Part shown: piece after piece, positions 1-64,000 of the stretch
Layout of the letters: the number at the start of each line of letters is the position of its first letter
How positions within the stretch are numbered: the first letter of the stretch is position 1
Source of the DNA: an uncultured Chloroflexia bacterium
GTDB lineage: Bacteria; Chloroflexota; Anaerolineae; CG2-30-64-16
Assembly (NCBI GenBank): GCA_963774265.1
Contig: CAVZDU010000001.1
Coordinates: 1,056,001 to 1,120,000 of the forward strand
Direction: 5' to 3'
DNA length: 64,000 nt
Translations under genes and position numbers: made by a program
Notes under the pieces: generated by a model
What the model saw: the letters and a program-made list of their open reading frames with translations, nothing else
Told to the model about the DNA's origin: nothing
The model's database searches: none

Positions 1-2
1 AG

Positions 3-677
3 GTCTATGAGCAGGGCCGCGATATGGTCGACAGTGCGGCGGAGGGCGGCCGCATCGTGGGGTTAGGCGGCGAGATCACCCTCGTCCGTTACTTCCGCGA
101 TGTTTTGGGCCAGCGGCCTGACCTGCAGGTGACGCGCGCAGACGGGGAGGTCGAGCGGACTGCCGCCGTTGAGGCGGCGCTCTCGCAGGGCGAGCCGGTA
201 TTCTTGACGCGAGACCTGCCGGGCGCCGCGCAGCGGTACAGCCTCGACGCGGCCGGTCCCCTGATTCGGGTCAGCCCCAAGGCGACGCCGGCGCCCGCAC
301 CGGAGGGTGGGCGGTCGATGGGCGCTGGCGTCCTGCTCCTTCATGGGGAGGTGCAGACCGGCCATCCCACGGCTCGTGCGGCGCGCGTCAGGCTGACCTG
401 GACCGCGGCCCAACCGATCGCGGAGGAGCTGAAGGTGTCGGCCAGGCTGGTGAACGGTGCCGGCGAGGTCGTCTTCGCTGAAGACACGGTTCCCGTTCAC
501 TTCACTTATCCCACCACGGCCTGGGTTCCCGGTGAAACGGTCGAGGACGTTGTCGATCTCCACCTGCGCCTCGACGACCCGGCGTGCAGCTACGAGGCGC
601 TCATCATCCTTTACCGGGTCGCGGACGCGGGCGAGGTGGGCCGGGTTACCCTGCCCGTCGGGTGCATCGGGGACTAG
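3..677 (+). CDS. C-terminal part of a membrane-associated protein (5'-truncated), similar to the extracellular domain appended to GT-C glycosyltransferase-like proteins
   Basis: Frame is open to the window edge; ends with a KVSARL...YPTTAWVPGETVED beta-domain motif. Confidence 0.5.
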   Translation, partial: VYEQGRDMVDSAAEGGRIVGLGGEITLVRYFRDVLGQRPDLQVTRADGEVERTAAVEAALSQGEPVFLTRDLPGAAQRYSLDAAGPLIRVSPKATPAPAPEGGRSMGAGVLLLHGEVQTGHPTARAARVRLTWTAAQPIAEELKVSARLVNGAGEVVFAEDTVPVHFTYPTTAWVPGETVEDVVDLHLRLDDPACSYEALIILYRVADAGEVGRVTLPVGCIGD

Positions 678-1489
678 GGATGTGGCAGGTTCAGGGCGCG
701 TTCGAGGTTCTCCAGAGTGAGCAGCTCCGTGCCGGCATTGGGTTCGAGCAAGGGGCGGACGTCTTCCGCAACGCGTTGCCACTCCAGCCCCTGCAGCCGG
801 TCAGCCAGGATAGCGCGCCAGTTCTGACCGGTCAGATGTGCGCCCGGCCAGCCGGTCTGCTTCAAGGCATTGTTGAGCAGGGTCAGATTGGGCGCCGGCC
901 AGTCCGGGTCGCTGAGATACCATAGCAGGTCATACAGATCGCGGCCTTTGGTGTACGGCCGCTGGAGGATGGCATGCAGTTTGCCGGCGAACAACGAAGC
1001 GCGATCGTGGTGCTGGAGCTGCAGAATCACATGGCGCCGGACGACCGTCGTGGCCAGGGCGGCGCCGGGGGGCGGGCTCGTGTCTACCTCGATCTTGACC
1101 GCCAGCACCTCGTCCTGATGAGGCGACAGCCCCAGCTCGTAGAGTAGACCGGCGAAGCGCACAAACGCGCTGTGGACCGTCTTCTGGTCACTGATCTTCA
1201 CGCTTAAGTCATAACCTTCGGCGCCGAACGAGGTTTGGACGGCCCGCAGGTAGCCCCTGAAATCGTACATCTCCCGCCGCTGCTCGAGCGCGAAATCCAG
1301 GTCCTCGGAATAACGGGAGGCGCCGAAGAGAAAGCGCAGCGCGGTCCCCCCGTGAAACGCCAGCGGGATCATCGCGCCATTGCGCTGAAGCGTTTCCAGG
1401 ATGCGCGCCTGAAGATATTCGCGCGCCGTGTTGCGCGCCTGGAGGGGGGAGGGGCTGCCTCGAACCAATTCAGCCAGGTGGTCCTTCAT
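674..1489 (-). CDS. abiEii: AbiEii/AbiGii-family nucleotidyltransferase toxin (type IV TA)
   Basis: FHGGTALR...RYSEDLDF, KIEVD, KLHA, KGRDLYDL motifs; ATGA overlap with the antitoxin gene. Confidence 0.88.
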   Translation of the reverse strand: MKDHLAELVRGSPSPLQARNTAREYLQARILETLQRNGAMIPLAFHGGTALRFLFGASRYSEDLDFALEQRREMYDFRGYLRAVQTSFGAEGYDLSVKISDQKTVHSAFVRFAGLLYELGLSPHQDEVLAVKIEVDTSPPPGAALATTVVRRHVILQLQHHDRASLFAGKLHAILQRPYTKGRDLYDLLWYLSDPDWPAPNLTLLNNALKQTGWPGAHLTGQNWRAILADRLQGLEWQRVAEDVRPLLEPNAGTELLTLENLERALNLPHP

Positions 1490-2127
1490 AGGGTCTCGTA
1501 CTCCTCACTCTCAGCCTGCCGCAGCGCCAGGACGGCACGCGCGGCGCGCTGCAGCTTGGGCCGCCCGCTGCGTTCTGCATCGCGCAGCAAGGCCTTGGGA
1601 TCGAGCCGCTCCAGGTTCTGCAAGCGCAGCTCATGCAGATAGGCCGGCGCGTCACCTTCAGGCGCCAGGTAAACCAGGTCGAGCAGCGCCTTCTCCGGCG
1701 TAGCGACAAAAGCCTGCTGGTTCTTACCCAGGTCGACCCCGCGGTAACCGAAGAAGAGATCGGTCTGCAGGTGGCGGAAGGCGAACGCGCCCAGGGGGGT
1801 CTCCCGATGTCCGGGCCGGCCCGTGGTGACAGCCGTGACCATCGGCACCACGTCAGGGATCAGCCCATAGAAAGCCAGTGCGGCCTGCAAGCTGACATAG
1901 GATGGGCGAACCATCCGGTTGGCGACGAGAAACGGGTGGGGCTTGCTCTTTCGGTAGGGTGGTGCCAGGGCATACAGGCCGCGGCGGAGCTGATAGACGC
2001 GGCCGATCGCGACCCAGCGCGATAACTGCCGCCGGACGCCGGCCGGGTCGACATTGCCAGCCAGAAGCAGCCCCGTCTCGAAGACGGGCTCGTCGCCGGC
2101 TATCGCCAGCAAATGCGCGAATTCCAT
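1486..2127 (-). CDS. abiEi: AbiEi-family antitoxin / transcriptional regulator
   Basis: wHTH with LRRGLY, PSYVSL..AL..YGLIP, ATPEKALLD motifs; start set at ATG 2127 from the promoter position. Confidence 0.85.
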   Translation of the reverse strand: MEFAHLLAIAGDEPVFETGLLLAGNVDPAGVRRQLSRWVAIGRVYQLRRGLYALAPPYRKSKPHPFLVANRMVRPSYVSLQAALAFYGLIPDVVPMVTAVTTGRPGHRETPLGAFAFRHLQTDLFFGYRGVDLGKNQQAFVATPEKALLDLVYLAPEGDAPAYLHELRLQNLERLDPKALLRDAERSGRPKLQRAARAVLALRQAESEEYETL

Positions 2128-2133
2128 GCGAAC

Positions 2134-2162
2134 AATATACCACAAACGGCAACTTATTGCAA
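2134..2162 (-). promoter_or_regulatory. sigma70-like promoter for abiEi, probably giving a leaderless mRNA
   Basis: TTGCAA-N17-TATATT with extended TG; -10 ends 6 nt before the ATG; no SD. Confidence 0.6.
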
Positions 2163-2933
2163 TGGATTCAGCAGAGCCAGGATTTCGTCCCGCAGCGCGC
2201 CATTCGTGGCCAGGCCTTCACTCCCGTAATTCGTGGCGCTGCCGTGCCAGTCGCCGAAATAGCCCCCGGCCTCCTGGAGGATCGGGACGAACGGGCCGCA
2301 GTCCCACGGGTTCATGACCGGGTCGAGCATGGCCTCCAGGCGACCCGTGGCGACGAGAAGGTAGCCGTACGCGTCAGTCCAGCCCGCGCGCACGTAGACC
2401 CGCCGGCTGAGCCGCTCCCAGGCGGCCTGCTTGCCGTAGGCCTCGAACGCACCGGTGTCCGTACACGAGATGTAGGCGCGCGAGAGATCGGCGACATCGG
2501 ACACGCGGGCCGGCCTCCCGTTCCAGGTGCACCCTTCGCCCCTCGCCGCCACGAGCAGCTCGTCCGTGCCCGGATAGTAGGCCGCGCCCACGGACGGCAC
2601 GCCGTCGATCTCCACACCCAGCAGCACCGCGTAAAGCGGCACACCCCGGATGAACGACTTTGTGCCGTCGATCGGATCGATGAGCCAGCGGACACTGGCG
2701 CCCGCGCTCTCAGTGACGCCGAACTCCTCGCCCAAGATCGCATGATCCGGGAAACGTTTCTCAATCTGCCCCCGGATGAACTCCTCCGCCAGCCTGTCGG
2801 CCACGGTGACGGGCGAATCATCGGCCTTGAAATCGGAGCGCACCCCTGTGCCGAAATAGCCGAGGGTCATGCGGCCGGCCAGCGTGGCCGTCTCCGCGGC
2901 GAAGTCCATGAGGGTGCGCAGGTAGGTTGGCAT
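2154..2933 (-). CDS. hisN: Histidinol-phosphatase HisN, inositol monophosphatase family
   Basis: KADDSPVTVAD, ILGEE, WLIDPIDGTKSFIRGVP, WD motifs; HisB in this window is monofunctional, so a separate phosphatase is expected. Confidence 0.75.
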   Translation of the reverse strand: MPTYLRTLMDFAAETATLAGRMTLGYFGTGVRSDFKADDSPVTVADRLAEEFIRGQIEKRFPDHAILGEEFGVTESAGASVRWLIDPIDGTKSFIRGVPLYAVLLGVEIDGVPSVGAAYYPGTDELLVAARGEGCTWNGRPARVSDVADLSRAYISCTDTGAFEAYGKQAAWERLSRRVYVRAGWTDAYGYLLVATGRLEAMLDPVMNPWDCGPFVPILQEAGGYFGDWHGSATNYGSEGLATNGALRDEILALLNPLQ

Positions 2934-3147
2934 CAGCTTCCTCGCGTTCGTTTGGGATGGCTCGATTATGCGCGACTTCACAATCTAAGACAAATGCACT
3001 ACCGGTGGCGTTGGGATGCAAGGGGATAAGTGCCGCAGTGGAGACGCGTCCCGCTCCACGCCGTGTTGTCGCACACGACCGGTTGCCATACCTTCCGGGC
3101 TACGGCATCACCACTGGTTGTCACGCCAATTGTGACTTGCTCCGTAT

Positions 3148-3176
3148 TTGAACTTTATTTGTGTTCATGATATACT
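3148..3176 (+). promoter_or_regulatory. sigma70-like promoter with an overlapping TGAAC-N9-GTTCA inverted repeat
   Basis: TTGAAC-N17-TATACT with extended TG, ending 9 nt before ATG 3186. Confidence 0.55.
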
Positions 3177-3185
3177 CGTCCGACT

Positions 3186-4470
3186 ATGAGCAATCCACGC
3201 CTGCACAACGGCGATCGCGTGATTATTGTCGGCGGCGGGCCGGCCGGCAGCTTCTCTGCGCTTCACCTGCTTGAGTTGGCTCGACAAGAAGACGTGGAAT
3301 GCCGGGTCGACATTTACGAACCGCGCGATTTCTTCACACCCGGCGCGGTCCGGAACTGTAAGGGGTGCGCGGGCATTCTCTCCGCAGGAGCACTGCAGCA
3401 ACTGGCTTCGCTGGGTCTCGCCATTCCGCAGGAGGTGGTCCAGTCCGAGCTCCGGGTTTATGAGATCCACATGGCGGGGCAGGTGACGACCATCGAACAG
3501 CCTGTGGCGGGACGCAAGATTTTGAGCGTGTATCGCGGCACCGGTCCTCGCCACCATACTGGTCCACCCCCCACCAGCTTCGACGGTTTCCTCCTTGCCC
3601 AGGCCATGGCCGCGGGCGCACGTCACATCCGTGCGCGGGTGCGCAAAGTAAGCTGGGAAGACCGCCCCATCGTACACACCGACGACGGTTTCCAACCGGC
3701 CGAGCTACTCGTTCTCGCCTCGGGCGTCAATAGCCGGTCACCCCTGGACGCCAGCTTTGGTTATCAACCGCCCAGCAGCGCCGTCATGGTACAGGATGAA
3801 ATCCCGCGGCCGGAGGGCTGGCCGGAAGACAAAGTCGTGGGCTTCTTCGGCCAACCACCGGAACTGTTGTTCGGCGCGTTGGTGCCTAAAGGCGAATACC
3901 TCAATGTGTCGTTACTCTGGCGTGGGCCCGTGGCGGATGCGCTCCAGCAGTTCTACAAGGCGCAAGCTCATGTCTTGCCGCGACTTCTTCCCCGCAACGC
4001 CGCAGAGCCTCTGTGGCTGCAACCCGCGGATCCTCACCGGCCCTGCGACCGTCTATTACGGCGACCGCTGGGTCGGCGTAGGGGATGCTGCCGTATCTCA
4101 TTTATACAAGGACGGCATCAACTCGGCTTTTCTCACGGCGCGGGCCGCCATGACCACTGCTCTTAAGGCCGGCATCAGCGGCGAAGACTTCCGGCGGGCT
4201 TACAAACCGGTGTGCGACCAGCTTGCAGCCGACAACCGCTACGGCGCCCTACTGTACTCGGCAACCAGCCGGCTCCTGGGTCTCCCACGGTTCGCGGCCG
4301 CGTTCACGGGCTCGGTGGACGCAGAAACCAGGTTCGGTTTCGAACGCCGGATCCATGCCCGGCTGCTATGGGGGATGCTCACCGGAGACGAGTCGTACGC
4401 CGACCTTTTTCGCCTGGTCCTGACGCCACGAGGAGTTTTGACTTTTGCCCGCCAGTTGCTGCGCGCCTAA
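3186..4470 (+). CDS. FAD-dependent oxidoreductase, geranylgeranyl-reductase-like (one frameshift near 3980)
   Basis: IVGGGPAG Rossmann motif and CKGCAG in the first frame; VGDAA...YKDGINSA in the frame of ORF 3757..4470. Confidence 0.75.
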
Positions 4471-4525
4471 AATAGGGACGAGGTGTTGGACCCTTGACCT
4501 GCTGGTAAAGGAGCGCTGTCCATAG

Positions 4526-5812
4526 ATGCACCACTCTGAAGCTGGAGAGACGCGCCTGGGAATGTCTCACCCTTCCGGGCTGCCGGATGACAGCCGGGTC
4601 GTGATCGTCGGAGGCGGTCCAGGCGGTGTCGCCTGCGGGCTGCTGCTTCAACGGCTGGCCGAGGAAGCCGGACGGCGCATACAACTCACGATCCTGGAAG
4701 GTAAACAGTTCTCCGGGGGTCGCCATCATAACCTGTGCGCGGGTGTTCTGACCGCGCCCCTGCCCGCGCTGCTCGCCGAGCGCTTGGCGGTGAGCTTTCC
4801 CGCGCATCTGGACCACCGGGAGATCGTGGGGTACATCCTGCACAGCCCCCATGAGCAGCTGGTCCTGGATGAGCTAGAACCTTCCGTGGCGTTGCGTCGC
4901 GTCCAGTTCGACGACTACATGCTGGAAGTCGCCCGGAGCCGCGGGCTGGACGTCGTCCGGGCCCGCGTCGTCGATTTGGATTTCCATGCCGATCGGGTAG
5001 TCGTGTACTCGGAGAGCAGTCCGTTCGAGGCGGAGGTGGTCGTGGGCGCCTTCGGCATGGACGAGGGCACGGCAAGGGTCTTTGCGCGGGCAACCGGTTA
5101 CCGGCCGCCGGACGCCCTGAGCAGCGTTGTCACCCGATTCCACCCGGGACCGGAAGGCATGGCAGCCTTCGGAACCCGCATCCATGCCTTCCTGGGCAAC
5201 TATCCGGGCATCGAGTTCGGCGCGGTCACGCCCAAAGACGACCACGTGACCATCAACATTGCCGGCAGCGCCGTCACCGACGAGCAGATGGTCGCGTTCC
5301 TGAGCCGGCCAGAGGTCAAGGCCATCCTCCCCAACTTCGGCCAGGCCGGCCAACTGGAGCCGACCGACCTGAATGTCTTCAAGGGACGCTTCCCGTGCTC
5401 GCTCGCCAGGCGCTACTACGGCGATCGCTTCGTGCTCGTGGGCGATGCGGCGGGGCTCGTGCGGGCGTTCAAGGGCAAGGGTGTTACATCCGCCGTGATG
5501 ACCGGGATGCGCGCCGCCGAGACGATCTTCCACGCCGGCGTCTCCGAAAGCGCCTTTGTCGAGCATTATGCGCGTGCCAACCGGGACATCACCGGCGACC
5601 TGATCTATGGCCAGAGCATGCGCCTGCTGGTGCGCCTCTCGACCCGCCTCGGCTTGGTGGACCCCGTGCTGCGTGCCGCGCGGCGCAGTCCGGCTCTCCA
5701 AGATGCACTGTTTGGGGCCGTCTCCGGCCATCTGCCCTACGGCGAGGTCCTGAGCGGCATGTTGCGCCCCGATTCCAGTATGGCGATCCTCAGGTCCTTG
5801 ATGGCCAGGTAG
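4526..5812 (+). CDS. FAD-dependent oxidoreductase, geranylgeranyl-reductase-like (paralogue of the upstream gene)
   Basis: IVGGGPGG, RVQFD, LVGDAAGLVRAFKGKGVTSA motifs; start may be ATG 4562. Confidence 0.8.
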   Translation: MHHSEAGETRLGMSHPSGLPDDSRVVIVGGGPGGVACGLLLQRLAEEAGRRIQLTILEGKQFSGGRHHNLCAGVLTAPLPALLAERLAVSFPAHLDHREIVGYILHSPHEQLVLDELEPSVALRRVQFDDYMLEVARSRGLDVVRARVVDLDFHADRVVVYSESSPFEAEVVVGAFGMDEGTARVFARATGYRPPDALSSVVTRFHPGPEGMAAFGTRIHAFLGNYPGIEFGAVTPKDDHVTINIAGSAVTDEQMVAFLSRPEVKAILPNFGQAGQLEPTDLNVFKGRFPCSLARRYYGDRFVLVGDAAGLVRAFKGKGVTSAVMTGMRAAETIFHAGVSESAFVEHYARANRDITGDLIYGQSMRLLVRLSTRLGLVDPVLRAARRSPALQDALFGAVSGHLPYGEVLSGMLRPDSSMAILRSLMAR

Positions 5813-5922
5813 ACTCTCGTGAATGCTTTGGTCGCATTGCGCTCATCAAGCGCATCCCCGCGACACGAGCATTGGCGGCCCGGCGGCTCATCTCGATGCT
5901 GTTCGGCGGCGAAAGGTGATCG

Positions 5923-7380
5923 ATGAAAATCGATATCGTGGTCGTCTACATCCCCCGATATCGCCGGGGACATGAAATCCACTTCGTGCCGCCGATCACC
6001 GGCATACACTTGGCTGCGCTGACCCCGGTTGGGCATCCTGTTCGAGTCATCCACCAGCAGGTCGAGGAGGTTGATCTCGACAGCGACGCGGACGTAATCG
6101 CATTATCCTTCTTCAGCGGCTTCGCCCCTGAGGCATACCGGCTGGCCACCGAATACCGGAAGCGCGGCAAGATCGTGATTGCGGGGTGGCCGCACGTTAC
6201 GTTCGCGCCTGAGGAGGCACTGCGGTTCGTCCATAGTGTGGTTATTGGAGAGGCGGAGTTGGTCTGGAGCGAGTTGCTTCAGGACATTGAGCAAGGGATG
6301 CTTCGGGAGCGATACATCGGCGAATCACGGCCCCTCGTGAACCTCCCAACGCCCCGGTATGACCTTCTGCCCCCGCAGTTCTTCGTCAAGCGGGTTGTGC
6401 AGGCGACCCGGGGCTGCCCGTTCAGTTGCTCGTTCTGCACGGTCCCCGTTCTCAATCCAGGCTTCCGGACCCGCCCCGTCGAGGACGTGCTCCGCGACAT
6501 CCGGTACGATCGGTTTCGGTGGTGGTGGCAACGGAAGGTCGTGTGGTTCTGGGACGACAACCTTACCGTGAAGCGCGACTACGTCATGGACCTCCTCCGG
6601 CGCATGATCCCTCTGCGGAAGTGGTGGCTGACCCAAGCGAGCATGGACATCGCTCAGGACGACGAACTACTGGATCTGATGCGCGCATCCGGCTGCATCG
6701 GCGTGTTCTTCGGGATCGAGTCCTTCAGCAAGGAATCCCTTGAGGACGCAGGGAAGCGGCAGAACAAGGTCGCAGAATACCGACGCCGAATCAAGAAGCT
6801 CCATGACCGGGGGATCTGCGTCATGGCGGGCTTCATTTCCGGTTTTGACGGGGACACGCCGGAGAGCATCCGAGCCATGGCCACAGAACTCGACGAGATT
6901 GGCGTCGACGTGCCCTTTCTGAGCATCCTTACCCCATACCGCGGCACGGCGTCGTACGCGAAGATGCGGGCCTGGGGTCGGCTGCGGGAGGAGGTGGGGT
7001 GGGAATTCTACAACGGGTACAACGTCGCCTTCGCGCCTCAGAAGATGTCTCCCGCCGCGCTCCTGCGTGCGCACCGGGCACTCTGGCGGTCGGCCTTCTC
7101 GCTGCGGTCCTGCCTGCAAAGGGTCCTTCGGGCCCTGTTCACCCTGCGGTGCGGAGCGCTACTGATGTGTACCATGATGAACGTGTTCTACGGCTGGAAG
7201 GCGCTCGCTAAGAATGAGCCTGTCAGCTTCGAGGGGACAGACCACTACAGATCGATCCGAGAAGTGGTTGATCCGATTATGCACGGCAGTGTGGATGACG
7301 AACAAGCGCTCGGAGCTGACGCCGCGAGCTCGGCGGATCAGCTGATTGTCGTCGTCGATCCATCGGCGGGCGGGCTCTGA
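5923..7380 (+). CDS. B12-binding-domain radical SAM protein
   Basis: N-terminal cobalamin-binding-like domain (VIGEAE), [11 protein letters not shown] (CxxxCxxC), WDDN, FGIES. Confidence 0.88.
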
Positions 7381-8595
7381 TCGATGGGCTTGAAGGCGCG
7401 AAAACTGCGGTACAGAAGCAGGTCATAGACGATCTTGAGCCGCGCCAGACAGGAGGAACGGCAGACCCAATAGCGTTGAACTCGCCAGCATGGGCCCTGC
7501 AATTACCGGCGAGAGCGCCGCGCCCGTGGTGCGGGCGATCCCCGTCACGCCGGCCGCCGCCGACCGCTCGTCGGGACTGACCACAGCCATCGTGTACGAC
7601 TGCCGGGTGGGGACGTCCATCTGCGACATGCTGAAGCGCAGCAGTAAAATGACGATCGCCAGCGACAGTGTGGGCATCAGCGGTACGAGTATCAAGAGGA
7701 CGTTGGATGGGATGTGGGTGAAGACCATCGTGTTGATCAGCCCGACTTTCGCTGCGATGCGTGCGGCCAGCAGGGCCGAGACGCCGGCTAACACATTGGC
7801 GCCGAAGAAGATCCCGCCCAGCACGCCCGGCTGAACGCCGAAACGGGTGTGGAACCAGAAGGCGACGATGCTCTGGACAACGAACCCGCCGGCGAATGCG
7901 TCGAGCGAGAAGAGCGCCGACAACTTGAAGACGATCCGCCGCGAGCGATGCAAGCCGAGCCGGCTGCTCACGGTGGTGCGATCTGGCCTGACCGCGGCTT
8001 CGATGCCCGACGTCAGCCGGCTGAATAGCCCGGCCAGCACTGCCCCCATCACCGCGTAACCCATCACCACAGCCCGGTAGCTGTCGAGCGGGGCCACCCC
8101 CGTGTCCTGCAGAGCCTGGGCCAGCCCGCCGCCGGCGAGCGCGCCCACGGCTGTCGCGAATGAACCTACCAGGTTATACCAGGCAAACACGTGGGTGCGA
8201 CGCTGATCGGTGACAATCTGGGCCAAAGATGCCTGCTCGATTGCCAGGAACGGCCCAACCTCGTTTCCGCTGGGGCTGATCACGCCCATGGTGGCGGCCA
8301 GGACCAGGAAGACATAGTTGCGCGTCAGTGCAAACACGATGCCCGCAAACAGCATCAACCCCGCACCCACCAACAACATGCGCTTCCGACCGATGCGGTC
8401 GGCCTGCGTCGTAATCCACAACGAGATAAGTGTGTCACCGAGCAGCGTTAGCGTGAGCAGCAGGCCGATCTGCGCCGTGTTGAGCCCGGCCTGGGTCAGA
8501 TAAAGCACCAGCACCACGGACAGAAAGCCGTAAGCGAACAGCCGCGCCGTGCGGGAGCCGAATAGCAGATAGCCATCTCGAGTCAATTTCTGCAT
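7338..8595 (-). CDS. MFS transporter (frameshift near the C-terminus at ~7440)
   Basis: Multi-TM hydrophobic protein with motif A (ADRIGRKR) and [11 protein letters not shown]; C-terminal [10 protein letters not shown] continues in a shifted frame. Confidence 0.85.
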
Positions 8596-8696
8596 ACGAT
8601 CACCAGTCCCAGTTATGTGTTTGGCATTCTGTGCCACAGATACTACAATCTTCTTGTTTCAGCAACTCACAATTTTGGAACCAGAGGAGAGGGCTT

Positions 8697-9134
8697 ATGA
8701 AGTGGGTTACCCGTTCCCATGTCCATGTGGACCGCGTGGCGTGTCCGTGGCTGATCAGCCGGTTCATTGACTCGGACGCGGAGTTCATTTTCGTGCCAAA
8801 GAGTCAAGTAGAGCAGGTAGTCAAAGCAACAGGCGCCATTGCTTACGACGCCCCTAGTGTGGAACTTGGGCATAAAGACGGTAAATGTTCTTTCGAGTCC
8901 ATCATCGACAAGTATGGACTAACTGACCCTGCCTTACTACGGCTTGCCAAAATCGTACACGCGGCGGACACTAAGACTGATCTTCACGCGGACGAGATCG
9001 CCCCTGGTCTGGAAGCCATTGCAGTAGGGTACGGTCTTCGCTTTCCTGATGATACGGAGAATCTGAGCCGACAGTTTGATGTATACGACGCGCTATATGC
9101 CTGGTGTCGGTTGCAAGTGGCACAGCAGGGGTAA
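8697..9134 (+). CDS. Chromate resistance protein, ChrB C-terminal-domain type
   Basis: MKWVTR..HVDRVACPWLI.RFID..AEF and YDALYAW; AGGAG SD. Confidence 0.85.
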   Translation: MKWVTRSHVHVDRVACPWLISRFIDSDAEFIFVPKSQVEQVVKATGAIAYDAPSVELGHKDGKCSFESIIDKYGLTDPALLRLAKIVHAADTKTDLHADEIAPGLEAIAVGYGLRFPDDTENLSRQFDVYDALYAWCRLQVAQQG

Positions 9135-9410
9135 ATCAATGCGCGCCCAACACGCATCAACCCGAACAGCGCGGTGGTGATAACGAGCCCCCAGCCCCAG
9201 TTCGCGCCCAGCAGACGGAAAGGTCGGCCGAAGACTCCGTTCAGCCGCGACTGCATGTAGCCGCGATACAGGATTTCCTCGCCCGGACCCAGGAACAACA
9301 GGTAAAAGACGAAGCCCTCCACCCGTTGGCCGACCGTCAGCGGGGCAAGCATGGCCGCCAGCGGCGGGAGGATCAGGGCGGGCAGAGCCGAGCCGCCCGC
9401 TCTAGGCATC
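9135..9410 (-). pseudogene. Fragment of a CPBP (Abi/CAAX protease) intramembrane metalloprotease
   Basis: GPGEEILYRGYMQSRL motif; conserved downstream H motifs and the N-terminal TMs are missing. Confidence 0.5.
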
Positions 9411-9434
9411 CCCTCCGCCTGGGGCCGGTCCCGA

Positions 9435-10271
9435 TCACGTGTTCTCAATCCGGCCCAGCAGCCGCGCCAGCGCCGCGCGCTCGTCGGGCGTCACGTAGTC
9501 GGGCATCGCCCCATCATGATCCATGATTGCCTGGCCGAGCTTGCTCTGCGAGAGCATGCGGAGATCTTCCTCCAGGGGGTCGAGCAGGCGGTGGTCACTG
9601 ACGATCCGGCCGTCCTTCATGCGCACGATCCGCTGCGTGCTCTGGGCGACCCGGCGATCGTGCGTCACGACCACGATGGTCGTCCCCTCCTTGTGATTCA
9701 AATCGGCCAGCAGCGCCAGGATTTCCTCGCCGCTCTGGCTGTCGAGGCTGCCCGTGGGTTCGTCGGCAAGCAACAACGCCGGGTTGTTTGCCAGCGCGCG
9801 GGCGACCGCCACCCGCTGCCGCTGGCCGCCCGAGAGCTGGGGAGGCAGGCTGCCGGGCCGGTCCGCCAGGCCGACCAGCTCGAGCAGCACCTGGCCGCGC
9901 TTGCGCCGCTCGCTCGACGACGTCCGGCCTTGCATCGGCGTTTCCACGTTTTCCAGCGCCGTCAACGTGGGCAGCAGGTTGTGGAGCTGAAACACGAACC
10001 CCACGGTCCTGGCGCGGAAGTCGTCCACGTCCTTCAGGTGCGCCAGATTCTCGCCGTTCACCCACACTTCGCCGGAGGATGGTTGGTCCAACGCGCCCAG
10101 CATGTTCAGCAGCGTGCTCTTGCCACAACCGCTGGGGCCCATGATCGCGAGGAGTTCGCCGCGGTTGACGGTCAGGTTGACCCCGTCCAACGCGCGTACG
10201 GAGGCGTCGCCCAGGCCGTAGGTCTTCGTCAGATTCTTCGTGACGATCAACACATCGTCCATCTCAGTCAC
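9435..10271 (-). CDS. ABC exporter ATP-binding protein (LolD/MacB type)
   Basis: [32 protein letters not shown]. Confidence 0.92.
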
Positions 10272-11592
10272 CCTGGATGTTCACGAAGGCTGTCATCCCC
10301 CAGCGCAACGCGGGGTCAAGGCCGGTGACCGTGACGATGACGGTGTAGTTCGTGCTGCCCTTCTCGGCCGAACTCATGGGCGCAACTCGGCCAATCGTGC
10401 CCCCAAACGTCTTCCCCGGCAGCGCATCAAAGGTGACCTCGACGGGCATCCCGACTTCCAGTTTCGCCACATCCGTCTCACGCAGATCCGTCGTTTCCAC
10501 TTGCATGTCGGATGTATCGCCGATGATCAGCGAGGACTGGCCCGCGACGGCAAGCTCGCCCGGACGGACGTAGACCGCGCCAATTTCACCTCCAAAGGGG
10601 GCGACCACCTGTGCCTGGGCCAGTTGCGCCTGAGTGACGTGGAGCGCGGCCTCTGCAGATTTCACTCGTGCATCGGCGATGGCGCGGTCCTCGACCGTCG
10701 CGCCGGCCTGCAGCCGGTCCATCGCGGCCCTGGCTCGCGCGATTTGGGCCTGTGCGGATGTCACCGCAGCTTCCGCCGCGGGCGTCTGCCCTTGAGCGAT
10801 GTTGACCTGGGCCTTCGCAGCCTCCACCTGGGCGCGCACCACGGCAAGCTGTTGAGGTGTGGCGCCCTGCACCGCCAGATCGTAGGCAGCCTGCGCCGAA
10901 GTCAGGGCCAGTGTGCTCTGCTCGAGAGCCAGCGCCTCGGGCCGCGCCGCGATGTGCGGATCGCCCTTCGCCGCATCGTAGGCGGCTTGCGCCTGCTTGA
11001 GCGCGGCCTGCGCCTGGGCGAGCTGTGCCTCCGCGGCCTGGCGGCTAGCCGCGGCCGGGGGACTGGCGAGCTCCCGGTATTGCGCTTCGACCACCGCGAC
11101 TTGCGCCTGGGCCGCGGCTACACCGTCGCGCGTTTGTTGCAGGGCTGCTTGGGCCTGGGCCAATGCCCCATCCGCGGCCGCGATCTCGGCCGTGGCCGCC
11201 GCGATCTCCTCCGGCGTGGCACCTGCGAGGAGTTTCGCGCGTGCCGCCTCAGCCTCCGCAAGCGCGGCCTCTGCCGTTTCCACCTGGCCCAGCAGCACGC
11301 CGTTGTCCAGTTCGACCAGCAGGTCCCCGGGCTCGACCCGGTCGCCCTCGACCACATGCACCGTTTTGACCGTGCCCGCACTCATGGGGCTCACCGCGGC
11401 CCATCGCACCGGGACCAGCTTGCCCGACGCCCAGATCACGTTGTCCTGGAGTGTCTCGGTTTCTTTCTGAACGGGCGTGGGGGCATTGCGCGACTGGTAG
11501 GCGCGATACGCGAAGTAGCCGCCCGCGAGGACGACGACGATAACAGCTACGATGATCCAGGTGCGCTTCATCCAGAACCTCCTACCCGTCAC
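10264..11592 (-). CDS. HlyD/MacA-type membrane fusion (adaptor) protein
   Basis: N-terminal TM, lipoyl-like halves (V.EGDRVEPG / APFGG) and a long Ala/Gln coiled coil. Confidence 0.88.
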   Translation of the reverse strand: MTGRRFWMKRTWIIVAVIVVVLAGGYFAYRAYQSRNAPTPVQKETETLQDNVIWASGKLVPVRWAAVSPMSAGTVKTVHVVEGDRVEPGDLLVELDNGVLLGQVETAEAALAEAEAARAKLLAGATPEEIAAATAEIAAADGALAQAQAALQQTRDGVAAAQAQVAVVEAQYRELASPPAAASRQAAEAQLAQAQAALKQAQAAYDAAKGDPHIAARPEALALEQSTLALTSAQAAYDLAVQGATPQQLAVVRAQVEAAKAQVNIAQGQTPAAEAAVTSAQAQIARARAAMDRLQAGATVEDRAIADARVKSAEAALHVTQAQLAQAQVVAPFGGEIGAVYVRPGELAVAGQSSLIIGDTSDMQVETTDLRETDVAKLEVGMPVEVTFDALPGKTFGGTIGRVAPMSSAEKGSTNYTVIVTVTGLDPALRWGMTAFVNIQGD

Positions 11593-13832
11593 TCATACCG
11601 CAGCGCTTCCACCGGCTGGAGCCGGCTGGCGCGCCACGCGGGGTACAGGCCCGCGATCAGGCCGACAACCAAGGCCATGAGCACGGCCCGCACGAAGATG
11701 CCCGCGTCCCACGAGGGCGCCAAGAGCGCTCCGACGGTTGGCTCCAGAACTAAGAGCTCCATTAGGGCCACGCCCATGACCGCGCCCATCACGCTCGCCA
11801 GGAGGCACAGCAGCAACCCTTCCTGGAGAACCTGGTTGAGGATGCGCCGCTTGGGCCAGCCCAGGGCGCGCAGTACACCGATCTCCCGGGTGCGCTCGTA
11901 GATTGACATCATCATCGTGTTGGCGACCACGATGCCGCCAACCAGCAATGCGAGCAGGCCGATCGCGGCCGTCATGGCGTCGAGTTGGGCCATGGAATCA
12001 GTGTCCTGTGCAAAGTTGCTGCTGAGGCTCACCTGCGCATCGGGGTATCGTCGCGCCATCGCCGCGCGCAGCGGCTCGGCCTGGGCCGGGTTGGTCGCAT
12101 CCACGAAGATGAAGCTGACTTGCCGCGGCCGGTTCAGCAGGCGCTGCGCTTCTTTGAGTGCGAGCATGGCGCTGCCATCCTCGTAGGCGATGCCGGTCTG
12201 CACGATGCCCACGACACGATAGCGGTTGTCGTAGAGGGTGAACCAGTCTCCGATCCCCACTTTATAGTTGGTCGCGACGATCTTGCCCAGCACCACCTCG
12301 TTCGGCCGCTGGACATATCTGCCCTCGACCAGTTTGTAGTGTTTCATCGCGCTGCTGTTGGGATCCAGCCCGCCGATCATCAGGAACGGCATCTCCGGCG
12401 TCATCTCGAAGCCGAGCAGCATCGGGCTCGCGGACTTCACCCCGGGCATCGCACGAATCTGGTTAACCATTTGCTCATCGAGGGTCGACAGGCTCAGGTC
12501 GGCCACCTTGGCCTGCATCAACGAGAGCTGGCCCGGCTCGCCGCTGCCTGCCAACATATTGAGCTGGTCGATCACGCCCTTCGACATGCCGCCCAACATG
12601 ACGAGGGTCGCCACACCGATGCCGATGCCCGTGGCAGAGATCAGCGTGCGCGACCGGCGGCGCCAGAGGTTGCGAATGGGCAGCCCGACGCCGGGCAGGC
12701 GACTGAGGAATGCCTGGCTGGCGGCGGGTCGGTCCGCCGCGCCCCCTTCGTAACGCAGCGCCTCGACGGGCTGCAGGTTGGCCGCGCGCCAGGCGGGGTA
12801 GGCGCCACCGAACAGGCCGAGCAGCACGGCGGTCAGCAGGCCCTGAACGAAGATATCGACCGAGTAGACGCCCTCCAGGAAGCCGCCGATGCCTTGCACA
12901 TTGCCGGCCATTTCGGTGAGCGCCACGCCCAGTCCCGCGCCGAGCACGCCCCCGATCAGGCTCAGCACGAGCGCCTCGCCAAGAATCAGGCGGATGATGC
13001 GGCCGCGCCGCCAGCCGAGCGCGCGCAGGACGCCAATCTCCCGCGTGCGCTCCATCACGGACATCACCATCGTGTTCATCATGCCAAGCCCGCCGACTAC
13101 GATGGCGATTCCTGCGATGCCCAGTGCGAACCCTTCGATCATGCCGGCCCACTGCTCGGTGGCGTCGTAGTCGCTCGCCACCGAGGCGCTCAGGTCTTCG
13201 TCGGTGGCCTGGATGCGCGCGACGACCTGGTCCATATCGGTCCCGCGCTGCACGCCCACCTGGAACAGGCTCACCTGCCGCGGCTTCTGGCTGATCTCCT
13301 GGGCGTCGGCCAGAGTCACGAGCCCGCCCGATTCCTCCATGGCCTGGCCGGTCTCGTAGATGCCTACGATCCGGTACGGCACACCATACAGGCGGACCGT
13401 ATCCTCGATGCCCTTCTTGAGAGACTCCACCGCGCGGCGGCCCATCGCGACCTGCTTTGGCCCCGTGACAGGCTTGCCCTCGACGATGCGGTAGTGACTG
13501 GCCGCTTGACTGCCGGGCTCATAACCAAAGATGAGGAAGAAGGGCATCTCTTCCGTGGCGATCCAGGCGTAGACACCGGGCTCGACCGACGCAACGCCCG
13601 GGATCGCCTCGATGCGTCGCGCGGCGTCTTCGTCCAGACTGGAAAACAGGGGATCAAACGCGTTGGCCTGGATCACCAGCAGATCATTGTCCACGGCGAT
13701 ACTGGTCGCATAGTTCATTGTCATGCCCCGGGCCATGGCGCCCAGCGCGACCACAGCGGCCACGCCAATGGCAATGCCCAGGATGGTTAAGAGGCTGCGA
13801 GTGCGCCGTCGCCACAAAGTCTTCAGGATCAT
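11589..13832 (-). CDS. ABC permease with tandem MacB_PCD/FtsX modules
   Basis: Two copies of NTM.MS..ERTREIGVLRALGW and PAWRA..LQPVEALRYE. Confidence 0.92.
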   Translation of the reverse strand: MILKTLWRRRTRSLLTILGIAIGVAAVVALGAMARGMTMNYATSIAVDNDLLVIQANAFDPLFSSLDEDAARRIEAIPGVASVEPGVYAWIATEEMPFFLIFGYEPGSQAASHYRIVEGKPVTGPKQVAMGRRAVESLKKGIEDTVRLYGVPYRIVGIYETGQAMEESGGLVTLADAQEISQKPRQVSLFQVGVQRGTDMDQVVARIQATDEDLSASVASDYDATEQWAGMIEGFALGIAGIAIVVGGLGMMNTMVMSVMERTREIGVLRALGWRRGRIIRLILGEALVLSLIGGVLGAGLGVALTEMAGNVQGIGGFLEGVYSVDIFVQGLLTAVLLGLFGGAYPAWRAANLQPVEALRYEGGAADRPAASQAFLSRLPGVGLPIRNLWRRRSRTLISATGIGIGVATLVMLGGMSKGVIDQLNMLAGSGEPGQLSLMQAKVADLSLSTLDEQMVNQIRAMPGVKSASPMLLGFEMTPEMPFLMIGGLDPNSSAMKHYKLVEGRYVQRPNEVVLGKIVATNYKVGIGDWFTLYDNRYRVVGIVQTGIAYEDGSAMLALKEAQRLLNRPRQVSFIFVDATNPAQAEPLRAAMARRYPDAQVSLSSNFAQDTDSMAQLDAMTAAIGLLALLVGGIVVANTMMMSIYERTREIGVLRALGWPKRRILNQVLQEGLLLCLLASVMGAVMGVALMELLVLEPTVGALLAPSWDAGIFVRAVLMALVVGLIAGLYPAWRASRLQPVEALRYE

Positions 13833-14095
13833 CGTCTTTTATCCAGTCTAAACAACTAATATCCTGTTTTGGGCATTCAGTCAATAGCGACACGCCCCAA
13901 GTGCCTGCCACGCGCGCAGATTCATCGAATTTGCGTTTCCGGAAGTAGTATGGTACAAGCAGAATAATTGATAACCATCCGTCGACGATACGACTCAGGT
14001 AGAAGCTCCCACAAGCACCAGCCCTGTTAGTTCTCGCACCGTCGGATAGATCAAGAGGCAAATCTTTTCACCCAACAGGAGTTAGTGAGACTAAC

Positions 14096-14534
14096 ATGGC
14101 AGATCAAACCCTTACTTGCACGGATTGCGGCGCGCGAATTCACGTTCACCGAGAGCGAGCAGGAATTCTATCAGTCCAAGGGCTTCAGCACCCCTGGACG
14201 TTGTCCGTCGTGCCGCGCGGCCCGCAAGGCTGCACGCAACAGCGGTGGTGGCTATGGTGGGAGCAGTTATGGCAGCGGTGGTGGTTACGGTGGCGAACGC
14301 CAGATGTACCCGGCCGTTTGCGCACAGTGTGGCAAGCAAACCGAAGTTCCGTTCCAGCCCCGTGGCGATCGCCCGGTGTACTGCTCGGACTGCTTCCGCA
14401 GCCAGGGTGGCGGCGGCGGTGGTTATGGTGGCGGTGGCCGCTCCGGCGGCGGCCGCTCGAGCGGTGGTGGTTACGGTGGTGGTGGCGGCGGCCGCTCCAG
14501 CGGTGGTCGTTCCGATCGCGGTGGGCGCTACTAA
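14096..14534 (+). CDS. Zinc-ribbon CxxC-x17-CxxC protein with Gly/Arg/Tyr-rich tail (frameshift at ~14131)
   Basis: MADQTLTCTDCG joined to EFTFTESEQEFY...RCPSC...CAQCG...VPFQP...VYCSDC; AGGAG SD. Confidence 0.85.
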
Positions 14535-14566
14535 TTAGCGTCTCCACTCAGATTACTGAGTAACCG

Positions 14567-14600
14567 AAACCAGGTTCCCGTACGGGAACCTGGTTTTTCT
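14567..14600 (+). terminator. Intrinsic terminator (perfect 30-bp palindrome plus T tract)
   Basis: aaaccaggttcccgtacgggaacctggttt followed by ttct; a small actcag/ctgagt hairpin precedes it. Confidence 0.85.
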
Positions 14601-14732
14601 ATCTATCGGCCGCGGGACCGGAACTGCCACGCAGATTCCAGACACAGAGTCGCACCCGGTGTACACTTATCCTGACTTTTTACCTGCCGCCTGTAGCGGG
14701 CGGTTCGACCTGTCAGGAAGGAGTATGGATAC

Positions 14733-15161
14733 ATGCCTGTTCGCAATGCGCAAGCGGTTTGGGAAGGTGATTTATTGAAGGGCCGCGGCCGGATGTCTTT
14801 CGGCAGCGGTGCGTTTGAGGGCCAATATTCGTTTTCTTCTCGTTTTGAGGAAGGTGTTGGCACCAACCCCGAGGAGCTGATTGCCGCGGCGCATGCCGGC
14901 TGCTTCTCGATGGCATTTTCCAACGAGCTGGCCAAGGCCGGCTTCACGCCGACGCGCGTCGAGACCACCGCCAAGGTGAGGCTCCTCAAGGGCGCTACAG
15001 GCTTCAAGATCACCCGCATCGACCTGGCGACCCTGGGCGAGGTCCCGAACATCTCGGAAGAACAGTTCAGGGAGATCGCGGAGGGCGCCAAAATTGGTTG
15101 TCCCGTGTCGCAATTGCTGACCGGCGCAGAGATCTTCCTCACGGCGACGCTCAAGAAGTAA
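14733..15161 (+). CDS. osmC: OsmC-family peroxiredoxin
   Basis: GTNPEELIAAAHAGCFSMA and AK.GCPVS. Confidence 0.93.
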   Translation: MPVRNAQAVWEGDLLKGRGRMSFGSGAFEGQYSFSSRFEEGVGTNPEELIAAAHAGCFSMAFSNELAKAGFTPTRVETTAKVRLLKGATGFKITRIDLATLGEVPNISEEQFREIAEGAKIGCPVSQLLTGAEIFLTATLKK

Positions 15162-15203
15162 AGCGCTGAGCGCGAATCGGTTGGCGTCTATTGGCGGCGA
15201 GGC

Positions 15204-15235
15204 CAGGCTCCCCTCCACGGGGAGCCTGTTTCTTT
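15204..15235 (+). terminator. Intrinsic terminator after osmC
   Basis: caggctcccc-tccac-ggggagcctg then tttcttt. Confidence 0.8.
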
Positions 15236-15253
15236 GCAAGGATATCGCACATA

Positions 15254-16387
15254 GTGAGACTACGAGTTCTAACCTTCAACACCTGGGGTGTGCCGTTCTT
15301 TTCCAGGGACCGTGCTGCGCGGATGCGCGCGATCGGTCGCGCGCTGGCCCGCATGGATGTGGATGTGGTGGGCCTGCAAGAGGTTTTCTACGAGAAGGAT
15401 CGCCGGCTGGTCGCCCGCGCGGCAGCAGAAGGCGGCCTGGTACACAGTCACTACTTCCAGTCGGGCCTGGTGGGAAGTGGCCTGTTCACCCTTTCACGCT
15501 ATCCGATCGGCGAGACGAGTTTCCTCCGCTTTCAGCTCAACGGACGGCCCCAGGATCTCATCCGCAGCGACTACTACGCGGGCAAGGGCGTGGGTCGAGT
15601 CCGAGTTCTGACGCCAGAAGGTCCGGTGGATGTCTACAATGCCCACTTTGTGGCGCCCTATCTCGAACTTGGCCCGGATCGCTTTGCCGCGCACCGGGTA
15701 GCCCAGGCCCTCGAAGCGAGCCGTCACATGCGGGCGACGTCCGGTCCAATCCCTGCGGTCCTCACCTGTGACTTGAACTGCTATCCCGACGATCTGACAT
15801 ACCAAACGATTGTCGGTTCGGCCGGGCTGGTGGAAACTTACAGCGCGTCGCATCCCGAGGGCGGCGAGGACGCGGTCACCGATCGGAACGGCTACGCAAC
15901 CATCCACCCGCCCGCACGGTTTGACTACATTTTTGCGCGCTCAGGAACGGCGGGGACCTTGAGCGTTGCTCACTCACGTTTTGTTCTGGGCGGCGCGCCA
16001 GATCCCAACCCTGATGGCGTGGCTGGCTACTCGGATCATTACGGTGTCCTCACTGAATTCGAGCTGGCGTCTGGGCCTGAGGCTGCTTTGACCGAATCGG
16101 CGACCGAGCCGGCGCTGTGGTCATCGATCGGCGATTTCCTGGGGCTGGGCATCCATCGCAACCGCACCCAAAGGCGCAGGGCGAGTCTTGCGGCCGCGGC
16201 CGCAAGCGTCACCTCTGCTGCACTCCTGAGGTCCGGAAAAGCTCGGCCCGCGGGGTCCGGCGCACGCGTGTTGGTGACCGCGCTGCTGGCAGGCCTGCTT
16301 GTGGCGGGCGGCGTGAATCTGTCTACCGCGGCACGGCTTAATTCGGAAACGAATACGCTTGCGACGCTTCTGGCCGGAAATTCGTAA
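15254..16387 (+). CDS. EEP-superfamily phosphodiesterase, neutral sphingomyelinase SMPD2/ISC1-like, with two C-terminal hydrophobic segments
   Basis: LTFNTWG, LQEV, GSGL..LSRYPI, GKGV, AHRVAQA, DLN, RFDYI, SDH. Confidence 0.78.
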   Translation: MRLRVLTFNTWGVPFFSRDRAARMRAIGRALARMDVDVVGLQEVFYEKDRRLVARAAAEGGLVHSHYFQSGLVGSGLFTLSRYPIGETSFLRFQLNGRPQDLIRSDYYAGKGVGRVRVLTPEGPVDVYNAHFVAPYLELGPDRFAAHRVAQALEASRHMRATSGPIPAVLTCDLNCYPDDLTYQTIVGSAGLVETYSASHPEGGEDAVTDRNGYATIHPPARFDYIFARSGTAGTLSVAHSRFVLGGAPDPNPDGVAGYSDHYGVLTEFELASGPEAALTESATEPALWSSIGDFLGLGIHRNRTQRRRASLAAAAASVTSAALLRSGKARPAGSGARVLVTALLAGLLVAGGVNLSTAARLNSETNTLATLLAGNS

Positions 16388-16421
16388 GGGGCAATCCCTG
16401 GAGACCGGAGATTGATACGCT

Positions 16422-16955
16422 ATGGACCTGGCCCAAGACCTCGCGCGCATAGCCTTACAAGAAGAGCGGTTGCAGTTTCAGAGTTTTGACGCCACGACTG
16501 CTTGGGTTATCGGCACCCGGTTGCGGGAGGTTGCCGCAGCTCGTGGCGCGGCAGTGGCGATCGACATCCAACTGACTGGGCACCCGTTGTTCTTTGCGGC
16601 GATGCCGGGCATTGCGATGCCGGGCATTGCCATGCCGGGCACGACCCCAAACAACATCGACTGGATACGCCGCAAACGCAATGTCGTGCTGCGGTTTCAC
16701 CGAAGTTCGTATGCGGTGGGCCTGGAGCTGCAACAGCAGCAAAAGACTCTGACGGAAACGTTAGGCGTGGAGTCGCGTGATTACGCTCCACATGGCGGTT
16801 GTTTCCCGATCAATCTCCGCGGGACCGGGTGTGTGGGCACGATAACGGTGTCTGGTTTGCCGCAACGCGACGATCATGAATTGGTCGTTGAGGTCCTGGC
16901 GGAGTTCCTCGGTCAGCCATTAGGGGAATTGGCGTTGGATACCTCACCGCGCTGA
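16422..16955 (+). CDS. Heme-degrading-domain (GlcG/HbpS, UPF0303-like) protein
   Basis: QEERLQF..FD, WIRRKRNVV.RF..SS, GGCFPI, VSGLPQRDDH. Confidence 0.85.
   Translation: MDLAQDLARIALQEERLQFQSFDATTAWVIGTRLREVAAARGAAVAIDIQLTGHPLFFAAMPGIAMPGIAMPGTTPNNIDWIRRKRNVVLRFHRSSYAVGLELQQQQKTLTETLGVESRDYAPHGGCFPINLRGTGCVGTITVSGLPQRDDHELVVEVLAEFLGQPLGELALDTSPR
16599..16642 (+). repeat. 15-bp tandem repeat, about 3 copies, in frame (AMPGI AMPGI AMPGT)
   Basis: gcgatgccgggcatt gcgatgccgggcatt gccatgccgggcac. Confidence 0.9.
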
Positions 16956-16994
16956 TAACGGAACGGCGCATCCTCGATTGAGGAGGTGGCAGCT

Positions 16995-17975
16995 ATGGCT
17001 CAGAGCGGAACGCCCGACAGGCGCTCGGGCGCCTTCGGCAGTGAATTCGACAGGCCTGGCAATCTGCCGGCTGCAGGAGAGCGCCAAGACGGAGACACGC
17101 CAGGCCGGGTGACCCTGCGTGACGGTCGCGGCCTCGCCTATGCCGAGTATGGGGACCCCAAGGGTATTCCTGTACTCTTTTTCCATGGCCTGCCGAGCTG
17201 CAGGTTGATGCACCCCGATGCGGAGCTGTCGCGTGCGCTCGGTGTGCGGTTGCTCACAGTAGATCGCCCCGGCTTCGGTCGCTCGGATCAGAAACCTGGG
17301 CGCACACTGCTTGACTGGACAGACGACGTCGCTAACTTCGCTGACAGCCTTGGGCTCCACCAATTTATGGTCGTCGGCCCTTCGGGTGGGGGACCCTTTG
17401 TCGCTGCCTGTGCCTACAAGCTACCTTCGCGAATCACGCGTGCGGCCATTGTGGGCAGCTCAGGACCGGTGGACGGCCCCGGAGCGCTTGTGGGCATGGC
17501 GCCTGAGCGCCGTATCGGATACTGGCTCGCGCGACACACGCCGGCGCTCTTGCCGCTGGTAGTTCGGTGGCGCGGGGATCCGAGGCGCGACCCCGAGAAG
17601 TTTTTCGCCAATTACACCCGCCATAATCCAGAATCTGACCAGGAACTGCTGGCGCGGCCCGAGGTGCGGCAGATGTTTCTGGCAAGCTACAGTGAGGCAA
17701 CCCGCCAGGGGATTGACGCATTTGCCTATGAGCTGGTGCTTGTATCAGGCCCCTGGGGATTTCGACTGGAGGAAATTCGGGTGCAGACGACCATCTGGCA
17801 GGGAGAAGCTGATAACAGCACCCCTATCGGCATGGCGAGAGCGATGGCTGAGGCGATACCGCATGCATCGCTTCGCGTTTTGCCCGGAGAGGGGCATCTG
17901 ATCTTCCTGTCGCGCTGGAAGGAGATCGTCGAAGACCTCCTGGCGCCCGGCGTGCCGCCAACGGGCGCCATCTGA
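16995..17975 (+). CDS. Alpha/beta hydrolase
   Basis: FFHG, DRPGFGRS, GPSGG nucleophile elbow, D and GH triad residues. Confidence 0.88.
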   Translation: MAQSGTPDRRSGAFGSEFDRPGNLPAAGERQDGDTPGRVTLRDGRGLAYAEYGDPKGIPVLFFHGLPSCRLMHPDAELSRALGVRLLTVDRPGFGRSDQKPGRTLLDWTDDVANFADSLGLHQFMVVGPSGGGPFVAACAYKLPSRITRAAIVGSSGPVDGPGALVGMAPERRIGYWLARHTPALLPLVVRWRGDPRRDPEKFFANYTRHNPESDQELLARPEVRQMFLASYSEATRQGIDAFAYELVLVSGPWGFRLEEIRVQTTIWQGEADNSTPIGMARAMAEAIPHASLRVLPGEGHLIFLSRWKEIVEDLLAPGVPPTGAI

Positions 17976-18020
17976 ACCGCGCTGCGATGGGCGGACCGTT
18001 TCCTCAACGATCCAACAATA

Positions 18021-19094
18021 CTAGGCCGCCACCTCCACATCGTCGCCGTTCACGCGTACTGGGAAAGACGCGACCGCTTCTTCGGCCGGCCCCGCCAGCA
18101 CCGCGCCCGTGGTCACGTCGAAGATGGCGCCGTGCATCGGACAGGTGAGTTCCTTGCCGGCCAGATCGCCCTCAGACAACATGGCGCTCCTGTGCGGGCA
18201 CTCGTCGGCGACGGCATAAAGAGCGCCGTCAACATTGCACAAGACGATGGGGCGACCGTTCGCCTGGACCGCGAGCATTCGCCCGGGCTTCACTGCACTC
18301 GCCGACGCCACCTTCACATACCGCGGGCCCACTGTCGCAGATTGCGGCTGAGCCTGACGAGGCCGCGCTTCGTAGCCCGAGAATTCCTCCGCGATGACCC
18401 GGCCGGGGTCCACACCCGCGGCGAGCACGGCCTGAGTCACTGCTGCGACGAGGCCGGGCGGCCCCGCGACATAGAAAGTAGACCCGCTGAGATCATCTAC
18501 ATGGTCGCGCAAGAACGCAACGTCGACCGTCCGCCGCTCACCGGTCCAGCTCTGGCGCGAAGCCTCGGCCTGACTCATGGTCGGCACGTACTTGAGGCCG
18601 GCGTACTCTTTGGCTAGACGTGCAAATTCAGCGTGGAAGGCGGCGCCCTCAGGGGTGCGGTTGGCATAAATCAGCGTGATGCTGTGTGAAAGGCGACGGC
18701 TCGCCGCATCGAGGACCATGCTGCGGAACGGCGTGATGCCGATGCCGCCCGCAACGAAGACAACCGGCCGGCCGCCGCTCGCAGAGAGCGTAAACGATCC
18801 GGCAGGGCCGAAGATCTGGAGCGGCGTCCCGAGCGGGGCATCGGCCAGGCTGCGCTTGAGCGCGCTCCCCGTCATGCGAGTGGCGACCAACAGATGGCCT
18901 GTCTCCTGGGGTGGCGACGCGACCGAGAAAGTGCGGACGTTGCCCTTCTCATCATTGTACAAGGGGTCGGGCAGGGTCAGCGTCTGATATTGGCCGGCGA
19001 CGAAATCAAAGCCTGCAGGCCGCTCCAGGGCAAAGGCCATCGTGCCCTCAGCGACTTCCGTTCGGTTAAGGAGCTTACTTGCAAATCTTGGCAT
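18021..19094 (-). CDS. FNR-type FAD/NAD(P) oxidoreductase fused to a C-terminal Rieske [2Fe-2S] ferredoxin
   Basis: RTFSVAS, AGGIGITPF, YVAGP, EEF; then CPH...CPMHG. Confidence 0.88.
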   Translation of the reverse strand: MPRFASKLLNRTEVAEGTMAFALERPAGFDFVAGQYQTLTLPDPLYNDEKGNVRTFSVASPPQETGHLLVATRMTGSALKRSLADAPLGTPLQIFGPAGSFTLSASGGRPVVFVAGGIGITPFRSMVLDAASRRLSHSITLIYANRTPEGAAFHAEFARLAKEYAGLKYVPTMSQAEASRQSWTGERRTVDVAFLRDHVDDLSGSTFYVAGPPGLVAAVTQAVLAAGVDPGRVIAEEFSGYEARPRQAQPQSATVGPRYVKVASASAVKPGRMLAVQANGRPIVLCNVDGALYAVADECPHRSAMLSEGDLAGKELTCPMHGAIFDVTTGAVLAGPAEEAVASFPVRVNGDDVEVAA

Positions 19095-19227
19095 GGCGTC
19101 CTCTCCCCAATAGCATCAGTTTCAGGTAACACGCATTGTACCATTCCTGTGTCATCCTGTGATAAGATGGGCTGCGGATGTGCCGAGTACGGGAACCCTA
19201 AGGGTATCCCTCTAAGGAGCGTCTCGA

Positions 19228-20193
19228 ATGATTCCAACCGATCAACCCGCGGCGTCAACCGTCGATGTCATTGGGAATACCCCGCTCGTCGAATTGTCCC
19301 GGCTCACGAAAGGGCTTGGCGGTCGAATCTTCGCAAAGCTGGAGTACCTCAACCCCGGCTTCTCGAAGAAAGACCGCATCGCGCGCCAGATCATCGAAGA
19401 TGCTGAAGCCGATGGCACGCTCCAGCCGGGTCAAACCGTGGTCGAGTTGACCAGCGGGAACACGGGAACCGGGCTCGCGATTGTCTGCGCAGTCAAGGAC
19501 TATCGATTTGTGGCCGTTATGTCCGAAGGGAACTCGATCGAACGCGCCCGCATGATGGCGGCCCTGGGGGCGGAAGTAGTCCGGGTCAAGCAACTGCCAG
19601 GCTCCAAACCAGGCCAGGTTTCAGGCGGTGACCTGGCGTTGGTTGAGCAGGAAGCGCAGAGACTTGCGGCTGAGCGCCGGGCCTTCCGGGCTGACCAGTT
19701 CCGGCTGGAGGGCAATTTCCGTGCGCACTATTTGCACACCGGGCCGGAGTTCATCCGGCAATCCGGTGGCGCGATTGATGCCTTCTGTGATTTTGCAGGC
19801 ACCGGCGGCTCGTTCGCAGGCTGCGCGGCGGCTCTCAAGGAATTCAATCCAGCGATCCAGTGCTTTGTGGTCGAACCCGACGGCGCGGCGGTGCTGGCTG
19901 GTGAGCCGGTGAGCAACCCCAATCATCGCATCCAGGGCGGCGGTTACAGCATGCCTGACTTGCCGTTGCTCCGGCCCGAACACATCGACGGTTATTTGAA
20001 GGTGAGCGATGTCGAGGTCGTTCGCATCGCACGCCGGCTCGCACGAGAAGAAGGGGTCTTTGCGGGATTCTCGTCCGGGGCAAATGCGGCGGCGGCGTTA
20101 TATCTCCTGCAGACATCCTTCAGGGACAAGACCATCGCCATCATGCTGAATGACTCGGGGCTGAAGTACCTGAGTACGGACCTGTGGGAGTAG
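19228..20193 (+). CDS. PLP-dependent cysteine synthase family protein
   Basis: IGNTPLV, KLEYLNPGFSKKDR, TSGNTG, GTGG, G.SSGA, DSGLKYLST. Confidence 0.88.
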   Translation: MIPTDQPAASTVDVIGNTPLVELSRLTKGLGGRIFAKLEYLNPGFSKKDRIARQIIEDAEADGTLQPGQTVVELTSGNTGTGLAIVCAVKDYRFVAVMSEGNSIERARMMAALGAEVVRVKQLPGSKPGQVSGGDLALVEQEAQRLAAERRAFRADQFRLEGNFRAHYLHTGPEFIRQSGGAIDAFCDFAGTGGSFAGCAAALKEFNPAIQCFVVEPDGAAVLAGEPVSNPNHRIQGGGYSMPDLPLLRPEHIDGYLKVSDVEVVRIARRLAREEGVFAGFSSGANAAAALYLLQTSFRDKTIAIMLNDSGLKYLSTDLWE

Positions 20194-20217
20194 TTGTCGG
20201 GTGGCTTGTTGACGCTA

Positions 20218-20295
20218 CAAGACCTTCAAGGTTTGCCACACTTGCGCCGCACGGAGCGCAGCGCAGTGCAGTGCAGATGAACCTCGAAGGTCTTG
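20218..20295. repeat. REP-like inverted repeat between convergent genes, with a nested GCAGT-type repeat
   Basis: Arms caagaccttcaaggtt / aacctcgaaggtcttg pair at 15 of 16 positions; inner gcgca gcgca gtgca gtgca. Confidence 0.7.
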
Positions 20296-20301
20296 CGCGG
20301 T

Positions 20302-21592
20302 TCAGATCACGAGCCGCATCGGCTCTTCGAGCGCCGTTTTCAGCGCCTGCATGAACTGGGCGGCCTCGGCGCCGTCGGTCACGCGGTGATCGGCCGAGAT
20401 GGTCGCCTTCATCCGCGTGCCCACCGCCAACTGGCCGCTCGGCGTTCACCACCGGCACCTGCTTGCACCGCGCCCACCGCCAGGATCGCGGCCTGCGGCG
20501 GGTTGATGATGGCGATGAAGTCGTCCACGTCGAACATGCCCAGGTTGCTGATGGTGAACGTGCCGCCCACCATCTCGTCGGGCTTCATCCGGCCCTCGCG
20601 CGCCCGGGCCACCAGCTCACGCGCGTCCCGTGGCAATCTGCGCCAGCGGCTTCTTGTCGCAGTCGCGGATGACGGCGGTCACCAGGCCGTTCTCGCGCGC
20701 CACGGCGATGCCGATGTTGACCTGGTCGTGGACGTGGATCTCGTCTGCCGGCGAACGACAGCGTTGATGTTCGGGAACTGGCGCAGCGCCAGCGCCGCGG
20801 CCTTGATGATCAGGTCGTTGACCGAGATCTTCTCGGCCTCGGGCAGCAGGCGCGTTGAGCTGCGCGCGCAGCGCCATCGCCGCGGCCATGTCGATGTCCA
20901 TCGTGACGTAGAAGTGCGGCGCCTGCTGCTTGCTTTCGACCATGCGCCGGGCGATGGTCTGGCGCATGCCCGATAGCGGCTCAACGCGGTAGCCCTCCAC
21001 GTCGGCTCGTACGACGGGATGGGCATGGGCGGCGCGCAGGCGGTGCTGCTTTCGGGCGCCTTGGCGCTGCTCCTGCACATAGGCCTCGATGTCGCGCTTG
21101 ATGATGCGGCCCGTCCGGCCCGCTGCCTGCCACCTGGTGCAGGTCGATGCCCAGCTCGGCCGCCATGCGCAGCGCGACCGGCGAGGCCAGCCAGCCGTCC
21201 CTCTTCTGCCGCAGAGCACCTCGGATGGCTCGAGCCGGCTGCGGAGCTTCTGGCACCTTCGCCGCAGCCTTCGTGCTCTCTGCGGCCTCTGCGGCTCTTC
21301 GGGCCGCAGCCTTGGCCGTCACGCCCAGCGCCGCCAGGTCGACCTGTCTCGCCTGCCTCGCCGATCACCGCGATCGGCGTGCCGATCGGCACGCTCTCGC
21401 CCGCTTGCACCAGGATCTCGAGCAGCACGCCGGCGCGAAACGCGGGCACCTCGACGCTGGCCTTGTCGGTCTCGACAACAGCGATCGTCTCGCCTTGGGC
21501 GACGGCCTCGCCGGCCTTCTTCAACCCACTCGCTCAGCTTGCCCTTCGGCCATGTCAAAGCCCAGTTTGGGCATGGTAATGAGTTCAGCCAC
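20302..21592 (-). CDS. pdhC: Pyruvate dehydrogenase E2 dihydrolipoamide acetyltransferase (several frameshifts)
   Basis: MPKLG, lipoyl ETDKA, E3-binding ASP.A...[24 protein letters not shown] pieced across frames. Confidence 0.85.
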
Positions 21593-21608
21593 CGGATATC
21601 CTCCTCGC

Positions 21609-22595
21609 CTACTTCAAGATACATCACATCCTTGACGGCGTTGATAATATCCGGCGACCTGGGGCAGCGCCATCTGTTCCAGGCGGCGGTTGTAGGGCAG
21701 CGGCACCTCGGCCTGGGCCACGCGGCGCACCGGCGCATCCAGGTAGTCGAAGGCCAGCTCGGTCACCCGGCTGGCGATCTCCGCGCCGATGCCGTACGCG
21801 CGCCAGCCCTCTTCCACCACGACCATGCGGTTGGTCTTCTTGACCGACTCGACGATCGGCCGGGTGTCCAGCGGGCGCAGCGTGCGCAGGTCGATCACCT
21901 CGGCCTCGATGCCTTCGTCCGCCAGCTTGTCTGCGGCTTCCAGCGAAAGCTGCAGCATCTTGGAGTAGGAGACGATGGTAACGTCCTTGCCCTCGCGCTT
22001 GACGTCGGAGACGCCGATGGGCACCAGGAAGTCCTCGTCGTCCGGCACCTCGCCCTTCGCCTGGTACAGCGTGGCGTGCTCGATGAAGAAGCACCGGGTC
22101 ATCGTCGCGGATGGCCGACTTGAGCAGGCCCTTGGCGTCGGCCGGCGTGCCGGGCGCGACGACCTTCAGGCCGGGGAAGTGGGCGAAGATCACGTCCGGC
22201 GTCTGCGAGTGGGTCGCGCCCAGTTGCCGGCCGCCGCCGCCCACGGTGCGGATCACGAGCGGCACCCTGATCTGGCCGTTGAACATGTAGTGCAGCTTGG
22301 CGACGTGGTTGACGATCTGGTCCATCGCCAGAAAGGCGAAGTTGATCGTCATCATCTCGGCCACGGGCCGCAGCCCCGCGATGGCCGCGCCGGCCGCCGC
22401 GCCGACGATGACACCTTCGGCGATCGGGGTATCGCGCACGCGCTTCTCGCCGAACTCGTCGAGGAAACCGCGGGTGACGGCATAGGTGCCGCCCCACTTG
22501 CCGATTTCCTCGCCCATGATGAACACCCGCTCGTCGCGGTACATTTCTTCGCGCAGGGCCTGGCTGATCGCCTCACGAACTGTCATGCGTGTCAT
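21609..22595 (-). CDS. pdhB: Pyruvate dehydrogenase E1 beta (frameshift near 22100)
   Basis: DTPIAE, HSQ, EVIDLRTLRPLD. Confidence 0.9.
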
Positions 22596-23599
22596 ATGCT
22601 GCTACCCCTCACCTGATGACTCCCGATTGGGTTGACGTAGACGTGCTCCCACAGCGCCGCGTCGTCGGCTCCGGGCTTTCCTCGGCGAACTTGACGATCT
22701 CCACCAGCTCCTCCTCCACGGCCTTTGCGATCGCGTCGAGCGTCGCTTGTCCGTGCCATATGCCCTTCTCGGTCATCTAGCTCGGCCAGGCGCAGGATCG
22801 GATCGCGCGCGCGCCATTCGTCGATCTCGGCCTTGCTGCGATAGCGCTCGGGATCGCCCATCGAGTGGCCGACGTAGCGGTAGGTCAGCGCTTCCAGCAG
22901 CACCGGGCCTTCCTCGCGCGCCAGGTCCAGCGCCTCGCCGATGACCTCGTAGCGTCTCGAACACGTCCTGGCCGTTGATCTGGCGGTGCGCAATGTCGTA
23001 GGCGCAGCCCTTCTCGTAGATGTTCGGACACCGCCGACGCCTTGCCGACCTCGGTGCCCATGCCGTACTGGTTGTTCTCCACCAGGAAGACCACCGGCAG
23101 CTTCCAGACGGCCGCCAGGTTGATGGACTCGTGGAAGTAGCCGATGTTGGTGGTGCCTTCGCCCAGCACGCACAGCACCGCGTCGGGCTTCTCGTTGTAG
23201 CGGATCGTCAATGCCCACGCCGGTCGCCAGCGGCAGATGCCCGCCGACGATGGCATGGCCGCCCCAGTAGCGATGCTCGGCGCTGGCCAGGTGCATCGAG
23301 CCGCCCTTGCCGCCGCTGACGCCGGTGGCCTTGCCCAGCAGCTCCGCCATGACGCGCTTGGGGTCCAAGCCCACGCGCGATGGCCCAGCCGTGATCGCGA
23401 TACGCGGTGAACAGGTGATCGGTCGGGCGCAGCGCCTTGCAGCCGCCGACGGCGATCGCTTCTTCGCCGATGTACAGGTGCAGGAAGCCGCCGATCTTGC
23501 CCTCGGCGTACAGCTCCGCTGCCTTCTCCTCGAATCGCCGGATCAGCACCATCTGGCGGTAGAGTTCGAGCAGCTCGTCCGTGATAACTCTTTGGCCAC
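22592..23599 (-). CDS. pdhA: Pyruvate dehydrogenase E1 alpha (several frameshifts)
   Basis: GKIGGFLHLYIGEEA, YRDHG, GKGGSMH, GEG..N TPP motif, TYRYVGHSMGDP. Confidence 0.9.
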
Positions 23600-23769
23600 C
23601 GATGACCCTCCTTGCTTGGAACGATGTTCTTACAAACGCGCGCACTGATGCCGCAATCATGGGGCACAGATGGCGCCCTCGTTGTATCCGCGCCATGCGA
23701 TGGCACCATATTAGGCGCTGCAAAGCGTTCTGGCTGTTGGCAGCCATACGATGAAGTCAACCGTTGGGG

Positions 23770-24639
23770 CTACAGCAAATCTGCCATCAGTCGCATCGGC
23801 GCCACCGCCGCGCCGACAACACCTGGCCCCGTGTGTACGCCCAGCACGGGCGAAACGCGCAGCGTCTCCAGTCGAGCCACATTGAGCCGCTCCTGAATCT
23901 CGCGCGTAAGCGCCTCGGCCTGATCCGCGACCTTGCCGTGCATGATGGTGACCCAGAGCGGTGCATCAGCGTAGACGTGGTGCAACTGATTCGCGATGTT
24001 GTGCAGGGCGCGCGGCAGCGAGCGGCTGCGGCCGATGTTGTTGTATTTGCCGTCTTGATGGTCCACACTGATGACCGGCTTAAGGTTGAGCAGCGTGCCG
24101 GCCAGTGCCTGGACGCGACCGATCCGGCCGCCTTTGGCAAGGTATTCGAGCGTTTCGAGGGTGAAAATGACCTCGGTCTGGGCACGGAGTTCCTTCAGGC
24201 GCTCCTGGATTGCTTCCAACGTCCAGCCGGCGCGCAGTGCAAGTGCCGCGGCCAGAACCTGGTACCGTTCGCCCCCGGAGAGGGTCAGTGTGTCCCAAAG
24301 CGTGACTTTGGCCTGATCCGCCACATAATCGATGCCACCCCGGGCTGCCTCGATCGTGCCGCTCAATCCAGACGAGATATGGATGGAGAGGATGTCCTTG
24401 TCCTCCTCGGCCAGTTTTCGATAGATTTCAGCGAAGATGCCGGGGGAGGGCTGAGCTGTGCTTGGGATTGCGGGGTACATGGCTTTCAACCGGTCGTAGA
24501 ACTCATCGGGGGTGAGGTGGGTCGCGTTGGCCTCTCCCTCCGGAAACTGGATGAACAGGGGCGCCTGGGTGATGCCCAGGCTCTTCAATTCGGCAACCGG
24601 CATGTCGGCCGCGCAATCCGTGACTATCTTCATGACCAT
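23770..24639 (-). CDS. DegV-family fatty-acid-binding protein
   Basis: MKIVTD, TAQPSPG, ISSGLSGT, LAKGGRI, LGVHTGPG. Confidence 0.92.
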   Translation of the reverse strand: MVMKIVTDCAADMPVAELKSLGITQAPLFIQFPEGEANATHLTPDEFYDRLKAMYPAIPSTAQPSPGIFAEIYRKLAEEDKDILSIHISSGLSGTIEAARGGIDYVADQAKVTLWDTLTLSGGERYQVLAAALALRAGWTLEAIQERLKELRAQTEVIFTLETLEYLAKGGRIGRVQALAGTLLNLKPVISVDHQDGKYNNIGRSRSLPRALHNIANQLHHVYADAPLWVTIMHGKVADQAEALTREIQERLNVARLETLRVSPVLGVHTGPGVVGAAVAPMRLMADLL

Positions 24640-24880
24640 CTTCCCTTCGTGCATCAGTCGGTTCTCAGTGACCTGCGGATATTCTATCACATTCGTCAGT
24701 GTGCAACGAGTTGGGTTCACCAGCATATACCTGACGCGCAGACAGGAAAATGGGGGACGGTGTGCGAGTATCGTCCCGGTGAACAGCCTCGCGCGGGGCG
24801 CGGTTCGGCGGCCGTCTGAGCCAGCATCTCGACGCACACTGCTTTGAGTGACGCCAGCTACCGCGCAGGAGGATGCAGCG

Positions 24881-25084
24881 ATGGCCACCATGCGCCGTAA
24901 AAGCGTCCGCAAAATCCGCTCCGACCGCGGGGCGCCGGCCTGGATCACGGCGCCCGAAACCACCCGCTACTGGCGCTGCCGCCGCAAGGCCGCAGCCAGC
25001 AGCCTCATGCTGCTTTTTCCGCGTGGGGAGATCTCCCTGTGCGAGACATGCGGCCTGCAGTTCTGTGGATCGGATCCCATATAG
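24881..25084 (+). CDS. Small basic hypothetical protein (67 aa) with CxxC
   Basis: AGGAGG SD 8 nt upstream; downstream hairpin at 25100-25135. Confidence 0.35.
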   Translation: MATMRRKSVRKIRSDRGAPAWITAPETTRYWRCRRKAAASSLMLLFPRGEISLCETCGLQFCGSDPI

Positions 25085-25186
25085 GGGGACAGAACACAAC
25101 AGAACGGCCACGGCATTTGTGCCGCGACCGTTCTGCGCTAGTGGGACCTCTCGCGGAAACCGGGTGACGCACCGGCAACCTTATGG

Positions 25187-25480
25187 CTATGGCAGCCGTT
25201 TCGCGATCCCTGCGAACTCCTCCAGCGTGAAAGCCTTGAGCGTGGTGGTCTTGACATTTCCCAGCGAGCCCAGGCTTAGCAGGAAGACGGCCATATTCTC
25301 GTCAGTGGGACCTTCGATAACGGCCACGTAGTCGTATTCACCCATGGTCAGATAGAAGCCAAGGACCTTACCGCCCAGTGCCTCACCTGCCTTGAAGGCG
25401 GCTTCGACACGCGCCGGGGCGTCCTTGATGGTCTTGGCACCCTGTTCCGTCAGTTTCATGAGCATGATGTAGTGTGACAT
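25187..25480 (-). CDS. GYD-domain protein
   Basis: TEQG...IKD, YLTMGEYD, GNVKTTTLKAF. Confidence 0.88.
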   Translation of the reverse strand: MSHYIMLMKLTEQGAKTIKDAPARVEAAFKAGEALGGKVLGFYLTMGEYDYVAVIEGPTDENMAVFLLSLGSLGNVKTTTLKAFTLEEFAGIAKRLP

Positions 25481-25698
25481 CGAATGTTTCTCCTCTCGGC
25501 ACAGTGCAGGCCAACTGCACCTGGACAGCTTCCGACCGGCGCGTCACCTGGATTCCCCAACAAAGCGACCATACTGGCGAAAGCGATAAGGGACAGCGCG
25601 TGGCAGAAGGCAATGGCCCGCTTCGATGGAGTGCAATCATCATCGCGCTGCAGGCGCGCATTGTCAATGAGAAAAGTTGACAAGGCTGAACTTTCCTA

Positions 25699-25751
25699 TT
25701 GACAAGCCTCCAGAACCGTGATAAGTTATCGATAGTATGTTACGGATAACA
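25699..25751 (+). promoter_or_regulatory. sigma70 promoter and LacI-type operator
   Basis: TTGACA(25699)-N17-TAAGTT with extended TG; inverted repeat TGTTA-CGGA-TAACA at 25738-25751 just downstream. Confidence 0.7.
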
Positions 25752-25816
25752 CATCCGGCACCTTTCATCATCTGACCCAGCCTCATCTGCCCTTGTTACA
25801 TCGGGGTGAATCAGCG

Positions 25817-26830
25817 ATGAGCACAATCCGCGACGTCGCCGAGCGGGCGGGCGTTTCAACCATGACCGTCTCTCGCGTCATCAACCACTCTGGCTACACC
25901 AGCCAGGAGACGCGCTTGCGCGTCGAAGCGGCCATCGCCGAGATCGGTTACATCCCCAACACACTGGCGCGCAGCCTCCGGTTCAAGAAGACGAAGATGC
26001 TTGCGCTCATCCTGACCGATATTACCAACCCCTTCTTTACGACCCTGGCCCGCGGCGTCGAGGACGCCGCCAGCGCCCAGGGTTTCAACGTGATCTTCTG
26101 CAACACCGATGAGTCCGAATCTGAACAGGCCGAACACCTGACCGCCCTGGTGCAGAAACAGGTGGACGGTGTGCTGTTGGTGCCCGCGGCGAGCTCAGCC
26201 GAGCCGGTAGCGTTCCTGCGTGATCAGAAGGTGCCCGTGGTGGTGCTGGACCGGCGTGTGCCTGACTGTTCGGTGGACTCGGTGCGCTGTGATTCCGAGG
26301 CGGGCGCCTACGAGCTGGTCCGGCTGCTGATCCGACTGGGGCACCGGCGGATTGCACTACTCGCTGGCCCGGAGAATGTCTCGACCGCACAAGAACGCGT
26401 GGCAGGCTGCCGCCGCGCGCTCGCTGAGGCAGGGCTGACACTTGACACCGCGCTGATCTTCCACGACGCATATTCACATGCCGGAGGGCAGCGGATGGCG
26501 CAGCGCATGCTGGCGCTCCAACCCAGGCCCACCGCCGTATTCGCCGCAAATAACTTCATCGCCATGGGCGCGTATGGTGCGCTGACAGATGCCGGGCTGC
26601 GCGTGCCGCAGGATGTGGCTATGGTGGCCTTTGATGATTGGCCGCCGGGGATGGTGGTGGACCCATTTTTCACTGTGGTGTCACAGCCAGCTTACGAAAT
26701 GGGCTACAAGGCCACGGAACGACTGCTATCTCGTTTGTCCGGCGAAACAACCAACGGTTGTCAGGAGATGGTGCTACCGTTCGACCTGCTCGTGCGGCGG
26801 TCGAGCGGTTCATCCGGCCCGGAGGCATAG
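25817..26830 (+). CDS. LacI-family transcriptional regulator
   Basis: TIRDVAERAGVSTMTVSRVIN HTH, YIPN..ARSL, periplasmic-binding-protein-like domain. Confidence 0.95.
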   Translation: MSTIRDVAERAGVSTMTVSRVINHSGYTSQETRLRVEAAIAEIGYIPNTLARSLRFKKTKMLALILTDITNPFFTTLARGVEDAASAQGFNVIFCNTDESESEQAEHLTALVQKQVDGVLLVPAASSAEPVAFLRDQKVPVVVLDRRVPDCSVDSVRCDSEAGAYELVRLLIRLGHRRIALLAGPENVSTAQERVAGCRRALAEAGLTLDTALIFHDAYSHAGGQRMAQRMLALQPRPTAVFAANNFIAMGAYGALTDAGLRVPQDVAMVAFDDWPPGMVVDPFFTVVSQPAYEMGYKATERLLSRLSGETTNGCQEMVLPFDLLVRRSSGSSGPEA

Positions 26831-26834
26831 TCGA

Positions 26835-27909
26835 ATGCAGATTCAAACTTCCGACTACGACAGATCGGACGTCAACCGTCTGCTCACTGCGCTCAACCAC
26901 CAGGAGCCAGATCGCGTCCCGCACATCGAGTTGTGGGTCACCAGCCAGGCGGTGTACGAGTATGTGCTGGAGCGCAAGTTGGGTTACACGATCGGCGACG
27001 CGGCCGAAGGCGGGCAGTCTATTACGCCCGAGGATGACGTAGAGTTTGCCCGGCGTCAGGGCGAGGACGCAGTGCTGTGCAACTGTAACTGGCGGCCCAA
27101 CAACGTCTTCCGCCTGGCGGAGGACGGCACCCGGCACTACGTGGACGGCGAGATCAAGACCTGGGCTGACCTGGAGAGTAAGCTCGACCCGCCACCATCA
27201 TTGGACGATCAGCTCCGGCACCTGGAGCGCTATCTCAAAGCAGCGCAGGGCACCGGGGTAGGCGTCATCGCTAACCTGACCTCCTTTTTCGACAGCGCGA
27301 TGCTGGCCATCGGCGTCACCGATTCGCTCTATATGTTCTACGACAACCGGTCGCTGGTCGAGCAAGCTGATGGACATCTTGCTGGCACACCAGGAGAAGG
27401 TGATGCGAGCCGTGATCGATCGCTTCGGCGATGACCTGGCGCTGGTGATGGTGAACGACGATATCGGCTACAACTCCGGCCTGTTGATCAGCCCCAAGAT
27501 GTTCCTGCAGATCTTTCCGCACCGGATGAAGCGGCTGATCGCGCCGGCCAAAGATCACGGTCTCAAAGTGCTGATGCACACAGACGGAAAGCTGGACACC
27601 ATCCTGCCTATCCTCTACGAGGTCGGGATCGACGCCAACCACCCGATCGAGCCCGAGTCAAACGACATCGTCGAGGTGAAGAAGAAGTGGGCCGGCAAGA
27701 TGGCGTTGATCGGCAACGTCCACACGCCGCTGCTGGCTTTTGGGACAAGGGATGAGATCGATGCCAAGGTCAAGGAGGACTGCGAGAAGCTGGCTCCTGG
27801 CGGCGGCTGGGTATGCGGATCATCCACCAGCATCATGGACGGCATCCCGCCCGAGAACTTCGTCGCGATGATCCAGGCGGTGCACAAGTATGGCAGGTAT
27901 GGGGGTTGA
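26835..27909 (+). CDS. UroD/MtaA-CmuA superfamily protein 1 (frameshift at ~27365)
   Basis: EPDRVP N-terminus, NDD.G, LMHTDG, GN, APGGG, PPEN. Confidence 0.8.
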
Positions 27910-28992
27910 TGTGTTCCCTGCAGATGACGTCTCGCGACCGGGTTCTGTCGGCGCTCGCGCACAGAGAGCCGGATCACGTGCCGTGCTGGTTGGGCGCGTC
28001 ACCCGAGTGGAAGGAGATCGCACGCAGCTATCTGGGCTTGCCGGACGACGAGAGCCTGCTGGTCTACCTGGGCGACGACTTCCGCCGCGTTTTTTCCCGC
28101 TATGCCGGTCCGCCGGACACCCATCCCACGGCCAATCTGAGCCACCCTGAGGCGACCTACCGCACGCCGTTCGGCATCGAACGCCACGGTTACGGCTACG
28201 GCATGCCGCTCGACGTGCCGCTGAAGGGCGCCAGGACCGTGGCCGAGGTGCATGCGTATCCTTGGCCGGACCCCGAATGGATCGATGTCAGCCATGTCCG
28301 GGGGGAAGCGCTGCAGTATGACCGGCAGTACGCCATCCTGGGCGGCGAATGGTCGCCGTTCTGGCACGATGCCATCGATCTGCTGGATTTCGATGGGCTG
28401 ATCTACCAGATGTACGATCATCCCGAGGTGGTCGATGCTGTCATGCAGCACACGGCCGACTACTACCTGGCGGTGAGCCGGCGCATCTTCGAAGCGAGCG
28501 GGGACGCCATCGATATCTTCTTCATCGGCAATGATTTCGGCGCGCAGGCCGGGCCGCTGCTTAGCCCGAAGTTCTTCCGCCGCTTCATTCTGCCGCAGCT
28601 TCGAAGCGATTCGTCGACCTGGGACATGAGTTCGGCAAGTTCGTCATCCTGCACTGCGATGGCAGCATCCGGGCATTCCTCCCTGATATGATCGCCATCG
28701 GGCTGGACGGGATGCAGTCGGTGCAGTCGTTCTGCTATGGGATGGGGTTGGCGGGGTTGAAGCACGACTTCGGCCGAGCAGTTCACTTTCATGGGCGGCA
28801 TCGACACTCAAGCGCTCATCGAGGGTACAACGGAACAGGCACGGCAACTAACCCGGAACACCTTGGGGATCATGATGCCGGGCGGCGGCTTCATCGCCTC
28901 GCCCAGCCACGACTACCTGCTTGCCGGAGACACCGGTTGAAAACGTCATCGTCATGTATGAGACCATCAAGGAATATGGTGCATACCGATGA
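27909..28992 (+). CDS. UroD/MtaA-CmuA superfamily protein 2 (several frameshifts)
   Basis: MTSRDRV...EPDHVP, YPWPDP, GNDFG, LHCDG, GGID, PGGGFIASPSH. Confidence 0.78.
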
Positions 28993-29032
28993 CTTTGGCT
29001 TTGAATCTCTCTCTTATCCTGACGGAGGAACC

Positions 29033-29357
29033 ATGCAACGCTTCGGTCAACTGATCGGCGTCAAGCCGGAGAAGCTGGAAGAGTACAAGCGGTATCACGC
29101 GGCAGTCTGGCCCGGGGTGCTTGCACATGATCACTGAGTGCAACATCCGCAACTACTCGATCTTCGAGAAGGACAATCTGCTCTTCGCCTACTTCGAATA
29201 CGTCGGCGATGATTTCGCGGCCGATATGGCGAAGATGGCCGCCGATCCCGAGACGCAGCGGTGGTGGGACATCCAGATGCCGATGCAGCAGCCGATCCCG
29301 ACCCGCGCCGAAGGCGAGTGGTGGGCGACGATGGAAGAGGTCTTTCACAACGACTGA
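29033..29357 (+). CDS. rhaM: L-rhamnose mutarotase family protein (frameshift at ~29123)
   Basis: EEYKRYH..VWP, NIRNYSIF, LFAYFEY, WW, MEEVFH. Confidence 0.82.
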
Positions 29358-29418
29358 CGACGGGCGGAAACGGATGCGATGACCTCCTCAACGGAATCGT
29401 CCACGAAGGAGCAACACT

Positions 29419-30602
29419 ATGGAACGCACACCCAACTGCCTGGCCAAGCTCGACCGCATGAACAAGACGCTGCGCCACGAGGAAGCCGACCGGGTCCCGC
29501 TTGCCGATTTCTTCTGGGGCAGCTTCCTGGAACGCTGGCGGAACGAGAAGGGACTGCCGTCCGGCACCGACATCTACAAATACTACGACCTGGACTGGAT
29601 CGTCACCATCCCCAACATGGACCCACACATCAAGCCGTTCGAGGTCCTGAAGGAGAATGACGAAGAGGTCGTCGTGCGCACCGGCTTCGAGGCGATCATC
29701 CGCAAGAAGTTCGCCGACCCGATGCCAGAATGGCTCGGCTTTGACACCGACACGATCGAAAAGGCCGAAGCCTACGAGTTCGAGGACCCCTGGGATGAGC
29801 GCCGCTACTTCAGCGCCGGCGACAACCAGATCGCCGGCGTGGGCGACGGCTTCGCCCGCAACTCGCCCGGCCTGGGTCGAGACGATCAAGATCCCTGCAC
29901 CCCGATTTCCCGGTCTATGGCAGCGTGTGCGAGGCCAACGAGTATATGCAGCGCATCATCGGCCCGGAGAATCTGTTCATGTGGGTGGGGCTCTACCCGG
30001 AGCAGATGGGGCGCTTCATCGAGCGCACCAATGCTTTTGCCCTGGAGATCCTGAAGGCCCAGATCAAGGCGGCAGATGGGCTGCTCGATGGCATCGTCAT
30101 CTGGGGCGATATCGCCTACAAGAAAGACCTGTTCTTCTCGCCCAAGTTCTGGCGCAAGTGGTACAAGCCGGGCCTCAAGGCGCTGGTCGATGAGGCGCAC
30201 GCGCCACGGCCTGCCGGTGATCTACCACGGCTGCGGCAACGTCAAGCGCGTCTTCGAGGACTTTATCGAGGTCGGCGTGGACGCGTACAACCCGCTGGAA
30301 GCCAAAGCCGGCATGGACGTGGTCGAGCTGCGGCGCCAGTACGGCCACCGCATGGCCTTCTGCGGCAACATGGACGTGCTCACCTGGGCCACCGGCACGC
30401 ATGGACGAGCTGAAGACCATGGTGCTGACCAAGCTCAACGCGGCCAAGGGCGGCGGCTACATCGTCCAATCCGATCACTCGGTGCCCAGCAACGTCACGG
30501 CCGAGCGCTACGAGTTCGTCGTGAACCTGGTGCGCGAGTACGGGAAGTATCCGCTGCAAGTTGGGCGAGTATGATCTGCCGGACGTGAAGTGCAACGACT
30601 GA
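29419..30602 (+). CDS. UroD/MtaA-CmuA superfamily protein 3 (several frameshifts)
   Basis: HEEADRVP, WGD, YHGCG, YNPLE.KAGMD, GN.D, GGGYIVQSDHSVP. Confidence 0.78.
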
Positions 30603-31420
30603 CAACACCTTCATCTCGCCCAGGCACCATGAACTCAACACCCTGCCCCATCGACTGCGCGGTCGGTGGCCGCTGCCTGGTGCCGTCGGGCTGCATCGAG
30701 TATCACGGCCCACACCTGCCGTTCGGCGTTGACACGCTGATCGTCGAGGAACTCTGCCAACGCGTGGCTGGGCGTGTGGATGCGGTGGTCGCGCCGCCTT
30801 TCTGGTACGGGCCGACCGGTTACGCGGTCAGCGGACCGGAAAGGGGCACGGTGGATGTCTCGACCGAGCGATTCGGCCGTCACGTCAAGGATGTGCTGGC
30901 CAGTTTCTGGGACATCGGTTTCAAGTGGATCATCGTCTGCCAGCACCACCAGCAGCTCGATGGGCCGGAGGCGCTGGCGATCCGCCAGGCCGCGGCCGAG
31001 GTGACCTTCGAGAAAACGCACGCCGAACGCGGACATGCCTGGTGGGGCAAGGCGCCGCTTCCTCTTGGGGACAACGTCTTCGAGCGCATCCAGGTCTGGC
31101 CATCGGTGCTGCCGGCAGCCGCGGAACGGGCCGGTGTCGTGATGGCCGACCACGCCGGGTTCTACGAGACGGCGCTGATTCTGGGGCGCCAGACCGCGAC
31201 CTGGTCGACCTGGGCAGGCTGGGGATGGATGCGCCGTGGTACACCAACACGCCGAGTCCAAGGCACGCAAGGCCACCCGCGAAGCCGGGGTGCGGATGTT
31301 CGACGCCATGGTCGACGCATGGGTCGAAAAGCTGACTGCTATGCTGCGTCCGAAGCGGCCGACGCCGAAAGATGTGACGATCAGCGGGCTTGTTCTAGGA
31401 CGTTTCAGGACAGCGAGTGA
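30590..31420 (+). CDS. Creatininase-family amidohydrolase (ends uncertain, frameshifted)
   Basis: G.IEYHGPHLP.GVD, HH, DHAG.YET metal motifs. Confidence 0.75.
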   Translation: MQRLTTPSSRPGTMNSTPCPIDCAVGGRCLVPSGCIEYHGPHLPFGVDTLIVEELCQRVAGRVDAVVAPPFWYGPTGYAVSGPERGTVDVSTERFGRHVKDVLASFWDIGFKWIIVCQHHQQLDGPEALAIRQAAAEVTFEKTHAERGHAWWGKAPLPLGDNVFERIQVWPSVLPAAAERAGVVMADHAGFYETALILGRQTATWSTWAGWGWMRRGTPTRRVQGTQGHPRSRGADVRRHGRRMGRKADCYAASEAADAERCDDQRACSRTFQDSE

Positions 31421-31431
31421 GGATCGGCAAC

Positions 31432-32716
31432 ATGCCCAAAGCGATGATGACCCCCCGCGAGCGAGTGCTCGCCAGCATCCGCCACCAGGAGCCGGATCGC
31501 GTGCCGGTGGACCTGGGCGCGACGCCGAGCTCGGGCATCTCGACCATCGCGTACTACAACCTGAAACAGTATCTCGGCATCACCGAGGGGCACACGCGCG
31601 TCTACGACGTGGTGCAGCAGCTTGCCCAACCGGAGGATGGTCATTCTCGACCGGTTCGGGATCGACGTGGTCGATGTGGGGCGGACGTTCAACACGGTGG
31701 ATGAGGATTGGTACGACATTGCGCTGCCGCCCGGTCCTGCCACCGGCGAGAAGATCCTTACCGTGCAGTTCCCGGCCTGGTTCCACCCCGTGCCGCGGCC
31801 GGACGGCAGTTGGGATGCCTACAGCAGCGATGGCACGCGCGTGGCCACGATGCCGATCGGCGCCACCTTTTTCGACGGCACCTGCCATCCCTACCTGGAC
31901 GGCTACCCTGCCGATTACCGCGACCTGCCGGCGGCGATGGGCAAGATCCACTGGTCGGCGCTGGTGCATAGCCCGTGGGACAGCGCGGGCCAGCCGGATT
32001 TCTGGGAGCGGCTGCGGGCCAATGCCATCGCGCTGCGCCAGAGCACCGACCGGGCGATCATGATCGTGGCCGGGTGCAACCTGTTCGAGTGGGGCACCTT
32101 CCTGCGCCGCATCGACAACTTCCTGATGGACCTCGCCTCGGACCAGGCTGAGGTCGAGCGCCTGCTGGATGCGCTGATGGAGCAGCACCTCGCAACGTTG
32201 GAGAAGGTCTGCGCCGCGGTCGGAGACGTGGTTGACATCCTGCGCTTCGGGGACGACCTGGGCACCGATCAAGGTCCGTTCATGGCGCCGGCAACATACC
32301 GTAAGCTGTTCAAGCCGCGGCACACCATCTTGTGCGACTATGTTCACACCCACAGCGGGATGAGGACCTTCCTGCACTCATGCGGGTCGATCTACAAGCT
32401 ACTGCCCGACCTGATCGAGGCCGGGTATGATGTCATCAACCCGGTACAGATCACCTCACGCGGTATGGAGCCGGAACGCCTCAAGCGTGAGTTCGGCAGC
32501 GACATCACCTTCTGGGGCGGCGGCGCCGACACGCGGCACATGCTGAATCACGCCACCCCTGCTGAGGTGAAGGATCACGTCAGGCGCCTGCTGGACATCT
32601 TTGCGCCCGGCGGGGGTTTTGTGTTCAACACCGTACACAACATCCTGCCAGATGTACCGCCGGAGAACATTGTGGCGATGTTCGAGGCAGTGGCGGAGTT
32701 CAACGAAAGGGGGTGA
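31432..32716 (+). CDS. UroD/MtaA-CmuA superfamily protein 4 (frameshift at ~31630)
   Basis: TPRERV...EPDRVPVDLG, GDDLG, LHSCG, INPVQ, FWGGG, GGGFVFNTVHNI. Confidence 0.82.
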
Positions 32717-32809
32717 TGCGACCAAGCTTGATTCTCCGTGCGTACTGCCACGTTGTCGCGACAGAGAATGCTAAATCAACCCATCTCAACCCTTGGAGGA
32801 GTTGCTCTC

Positions 32810-34207
32810 ATGTCTGAGGAAAAGAAGATCACACGACGCGGATTCCTGAAGATGGCCGGCCTGGTCGGCGGCGCGACGGCAGCGACGACCATCGCCGGTT
32901 GCGCGCCCGCAGCCCCGGCGCCGGCCGCGGCCGCCCCCACAACTGCACCCGCCGCCGCTGCACCCACTGCGGCCCCGGCTGTCGTAGGCGCCGCGGGCAC
33001 GTTCAAGGGCGTCGCCCTGCAAGATGCACGCCATCAGCGGCGGCAACTACGAAGAACTGTACAAGACCATACCCGCCTGGGAAGAGAAGACCGGCGCCAC
33101 GGTGGAGATCGTCTTCAAGGGCAACGGCTTCGAGACCGACAAGCGCCTGGTGCAGGACTTCGCGGCCAACACGGTGGACTATGATGTGTGCTGGGATCAC
33201 ACCAGCTTCTTCTCGCAATATGTTAAGGCCGGCGGGTTGGAACCGCTGGATGCCTACTTCACAGCAGATGACCTGGCCGACTTCATTCCCCGCCTGATGG
33301 ATGCGGCCCGCAAGGACGGCAAGTTATGGCTCATCCCGCGCCACTATGACATCTCGCTCATGCAGTACAACACCGATATCGTGAAGAAGGCGCCCGAGAC
33401 GTGGGACGAGTTCAAGCAGATCGCGCTCGAGGTGACCGATGCGGGGAAGGGGATCTATGGCACCCAGTTCGCCGGCAAGGAAGAGGCGCTATCCGGCCGG
33501 TTCTACGAAGTGCTGACCGCCGAAGGCGGCCTGCTCTTCGACGATAAATGGGAACCGACCTTCAACAGCGCGGCCGGCGTCAAGACCGCCACGATGTTCG
33601 CCGACCTCTACAAGGCCAAGGCGATGCCGGCCGATATGACCAACTACGTGTGGGACGACGTTGCCAAGAATTTCGCTAACGGCACCATCGGTCTCTACAC
33701 GGAATGGCCCGGCTGGTACAGCTTCTTCCAGGATCCCAAGAGCAGCAAGGTCGCCGGGCAAGTTCGACTACGCCCGCCAGCCGATCGGCGACGGCAAGAT
33801 CCACAGCGGCTGGGCAGGCGCCCACGGGTTCTCGATCACGAAGGCCAGCAAGAACAAGGAAGCGGCTGCTTCCCTGATCAAGCATTTGGTCAGTGTCGAG
33901 GGTCTCAGGATAGAAGCCAAGACCGGTCTCCTGGTGTCCCGCCAGAGCGTGTTCGACGAGGTGGTTGCGGAAGCGGCCAAGTCAACCGTTGCGCTGGATA
34001 AGAAGCGGTTAGAGCTGGTGCTTTTGGCTGCGCAAGGAGGACTTCAAGACCCCGCCGCTCATCGCAGAATGGCTGCCGATGTCCAACGTCCTCTACCCGA
34101 TCCTGCAGAAGATCATCCTGGGCGATGTGGCGCCGCAGAAGGGTCTGGATGACGCTGTCGCGGCGGTCAAGAAGCTGATGACCGACGCGGGGTACTACAA
34201 AGCGTAA
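32810..34207 (+). CDS. Sugar ABC transporter substrate-binding lipoprotein with Tat signal (frameshifts)
   Basis: TRRGFLK, IAGC lipobox, Ala/Pro linker, CUT1-type substrate-binding body. Confidence 0.85.
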
Positions 34208-34294
34208 TACGCTAAAGGTAGTGTGCGCTTCGCGGGCACGACTGCCGCGCGGCGCGCACCCTGTGCCTCCGGCCATTGCGAACGGCCGCAGCCC

Positions 34295-34326
34295 CGGAGC
34301 AATCTCCCGCAAGGGAGATTGCTCCG
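34295..34326 (+). other. Perfect 14-bp stem with GCAA tetraloop between the substrate-binding and permease genes (probable mRNA stabiliser)
   Basis: cggagcaatctccc-gcaa-gggagattgctccg; no U tract. Confidence 0.7.
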
Positions 34327-34409
34327 TCCACCGAGAATTCTGATTGACGTCGTGTGATGGCCGAAATCCACGCACCAAGCAACACTTATCACGCCAACGA
34401 GGTAGCAGG

Positions 34410-35351
34410 ATGACCGCAACTGTCCTGGCGCAAAAGACGCTGCAACGCAAATCGGGTCGTCCGTGGCGCTCCGAGACCACCTATCTGCCGGTGTTCCTAT
34501 TGTTGCCCGGCATCGTGGTCTTGCTCGCGGTGGTCGGTTTTCCGATGCTCTATTCGCTCTATCTCAGCTTCACCAACTATACGCTGACCACCGCCAGGAA
34601 CTTCCATTTCGTCGGGTTGGAGAACTACATCGCCCTGGTGAAGGACCCGGTCTTCTGGCAGGCATTCGGCCGGACCGTGCTCTTTATGACTCTGGCAACG
34701 AACCTGGAGTTCTTGATAGGGTTGGGGATTGCTCAACTGATGTCCAAGGTCATCCGCGGCCAGAGCGTCCTGCGCACCGTGATGATGATGCCGATGATGT
34801 TCGCGCCCATCCTGGTCGGTTTTCAGTTCAAATGGTTCTTCAACGCCGAGGTCGGACTGATCAACAACATCCTGTACTCGCTGACCGGCTCAGCGCATAT
34901 TATCCCCTGGTTGATTGACGTACCCCTGGGTTTTATCGCGATCCTGGTGGCCGAAATATGGATGAGCACGCCGTTCATGGTCATCATCCTGGAGGCCGGC
35001 ATTTTGTCGTTACCCGTCGAACCGTTTGAAGCTGCCGAAGTGGACGGGGCCTCGGGCTGGCAGAAGTTCCAGCATCTCACGCTGCCCATGATCATGCCGT
35101 TCGTTTACACTGCGTTGGCCATCCGCTCCCTGGACCTGGCACGGGTTTATGATGTGATCAGCATTATGACGGGCGGTGGACCTGGCGGCCGGACCGAGTT
35201 GATCTGGACCTATGTCTACCGACTCGCGTTCAGCGGGCACAACTATGCCATGGGCAGCGCCATGTCTTACATCACGGTGATCATCAGCTTCCTGTTTACG
35301 TGGTATCTGTTCCGCAACGTTCTCAAGAGCCGGTGGGAGGGGAAGGAATGA
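34410..35351 (+). CDS. Carbohydrate ABC permease (MalF/UgpA-like)
   Basis: FVGLENY, EAAEVDGA EAA loop. Confidence 0.92.
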   Translation: MTATVLAQKTLQRKSGRPWRSETTYLPVFLLLPGIVVLLAVVGFPMLYSLYLSFTNYTLTTARNFHFVGLENYIALVKDPVFWQAFGRTVLFMTLATNLEFLIGLGIAQLMSKVIRGQSVLRTVMMMPMMFAPILVGFQFKWFFNAEVGLINNILYSLTGSAHIIPWLIDVPLGFIAILVAEIWMSTPFMVIILEAGILSLPVEPFEAAEVDGASGWQKFQHLTLPMIMPFVYTALAIRSLDLARVYDVISIMTGGGPGGRTELIWTYVYRLAFSGHNYAMGSAMSYITVIISFLFTWYLFRNVLKSRWEGKE

Positions 35352-36265
35352 AAGTCGACGTTGCTCGCAAATCTGGCGAATTTGGTAATAACAGAGGCGG
35401 CCGCCGCCGCCGGCTCAACGATAACCTGCGCGACATAGCGCTCTACGTGATTCTCTTGGGTTTCTTTCTACCGGTGATTTGGATCGTCCTGACCTCGATC
35501 CGGCCTAATGTCGAGATTAATACGCGCCCCCCCATCTGGATTCCATCATCCCTCGACTTCGACTCTTACAAGATTCTCTTGGGCATGCCGACGCCGGAAG
35601 GCGCCTTCGGCATGGGCAGCAGTATTCCATTTGCCCGGTACGCCAGCAACTCGGCTGTGATCGCGCTGGTCAGCACTTTCCTGTCCCTGGTGTTCGGCAC
35701 ATTGGCTGGATTTACGTTCGCCCGTTTTTCCTTCCGGATCAAGAACAGCGTTTTTCTCTCGATGATGCTGGCGCGCGCTGTTCCGGGTGTGGCGCTCAGC
35801 CTACCCCTCTTCATATTGTTCGCCCGGCTGGGACTATCCGACAAGATCGCAGGGATGATCATCGCCTATACGGCTTTGAACATTCCGTTTACCGCCTGGC
35901 TGATGGATGGCTTTTTCCGCGCCCTGCCCCAGGAGCTGGATGATGCGGCGCTGATTGACGGGTGCTCGCGCTGGACCGCCCTCCTGCGGGTGGATCTGCC
36001 GTTGGCGCTCCCTGGCGTCGCGGCCAGCGGCATCTTCGCGTTTTTGACCTCGTGGAATGAGTTCGCCCTGGCCACGGTCATAACCCGCACGCCCGCATCT
36101 CGGACGTTTCCGCCTGCGCTGTATGACTTCACGGGGTCGTTTGTCACCGACTGGCGCGGTATGACCGCCATGTCAGTGTTGATGCTGATCCCATCGATCA
36201 TATTTGTCGCGCTGGTTCAGCGCCAGCTGGTGCAGGGGTTGGCGTCGGGGGCGACAAAGGGGTAG
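35348..36265 (+). CDS. Carbohydrate ABC permease (MalG-like)
   Basis: ELDDAALIDG, SWNEF, C-terminal GATKG. Confidence 0.92.
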   Translation: MKVDVARKSGEFGNNRGGRRRRLNDNLRDIALYVILLGFFLPVIWIVLTSIRPNVEINTRPPIWIPSSLDFDSYKILLGMPTPEGAFGMGSSIPFARYASNSAVIALVSTFLSLVFGTLAGFTFARFSFRIKNSVFLSMMLARAVPGVALSLPLFILFARLGLSDKIAGMIIAYTALNIPFTAWLMDGFFRALPQELDDAALIDGCSRWTALLRVDLPLALPGVAASGIFAFLTSWNEFALATVITRTPASRTFPPALYDFTGSFVTDWRGMTAMSVLMLIPSIIFVALVQRQLVQGLASGATKG

Positions 36266-36328
36266 TTGGCAACCGGAAATCACGGATTCTCTCTTGGCCG
36301 AGAGGCTCTTCCGCTGGGAGTCGGGCCG

Positions 36329-37066
36329 ATGGTCCATCAACCCGATAATACAAAGACTGGGACAGGAGCACAACAGCCGCTCAAATTGCACTGGATCATC
36401 GCGGTCCGGGTAGCAGGGCTCGTCGCGGTGCTGCTCCTCGTGTTGTTCGCCTCAGCCGGCACGTTCGATTGGCCTATGGCATGGGTCTACGTGGTCATCA
36501 CGGTCATCATGACGGTCGGCAGCCGGCTGTTGCTGCTGCGCCGCAGTCCTGACCTGGTGGCGGAGCGTGCTGGGTATGCCGAGAAGAAGGATGCCAAGGC
36601 ATGGGACCGGGTGTTAATGCCGTTGATCGCGATCTACGGGCCAACGCTCATCCTGGTGATCGCCGGCCTGGATCGGCGCTTCGGCTGGCCGCCTGAGCTG
36701 CCGATGTGGATTGAGATCGCGGGCGTGGTCCTGCTTGTGTTGGCAACCGCCTTCAGCACCTGGGCGCTGCTGGTCAATCGGTTCTTCTCGGGCGTGGTGC
36801 GCATCCAACACGATCGCGGCCACACCGTGGTCACGGAAGGACCGTATCGCTGGGTTCGCCACCCGGGCTACGTGGGCGGCGTCGTGGGTGACCTGGCCAT
36901 ACCGTTGATGCTCGGCTCGCTGTGGGCGCTGGTTCCCGGCCTGCTGACCGCGAGCCTGGTCGTGCTCCGCACTGCGCTGGAGGATCGCACCCTGCAGGCC
37001 GAGCTGCCCGGCTACGCCGAGTACTGCCAGCGGACGCGCTATCGGCTGCTGCCCGGGGTGTGGTGA
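36329..37066 (+). CDS. Isoprenylcysteine carboxyl methyltransferase / PEMT-family membrane protein
   Basis: GPYRWVRHPGY, EDRTL, GY.EY...RYRLLP. Confidence 0.88.
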   Translation: MVHQPDNTKTGTGAQQPLKLHWIIAVRVAGLVAVLLLVLFASAGTFDWPMAWVYVVITVIMTVGSRLLLLRRSPDLVAERAGYAEKKDAKAWDRVLMPLIAIYGPTLILVIAGLDRRFGWPPELPMWIEIAGVVLLVLATAFSTWALLVNRFFSGVVRIQHDRGHTVVTEGPYRWVRHPGYVGGVVGDLAIPLMLGSLWALVPGLLTASLVVLRTALEDRTLQAELPGYAEYCQRTRYRLLPGVW

Positions 37067-37130
37067 CGCTTGAGTCGGCCCGGCGGGTGGTGGTGCTCTT
37101 TCGACTCAGCTTTTCGAAGGAGGCGTTCCC

Positions 37131-37598
37131 ATGGACGAACTCGCAGTTCGAATTGTCAAATTGGAACCAATGCGCGTTGCCAGCTTCCATGAGTTCGGGC
37201 CAAGCCCCGAACACCTGGCCATCCAGAAGCTCGCTGACTGGGCCGCGCCGCGCGGCTACCTGGCGGATCGCAAGCGGCATCGCATCTTCGGCTTCAACAA
37301 CCCGAATCCCTCGCACGGCAGCCCGAACTACGGCTACGAGCTGTGGCTGGTCGTCGGTCGGGAAGTCGAGCCGGCGGCGGAGGTTTCCATCAGGGAGTTT
37401 GAGGGCGGGCTGTACGCGGTCGCGCGGTGCGAGAGTGTCGAGAACATCACAGCGACCTGGCGGCAGCTTGTCGGGTGGCTCACCGGCAGCAAATACGGGC
37501 ACGCGGATCATCAATGGCTGGAGGAACACGTCAACGACGAGTTCCCTGCCCCGGATGAGGAGCTGGTTCTCGACCTGTACGCGCCGATCGCGGAGTAG
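37131..37598 (+). CDS. GyrI-like small-molecule-binding protein
   Basis: VRIVKLEPMRVA, GGLYAV, WLEE, DLYAPI. Confidence 0.85.
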   Translation: MDELAVRIVKLEPMRVASFHEFGPSPEHLAIQKLADWAAPRGYLADRKRHRIFGFNNPNPSHGSPNYGYELWLVVGREVEPAAEVSIREFEGGLYAVARCESVENITATWRQLVGWLTGSKYGHADHQWLEEHVNDEFPAPDEELVLDLYAPIAE

Positions 37599-37638
37599 GA
37601 GAGAGGCGGCCCATTAAGGTGCTCGGCACCTGTCGCGC

Positions 37639-38658
37639 CTACACCACCACCTGGGTGCTCAGATCCGTGCCTGCCCGCAGCTCCTTCTCATAGAAGCCGA
37701 ACTGGCACTCCATGTGCATGCCTGCCTTCTCGTATAATCGCGTCGCGCCGGTGAGGCTTTGCGCATCCACGCCCAACTTGGCGCAGTGTTTGCCCTGGTC
37801 ATAGAGCGCGACAAAGCACTGGTGCAGCAAGGCTAACGCCACCCCGCGGCGGCGCCAGGGCCGGCGTACACCCAGCGAATGGATCCAGCCAGCGTCGGGG
37901 TCTTCCACCCAGCTCGTGTGACACAGCGCGGTGCCTGCGATCTCGTTACCGTCCACCACTACGAAAGTCAGGGACGCGTCAAATGAGGGGTCGGTGTCCA
38001 TAAAGTGCAGCCACCCCTTGAGGTCTTCGTCCCACGGCTGCTCCACATAGCCCCAATGATCGCGGAACTCGTCGCGGATGGCCTGCAGCAAGGCGCCCTC
38101 TTCCTGGCCGCGGATGAACGGCCGGATTGCCAGACCCTCAGGTAAGGATGGCTGGGGCGGGGGGCCGGTGAAGTCGATGCTCATGCGCAGGTTGTGCCGT
38201 GCAAGTTGGTAGCCCTGGTCCAGCAGCAGCCGGGCCGCGGTCTCATCCGCGCTCATTATGAATTGCTTCAGGATGACCCTTGCGCCAGAAGGCGCGCGGG
38301 TCAGCAATTCGCGTCCGCGTGTCTCGGCCCAGGCGGCCAGCGCAGTACCGACACCGCGCCCCTGGTGGGCAGGATGCACCTGCGAGAACACAAAGTGGGT
38401 AACGTGCGGCTCGCTGTTCCACAACTCGGCCAGGCCAGCCATGCCCGCACCATCCGGCGAAAACACGGCCAGCGTGTCGGTCGCCAGGTTCATGGTGGGC
38501 TGCTGCCAGTCGCTCCGGATCTCGCCGGCCGCGATGCGTGGTCGGCCGGTCAGCGCGATGTTGTATGCGTTGAGCAGGTCTGCGGCCGCTTCCGCGTCGC
38601 CCAGTGTGACCGGTCGGGCCGTGTAGGCCGGCGGGATCGCGACGTCAAGTGACGTCAT
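37639..38658 (-). CDS. Tandem GNAT acetyltransferase
   Basis: VHPAHQGRGVG and VRRPWRRRGVA...LYEKAG. Confidence 0.9.
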   Translation of the reverse strand: MTSLDVAIPPAYTARPVTLGDAEAAADLLNAYNIALTGRPRIAAGEIRSDWQQPTMNLATDTLAVFSPDGAGMAGLAELWNSEPHVTHFVFSQVHPAHQGRGVGTALAAWAETRGRELLTRAPSGARVILKQFIMSADETAARLLLDQGYQLARHNLRMSIDFTGPPPQPSLPEGLAIRPFIRGQEEGALLQAIRDEFRDHWGYVEQPWDEDLKGWLHFMDTDPSFDASLTFVVVDGNEIAGTALCHTSWVEDPDAGWIHSLGVRRPWRRRGVALALLHQCFVALYDQGKHCAKLGVDAQSLTGATRLYEKAGMHMECQFGFYEKELRAGTDLSTQVVV

Positions 38659-38780
38659 ATGGTTTACCTTTCAGCTGGTCCCAACGCTTGGGACGCGGCG
38701 GTCGTCTCTCTTTTGACTATACGCCGGTTGGACGGGCTGGGTTGCGGCCGCAGTGTGCGGCCCGCACGCTGCTTTTGCAT

Positions 38781-38809
38781 TTGACAGCGCCGGCGCCGTG
38801 TGCTAGACT
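38781..38809 (+). promoter_or_regulatory. his operon sigma70 promoter
   Basis: TTGACA-N17-TAGACT with extended TG. Confidence 0.8.
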
Positions 38810-38839
38810 CCCTCCGGTTTGAAGAAGCACGGTGTTACC

Positions 38840-38896
38840 ATGAAGTGTCTTGTTTCTCAACTGCATCATCCTGGCAGGGGCAGGCGCCCGGCGTAG
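38840..38896 (+). CDS. Putative his leader peptide MKCLVSQLHHPGRGRRPA
   Basis: 18 codons with tandem CAT CAT, between the promoter and a terminator upstream of hisZ. Confidence 0.65.
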   Translation: MKCLVSQLHHPGRGRRPA

Positions 38897-38923
38897 CCGG
38901 CGTCTGATTTGCGCTTGCCCCAG

Positions 38924-38952
38924 GACTGGTTGGATCTCAACCAGTCTTTTTT
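38924..38952 (+). terminator. Attenuator terminator upstream of hisZ
   Basis: gactggttg-gatct-caaccagtc followed by T6. Confidence 0.85.
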
Positions 38953-38974
38953 GTTAACCGGACTGGACACCATT

Positions 38975-40258
38975 ATGCCCGACAGAACCTCATCCATGGA
39001 TCGCCCCCTGCCCGAAGGCGTGCGCGATCTGCTGTTCGCTGACACCGCCGCCTTCCGCCGGATGGAGGCTGCGCTGCAGGCCACCTGGTCCGCCTGGGGC
39101 TACCGGGAAATCCACTTGCCCACATTCGAGTACGCCGATACGCTGGCGACTGACGTGGGCAGCCAGGTGGATGCGGAGCTATACAGGTTCTTCGATCGTC
39201 ACGGCCGAACCCTGGCCCTTCGCCCCGACATGACGATCCCCACGGCACGCGTCGTGGGCACGCGACTGTATGACCAGCCGATGCCGCTGCGCCTGGCCTA
39301 TACGGGCAGCGTCTTTCGCTACGAACCGCCGCGTGCCGGCCGCCAGCACGAGTTCAGCCAGGCTGGCGTCGAGCTGATCGGCGCGCCGGGCACCGTCGCA
39401 GATGCTGAGGCAGTGGCATTGGCAACAGCCAGCCTGCAGGCCGTTGGGCTGCCCGACTTTGGCATCACCCTTGGGCATGTGGGCTTCTTCCGCGGGCTGC
39501 TGGCGGGCCTGGCGCTGCCGGAACGGCTGACGGCCCGGCTGCAGGACGCGGTGGCGCGCAAGGCAGAAGCGGAGCTCCCTGGCCTGTTGGCTGAGGCGCC
39601 TGGCCTGCCGCCGGTCGCCCGGCAGGCGGTCCTGACACTGCCTCGCCTGACCGGCAATGCCAGGATCCTGGATGACGCGGAGGCAGTCTGCCTAAACGCC
39701 ACGATGATGCGCGCGCTGACCGATTTGCGGTCGGTGGCCGCGTTGCTCGAAGCCTACTGCGTATCTCGCTTCGTGACTTATGACCTGGCCGAGGTGCGCG
39801 ACCTGGGCTATTACACCGGCATCACCTTCGAGGGGTTTGCGCCTGGCCTGGGCTTTGGGTTGATCTCCGGCGGTCGCTACGACGATCTCATCGGTCATTT
39901 CGGGCCGCCCTGCCCCGCGGTGGGCTGGGCGTTGACACTCGACCGCATCCTGTTGGCCTGCGAAGTGCAAGGAATCATCGAGGCGGAACCCAGGCCGGAT
40001 GTCCTGCTTGCAGCGTCCGCTTCGGGGATGACATGCCTGGGCTGGGCCGCGACTGCCCGCAGTCGGGGCCTGAGAGTAGAGGTTGATCCGCTGGGCTTGG
40101 AGGGGGAGGCGTTGTGGCAAGCGGCCAAGGCGCGTGGGATCCCCCGGGCAGCCCACCAGGCTGACCAAGACACTATCACAGTCCGCGAAGCGGCAGGCGC
40201 GGACTGGCGCACCATTCCGGCGGACGACTGGGAGGAGATGGATCGATGGCGCCGATAG
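38975..40258 (+). CDS. hisZ: ATP phosphoribosyltransferase regulatory subunit
   Basis: HisRS-like motifs PEGVRD, LRPDMT, QAGVELIG, YYTG, GGRYD; adjacent to a short HisG. Confidence 0.93.
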   Translation: MPDRTSSMDRPLPEGVRDLLFADTAAFRRMEAALQATWSAWGYREIHLPTFEYADTLATDVGSQVDAELYRFFDRHGRTLALRPDMTIPTARVVGTRLYDQPMPLRLAYTGSVFRYEPPRAGRQHEFSQAGVELIGAPGTVADAEAVALATASLQAVGLPDFGITLGHVGFFRGLLAGLALPERLTARLQDAVARKAEAELPGLLAEAPGLPPVARQAVLTLPRLTGNARILDDAEAVCLNATMMRALTDLRSVAALLEAYCVSRFVTYDLAEVRDLGYYTGITFEGFAPGLGFGLISGGRYDDLIGHFGPPCPAVGWALTLDRILLACEVQGIIEAEPRPDVLLAASASGMTCLGWAATARSRGLRVEVDPLGLEGEALWQAAKARGIPRAAHQADQDTITVREAAGADWRTIPADDWEEMDRWRR

Positions 40259-40908
40259 CACCGCTGACCGTGGCACTGCCCAAGGGGCGGCTCACCGACG
40301 ATGCGCTCGTTTGTCTCTCTCGTGCCGGCTATGCTGTGCCTACCAACGGCGACGGTGGCCGCAAGCTGGTTCTGGACGGCGCGGACGGCCGGCTGCGCTA
40401 TATCCTGGTCAAACCGTCGGATGTGCCTGTCTTTGTAGAGTACGGCGCCGCCGATATCGGTGTCGCAGGATTGGATGTGCTGCGCGAATCCGGGCGCGAT
40501 GTCTACGAGCCGCTTCAATTGCCGTTCGGACACTGCCGGCTGGTTGTGGCGGGCAAGGCCAACCGTCCCGACCTGCCGTTGCGGCTGGAGCGCAGCCCGC
40601 GCGTCGCGACCAAGTTTCCCCGGCTGACCGAAGCGTTCTTCCGCAAACGGGGCATCGCTGCCGAGCTGATCGTCATGTCTGGCTCGGTGGAGTTGGCGCC
40701 GTTGGTCGGCCTGGCCGACTTCATCGTGGATTTGGTGCAGACCGGCACCACCCTGCGGGAGAATGGCCTGGTCGAGCTAAGGACGATTCTGGAGAGTCAG
40801 GCCCTGTTGATCGCCAACCGCGCGAGCTACCGTTTGAGGGCGGGCGAGGTCAGGGAATTGATCGATGCACTCGCGGCCGTGGTGCGGGACGGAGCGATTG
40901 AAGATTGA
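40246..40908 (+). CDS. hisG: ATP phosphoribosyltransferase, short form
   Basis: ALPKGR, ATKF, GSVELAP..GLAD.IVDLVQTGTTLRENGL. Confidence 0.96.
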   Translation: MAPIAPLTVALPKGRLTDDALVCLSRAGYAVPTNGDGGRKLVLDGADGRLRYILVKPSDVPVFVEYGAADIGVAGLDVLRESGRDVYEPLQLPFGHCRLVVAGKANRPDLPLRLERSPRVATKFPRLTEAFFRKRGIAAELIVMSGSVELAPLVGLADFIVDLVQTGTTLRENGLVELRTILESQALLIANRASYRLRAGEVRELIDALAAVVRDGAIED

Positions 40909-40951
40909 AGATCGCAGATTGAAGATCGCAGATTGAAGATCGCAGATTGAA
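40896..40951 (+). repeat. Heptamer tandem array (GATTGAA/GATCGCA) x8
   Basis: Read directly; contains the hisG stop, and a degenerate ninth unit GATGGAG supplies the hisD SD. Confidence 0.9.
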
Positions 40952-40964
40952 GATGGAGGCGATT

Positions 40965-42335
40965 GTGCCAGTGGTACGCATTTATCAGGCCGCGGAGGCG
41001 CGGCAAACAATCTTGCTCCGCAAGCCGTGGGAAGATCAGGAGATGCCGGACCGCGTCCTGGATGGGGTCGAGCGTATCTTCGGTGAGCGGCTGAGCCCAG
41101 CAGAGGCGGTGGCCCGCATCCTGCGTGACGTTCGCGTGCGCGGGGATGCGGCGCTGCGTGAGTGGTCGGCGCGCATCGATGGGCGATTACGGGACGCTCA
41201 ATTGGAGGTTCCGCGTGATGCCTGGGCCGAGGCCTATCATCGGCTGCCTACAGAACAGCGGGGGGCGCTCGACCTCGCCGCGGAGCGCGTGACAGCCTTC
41301 CACCGCAAGCAGCCGATGGACTCGTGGGTCGATTCGGGGCCGGATGGCACGTTAGGCCAGTTGATCCGGCCGCTCGACAGCGTCGGTGTCTATGTGCCCG
41401 GCGGCACCGCACCCCTGCCCTCTTCGTTGCTGATGGCCGCCATCCCGGCGCGTGTGGCCGGTGTGGGGCAGGTGATCGTGTGCACGCCGCCCGGCCGCGG
41501 TGGATCGTCCCAGAATCTTCAATCTTCAGTCTTCGATCAATACAATGTCCCCGACCTGATCCTGGCGGCCGCGCACGTGGCCCAGGTGGATCGGCTGTTT
41601 GCGCTGGGCGGGGCACAGGCGGTTGCTGCCATGGCCTATGGCACTGAGACCGTGCCCTCGGTGGACAAAATCGTCGGCGCGGGAGGGTTGTTCATCACCC
41701 TGGCCAAGCGACAGGTGATCGGCAGCGTTGGCATCGATGGTTTTTACGGCCCGACTGAGACGGTGGTTATCGCCGACGATAGCGCGGACCCGGCCTGGGT
41801 GGCCGCCGATCTGTTGGCGCAGGCCGAGCACGACGTCCTGGCTTCGCCCATCCTGCTGACCCCGTCCAGGACGCTTGCAGAGCGCGTCGCGGTACAACTG
41901 GCTGCCCAACTGGAGAACTTGAGCCGGGCCGTGATTGCTGCAACCTCCTTGCTCGCGCGAGGGGGCATTGTCCTCACGGCCGACCTGGCGGAAGCAGTGG
42001 TGCTGGCCAATGCGTACGCACCGGAGCACCTGTGCCTTCTTGTCAGGGATCCCTGGACGTTAGTGGGCCAGATTCGCAACGCGGGAGGCATCTTTGTTGG
42101 CGAGCACTCGTTCGAGGTGCTCGGCGATTATGTGGCCGGTCCGAGTCACGTCATGCCAACCGAAGGCAGCGCGCGCTACAGCAGCCCACTGAGCGTTGCG
42201 GACTTTGTCAAGCGCATCAGCCTGGTTGCCTTCGGCGCCGAGGCAGGCAGCCGGCTGGCCAAGGCGGCTGCGGTGCTGGCGCGCGGCGAGAGCCTGACTG
42301 CGCACGCTGCGGCGGCGGAAATGCGTGTCTATTGA
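40965..42335 (+). CDS. hisD: Histidinol dehydrogenase
   Basis: YVPGG, GGAQA, GPTE, AQAEHD, APEHL, GDYVAGPSHVMPT. Confidence 0.96.
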   Translation: MPVVRIYQAAEARQTILLRKPWEDQEMPDRVLDGVERIFGERLSPAEAVARILRDVRVRGDAALREWSARIDGRLRDAQLEVPRDAWAEAYHRLPTEQRGALDLAAERVTAFHRKQPMDSWVDSGPDGTLGQLIRPLDSVGVYVPGGTAPLPSSLLMAAIPARVAGVGQVIVCTPPGRGGSSQNLQSSVFDQYNVPDLILAAAHVAQVDRLFALGGAQAVAAMAYGTETVPSVDKIVGAGGLFITLAKRQVIGSVGIDGFYGPTETVVIADDSADPAWVAADLLAQAEHDVLASPILLTPSRTLAERVAVQLAAQLENLSRAVIAATSLLARGGIVLTADLAEAVVLANAYAPEHLCLLVRDPWTLVGQIRNAGGIFVGEHSFEVLGDYVAGPSHVMPTEGSARYSSPLSVADFVKRISLVAFGAEAGSRLAKAAAVLARGESLTAHAAAAEMRVY

Positions 42336-42357
42336 AGATTACAGATTGAAGATCGCA
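42330..42357 (+). repeat. Heptamer array x4 filling the hisD-hisC gap
   Basis: tattgaa gattaca gattgaa gatcgca, then gATG. Confidence 0.85.
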
Positions 42358-42358
42358 G

Positions 42359-43501
42359 ATGAGTGAATCGCGTTTTGCTGAGCTGTTGCGGCCGCATATC
42401 GCGGACATGGAAGGCTACACGCCGATCTTGCCGTTCGAGGTGCTCAGCCGGCAGTTGGGCCGCGCACCCGAAGAGATCGTCAAGCTGGACGCCAACGAGA
42501 ACCCCTACGGGCCAGCCGCTGCGGTCCGGGAGGCGCTCGCAGCGTATCCCTTCTTCCACATCTACCCCGACCCGGAGCAGCGAGAACTGCGTGCTGCGTT
42601 GGCGGAGTATACCGGCGTGCCGCCCGACAACATCCTGCCCGGTCACGGGGCAGATGAGCTGATTGACCTGCTCTGCCGGCTCACCCTGGGCCCCGGCGAC
42701 GCCGTCGTAGATTGCCCGCCTACCTTTGGCATGTATAGCTTCGACGCCGGGATAGCCGGCGCGGCTGTGACCCTGGTCTGGCGCCGGGCGGATTTCAGCG
42801 TCGATTGCGAAGGAATCAGCGAGGCAATCACAATCGGCGCGCACAGGGGCGAACGGCCGCTCGTCCCTACAATCGGTGTGCCAAAGCTGCTTTTCTTGAC
42901 CTCACCAAACAATCCGGATGGAAACCTGCTGCCGTTCGATACGCTGCTTCGGTTGCTGAGACTCCCCGTGCTTGTCATCGTAGACGAGGCCTATATCGAG
43001 TTTGCGGGTTTGGAGTTTTCTGTCGCTCACTGGGTGCTCGAGCACGATAACCTGATCGTCCTCCGCACCTTCAGCAAGTGGGCGGGCATCGCGGGGCTGC
43101 GGCTGGGCTATGGCATCTTCCCCACCTGGCTGATGCCGGCTCTGTGGAAGGCCAAGCAGCCGTATAATGTCAACGTGGCGGCGACGGTTGCAGGGCTGGC
43201 GTCGCTCAACCATCGGGCTGAGATCCAACCGACCGTGGAAGCACTCATCCGAGAGCGGGAGCGGCTACAGCGGGAATTGGGACGGGTGCCATTCCTTCAG
43301 CCGTACCCGAGCCGGGCCAACTTTGTCCTGTGCCGGGTGGTGGGGCGAGATGCGGCCGGCCTGAAAGCGGAACTGGCGGTCCAAGGCATCCTGGTGCGGC
43401 ACTACGCCAAACCCGGACTGGAGAACTGCATCCGGGTGAGCGTGGGAAAACCTGAGCAGACAGACGCGCTGCTGGCAGCATTGCGGCAAGTCGATGCGTA
43501 G
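42359..43501 (+). CDS. hisC: Histidinol-phosphate aminotransferase
   Basis: [33 protein letters not shown]. Confidence 0.96.
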
Positions 43502-43525
43502 GGGCGACCGGCTGCTCGCCCCCAC
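43498..43525 (+). repeat. GTAG-type REP palindrome overlapping the hisC stop
   Basis: gtaggggcgaccggctgctcgcccccac; a second degenerate copy lies inside hisC at 42845-42870. Confidence 0.7.
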
Positions 43526-43545
43526 GCCAGAAATACGGAGGAACC

Positions 43546-44133
43546 ATGCGTTCTGCGACGATAGATCGAACGACCGGCGAGACCGAGATTCATTTGACCC
43601 TGGGGTTGGATGGCCGAGGGCGAGCGAAGGTGAATACCGGCGTGGGATTCTTGGACCACATGTTGGCGTTGTTCGCCCACCATGGCCTGTTTGACCTGAC
43701 CGTCGAGGCCAAGGGCGACCTGCAGGTGGATGCACATCACACTGTCGAGGATACTGCAATCTGCCTGGGCCAGGCGCTGGACCGGGCACTGGAAAATCGC
43801 GGCGGCATCGTGCGAACGGCGCACAGCTATGTGCCGATGGACGAGGCGCTGGGCTTCGTGGCTGTAGATCTCAGCGGCCGGCCCTACGCGGTCGTGGACG
43901 TGACCTGGCATGGTTCCACGCTGGGCGGTATGGATGCTGACCTGGTGCATCACTTCCTGGAGACGATGGCCACGCACGGCCGGCTGAACCTGCACGCGCG
44001 TGTCCTCTACGGCCACAACGACCATCATCAGGCGGAGGCCCTGTTCAAGGCGCTCGGGCGCAGCCTTGACGTGGCGACCTCGGTGGACCCGCGGCGGCAG
44101 GGTGTGCCTTCCACCAAGGGGATGCTGGCGTGA
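43546..44133 (+). CDS. hisB: Imidazoleglycerol-phosphate dehydratase
   Basis: [33 protein letters not shown]. Confidence 0.96.
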
Positions 44134-44138
44134 TGGGC

Positions 44139-44173
44139 GGTTGAAGATTGAGGATTGAAGATTGAAGATTGAA
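44139..44173 (+). repeat. Heptamer array x5 in the hisB-hisH gap
   Basis: ggttgaa gattgag gattgaa gattgaa gattgaa. Confidence 0.88.
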
Positions 44174-44863
44174 GACCCGACGGAGGAGCCCTGGATCGCC
44201 GTTGTTGACTATGGCGTAGGGAACCTGCGCAATGTGTACAAGGCGCTGGAGGCTGTTGGCGCGCCGGCGCGGATCGTCACGTCGCCCGCTGGGCTGCGGG
44301 GGGCGGCGGGGATCGTGCTGCCAGGGGTCGGTGCTTTCGGCGATGCTGCCGCGAACTTGCGCAGCGCCGGCTTCGAGGCGCCCCTACACGTCGCCATGGA
44401 CGCGGGAACGCCGTTGCTGGGCATCTGCGTGGGAATGCAGTTGTTATTCGATGAGAGCGAGGAGATGGGACAGCACACCGGATTGGGCGTGATCCCGGGG
44501 CGCGTCCTGCGCTTCGCCGCCGACATGCGCGGGCCGGACGGCGGGCCTGCGGGCCGAGCGCTCAAGGTGCCGCAGATCGGCTGGAACCAGCTCCACCACC
44601 GCGGGACGGATCCACTGCTGGCCGACGTTCCCGATGGCGCCTACGCATACTTCGTGCATTCTTACTTCTGTGCGCCGCTGGATGCCACATCCATCCTGGC
44701 GACGACCGATTTCGGGACAGATTATGCCTCCGTGGTGCGTCGCGACAACGTCTGGGGCATCCAATGCCACCCCGAGAAGAGCCAGGCGGTGGGGCTGCAG
44801 ATTTTGCGGAACTTCGTGGCGATCGCTATGGGTGAAACTGAGGAAGGGAGTCGAAGGGGAAAA
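44162..44863 (+). CDS. hisH: Imidazole glycerol phosphate synthase glutaminase subunit (reads in frame into hisA; start uncertain)
   Basis: DYG.GN, LPGVG, GICVGMQ, YFVHS, Q.HPEKS. Confidence 0.92.
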
Positions 44864-45646
44864 GTGACGATTATCATCTACCCGGCCATCGATCTGCGCG
44901 GCGGCCAGGTAGTGCGTCTGCGGCAGGGCGATCCGGCTGCACAGACCACCTATGGCGACGATCCTGCTGCGGCAGCGCGGCGTTGGGCCGAGCAAGGCGC
45001 TGAGTGGCTGCACGTGGTCAATCTGGACGGCGCGTTTGCCGGTGAGGCGACCGCCAGGCCTTCGAAGTCTGACAAGACCTCAAAAACCTTTGCGTTGCCC
45101 CTCAACCTGCAGCGGCTCGCTGAGATTCGCGCTGCGATGACGCTGCCGATCCAGTTCGGCGGCGGAATGCGGACATTGGCCGATGTGGCATTGGGACTGG
45201 AACTCGGCGCAACGCGCATCGTGCTGGGCACGGTTGCCGTCCGCGAGCCGGAGATCGTGGGCGAGGCTGTCAGACGATTCGGCAGCGATCGGATCGTCGT
45301 CGGCATTGATGCGCGTGACGGTCTGGTGGCGACGCATGGCTGGCAAGAGACCTCTGCACTGGACACGCTGACCGTGGCTCTGCGTATGCATGACCTGGGC
45401 GTCCAGCGGATCGTCTACACCGACATCGCCCGCGACGGCACCTTGTCCGGGGTCAACGTGTCAGCCACGGCGGCGCTGGCCCGAGGGAGCGGACTGAAGG
45501 TTATCGCCAGCGGCGGCGTCGCTTCCCTGGCCGACATCCGTGCCCTTGCCGGCTTCAAAGCCGACGGCATCGAGGGCGTGATCGTGGGGCAGGCGCTGTA
45601 CACCGGGGCGATCGATCTGCGCGAAGCGATTGCCGCGGGTAGATAG
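44864..45646 (+). CDS. hisA: ProFAR isomerase
   Basis: [31 protein letters not shown]; own GTG start with AAGGGG SD. Confidence 0.94.
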
Positions 45647-45660
45647 CCCGAGGTTAGGTT

Positions 45661-46422
45661 ATGCTTGCGAAACGCATCATCCCTTGTCTCGACATCAAAA
45701 ACGGCCGCGTCGTCAAGGGTGTCAACTTCCTGGAACTGCGCGACGCCGGCGATCCGGTGGAGCAGGCGCAGGTGTATGATCATGAAGGGGCCGACGAGCT
45801 GGTCTTCCTGGACATCACCGCCAGCCACGAGCGTCGCGACATCGTGATCGACATGGTGCGCCGCGTGGCCGATACCGTTTTCATCCCCTTTACGGTGGGT
45901 GGCGGCATTCGCACGGTGGATGACATGCGCGCCCTGCTGCTGGCAGGCGCGGACAAAGTCTCTATCAACTCGCCGGCGGTCCGCACACCCGAGCTGGTGA
46001 CCGCGGGGGCGACCCGCTTCGGCAGCCAGTGCGTCGTCGTCGCCATCGACGGGAAGTGGCAGGGCGATCACTGGGAGGTGTTCATTGACGGCGGACGGGT
46101 GCCTACCGGGCTCGATGTGGTGGATTGGAGCCGGCGGGTCGAGCAGCTGGGCGCCGGCGAGATCCTGCTGACCAGCATGGACACAGACGGAACCCAGCGC
46201 GGATTTGACCTGCCGATGCTGGCCGCGGTGAGTGAAGCCGTATCGATCCCGGTGATCGCCTCGGGCGGGGCAGGCGAGCCAGCGCATTTCTACGATGCGT
46301 TGACAAAGGGCGGGGCCGATGCGGCCCTGGCTGCATCGTTGTTTCACTACCGGATGCTTTCCGTGGGTCAAGTCAAAGCGTACCTCGCAGAACGCGGCGT
46401 GCCGGTGCGACAAACAGCATAA
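45661..46422 (+). CDS. hisF: Imidazole glycerol phosphate synthase cyclase subunit
   Basis: [32 protein letters not shown]. Confidence 0.97.
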
Positions 46423-46441
46423 AGGGAGATGTGAACAGCTC

Positions 46442-46723
46442 ATGAGCGAAGTCCTACAGAGTCTGTGGCACACCATTGAGGAGCGGAAGAGCAACCCGCC
46501 GGCAGGATCATATACCGCAAAGCTGTTCGCGGCCGGCTTGCCGCGTATCGCGCAAAAGGTAGGTGAAGAAGGCGTCGAGACGGTCGTTGCCGGCCTCAGC
46601 CAGGGGGATGATCGGGTCATCGCCGAGATGGCCGACCTGGTCTATCATTGCATGGTGTTGTTGGCGGCCAGGAACCTGAGCTGGGACGCTGTGGAAAAAG
46701 AACTGGCCCAGCGGTTCAGATAG
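46442..46723 (+). CDS. hisE: Phosphoribosyl-ATP pyrophosphohydrolase, standalone
   Basis: SYT..L, KVGEE..E, E.ADL.YH. Confidence 0.93.
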   Translation: MSEVLQSLWHTIEERKSNPPAGSYTAKLFAAGLPRIAQKVGEEGVETVVAGLSQGDDRVIAEMADLVYHCMVLLAARNLSWDAVEKELAQRFR

Positions 46724-46760
46724 GCATGCGACACTTCACAGCTCGCGCAGGATTTCTTCG

Positions 46761-46788
46761 CCAAATCTTCAATCTGTGATCTTCAATC
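46761..46788 (-). repeat. Heptamer array x4 in reverse orientation after hisE
   Basis: ccaaatc ttcaatc tgtgatc ttcaatc. Confidence 0.8.
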
Positions 46789-46789
46789 T

Positions 46790-46999
46790 TCAGCCGTCAC
46801 TCTCCTCACTGACCACCGACAGGAGATGTAGGCCGAGATCGCGAAGCATGGTAAGCACCCCGTACAGCGCGGCCTGATCGACGACGACCCCGGACAGGAT
46901 CGTCTCGCCCTCGCCGGTACAGGTCATGCTCAGCCCGGCGAACCAGGCGGACCAGTCCTCATCGATGCGTCCTTTGACGCGAATCTCGACGGTGTGCAT
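46790..46999 (-). CDS. Small ACT-like protein (69 aa), last gene of the exporter operon
   Basis: EIRVKG....W..WF...T.L.G...DQAALYG.L..LRDL...L.SV; homologous to the N-terminus of 62380..63114. Confidence 0.8.
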   Translation of the reverse strand: MHTVEIRVKGRIDEDWSAWFAGLSMTCTGEGETILSGVVVDQAALYGVLTMLRDLGLHLLSVVSEESDG

Positions 47000-47006
47000 C
47001 GTTCGC

Positions 47007-48317
47007 CTACTCGATCGTCACCGTGGCGGTCATGTTCCAGCGGAGGCGCTCCTCGTAATTGTCGGGCTGGACGACCACGGTGTAGGTCATCTCGCCCTGC
47101 TTCTTGGCGCCCATCGGTTTGATTCGGACGACCTTGCCGGTCAACGTCACCCCGGGCAGCGCATCGAACTCCAGGTTCACCGGCGCGCCTTCTTTGACCT
47201 TGACCACATCCAGCTCGGTCAGGTCGTCGGTCTCGATGTGCCAGGCCGCAGAGATCGGCCAGCTGCATCACCGGCGTCCCCGCCAGGATCTGTTCCCCGA
47301 CCACCGGCGCGATCTCGGCCACCGTCCCGGCGAAGGGCGCCTTCAACTCGGCATCGCTCAAGGCCGGCGCGGGCCTCCTTCAGGCTGGCTTGCGCCGCAG
47401 GCCAGGTTCGCCTCGGCCGCCTGCACGGTCTCCGATCGGGCGCCCGCTTGCAGCAGGTCGAACTGCGCCTGGGCGCGGCGGAGCTCCGCCTCGGCCGCCG
47501 CCAGGTCGTCGGTCCGCGCCGGGGCGCTGAGACTGGCGAGCTGGGCCTGCGCCTGGCGCACCTGCGCCCGCGCCGCCGCCAGGTCGCCGGGCCGCGCGCC
47601 GCGTTTCACATCCTCCAGCCGGGCCCTGGCCGCATTGTAGGCGTTCGTCGCTTGTTCCAGCGCCAAGGCTTCGGGCCGGCGGCCAATATCGGACGAGCCG
47701 GCCACGGCGTCATAGACTGCCTGGGCCTGGCGGAGCGCCGCCTCCGCATTGGCCAGGTCGGCGGTGGCCGCGATCACCTGGGGTTGGGTGGCGCCTTCCC
47801 GGACTTGCTGCAGGTTGGCGGTCGCACCATCCACCACGGCCTGGGCCGCGGCAATGTCTTCCGGCTTCGCACCGGCTTTGATCATGGCCACCTGGCCCGC
47901 GGCCGCGTCGACGGCCGCCTGGGCGCTCTGGAGCTCCTCGGCCCGCGCGCCGGCCGTGAGCTCGTCCAGCTGGGCCTGGCTGCGTGCGACGCCCGCCTCG
48001 GCCTGGGCGACGGCCGCCTCCAGGCGCCCTTGCTGCAGGCGCAATAGGGGCTGGCCCGCCGCAACCTGCTCTCCCTCCGCCACGAGCACCTCCCCCACGA
48101 TGCCGCTGACCGGCATGCTGAGCGAGGCCTCCAGGGCCGGCACGACCACGCCGTCGGCCACGACCTTGTCGGGCGCACGCACAGGCTGCGGAGTCGCAGT
48201 TGGCGCTGCGCTGCCCGCGGCCGGTGCACCGCCGGTGCATCCCGCCAAGGCGATCAACAAGCCGAGCAGCGCCAAAAGAACCCCCCACTTGCGTACGAAT
48301 ACAGAGAATCCACACAT
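47007..48317 (-). CDS. HlyD/MacA-type adaptor, probable lipoprotein (frameshifts at ~47240-47400)
   Basis: LAGC lipobox, V.EGEQV..G, coiled coil, APFAG, LRWNMTA. Confidence 0.85.
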
Positions 48318-48333
48318 TGCCTGCCTCCGTTAG

Positions 48334-48447
48334 GATTGTGGATTGAAGATGAAAGATTGAAGACCCAGCACCGTTGGTCCGGGGCAGATATTGCATGTTC
48401 GACGTTGTAATCTTCAATCTTCAATCTTCAATCGTCAATCGTCATTT
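48334..48447. repeat. Two opposed heptamer arrays (4 direct units, 6 inverted units) around a 44-bp spacer
   Basis: gattgtg gattgaa gatgaaa gattgaa ... tgtaatc ttcaatc ttcaatc ttcaatc gtcaatc gtcattt. Confidence 0.85.
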
Positions 48448-48453
48448 CTGTAC

Positions 48454-50907
48454 CTATTCGTTGTAGGCCAGCACCTGGCGCACGCTGAGATTGGCAGCCT
48501 GCTGCGCCGGGGAATAGCTGGCCACGGCCGAGATCACGATCACCAACCCCAGCCACAACAGCACGCCGGTCATGGATACGATATAGGTCAACGTGATGTT
48601 CATGGTGACTTTGCCGACGACCTGGCCGATCACTTTGCCCAGGGGGTAGGCCAGCAGCACCCCGACCACCCAGCTCAGCAACCCGATCAGCACGCCCTCG
48701 ACGATCACGACCTGCAGCATGGCCCCGTGACCGGCGCCGATGGCGCGCAGGATGCCGACCTCGCGGATACGCTCCAGCACATTCAGGCTCATGGTGCCGG
48801 CCAACCCGATGCCGCCGACGAAGGCCAGGAGGACGGCCATGCTCATGAGCAGGTTGGTCACGATGCCGAACAGCGTCCCAGCGCTGCTGCGCATCTGGTC
48901 GATGGTCTGCACATAACTGACCTCAAGGCCGGCCTCGACGAACCGGGCTTGCAGCGCCTCGGCGATCTGGACGCGCTGAGGCCGCGTCGTGGCGGTCGGT
49001 CATTATCATGAGAGAGCTGACCCGGCCCGGCGTGCCGAAGCGAGGAGCCAGGTACTCGTAGTTTGTATACCCGATAGCCTGAGGCAGAGCCCAGCGCATC
49101 ACGCCTACGATCTGCCAGGTGGTCTCGTCGCCACTGATCTCCAGGACCAGTTCGTCGCCCACCTTGAGATCCGGCTCTTCAGTCAAAAAGTTGGCGCTCA
49201 CTACCAGGGCGTTCTCGTCGTCGGGCGTGAGCCATCGTCCCTCCGCCAGCATCGGGCTGACCATCTTGCTGTCCGCGGGCGGGGCATTAATCGCCGATAT
49301 CTGTGCCATCGCTGCCGTCGGGGCGGATGCGGTAGCCTCCGGCGCCGCCCCACCCCTCCACGCGCTCGACGCCCGGGACACTGGCGGCGATCGACTCCAG
49401 CAGGCTCAGGCGGTAGTCCTGGTTGAGCCCCACCTGGGCATCACCGGCAAAGTATCGAAAGACATCGTCTACGGTTCGCTGGAGAGACGTGCGCACGTTC
49501 ATCACAGCGACGAAGGTGGCGCCGGCCAGGGAGAGGGTGAACAGGGTCAGCATCAGGCGGCCCTTGTTGCGAAAGGTGTTTCTGACCGACAAGGCGATCG
49601 GGGCCGGCAGGCCCGTCAGGCCCTTTATGAAGCGATCGAACCGGCTGCGGCCAAACTCGTTGCCGGTCACACCGTAACTGGTGATCGCCTCCCGCACGGT
49701 CACCCCGCAGCCGGACAGGATGGGTATCAGCCCGGCTCCCAGCGGCACGAGTATGGCGAGTGCCGCCTGGAACAGCAGCACCGGGAGTGAAACGCTGAAC
49801 TCAGGCAGGTTGAAGTCGAGCAGGTAGGCCATGAGGTTGATGATCCAGCGGCCGGCCCAGTTCGCGAGCGGCACGGCAATGGCCAGCGCAGCCAGGCCAA
49901 ACAGGACCACCATGCCCAGGTACAGCGGGACGATCTGGCGGGTTTGGGCACCGATTGCCTTCATCACCCCGATCTGGCGCGTCTGCTGCGCCAGCAGCGC
50001 CGAGATGGTGTTGACGAGCAGCAATACGCTGAGCAGCAGGGAGAAGACACCGAGCGCAGCGAGCAGGGCGACCAGGCCCTGATAGAGGGCGTCCTGCGGC
50101 AGTTTGCCGGGCGTGGGTATGTCTATCCGTGTCACCTCCAGCCCGCTTCTGTTCAATTGGCGCTCGACCGTTACGGCCACCTCATCGATGTGGTCTACAT
50201 CGGTATTGGTCACCTGTCACCCGCACGAGCAGGTGGTCATAGGTGCGCGGATAGCCGAGCCATTCCATCGTGTCAAAGGTCACGTAGCCATAGGCGCTGC
50301 CCGTCCAGGGGGCAGAACCGTGCACGCTGTCGTAGACCATGCCGGCCATCGTCACTTTGCGGTTGATGCCGGACGGCGTTTCGACCAACAAGGTGTCGCC
50401 CTGCCTTGCGTTGGGTGTCAGGCCCATCGGGACGCCGGGCAGCTGTGAGGTGCGCTCGATCAGGATCTGCCGCTCAGGGGGAGGGTAGACGCCCGGGCTG
50501 GGCCAGCGTTCGGGGTCGGGGCCAAAGGCTTCCTCGCGCTGCAGAATGCCGATCCGTATGTTCTCGTAGTCCGATACGGCGTACAGACGCATGGGATACC
50601 AGGTCTCGGATTGGGGATGCTGAAACATGACCATGATCTGCCGGCGGCCTTCCGCCTCGGCTATCTGCGGCAGGCGCCTGATGACCTCTACCAGCTCGTC
50701 ATCGAAGGATCCGTCGACATAGAGGATTGCGTTGGGCGGGTTGGCGGCCTCGTAGCTGACCACCATTTGGTTGGCGACGATGTCCCTCATGATGGCCACC
50801 GTGCCCACCGCGAAGACGCCTACCGCGATGGAGAGGATCACGAGCACGGTGCGGCGCTTGTTGCGCCAGATGTCCCGCCAGGATCTTGCGCCAGCGTGGG
50901 CTAATCA

Positions 50908-50908
<1 letters not shown>
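48454..50908 (-). CDS. ABC exporter permease, double FtsX (several frameshifts)
   Basis: SPRWRK, QIGVMKAIGA, ERIREVGILRAIGA across four partial ORFs. Confidence 0.85.
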
Positions 50909-52095
<1,187 letters not shown>

Positions 52096-52114
52096 AGTAG
52101 AGCCCCCTACCCGC

Positions 52115-52564
52115 TCAAAGCTGTGGGCTTTCGTCGTACTCCTCGCCAGTGCGGCTCGCGGCGAGCTGTCCGCCGAGCCAGCCTCCAACGATGGCCAACA
52201 CGGCATGGATCCCCATGCCCAGGTCGGGCCCCCACGAGAAGGCTCGCCAGGCCGCAACCAGGATGGCCAGCAAGACGCCGGTGATGAGACCGGCCTTGAG
52301 ATGGTCGCTCTCCGCGTCCCGCGCGGCCATCCGTCCGCCAATGAAGCCTCCCAGCAAGATGAGCAGCGCGGCCAAGATCTGGAAAGGCAGGCTCTTGATG
52401 GCGGCGATCATCTGATCCTGAGGCGGCATCCCACGCGCCTGGAAGCCCAGCACTACGCCATAGATGGTCTGCAGGATCAGGTTGCCCACGACGCCGATGA
52501 GAAAGCCGACGAGCGTGCCGATGACGACGCGCCCCCATTTCACGGACGAAGAACCGGACGACAT
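52115..52564 (-). CDS. Hypothetical 4-TM membrane protein, first gene of the exporter operon
   Basis: Four hydrophobic helices; GGAGG SD. Confidence 0.75.
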
Positions 52565-52603
52565 CCTGGACCTCCTCGAATATGCGATGTAATATTTGCT
52601 ATC

Positions 52604-52690
52604 ATTATGGCAACGAAGGAGGGGCGCGTCATGACCCGTGAAGGGTGATCTGCGGGTAATCTTGTGGGTGCACTTGCACTATAGGGTAGG
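52604..52690 (-). promoter_or_regulatory. Promoter with a candidate LuxR/MalT-type box and phased half-sites
   Basis: CATAAT -10; ATGACCC-N5-GGGTGAT at 52631-52649 overlapping -35; GGGT half-sites at 52643, 52654, 52666. Confidence 0.55.
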
Positions 52691-52692
52691 AT

Positions 52693-55404
52693 TCAGAGGA
52701 GGCCGAGCTTCCCGGCCTTGCCCGCTGCTTCGTGGCGCGAATTGACATCGAGCTTACGGTAGATGCTCTTCAGGTGGGCCTTCACCGTATTGGCCGAAAC
52801 ATATAACGAGCGGCTGATCTCGTCGTTCGTGTTGCCGCTTGTCAGCAGGCGCAGAACTTCGAGCTCGCGTCCGCTGAGGGGTTCAACCAGCGGTTGGCTG
52901 CGGGTCACTGCTTCCCCGTGGCGGTGCGAGGGGTCGCCCCGTAGGGCAGCCAACAGCCGGCCGATGAATGCCACTTCGATGTTCCGTGCAGCGGCCTCCC
53001 TCAGCAATGCCGCCATAGGCTGCCCGAGGTCGACGAACGCGCGCACATGCTCTTCCCCGGCCGCGAGAGCCAGGGCTTCGGTCAGGAAACCCAGGGCTTC
53101 GCGGCCGGAGAGACATGCCAACGCCTGCAGCGCGCGCGTGTCCACTTGCGCGGCCATGAAGCCGACATGCGTGAGGACGGCATCACGCTTCTTGAGTAGA
53201 TCAAAAGCCTCTGCCCGACGCTCCTCGGCCAGCAACAGGCGCGCGTGCGCGAGACTCAACAGGACATAGTCCGGCAGAGATCCGATATCGTCCAACGGTG
53301 GTGACCGCTCGGTCAGATGGCGTGCTTCGCTCAGATTTCCTGCCATCAGGGCGATCAGGATACGATAGGCCAGCGCGTGACGCAAGGCGGAGGGAGATAA
53401 GTCAGGGCGCAGCGCCAGCCGCTCGACCTCCGCAACCGCCTGTCTGACAGCGGCCTGCTCGTCCCGGGCCTGTTCGACGAGCGCGAGCGTCCTTGCTGCA
53501 GCGATCTGAAGCTCCCCCTGGCCGCTTCGCCGGCTCAAGGCGACCGCCTGTCCTGCGTGAACTGCTGCGGCCGCCAGTTCATTACGGTCGAAGAGCAACT
53601 TGGCCAGGTCCGAGTGGGCCAGCGAGACGAAGGGCATATCGCCACCTAGTTGGATTACCTGCTGATACCCCTCGGCGGCCCCTCCCACGAAGCCCCGTGC
53701 GGCCTGGATCCTGCAGATGAATAACTGGGCTGCCAGCCCGGCATACTGGTTTTCCGACCGGCGACCCATCTCCACAGCCTCGCCCAGCATCTGATCTGCG
53801 CGATCCAGGTTTCCCGCGTACCAGTAGGCTATCCCCAGGTTCGTGGCGACAACGCCGCGTGCTTGCCAATTGTCGCTGGGCAGAAGCGCCAAGGCGCGTT
53901 CAGAGAGTTCCATCGCGCGCCGGTTATCACCCCTGGCGCGCGCGACATAGGCCCGTGCCGCAGCGATCGTGCCCGCAAGTCCATCGCCACCCTGGGCCGA
54001 CTCTGCCAACACAAGATAGTCTTCGGCCTCATTGACTTGCCCGGACAGGATCAGCGCCCAGCTTATGCCGGTGCATAAATCTGCCCGCGTGCGAATGAGG
54101 CTGTCAGGCAGAGCCCGGTACCAACCCAACAACGTGGTGATCTCACCGTGCTTCAGCAGACTGTCCGTGAGGCGCGAGATGAGCGCTGAAGCCTCGTCCC
54201 AGGCGTGCGCTGCCAGCGCGTGTCGAACAGCGTCAGCAGGGAACCCATTCTCGGCATACCAACGGGAAGCCCGACCCCGCAATTGTGCGATGCTCTTCGG
54301 CGCCTGAAGCGTTAACCGGTGACGCAAGAGGTCAGCGAAGAGATGATGGTAACGGTACCACTGCCGGGAGCGGTCAAGCGGGACGATAAACAGGTTGCGT
54401 TGTTCCAACGCCAGCAGGAGCGCGGAGCTATCAGTGCGCCCGGTGACCGAGTTGCACAGCGGGGCAGACAGTCGATCGAGCACGGAGGTCTTCAGCAGGA
54501 AGTCCTGAATCTCGGCGGGCTGACGCTGGACCACCTCCTCCATGAGGTAGTCCAGGATATAGCGATCGCTGCCGGTGAAGGATTCGAGCAGGGACGTCAC
54601 ATCGTCACAGTGGTGCAATGAATGTGCAAGAAGCTCGAGGCCGGCAGCCCATCCCTCGGTGCGCTGCTGGACAGCAGCGAGCCCAGCCGCAGGCAGCTCG
54701 GTCTGCGCCGTGCGCCTCAGGAATTCGAGGGTCTCTTCGGCCGTAAACTGCAGATCGCTCTGCCGGATTTCCACGATCTGACCCCTGGCGCGCCAATTGG
54801 CGAGCGGAAGCTGCGGGTCGTCACGCGTCGCGATCACCAGGTGCATGTGGGGTGGCTGATGCTCCAGGAGGAAGGCGACCTGCATGTGCACCGCCAGGGC
54901 GGTGATGAGGTGATAGTCGTCGAGCACAAGCACGAACGGAAACGACACGGAGGTCAGTTCGTTGATCAGGATCGCGAGCAGCGCCTCGTGCGGAAGTACG
55001 GGGCGGCTTTGCACATCGCTGCGCAGTAAGGGTTCGATTCCCCGCCCGACGGCCGGATCGATTCGCTGCAGCGCGGCAACGAGGTAGGTGAGAAAGCGTG
55101 CCGGGTCGCTATCGCTTGCGTCCAGTGAAAGCCAGGCGACGCGCGGACCGCTGACGACCTCAGAACTGGGAACCGTCCCCTTGGGGCTGCGCGCCTGCGC
55201 TGCAGTGCGGCCGGTAACCCATTCTGCGACCAGGGTGGTCTTGCCATAGCCTGCGGGGGCGCAAACAAGCGTGAGTTTCCGGGTGAGCCCTTCGTCCAAG
55301 CGCCGGGTGAGTCGGGGGCGCAAAAGGTGCTCCGCTCGCAGGTGCGGCACGTAGAGCTTGGTCAGCAAAGGTGGACTGGGAATCGTCCCTGTGAGACTCG
55401 ACAT
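52693..55404 (-). CDS. MalT-like STAND ATPase-TPR-LuxR transcriptional activator
   Basis: TKL..P, APAGYGKTT, LVLDDYH, TEGW, WYRYHHLF, TPR region, PLS.RELEVL...TVK.H...IY.KL. Confidence 0.93.
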   Translation of the reverse strand: MSSLTGTIPSPPLLTKLYVPHLRAEHLLRPRLTRRLDEGLTRKLTLVCAPAGYGKTTLVAEWVTGRTAAQARSPKGTVPSSEVVSGPRVAWLSLDASDSDPARFLTYLVAALQRIDPAVGRGIEPLLRSDVQSRPVLPHEALLAILINELTSVSFPFVLVLDDYHLITALAVHMQVAFLLEHQPPHMHLVIATRDDPQLPLANWRARGQIVEIRQSDLQFTAEETLEFLRRTAQTELPAAGLAAVQQRTEGWAAGLELLAHSLHHCDDVTSLLESFTGSDRYILDYLMEEVVQRQPAEIQDFLLKTSVLDRLSAPLCNSVTGRTDSSALLLALEQRNLFIVPLDRSRQWYRYHHLFADLLRHRLTLQAPKSIAQLRGRASRWYAENGFPADAVRHALAAHAWDEASALISRLTDSLLKHGEITTLLGWYRALPDSLIRTRADLCTGISWALILSGQVNEAEDYLVLAESAQGGDGLAGTIAAARAYVARARGDNRRAMELSERALALLPSDNWQARGVVATNLGIAYWYAGNLDRADQMLGEAVEMGRRSENQYAGLAAQLFICRIQAARGFVGGAAEGYQQVIQLGGDMPFVSLAHSDLAKLLFDRNELAAAAVHAGQAVALSRRSGQGELQIAAARTLALVEQARDEQAAVRQAVAEVERLALRPDLSPSALRHALAYRILIALMAGNLSEARHLTERSPPLDDIGSLPDYVLLSLAHARLLLAEERRAEAFDLLKKRDAVLTHVGFMAAQVDTRALQALACLSGREALGFLTEALALAAGEEHVRAFVDLGQPMAALLREAAARNIEVAFIGRLLAALRGDPSHRHGEAVTRSQPLVEPLSGRELEVLRLLTSGNTNDEISRSLYVSANTVKAHLKSIYRKLDVNSRHEAAGKAGKLGLL

Positions 55405-55416
55405 GTCAAGGCTTTC

Positions 55417-55453
55417 AAGAAAAATCAGCAGACGGTAGCGAAGCGTCTGCTGA
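55417..55453 (-). terminator. Intrinsic terminator just upstream of the MalT-like start codon
   Basis: tcagcagacg-N9-cgtctgctga followed by TTTTTCTT on the minus strand. Confidence 0.8.
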
Positions 55454-55627
55454 CGATCGAGGCCGCGCTACACAGCAGTGTGGCTGCGACTTGCTTGAGA
55501 GCCAATTCAATGACAACAGTGGCAGTGACGACGGCGTGAGCCCAAGTGCAGCCCTACTGCCTGTGATGCGCGTTTGCACAGACTACATCGTCCGGCCAAC
55601 CCTCTGTCTCTGGCTAGTTGAAATCCT
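55417..55627 (-). ncRNA. Candidate structured sRNA or terminated leader (~210 nt)
   Basis: Bounded by a TTGACA-N17-GATAAT promoter and an intrinsic terminator; several internal hairpins; family not recognised. Confidence 0.5.
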
Positions 55628-55633
55628 ACATAT

Positions 55634-55662
55634 ATTATCGCGCCTGGAGGGCCTTGTGTCAA
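55634..55662 (-). promoter_or_regulatory. Near-consensus sigma70 promoter
   Basis: TTGACA (55662-55657), 17-nt spacer, GATAAT (55639-55634). Confidence 0.75.
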
Positions 55663-55680
55663 TGGTTTTTAGGCGATGGG

Positions 55681-56937
55681 AAGGGCGTACGCATCTAATA
55701 AATATCATATTGTTTGCTTGGATGGTAGACGCGGCAGGCGGAATGGGCTATCCTTGAGTGGTCAGGAGGGTAGCCCATGAACGACGAGCCTACCGCAGCG
55801 ATCAGCGAGCACTTTGCGAGCCTGGCAGATCCCCGGATCGACCGGACGAAGCGCCATCAACTGCTCGACATCATCATCATTGCGATCTGCGCCATCCTGT
55901 GTGGCGCCGATGACTGGGTCGAGGTGGAGTTGTTCGGGAACGCCAAGCTGACATGGCTAAGGACGTTCCTGGAACTACCCAACGGCATCCCGTCACATGA
56001 CACCTTCGGGCGAGTGTTTGCTCGGCTGAATACCGAGCAGTTCCAGCAGTGTTTTCTGGAATGGATTCAGGCCGTGAGCCAGGTGACCCGCGGCCAAGTC
56101 ATTGCGATTGATGGTAAGGTGCTGCGTGGTTCCTGCAACCGCCTGCTCGGCAAGGCGGGCATCGCCATGGTCAGCGCCTGGGCGACGGCCAATCATCTGG
56201 TGCTTGGGCAGGTCAAGGTGGACGACAAGTCCAATGAGATCACGGCCATCCCCAAGCTGCTGCAGGTGCTGGAAATCGCCGGCTGCATCGTGACGATCGA
56301 CGCCATCGGCTGCCAGACCGAGATCACCCAGGCGATTGTCGAACAGGATGCCGACTACGTGCTGGTGGTTAAGAAGAACCAGGGCCATCTCTACGAAGAC
56401 ATCCACGCACTGTTTGCGGGAGCTCAAGAAGTGAACTTCCAGGACGTCCCGCACGATTACCACAAGACGACGGACAAGGCGCATGGCCGCCTCGAAATCC
56501 GTCAGTGTTGGACCATCTCGGATGGCAGTCTGGTGAGCTACTTGCGCAACCGGGCTGGGTGGCGCAACCTCCACACGATCGTCAAGGTCGTCGCCGAGCG
56601 CCGAATGCCGGGCGAGACGACGATCGAGACCCGGTACTTCATCTCCAGCCTGGACGGCGATGCCCGGCGCATGCTCAAGGCGCTGCGTAGCCATTGGGGC
56701 ATCGAAAACGGGTTGCACTGGGTGCTCGACATCGGCTTCGATGAAGATCACCAGCGGGTGCGCAAGGACAACGGCCCGGCCAACTTCGCTGTTCTCCGGC
56801 ACATTGCCCTCAACCTGCTCAAACAGGAAAAAAGTGTCAAGGCCGGCATCAAGGCCAAGCGTCTCAAAGCTGGCTGGGATGAGCCCTACTTGCTCAAAGT
56901 GCTCTTTGGTCAGGGCAATTAAGATGCGATTGCCCTA
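55681..56937 (+). mobile_element. ISAs1-family insertion sequence, apparently intact
   Basis: Imperfect TIRs aagggcgtacgcatcta / tagggcaatcgcatctt (reverse complement); 9-10 bp direct repeat (a)ggcgatggg at 55671-55680 and 56937-56946. Confidence 0.9.
55777..56922 (+). CDS. ISAs1 (H-repeat) DDE transposase
   Basis: DPR, GIPSHDTF.RVF, IAIDGK, KSNEITAIP, TIDA.GCQ, HGRLE.R, HWGIEN.LHW.LD. Confidence 0.96.
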   Translation: MNDEPTAAISEHFASLADPRIDRTKRHQLLDIIIIAICAILCGADDWVEVELFGNAKLTWLRTFLELPNGIPSHDTFGRVFARLNTEQFQQCFLEWIQAVSQVTRGQVIAIDGKVLRGSCNRLLGKAGIAMVSAWATANHLVLGQVKVDDKSNEITAIPKLLQVLEIAGCIVTIDAIGCQTEITQAIVEQDADYVLVVKKNQGHLYEDIHALFAGAQEVNFQDVPHDYHKTTDKAHGRLEIRQCWTISDGSLVSYLRNRAGWRNLHTIVKVVAERRMPGETTIETRYFISSLDGDARRMLKALRSHWGIENGLHWVLDIGFDEDHQRVRKDNGPANFAVLRHIALNLLKQEKSVKAGIKAKRLKAGWDEPYLLKVLFGQGN

Positions 56938-56960
56938 GGCGATGGGTGTGGGAGTGCTGC

Positions 56961-58209
56961 CTACTTTTGTCCGAGCCGGAAAGAGTGCACGTGGTCGTAA
57001 CGTCGTCCCATCACCACATCCACCTGCCCGGTGCTCATGCCATAGACCACCGACCACTGCGTGGGTGACTCGGTCTGCGACACCGTCTGCAAGAGGCCCA
57101 ACGCAGCATTGCTGTCGAGGTTTCCGCCTGAAGTTGTCAGCCGCCCGACGAGGGCGTCGTAGCGGGGGCATTGACCCGCAGCATTTCCGGTGATCGCACT
57201 GCGCGTGAAGTTGGTCGCCGCGTGCCAGGGTCCTTCGTTTGGCAATACGATGATCTGCCCGCCTTGGTACTCGACCAGTGCGGCGTGGCCCGTGCGGTCG
57301 GCTACGAGGTAGTGCAGCGGTGGGCCGCCCTCCCAGTCGATGTTGTAGCGGCCGAGGATCGCAACCGCCTCGTCCGCGCTTCCGGCATGGTCGAGGATCT
57401 CCCGGATTACCTCCAGCGAGTCGATGGTTGGTTTTCCGCGGTCGTGTCGGTCATCCGCTTGGGGTACGGCTGCCATGCCCACCGCCACGCCCGCCTCATT
57501 CATGCCGTCGAAGGGCCAGGCCGGCGCCTCAAGCAGCGCGCGGCGCTCGGCCAACGGCAACGTCGTCAGATCGATCGACTCGTCGTCGAACCCGAAATAC
57601 CGCGATGTCCACCATGGAGACCGACGCATAGCCGCCTGTGGCAGGTCGGTCTGTGAAGAGCAGCAGCGCGGGGCTGTAGCGCCAGTCAAAATTGCGACCG
57701 TAGAGCCGGTTTCCGGGGTCGCCCGATGCGGCAAAGAGCGAGCAGGCCCAGCCGCCGCCCGCCGCAATGACCTGGGAGGTCCCCGAGTCCTCCCAGGTCT
57801 TTGAGACACGAGACGAGCCGACGTAGTGCATGGTATAGAGCGGATAGTCGTCCACCTTCTGCAAGCTGGCCAGGGTTGTCGCCTGGTCGGGGGTCAGGCC
57901 AGCCGGCTGCTGGACCGGTGCAGTGACCGACGCCGGGGCCTCGGTCCGGGGGCGCGGTGGCGTCAGCCAAACTGCGCTCAGCAGTAATACCGCCAACGCA
58001 ATGAAGGCTAGCAAGAGTCGCCGAGGGGCTCTGGACCAGACCAATCCCATAGAAACCCCGACCAGGATTCCGAGCGCGACGAAAAATGGCGTGTTGTCGG
58101 ATCGGACAAGCCAGCCGGCGAGCAAGCCAAGCGCCGCCCCGATCGCCAATCCCAACACCGCACCAACGACGACTCCGGCATGCCTTGACATGATATCGAG
58201 CCTTTTCAC
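56961..58209 (-). CDS. Membrane-anchored Ntn-hydrolase (peptidase C45 / choloylglycine hydrolase-like; frameshift at ~57600)
   Basis: N-terminal TMs, ACSLF catalytic Cys, GRNFDW, DGMNE.G, ATNF, TQWSVVY. Confidence 0.82.
57769..57799. repeat. Perfect 11-bp inverted repeat read in frame within the Ntn-hydrolase gene
   Basis: gacctgggagg-N9-cctcccaggtc, within the segment encoding KTWEDSGTSQV. Confidence 0.7.
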
Positions 58210-58562
58210 TTACTTCTGCGCCAACCAGCCAGTGATCGCGTGCCGGGCATCGATACTCCCTGCCCCCTGTTGAGTGTGCATGCTTTCCTCCGTTTCTGCT
58301 TTGCTCTCCAGCTAATAGGATACAACAAAAACGCGCTGTCGGCATCAGCCACTTGGGGAGTATGGAGATCGGATAGGTGGATAGTGGGCGGCTAACCCGC
58401 CTGGGTGGCCCTCAAACCAACCATCCTGACGGCTAGCCGGGCCACTGGGCGGCAACGAGCTGAGGCGGCGGACTACTTTGCGCGACTTCGGTCCCTCCTC
58501 TAGAATGGCGGTAATTGATCCGACGATGAGGGATCGCAACCGTCACAACTGGAGTATGCCCC

Positions 58563-59132
58563 ATGCACATCCTCACCCTACTTGGCAGCCCGAGGCGACA
58601 CGGCAACACAGACGCGGTCTTGCGGCGGTTCGAGGCGGCGGCCACGGGTCGTGGCCACGCAGTGACGCGTATCGACGTCGCAGACCAAAGCGTTGCCGGG
58701 TGTCTGGGCTGTGAGGCCTGCCAGGGAGATCTGACGGACCTGGGCTGCGTGCAGACCGATGACGGCGACGACATCCTGCGGCAGATCCAGGGAACCGACC
58801 TGACCGTCTACGCGGCCCCGGTCTACTGTTGGAGCTTCCCCGCGCAGATGAAAGCCTTGATCGATCGCCATTTCTGCACGGTGAAGTGGGAAGACGGGGA
58901 GGTGGCCGCGTCACTGCTGGCTGGCAAGCGTACAGCGCTGCTGCTCACCTGCGGTGACGCTGCCGCGACGAACGCAGACCTGACGCTGACCCTGTTCCAG
59001 CGCCAGATGCGCTACACGAGCTGCAACGTTGCGGGGATGTATGTGCTCGATAACTGCACGACGCCAGTGGCCGACGCCCATCGTGCCGACTTGCTCGCGC
59101 AGCGAATGGCCGCGGAGCTGCTGGACGCATGA
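58563..59132 (+). CDS. Flavodoxin-fold iron-sulfur flavoprotein / NADPH-FMN reductase
   Basis: GSPRRHGNT, CxxCxxC...C, PVY...PAQMKALIDR. Confidence 0.9.
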   Translation: MHILTLLGSPRRHGNTDAVLRRFEAAATGRGHAVTRIDVADQSVAGCLGCEACQGDLTDLGCVQTDDGDDILRQIQGTDLTVYAAPVYCWSFPAQMKALIDRHFCTVKWEDGEVAASLLAGKRTALLLTCGDAAATNADLTLTLFQRQMRYTSCNVAGMYVLDNCTTPVADAHRADLLAQRMAAELLDA

Positions 59133-59147
59133 CGGCGCGAGGGCGCC

Positions 59148-59975
59148 TCAGGCACTAACCTGGGCATTTGATATCGCGATTTGCACCCGTTTCACGTGAG
59201 CCATTTTCCAACGCCTGTCGACCCATCGGGCTATGAGCGCCGGCGGGACCAGCCCGCCAATCACCTTCAACGAGCGATTGACCCAGCCGGGGATGTAGAC
59301 CGCCTTGTCTTGAAGCGCCGCGTCCAGCGCACCCGCAGCCACGGCGCCGGTGTTCTGCGTTGTGAGATGCCCCATCAGCCCCTGCGCTTCGATTGCGGCG
59401 ATGCATTCGGGGGTAGTAGGTAGGCCCGCGGGGCACAGCGCAGTCACCGTTACGCCCTGTCCCCGCAGTTCTTCGCGCAGCGCCAGTGAGAAATCAAGGA
59501 GAAAGCGCTTCGACGCTGCGTAGGTCGCTTTGTAGGGCATCGGATAGAGCGCGCCCAGACTGGCAACGTTGATGACGTGAAAGACATCGGTCGTGTCGCG
59601 GAGGCCCATCAGGGCGTGCGTCATTTCGATCGCGGCTTCGACGTTCAGGCGCAAGATATTGCGGATGTGCTCACGCGGCTGCTCGCAGAAGAGCCCCTCG
59701 TGATCTCCGCCAGCAACGTTGATCAGGGCGGAGAAGCGTGCATGCTCCGCCGCAAGCACCTCAAACAAGGCCGCGCGCTGGTCGGCATCGGTCAGATCAC
59801 ACGCCTGCCACTGGACTTGCACACCGTAGGCGCCGCGCAGACCCGTCGATAGTGCTTCCAATGCATCCGGGTGCAGGTCGGTCAGATACAGATGCCAGCC
59901 GCGACTGGCGCACTCGACGGCGAAGGCCCTGCCCAGTCCGCCGGTCGCGCCACTGATCATTGTGTAACGCTTCAT
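59148..59975 (-). CDS. SDR oxidoreductase (DltE-like)
   Basis: SGATGGLG, NVAG, YAASK. Confidence 0.9.
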   Translation of the reverse strand: MKRYTMISGATGGLGRAFAVECASRGWHLYLTDLHPDALEALSTGLRGAYGVQVQWQACDLTDADQRAALFEVLAAEHARFSALINVAGGDHEGLFCEQPREHIRNILRLNVEAAIEMTHALMGLRDTTDVFHVINVASLGALYPMPYKATYAASKRFLLDFSLALREELRGQGVTVTALCPAGLPTTPECIAAIEAQGLMGHLTTQNTGAVAAGALDAALQDKAVYIPGWVNRSLKVIGGLVPPALIARWVDRRWKMAHVKRVQIAISNAQVSA

Positions 59976-59994
59976 GCCGTACTCCTTCGTTCGT

Positions 59995-60880
59995 CTAGTT
60001 TGCGGCCGCAATGCCGCACATCTGCTCCGAAAGCGTCCATAGTCGTTGCGCCGCCGATCCGCTAAGCGCCTCGCGGCTGGGCGACCGCGGTTTGCTGTGC
60101 CGCCAGTACACGGCGTGCGTATTCTGGATGGACGACTCGCCCAGCAGGAAGACGATGCCGCGAGCGGCTTCTTCAGGAGGAATGCCATCGGCGCGGCGCC
60201 GTTCCCAGATCCACTTCACCAGCCCTGGCGTACCCTTCAAGCCGATGTCGGTCTTTACCAGACCGGGGTCTGCAGCAAACGCGCGGACACGGGAGGCCGC
60301 GCCAAGGCGCCGGTTGAGTTCTGCGGTGAACAGCACATTAGCCAGCTTGGTTTGGTTGTATGCCCGCAGCCCGTTGTACCGCCTGCGCAACTGAATGTCA
60401 CTCCAGTTGAGCACCGTGTGAGCGTGTGACTCTGAGCTGGTCGTGACGACCCACCGCGGCAGGCGCAGCCTGCAACAATGGCAGGAGCTCCAGTGTGAGC
60501 AAGAATGGGGCCAGATGGTTGACCGCCCACTGGGTCTCGAAACCTTCGCCGGTTAGGGTGAGCCAGTAGGTGAAGGTCCCAGCGTTGTTGGCCAAGCCAT
60601 CCAGGGATGTGCGCCCGCGGTCCGCAGTGATGTGTCGAATCTCTTCCGCCAGCCGGCGCACCTCGCTCTGGAGAGTGAGATCGGCGGTGCAGTAGGCCAC
60701 AGAACCAACATTTGAACGAATTGCGGCCAGTTTCTGCTCGGCCACGCGGCAGCGTTGGGTCGACCGGCCCACGCCGATCACATGAGCGCCCTGCCTGGCC
60801 AGTGCTTCCGCAGTCGCCAGCCCGATGCCCGAGGTTGCTCCTGTTACGACGATTGTCTTGCCCATGACTGAGAATGTCAT
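59995..60880 (-). CDS. SDR oxidoreductase, retinol-dehydrogenase-like (frameshift at ~60440)
   Basis: TGATSGIG, NNAG, VNHLAPF, YNQTKLAN, PG.V.T. Confidence 0.87.
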
Positions 60881-60909
60881 TTATACCTCCCTTTCAACTT
60901 TCTGGCTGC

Positions 60910-60988
60910 AGGATAGCGAAAAGGAGGGTGCAATGTCGTCCCTCGAAAGGGACATTCCGGGGTGTACTGTGAATGCGGAGAGGGTGCA
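60910..60988 (-). promoter_or_regulatory. Promoter with a candidate LuxR/MalT-type box and phased half-sites
   Basis: TATCCT -10; GTCCC-N6-GGGAC; GGG half-sites at 60949, 60960, 60982 (11-bp phasing). Confidence 0.5.
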
Positions 60989-60990
60989 GT

Positions 60991-62367
60991 CTAGAGTAGC
61001 TGTAGATCGCGTGCGACGGCCACGGCTTGCGTCCGGCTGCCTACCTGGAGCTTGCCGTAGATGTTGTTGATGTGACGCTTGACCGTGCCGGGCGCGATGA
61101 TGAGGCGATCTGCGATGGCCTGGTTGGACAGCCCCGCGGCGATGAGCCTCAGCACCTCAAGCTCGCGCTCGCTGAGTGGCTCGACGAGGGGTTGGTCGAC
61201 TGCCCTTTCGCGGCGAGTGGTGCTTGAAACAACAGCGAGCTCCGCGGCGCGTCGCGCGTGTTGCACCGCCAGATCAGGCACACCATGTTCTTCGCACCAG
61301 GCCGCAGCTTTCCGGTGCAGCTCACCTTGCTGGCGGGGCGGAAGGGCGAGGCGCAGCATCTCAGCGAAAAGGACATGATAACGCCACCACTCGCGACGGT
61401 TGTCTAGAGGCAATAAAAAGAGGTTCGCTGCTTCCAGCTGCTCGAGCATGGCCTGGCTATCCTCCCGTCCGGTGACCGCAGCGCAAAGGGGCGCGCAGAG
61501 GCGGTCGAGGACGGCGGTCTGGCGCAGGAAGTCCGCGAGGGGCTCGGGCTGGCGGTCCAACACCTCGGCTAAAAGGTAATCGACGATGTAGCGATCATCA
61601 CCGGCGAAGGCAGCGACGAATTCCTCTGCACCGAGTGTGTCGTTTGTTGTCAGCCCACTAAGCGCGACCCCGGCAAGCTGCAAGGCGGTGATCCACCCCT
61701 CGGTCCGCGCTGCGAGCGAGACAACCGCCGCGGGCGGGAGGCCTAATCGCAGGGTCTGATTGAGAAACGCTCCTGCTTCGTCGGGTGAGAAGCGGAGACT
61801 GCGCTCTCGCACTTCCGTGACCTGGCCCCGTGCGCGCAGGCGAGCCAGCGGCAGTGGAGGATCTTCGCGCGTGCCGATGATCAGATGGAAACAGGGCGGC
61901 CCGTGCATCAGCAAGAAGGCGACGAGGTCGTGGACGGCGAAGTTGCGGATCGTGTGGTAGTCGTCGAGCACGAGACTGCGCTCGGCGCCGTCCGCGGCCA
62001 GCGCGTTGATCAGGGCGACCAGGGTTTCCTTTGGCTCCTCAAAAGGAGCCGGCGTTGTATTGCGGTCTGGTTTCGAATCCGCGGCTGCCCGCTCAGGATG
62101 CTCTGAATAGCCCAACGCCTCGCCCACATAGCGAAGAAAGCGCGCCGGCTCGTTGTCGCCTTCATCGAGCGTCAGCCAGGCGACGTCCTGTTCGGCCGCG
62201 GCCATCCATTCTCGGATCAACGTCGACTTGCCGAAGCCTGGGGGCGCCGAAATGAGTGTCAAGCGTGCACCTTCGGCCAGTCGGACGACCAACCGAGGCC
62301 GCGCGATCTGATCCGGTCGGGACACCGGTGCACGCAGCTTGGTGGAGAGCAGCGGCTCGGCACTCAC
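60991..62367 (-). CDS. Short MalT-like STAND-LuxR regulator lacking the TPR sensor region
   Basis: APPGFGKST, LVLDDYH, TEGW, WWRYH.LF, followed almost directly by the PLSERELEVL LuxR HTH; 458 aa in one frame. Confidence 0.9.
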   Translation of the reverse strand: MSAEPLLSTKLRAPVSRPDQIARPRLVVRLAEGARLTLISAPPGFGKSTLIREWMAAAEQDVAWLTLDEGDNEPARFLRYVGEALGYSEHPERAAADSKPDRNTTPAPFEEPKETLVALINALAADGAERSLVLDDYHTIRNFAVHDLVAFLLMHGPPCFHLIIGTREDPPLPLARLRARGQVTEVRERSLRFSPDEAGAFLNQTLRLGLPPAAVVSLAARTEGWITALQLAGVALSGLTTNDTLGAEEFVAAFAGDDRYIVDYLLAEVLDRQPEPLADFLRQTAVLDRLCAPLCAAVTGREDSQAMLEQLEAANLFLLPLDNRREWWRYHVLFAEMLRLALPPRQQGELHRKAAAWCEEHGVPDLAVQHARRAAELAVVSSTTRRERAVDQPLVEPLSERELEVLRLIAAGLSNQAIADRLIIAPGTVKRHINNIYGKLQVGSRTQAVAVARDLQLL

Positions 62368-62379
62368 GGTTTGCCGGAC

Positions 62380-63114
62380 CTACGCGATGTCAGAGGTTTC
62401 ATCGTTCGCCGCGCCCGTCTCGCGGCGCACCGTCGGACGGCTCGAGGATGGTTCCCCTGTTGCCGCGATACGGCTGCGAAGGTCCTCGGCATGCCGCCGC
62501 AAGAAGGAGAGCAAGTAGACGAGACCACCCGCCAGCAGGAAGAGCATCACACCGATGCCCAGCGCGGGGGGTAGGAGCCCGGAGACAGGGATGAACACAA
62601 GGAACGCGATGGCGGTGGCCGGCCACAGCACATAAGACAGCCAACTCCACGCGGCCTGCCCGCTCCAGACAAAGAATGCGTGCGCCAGTCCGCCGAGCGC
62701 GGCAAAGAGCAGCGTCAGAGCCAAGGCAGTGTTGATGACCGGCGCAATGAAGACGGTGAGCGTGGCCAATCCACCCAGCAGCAGCAGATAAAGCGCGACC
62801 AGCAGGGCGGTGATGAGGAGATCGAGGCGCCGGCTCTGCAGGGCTAGTCTGAGTTGCGCGTCTACGTCGAGCACTTTGACGGACACCAGGGGGATCGCCA
62901 GATCGCGCAACCGGGCGAGTAGCCCGTATAAGGCCGCGTGGTCAGCCGCGCGGCCGCGTAAGGTAGACTCGCCCTTCGCCGCGGTGATGGTCAGGTCATC
63001 GAACCAGTCGGTCCACTGCCCGCTCGAGAGCCGGCCTTTGACGTGAATCTCGTAGAGAAAAGGCGGCTGGTCGAATGGTCGGCCATCCGGAATCATTGAT
63101 GGGTTCGTTTGCAT
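62380..63114 (-). CDS. ACT-like domain fused to about 4 TM helices
   Basis: YEIHVKG.....W.DWF...S.L.G...DHAALYGLL..LRDL...L.SV, then hydrophobic helices. Confidence 0.75.
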   Translation of the reverse strand: MQTNPSMIPDGRPFDQPPFLYEIHVKGRLSSGQWTDWFDDLTITAAKGESTLRGRAADHAALYGLLARLRDLAIPLVSVKVLDVDAQLRLALQSRRLDLLITALLVALYLLLLGGLATLTVFIAPVINTALALTLLFAALGGLAHAFFVWSGQAAWSWLSYVLWPATAIAFLVFIPVSGLLPPALGIGVMLFLLAGGLVYLLSFLRRHAEDLRSRIAATGEPSSSRPTVRRETGAANDETSDIA

Positions 63115-63379
63115 GGGCCTGGCTCCAGAGTCCTGTTCTCGCCAACCGTCGCGGCGGATGATCGGTGGTATTCGCAAGCCAAGTGCTGCGTGTACACTTA
63201 TTCTGTCATAGCGCAGGCCGTGTGGGATGCACCGAAAGGCGCATTTGGGGTTGCACTTGAGTCTGCTTCATGTGACCGCCTTCGATCGCAATTGTGATGC
63301 GCATGGGTCGACTCCTTCCCTCCGGAGCGGGCAGGAATCGCGTAGACTCCCGCCCGTGTGAGCGCAGGGGGGCCGAGAT

Positions 63380-64000
63380 CAGTCGGAGTGGAGATTGATG
63401 TAGCCCAGCGGTGCGCGCGCTGATCTCCTCAACCGGCATCACGTCGACCAGCCCGTACTCGCGCGAGCCCAGGCCCAACTTCTCGCCGTACTCGACGACC
63501 TTATAGGGGTCCTTGAGCGGGCCGTGCAGGTGCTGGAAAGGATGGTCCTCGGTATACCAGGGCTCCATCGAGAGCGGGACGTTCTCCTCGATCAGCTTGC
63601 TGCGGGCGATCATGTCGAGCGCAGCCTGACTCGATGGCCACGATGTCATCCGAGCCAAAAATGCCGACGTCGGGCAGGATCGGCAGACCGGTGAAACCGA
63701 AGCAGTCGCAGACCGGCGTCATGTGCGTGCCGATGCTGATGAAGGTTGTCTTGCCCGGCGCAAAGGTGGACAGGCTCAGGCTGACCGAGATGGCGCAGGC
63801 CTCCTGGAAGGCGTGGAAGTTGACCGGGTCGATCTTCCAGCGAGCCTTCCGGCGCCACCTGCAGGCAGCGGCCGCATTGGTTGCAGTTCTCGATGTGCAG
63901 GTGCAGGCCATCAGGGTTTTGCTTGTCCTGCACCACCGCGCCGTGCGGGCAGACGTCGATGATCGCTCGGCGGACCTGCGGGATCGGGGCACAGCTCGGG
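63380..64000 (-). CDS. DUF362-like Fe-S protein, C-terminal part (5'-truncated, frameshifted)
   Basis: CNQCGRC ferredoxin motif, TP.CDC, DVGIFGSDDIVAI, GLGSREY. Confidence 0.7.

Follow-up and report, generated by a model that had tools for sequence, protein, structure and literature searches.

The window, the whole 64,000-nucleotide stretch of DNA from an uncultured Chloroflexia bacterium that was analysed, contains two forms of an unnamed regulatory cassette that is widespread and comprises a regulator, a repeat array, a candidate promoter, a small domain and variable cargo genes (Table 1). We use the label DOM for the small domain, which spans about 65 residues and is common to P0001 and P0002.

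Table 1. Positions of the genes and candidate control regions of the two modules in the window
Feature	Position	Strand	Description
P0001, stand-alone DOM protein	46790..46999	-	69 aa; final gene of exporter operon
HlyD-family periplasmic adaptor	47007..48317	-	two ORFs (47358-48317, 47007-47207); Biotin_lipoyl_2, HlyD_D23 and HlyD_3 matches
MacB/FtsX-type permease	48454..50908	-	disrupted over several frames; FtsX and MacB_PCD matches on four separate ORFs
ABC ATPase with C-terminal cyclic-nucleotide-binding domain	50908..52341	-	ABC_tran E 6e-39, cNMP_binding E 2e-18
Small membrane protein	52115..52564	-	149 aa; first ORF past operator; weak DUF3792 match, E 5e-5
Candidate operator and promoter, module 1	52604..52670	-	3' of regulator gene; AT(C/T)ACCC half-sites, direct and inverted
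P0004, module 1 regulator	52693..55404	-	903 aa; MalT-like STAND ATPase, TPR_MalT sensor, LuxR-type HTH
Second short-chain dehydrogenase, module 2 cargo	59148..60188	-	adh_short E 8e-32
Short-chain dehydrogenase	60398..60880	-	first gene past module 2 promoter; adh_short E 1.6e-19
Candidate operator and promoter, module 2	60910..60986	-	3' of P0003; CACCC half-sites and palindrome GTCCCTTTCGAGGGAC
P0003, module 2 regulator	60991..62367	-	458 aa; MalT-like nucleotide-binding module and LuxR HTH
P0002, fusion of DOM and about 4 TM helices	62380..63114	-	244 aa from ATG 63114; alternative TTG start 63177

The module 1 regulator, P0004, carries Pfam AAA_22, TPR_MalT (E 1e-42) and GerE (E 6e-18) domains in one chain and aligns with the NCBIfam MalT model NF003420 over residues 15–900. 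Its score of 429.3 bits falls below the 537-bit equivalog cut-off of that model; by domain content and score, P0004 is MalT-like, not MalT. The orthologue in the related genome G002 is 71% identical. The candidate operator behind the gene is degenerate relative to the canonical array described below and is followed, past the half-sites, by a -10-like CATAAT at 52609–52604; the block ATYACCCGC..ATCACCCTTC.CGGGTCATGAC..CCATA.TG is kept at this position in G002. The small membrane protein beyond it shares 57% identity with the ORF in the same position in G002. The G002 orthologue of the ABC ATPase (386 aa, 82% identity) yields an alignment that begins at 52095, and the gene in the window probably starts near this position. 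An intact 815-aa permease of G002 aligns to the disrupted permease region in frames -1, -2, -3, -1 and -2. P0001, which is 84% identical to its G002 copy, begins 8 nt past the stop of the HlyD-family ORF and is therefore the final gene of the exporter operon, the position that an earlier note on this DNA had assigned to it as a stand-alone protein.

In module 2, DOM is found upstream of the regulator. The long P0002 ORF (62380–63177, TTG start) places DOM at about residues 38–105, and two hydrophobic stretches, 115–165 and 178–228, leave room for about four TM helices by hydropathy. The gene stops 12 nt before the start of P0003, and the two are therefore probably co-transcribed. P0003 matches Pfam AAA_22/AAA_16 and GerE, and the NCBIfam MalT model is matched only at positions 2–373 plus the HTH; the TPR_MalT sensor, looked for with Pfam between the NTPase and the HTH, is absent. 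The same layout, with DOM-4TM ahead of a regulator that has no sensor, is kept in three relatives, G012 (where the genes overlap by 4 nt), G006 and G001, with 62–74% identity for the P0002 orthologues and 60–64% for those of P0003, which are 439–483 aa long and have the same domain make-up. The candidate promoter behind P0003 has a -10-like TATCCT at 60915–60910, and in a four-genome alignment of the region the elements C.CCCC, GAC, CACCC and GCTATCCTG are invariant. The dehydrogenase next to it is truncated (160 aa, compared with 279–290 aa in the relatives) and has orthologues in G006 and G001; the second dehydrogenase is 68% identical to the gene in the same position in G006.

The DOM domains of P0001 and P0002 are paralogues, with 29 of 59 residues identical (49%, E 3e-15). 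The earlier note had proposed two related domains of about 70 residues, each near a MalT-like regulator, and all four genes lie where it had placed them; the motif that it quoted, E-I-x-V-K-G...W..WF...D-x-AALYG-x-L..LRDL...L-x-SV, is present in both proteins. Neither P0001 nor P0002 matched a Pfam family at E values up to 1, and an NCBIfam search was likewise empty. The family is very large: clustering at 50% identity leaves 13,000 representatives, with 1214 members in the small-protein family of P0001. Across 25 diverse members, 11 columns are invariant, including Trp16, Trp19, Asp41 and Gly47 of the signature W..W[FL] ... D[QH]AAL[YH]G. A search of the literature returned no account of DOM or of its cassette with MalT-like regulators.

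The AF2 model of P0001 (pLDDT 89.6) has a β-α-β-β-α-β topology, with strands at residues 2–9, 24–27, 32–39 and 58–66 and helices at 14–19 and 42–54, and fits an ACT-type fold of 60–80 residues. On this model, DOM is a 65-residue ferredoxin-like (ACT/RAM-like) protein. The term "ACT-like" used in the earlier note thus holds for the fold class but not for the family, as ACT/RAM sequence profiles match 0 of 25 DOM members. A Foldseek search with the model gave zero hits at E ≤ 1e-3, and the ACT domain of Rel appeared only at ranks 26–28 (E 0.013). In VIA-align, ACT/RAM chains superimpose with Z 7.3–7.7 and rmsd 2.2–2.7 Å over 66–69 residues, level with the SecDF P4 domain (Z 7.8), YebC and others, and a best Z of 7–8 is, according to the tool, usual for a model that has no true match. 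The top matches include the stand-alone RAM modules 2djw (Z 7.7) and 2zbc (Z 7.3), the RAM domains of Lrp/AsnC proteins and the ACT domains of ThrA and the AHAS small subunit. The similarity, together with invariant residues that could line a pocket, would suit a stand-alone small-molecule module of the ACT/RAM type that buffers or presents an inducer or metabolite and forms no stable contact with regulator or cargo. We consider this rather improbable: DOM shares the fold of about 70 residues with RAM modules and ACT domains (PDB 2djw, 2zbc, 6dzs, 2pc6) at Z values in the range that the tool gives for unrelated common folds, no ACT or RAM profile matches it, and the variable cargo described below points to no ligand. 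DOM also differs from these modules in having an invariant motif of its own. Weak similarity to other profiles was seen for a BON_like domain (2 of 25 members, best E 0.051) and for the Bon-like domain of YscD (1 of 25, E 4.4e-4), neither of which matches P0001 itself.

The pairing of DOM with MalT-like genes extends well beyond the window. The source genome contains seven strong and one weak DOM copies, and all eight, which as paralogues within one genome are not independent, have one of the 11 MalT-like loci at a distance of no more than 5.7 kb; with flanks of 6.5 kb, these loci make up about 3% of the 5.5-Mb genome. Among 21 related genomes, the 12 with DOM all carry MalT-like genes as well, and for 39 of 57 DOM matches there is a MalT-like match no more than 6.5 kb away. 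A wider set of 80 loci, assigned in their records to at least six phyla, contains 91 DOM copies, of which 78 lie downstream of a MalT-type HTH on the same strand within 6 kb; for 59 of them the HTH ends at most 400 bp upstream, and the other 19 fall within 6 kb. The same order and strand are found in loci recorded as Chloroflexota, Actinomycetota, Cyanobacteria, Bacillales, Acidobacteriota and Methylomirabilota. The pairing is well above chance and recurs across many soil bacteria, and the enrichment near MalT-like genes that the earlier note had set as its test is strong in the source genome, in its relatives and across phyla. That the adjacency is meaningless, DOM being a chance neighbour or hitchhiking with duplicating MalT-like genes, might be entertained for the paralogous copies of a single genome, but it is contradicted by the constant order and strand across phyla and by the strong conservation of DOM itself, and we regard it as very improbable. 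On the sequence evidence, DOM is probably a working part of this class of regulator.

A repeat array lies past the regulator genes on the same strand. It consists of four half-sites, h-N6-h-N2-rc(h)-N9-h. Of 58 regulator-to-DOM spacers, 29 contain the element TCACCACA, a count that does not exceed 6 in shuffles. The strict four-site array is present in 21 of 59 spacers, compared with 0.02 per 59 in shuffles. Of these 21 strict arrays, 18 have the 6-2-9 spacing, and in 16 a -10-like hexamer (TAnnnT) begins 9–10 nt past the array. Between loci, the half-site variant (CACCAC, CATCAC or CCCCAC) shifts in all four copies jointly. The arrays of the window itself are degenerate and were located by eye and by alignment to relatives, outside the strict scan. 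We suggest that the regulator binds the array, whose palindrome would be centred near -43, and activates the promoter behind it in a class II manner. The arrangement is reminiscent of the characterised LAL activator TpdR of Rhodococcus jostii, for which direct and inverted repeats overlap the -35 region of the PTTMP promoter (PMC6099782). In both cases a large ATP-binding LuxR regulator adjoins its target operon, a putative one in the cassettes, with direct and inverted repeats and cargo of a catabolic or xenobiotic type (PMC6099782). They differ in that the direct repeats of TpdR are 15 nt long, whereas hexamer half-sites with 6-2-9 spacing are found here, and in the small ferredoxin-like first gene, of which the part of the TpdR report consulted makes no mention (PMC6099782).

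DOM is usually the first gene past the array. The cargo behind it differs between cassettes, with polytopic membrane proteins or exporters in most and oxidoreductases in some. The first genes downstream of DOM (n = 63) encode DUF4386 (28), ABC_tran (6), DUF6326 (4), ABC2_membrane_2 (2) and ADH_zinc (2) proteins, seven families found once each and 14 proteins without a family. Membrane or transport proteins account for 41 of the 63 (DUF4386, ABC_tran, DUF6326, ABC2_membrane_2 and one MMPL), or 43 with MFS and DUF2306. The gap from DOM to the next gene is short (median 27.5 bp; 26 of 48 gaps ≤30 bp), and that from regulator to DOM has a median of 194 bp. Natural fusions include DOM-4TM (P0002 and its orthologues), DOM-4TM-DOM (P0153 and P0158), DOM-DUF4386 (P0146) and, with a C-terminal DOM, ABC_tran-DOM (P0127, P0128, P0130). 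In the P0001 subfamily (the window, G002 and locus L007), the DOM gene is not at the start of the ABC exporter operon but is its last gene or close to it. Because DOM is closer to the next gene, and because about half of the MalT-like genes are without DOM (only 23 of 47 near-full-length genes in the relatives have it within 6.5 kb), a role on the cargo side is a live rival. DOM would then be a ligand-binding or chaperone-like cytoplasmic subunit, the first product of the operon, that serves the next membrane protein or exporter without contacting the regulator, much like an HMA metallochaperone or the C-terminal regulatory domain of an ABC ATPase. The prevalence of membrane and transport neighbours, the fusions and the operon-end position all agree with such a role. 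Yet the cargo is too diverse for a dedicated subunit, as soluble ADH, DJ-1/PfpI, FMN reductase, Pyr_redox and a PFL-like enzyme are among it; DOM is tied to the regulator more steadily (78 of 91 copies) than to any single family of cargo (28 of 63 at best); and in module 2 DOM-4TM is encoded upstream of the regulator, outside the operon that follows the array, in a layout that four genomes keep. We judge an accessory role to be a realistic possibility, although more probably wrong than right.

The best explanation overall, which we favour tentatively and with slightly less than even confidence, is that the regulator activates from the array and that DOM acts back on it as a cassette-specific modulator. 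In favour of this explanation are the linkage, the arrays, the module 2 layout kept in relatives, the predicted fold and the TpdR parallel, together with the constancy of DOM beside varying cargo. DOM may contact the regulator as an anti-activator or co-sensor, and the amount of free DOM would depend on the state of the membrane proteins to which it is tightly coupled, the same logic as that of PspA on PspF and MalK on MalT. Module 1 would provide feedback, as DOM is the last gene of an exporter operon probably driven by the regulator; in module 2, where the regulator has lost its TPR sensor, DOM-4TM may supply the input. The negative feedback that the earlier note envisaged for module 1 agrees with an operon containing DOM that starts behind a candidate operator just past the regulator gene, and its notion of membrane-coupled input in module 2 agrees with the layout kept in the three relatives. 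Several observations count against modulation by DOM: the fusions found are to membrane proteins and ABC ATPases, with P0149 as the only GerE-DOM protein, a singleton with a long linker; DOM is nearer the next gene than the regulator, and the DOM-free MalT-like genes of the relatives and the operon-end position in the P0001 subfamily weigh the same way.

E. coli MalT combines a STAND ATPase, a TPR-like sensor and a LuxR HTH, and its activation of promoters relies on short repeated boxes. Three negative effectors control its activity: MalK, the ATPase of a transporter, MalY and Aes, all encoded elsewhere. P0004 shares the three-part architecture and differs in its score (429 against the 537-bit cut-off). 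Repeated boxes are common to both systems, those of the cassettes forming a four-site array that has a palindrome at its centre. DOM is unlike MalK, MalY and Aes, belongs to no Pfam family and is encoded inside the cassette, and its role as a partner is putative. PspF is an ATPase activator without a sensor of its own that is restrained by PspA, the first gene product of the operon it activates, under the control of the PspBC membrane proteins from the same operon. The likeness is one of logic only: neither the sigma-54 enhancer-binding AAA+ protein PspF nor PspA, a long coiled coil, shows homology to any component of the cassettes.

In a bolder version, which we consider somewhat unlikely, DOM would be the input subunit of the whole MalT/LAL regulator class, made from the target promoter, restraining the STAND ATPase and drawn off by neighbouring membrane proteins. 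Thousands of cassettes in soil bacteria would then be sensors of membrane state or xenobiotics with a feedback loop, and module 2 would be an end point at which DOM-4TM has wholly replaced the sensor domain. Actinomycetota and Chloroflexota are very rich in MalT/LAL-type regulators, which control catabolic, efflux and natural-product genes and of which, to our knowledge, very few have an assigned input. A large nameless family next to these regulators, behind a readable candidate operator, offers a concrete and cheap handle on such inputs, and the co-varying half-sites offer a route to predicting regulator-promoter pairs that could yield orthogonal inducible promoters. Even as a servant of the cargo only, DOM would represent a large family that lacks annotation and merits a name.

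A strict scan of the source genome for the array gave 13 hits, only two of which lie behind MalT-like genes; this result and the degenerate state of the window's own arrays also count against the favoured explanation. Two regulators in this genome have a clear array and cargo free of DOM, the one at C2 869616 with a DUF6326 protein and the one at C2 849487 with an ADH, an arrangement that likewise counts against modulation of the regulator by DOM.

DOM, a domain of about 65 residues, belongs to a conserved cassette in which a MalT-like regulator gene is followed by an array of repeats and its −10-like hexamer, then by DOM itself and a variable cargo (the genes after DOM in the operon). The four genes singled out in the window by the earlier note are borne out by the ORF map and translations: a full MalT-like regulator (P0004) and a stand-alone DOM protein (P0001) in module 1, and DOM-4TM (P0002) with a short regulator (P0003) in module 2. 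That P0001 and P0002 carry the same domain was confirmed by alignment (29 of 59 residues identical, E 3e-15), and the two long hydrophobic stretches seen after DOM in the hydropathy profile of P0002 leave room for about four TM helices.

Features of the two modules and their surroundings in the window
Feature	Position	Strand	Remarks
HisH-HisF ORF	44162-45646	+	single 494-aa ORF fusing the imidazole glycerol phosphate synthase amidotransferase and cyclase parts; followed by HisA-like and PRA-PH genes
P0001, DOM protein	46790-46999	-	69 aa; ORF map, translation
HlyD-family adaptor	47007-48317		broken into two ORFs
MacB/FtsX permease	48454-50908	-	spread over frames -1, -2, -3, -1, -2 of the window
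ABC ATPase	50908-52341	-	C-terminal cyclic-nucleotide-binding domain, E 2e-18
Small membrane ORF	52115-52564
Module 1 candidate array	52670-52618	-	CATAAT at 52609-52604
P0004, full MalT-like protein	52693-55404	-	AAA_22, TPR_MalT and GerE
IS4-type transposase	55777-56922	+	381 aa; DDE_Tnp_1_assoc and DDE_Tnp_1
ORF with weak CBAH/AAT (Ntn-hydrolase) match	56961-58345	-	overlapped by an unassigned 219-aa ORF
First dehydrogenase of module 2	60398-60880	-	160 aa
Module 2 candidate array	60986-60926	-	TATCCT at 60915-60910
P0003, short regulator	60991-62367	-	nucleotide-binding module and LuxR HTH, without TPR sensor; Pfam, NCBIfam
P0002, DOM-4TM	62380-63177 (TTG start) or 62380-63114 (ATG start)	-	DOM near N-terminus

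In module 1, the regulator gene is followed by a 350-bp spacer, the small membrane ORF, the ABC ATPase, the MacB/FtsX permease, the HlyD-family adaptor and finally DOM, which starts 8 nt after the adaptor stop; in module 2, DOM-4TM comes first and is followed, after a 12-nt gap, by the short regulator, a 110-bp spacer and two short-chain dehydrogenases. The orthologue of the permease in the same-genus genome G002 is a single intact 815-aa ORF. Other MalT-like genes of the window's genome are also fragmented (contig C2, 837555-840560, 845443-848051 and 901387-904761), and the breaks in permease, adaptor and MalT-like genes may reflect either assembly indels or real decay. The first dehydrogenase of module 2 is, judging by its length against the 279-290 aa of its counterparts in the related genomes G006 and G001, truncated or frameshifted. 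The cyclic-nucleotide-binding domain of the ABC ATPase is a possible second regulatory input to the exporter operon. The IS4-type transposase sits between the modules, about 370 bp upstream of the P0004 start.

In terms of linkage, the placement of DOM beside MalT-like genes that the earlier note had described extends to the entire genome (5.5 Mb, 10 contigs), in which each of the eight DOM copies (seven strong, one weak) has one of 11 MalT-like loci no more than 5.7 kb away, five of them lying immediately next to such a locus or overlapping it; these loci with 6.5-kb flanks make up about 3% of the genome. At least 571 stretches of species-representative genomes encode a DOM relative, and the records of the best 80 loci, which hold 91 DOM copies and served as the cross-phylum set, name Chloroflexota lineages, Actinomycetota (Kribbella, Geodermatophilus, Nocardioides and others), Cyanobacteria, Bacillales, Acidobacteriota and Methylomirabilota. 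In this set, a MalT-type HTH encoded upstream on the same strand ends within 400 bp of DOM for 59 of the 91 copies and lies within 6 kb for 19 more; 7 copies show none over 3 kb or more of upstream sequence, and 6 have too little of it to assess. Among 21 related genomes, 18 have MalT-like genes and 12 have DOM, all 12 of the latter being among the former. Within these genomes 39 of 57 DOM matches lie no more than 6.5 kb from a MalT-like match (32 downstream and 4 upstream in the same orientation, and 3 divergent). Seen from the regulator side, DOM is nearby for 23 of 47 near-full-length MalT-like matches among the matches listed, a subset that leaves out 13 further matches, and because of these and of the many short contigs the unpaired numbers are upper bounds.

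The spacer between regulator stop and DOM has a median length of 194 bp (n = 59), and one example contains the element AATCACCAC-ATCAAT-CACCAC-AT-GTGGTG-ATCCCTTCT-CACCAC-ATT. The sequence TCACCACA is present in 29 of 58 spacers, compared with at most 6 in shuffles. A strict search for four half-sites in the form h-N6-h-N2-rc(h)-N9-h (h, half-site; rc(h), its reverse complement; N, spacer nucleotide), with no more than two mismatches in total, recovered the array in 21 of 59 spacers as against 0.02 per 59 in shuffles, and the 6-2-9 spacing applies to 18 of the 21. The half-site varies by locus with all four copies together (CACCAC in 13, CATCAC in 3, CCCCAC in 3), and related arrays with CAACAC or TAC half-sites occur in some other spacers. 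That the direct repeats retain one sequence speaks for binding by a protein and against an RNA hairpin. A TAnnnT hexamer begins 9 or 10 nt past the fourth half-site in 16 of the 21 strict arrays (in two of the five misses the extracted stretch ended too early); this geometry would place the palindrome near −43, the usual site for a class II LuxR-type activator, and the regulator would activate the promoter behind its own gene. The arrangement resembles that of TpdR, a characterized LAL activator whose target promoter likewise has direct and inverted repeats over the −35 region (PMC6099782). In four Actinomycetota loci (L005, L016, L023 and L060), only 12-19 nt separate the array end from the DOM coding start, and the DOM mRNA would be leaderless there if TAnnnT is the −10 element.

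Arrays of this kind stand behind most MalT-like genes of the window's genome, including two without DOM. At one locus (L085, C2:869616-873051), a MalT-like regulator is followed by a clear CACCAC array and then a DUF6326 membrane protein, with DOM absent, so that the array goes with the regulator, not with DOM. The strict four-site scan was ruled out as a definition of the regulon owing to its low specificity, as only 2 of 13 genome-wide hits lie behind MalT-like genes and the remaining 11 consist of G+C-rich hexamers whose spacing departs from the standard. Both candidate arrays in the window are degenerate versions with CACCC-type half-sites, and a window search for clusters of exact CACCC returned none. 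The module 1 block is kept in G002, and in a four-genome alignment of the module 2 array C.CCCC, GAC, CACCC and GCTATCCTG are invariant.

DOM itself is a large and unnamed family. No Pfam or NCBIfam model matches P0001 or P0002, and a Pfam scan of 25 diverse members, in which W16, W19, G37, D41, A43, A44, L45, G47, L55, L59 and V62 are invariant, gave no meaningful match to any family. By word-indexed search, 1214 related small proteins (37-121 aa, E <= 1e-3) were recovered, all "hypothetical" where named. Of 1.84 billion cluster representatives, 13,000 and 5,892 match a DOM profile at E <= 1e-3 and E <= 1e-10, respectively, and those among the 150 matches listed are mostly stand-alone proteins of 72-125 aa. 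The ESM Atlas held only unnamed clusters of hypothetical proteins, and the family profile run against PDB sequences gave a single chance-level match (E 0.66). The AF2 model of P0001 (pLDDT 89.6) has the order beta-alpha-beta-beta-alpha-beta, so that the "ACT-like" label of the earlier note fits as a fold class but goes no further, as Foldseek against the PDB gave no match at E <= 1e-3 and the top structural Z against representatives, 7.8, is by the tool's account usual for models without a true match, with stand-alone RAM modules, Lrp/AsnC RAM domains, ACT domains, SecDF P4 and others about level in the leading ranks. An independent ligand-binding role for DOM is improbable.

The cargo is variable. 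Of 77 first downstream genes called, 14 spurious-looking ORFs (62-125 aa) were dropped, and the 63 scanned comprise DUF4386 (28), ABC_tran (6), DUF6326 (4), ABC2_membrane_2 and ADH_zinc (2 each), DJ-1/PfpI, FMN_red+SCP2, MMPL, PFL, MFS, Pyr_redox_2 and DUF2306 (1 each) and 14 without a Pfam family. The same breadth is seen in the window's genome, with DUF4386, ADH, a member of the beta-lactamase family and a membrane protein similar to DUF6789. In the P0001 subfamily, DOM is the last gene, or close to the last, in ABC exporter operons (the window, an ABC-2 exporter at L007, and G002). Neither DUF4386 nor DUF6326 nor the motif CACCACATGTGGTG of the array turned up in PMC Creative Commons papers or bioRxiv. 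MalK and MetN have C-terminal regulatory domains, and three metagenomic ABC ATPases of about 260 aa from three sources (P0127, P0128 and P0130), with DOM as their C-terminal domain, are reminiscent of these. Apparent fusions of DOM to an ECF sigma factor (P0144), ADH (P0137), SnoaL (P0136, P0145) and GerE (P0149) were rejected and are read as gene-calling read-through because they are (near-)singletons with long linkers or internal start-like sites; P0100 and an ORF of L025, each a MalT fragment joined to DOM, are read as deletion products.

A role for DOM with the cargo only is consistent with the short distance from DOM to the gene that follows on its strand (median gap 27.5 bp; <= 30 bp in 26 of 48), with the fusions that join it to membrane proteins or ABC ATPases, and with the large number of MalT-like genes that have no DOM, and is a doubtful but serious alternative. 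Direct action on the regulator is favoured by the constancy of DOM while the cargo differs, by the lack of DOM in genomes of the searched sample without MalT-like genes, and by module 2, in which DOM stands beside a regulator that lacks a sensor, apart from the target operon. Both sets of facts can be rationalized with a partner switch, which we hold to be plausible at somewhat short of an even chance, in which DOM would hold the regulator in check and membrane cargo would draw DOM away from it, much as in PspA/PspF/PspBC and MalK/MalT. Among the MalT/LAL papers listed from PMC Creative Commons and bioRxiv, titles and abstract openings mention no small partner protein. Complex prediction of P0004 with P0001 (two alignments) gave ipSAE 0.00 in two runs without controls, which is evidence neither for nor against binding.

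The window adds two things to the cassette: a DOM gene that closes an exporter operon, and DOM-4TM in conserved partnership with a regulator lacking its sensor. DOM-4TM followed by a 439-483-aa regulator without TPR and by dehydrogenases is also found in G012, G006 and G001, and in G012, from another genus, the DOM-4TM and regulator genes share 4 nt. The membrane-spanning part of P0002 has no significant likeness to membrane proteins of its genome, those of DUF4386 and DUF6326 included (six-protein comparison, best E 0.004), or to any ORF of the genome and loci. Two more distant proteins, P0153 and P0158, align to P0002 across DOM and the four helices and have an extra C-terminal DOM. The AF2 model of P0153 (5-row alignment; pLDDT 64.6, pTM 0.32) is usable for secondary-structure order (DOM, four long helices, DOM) and not for packing. 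This layout would therefore place both DOMs on the same side of the membrane, which hints at DOM pairing.
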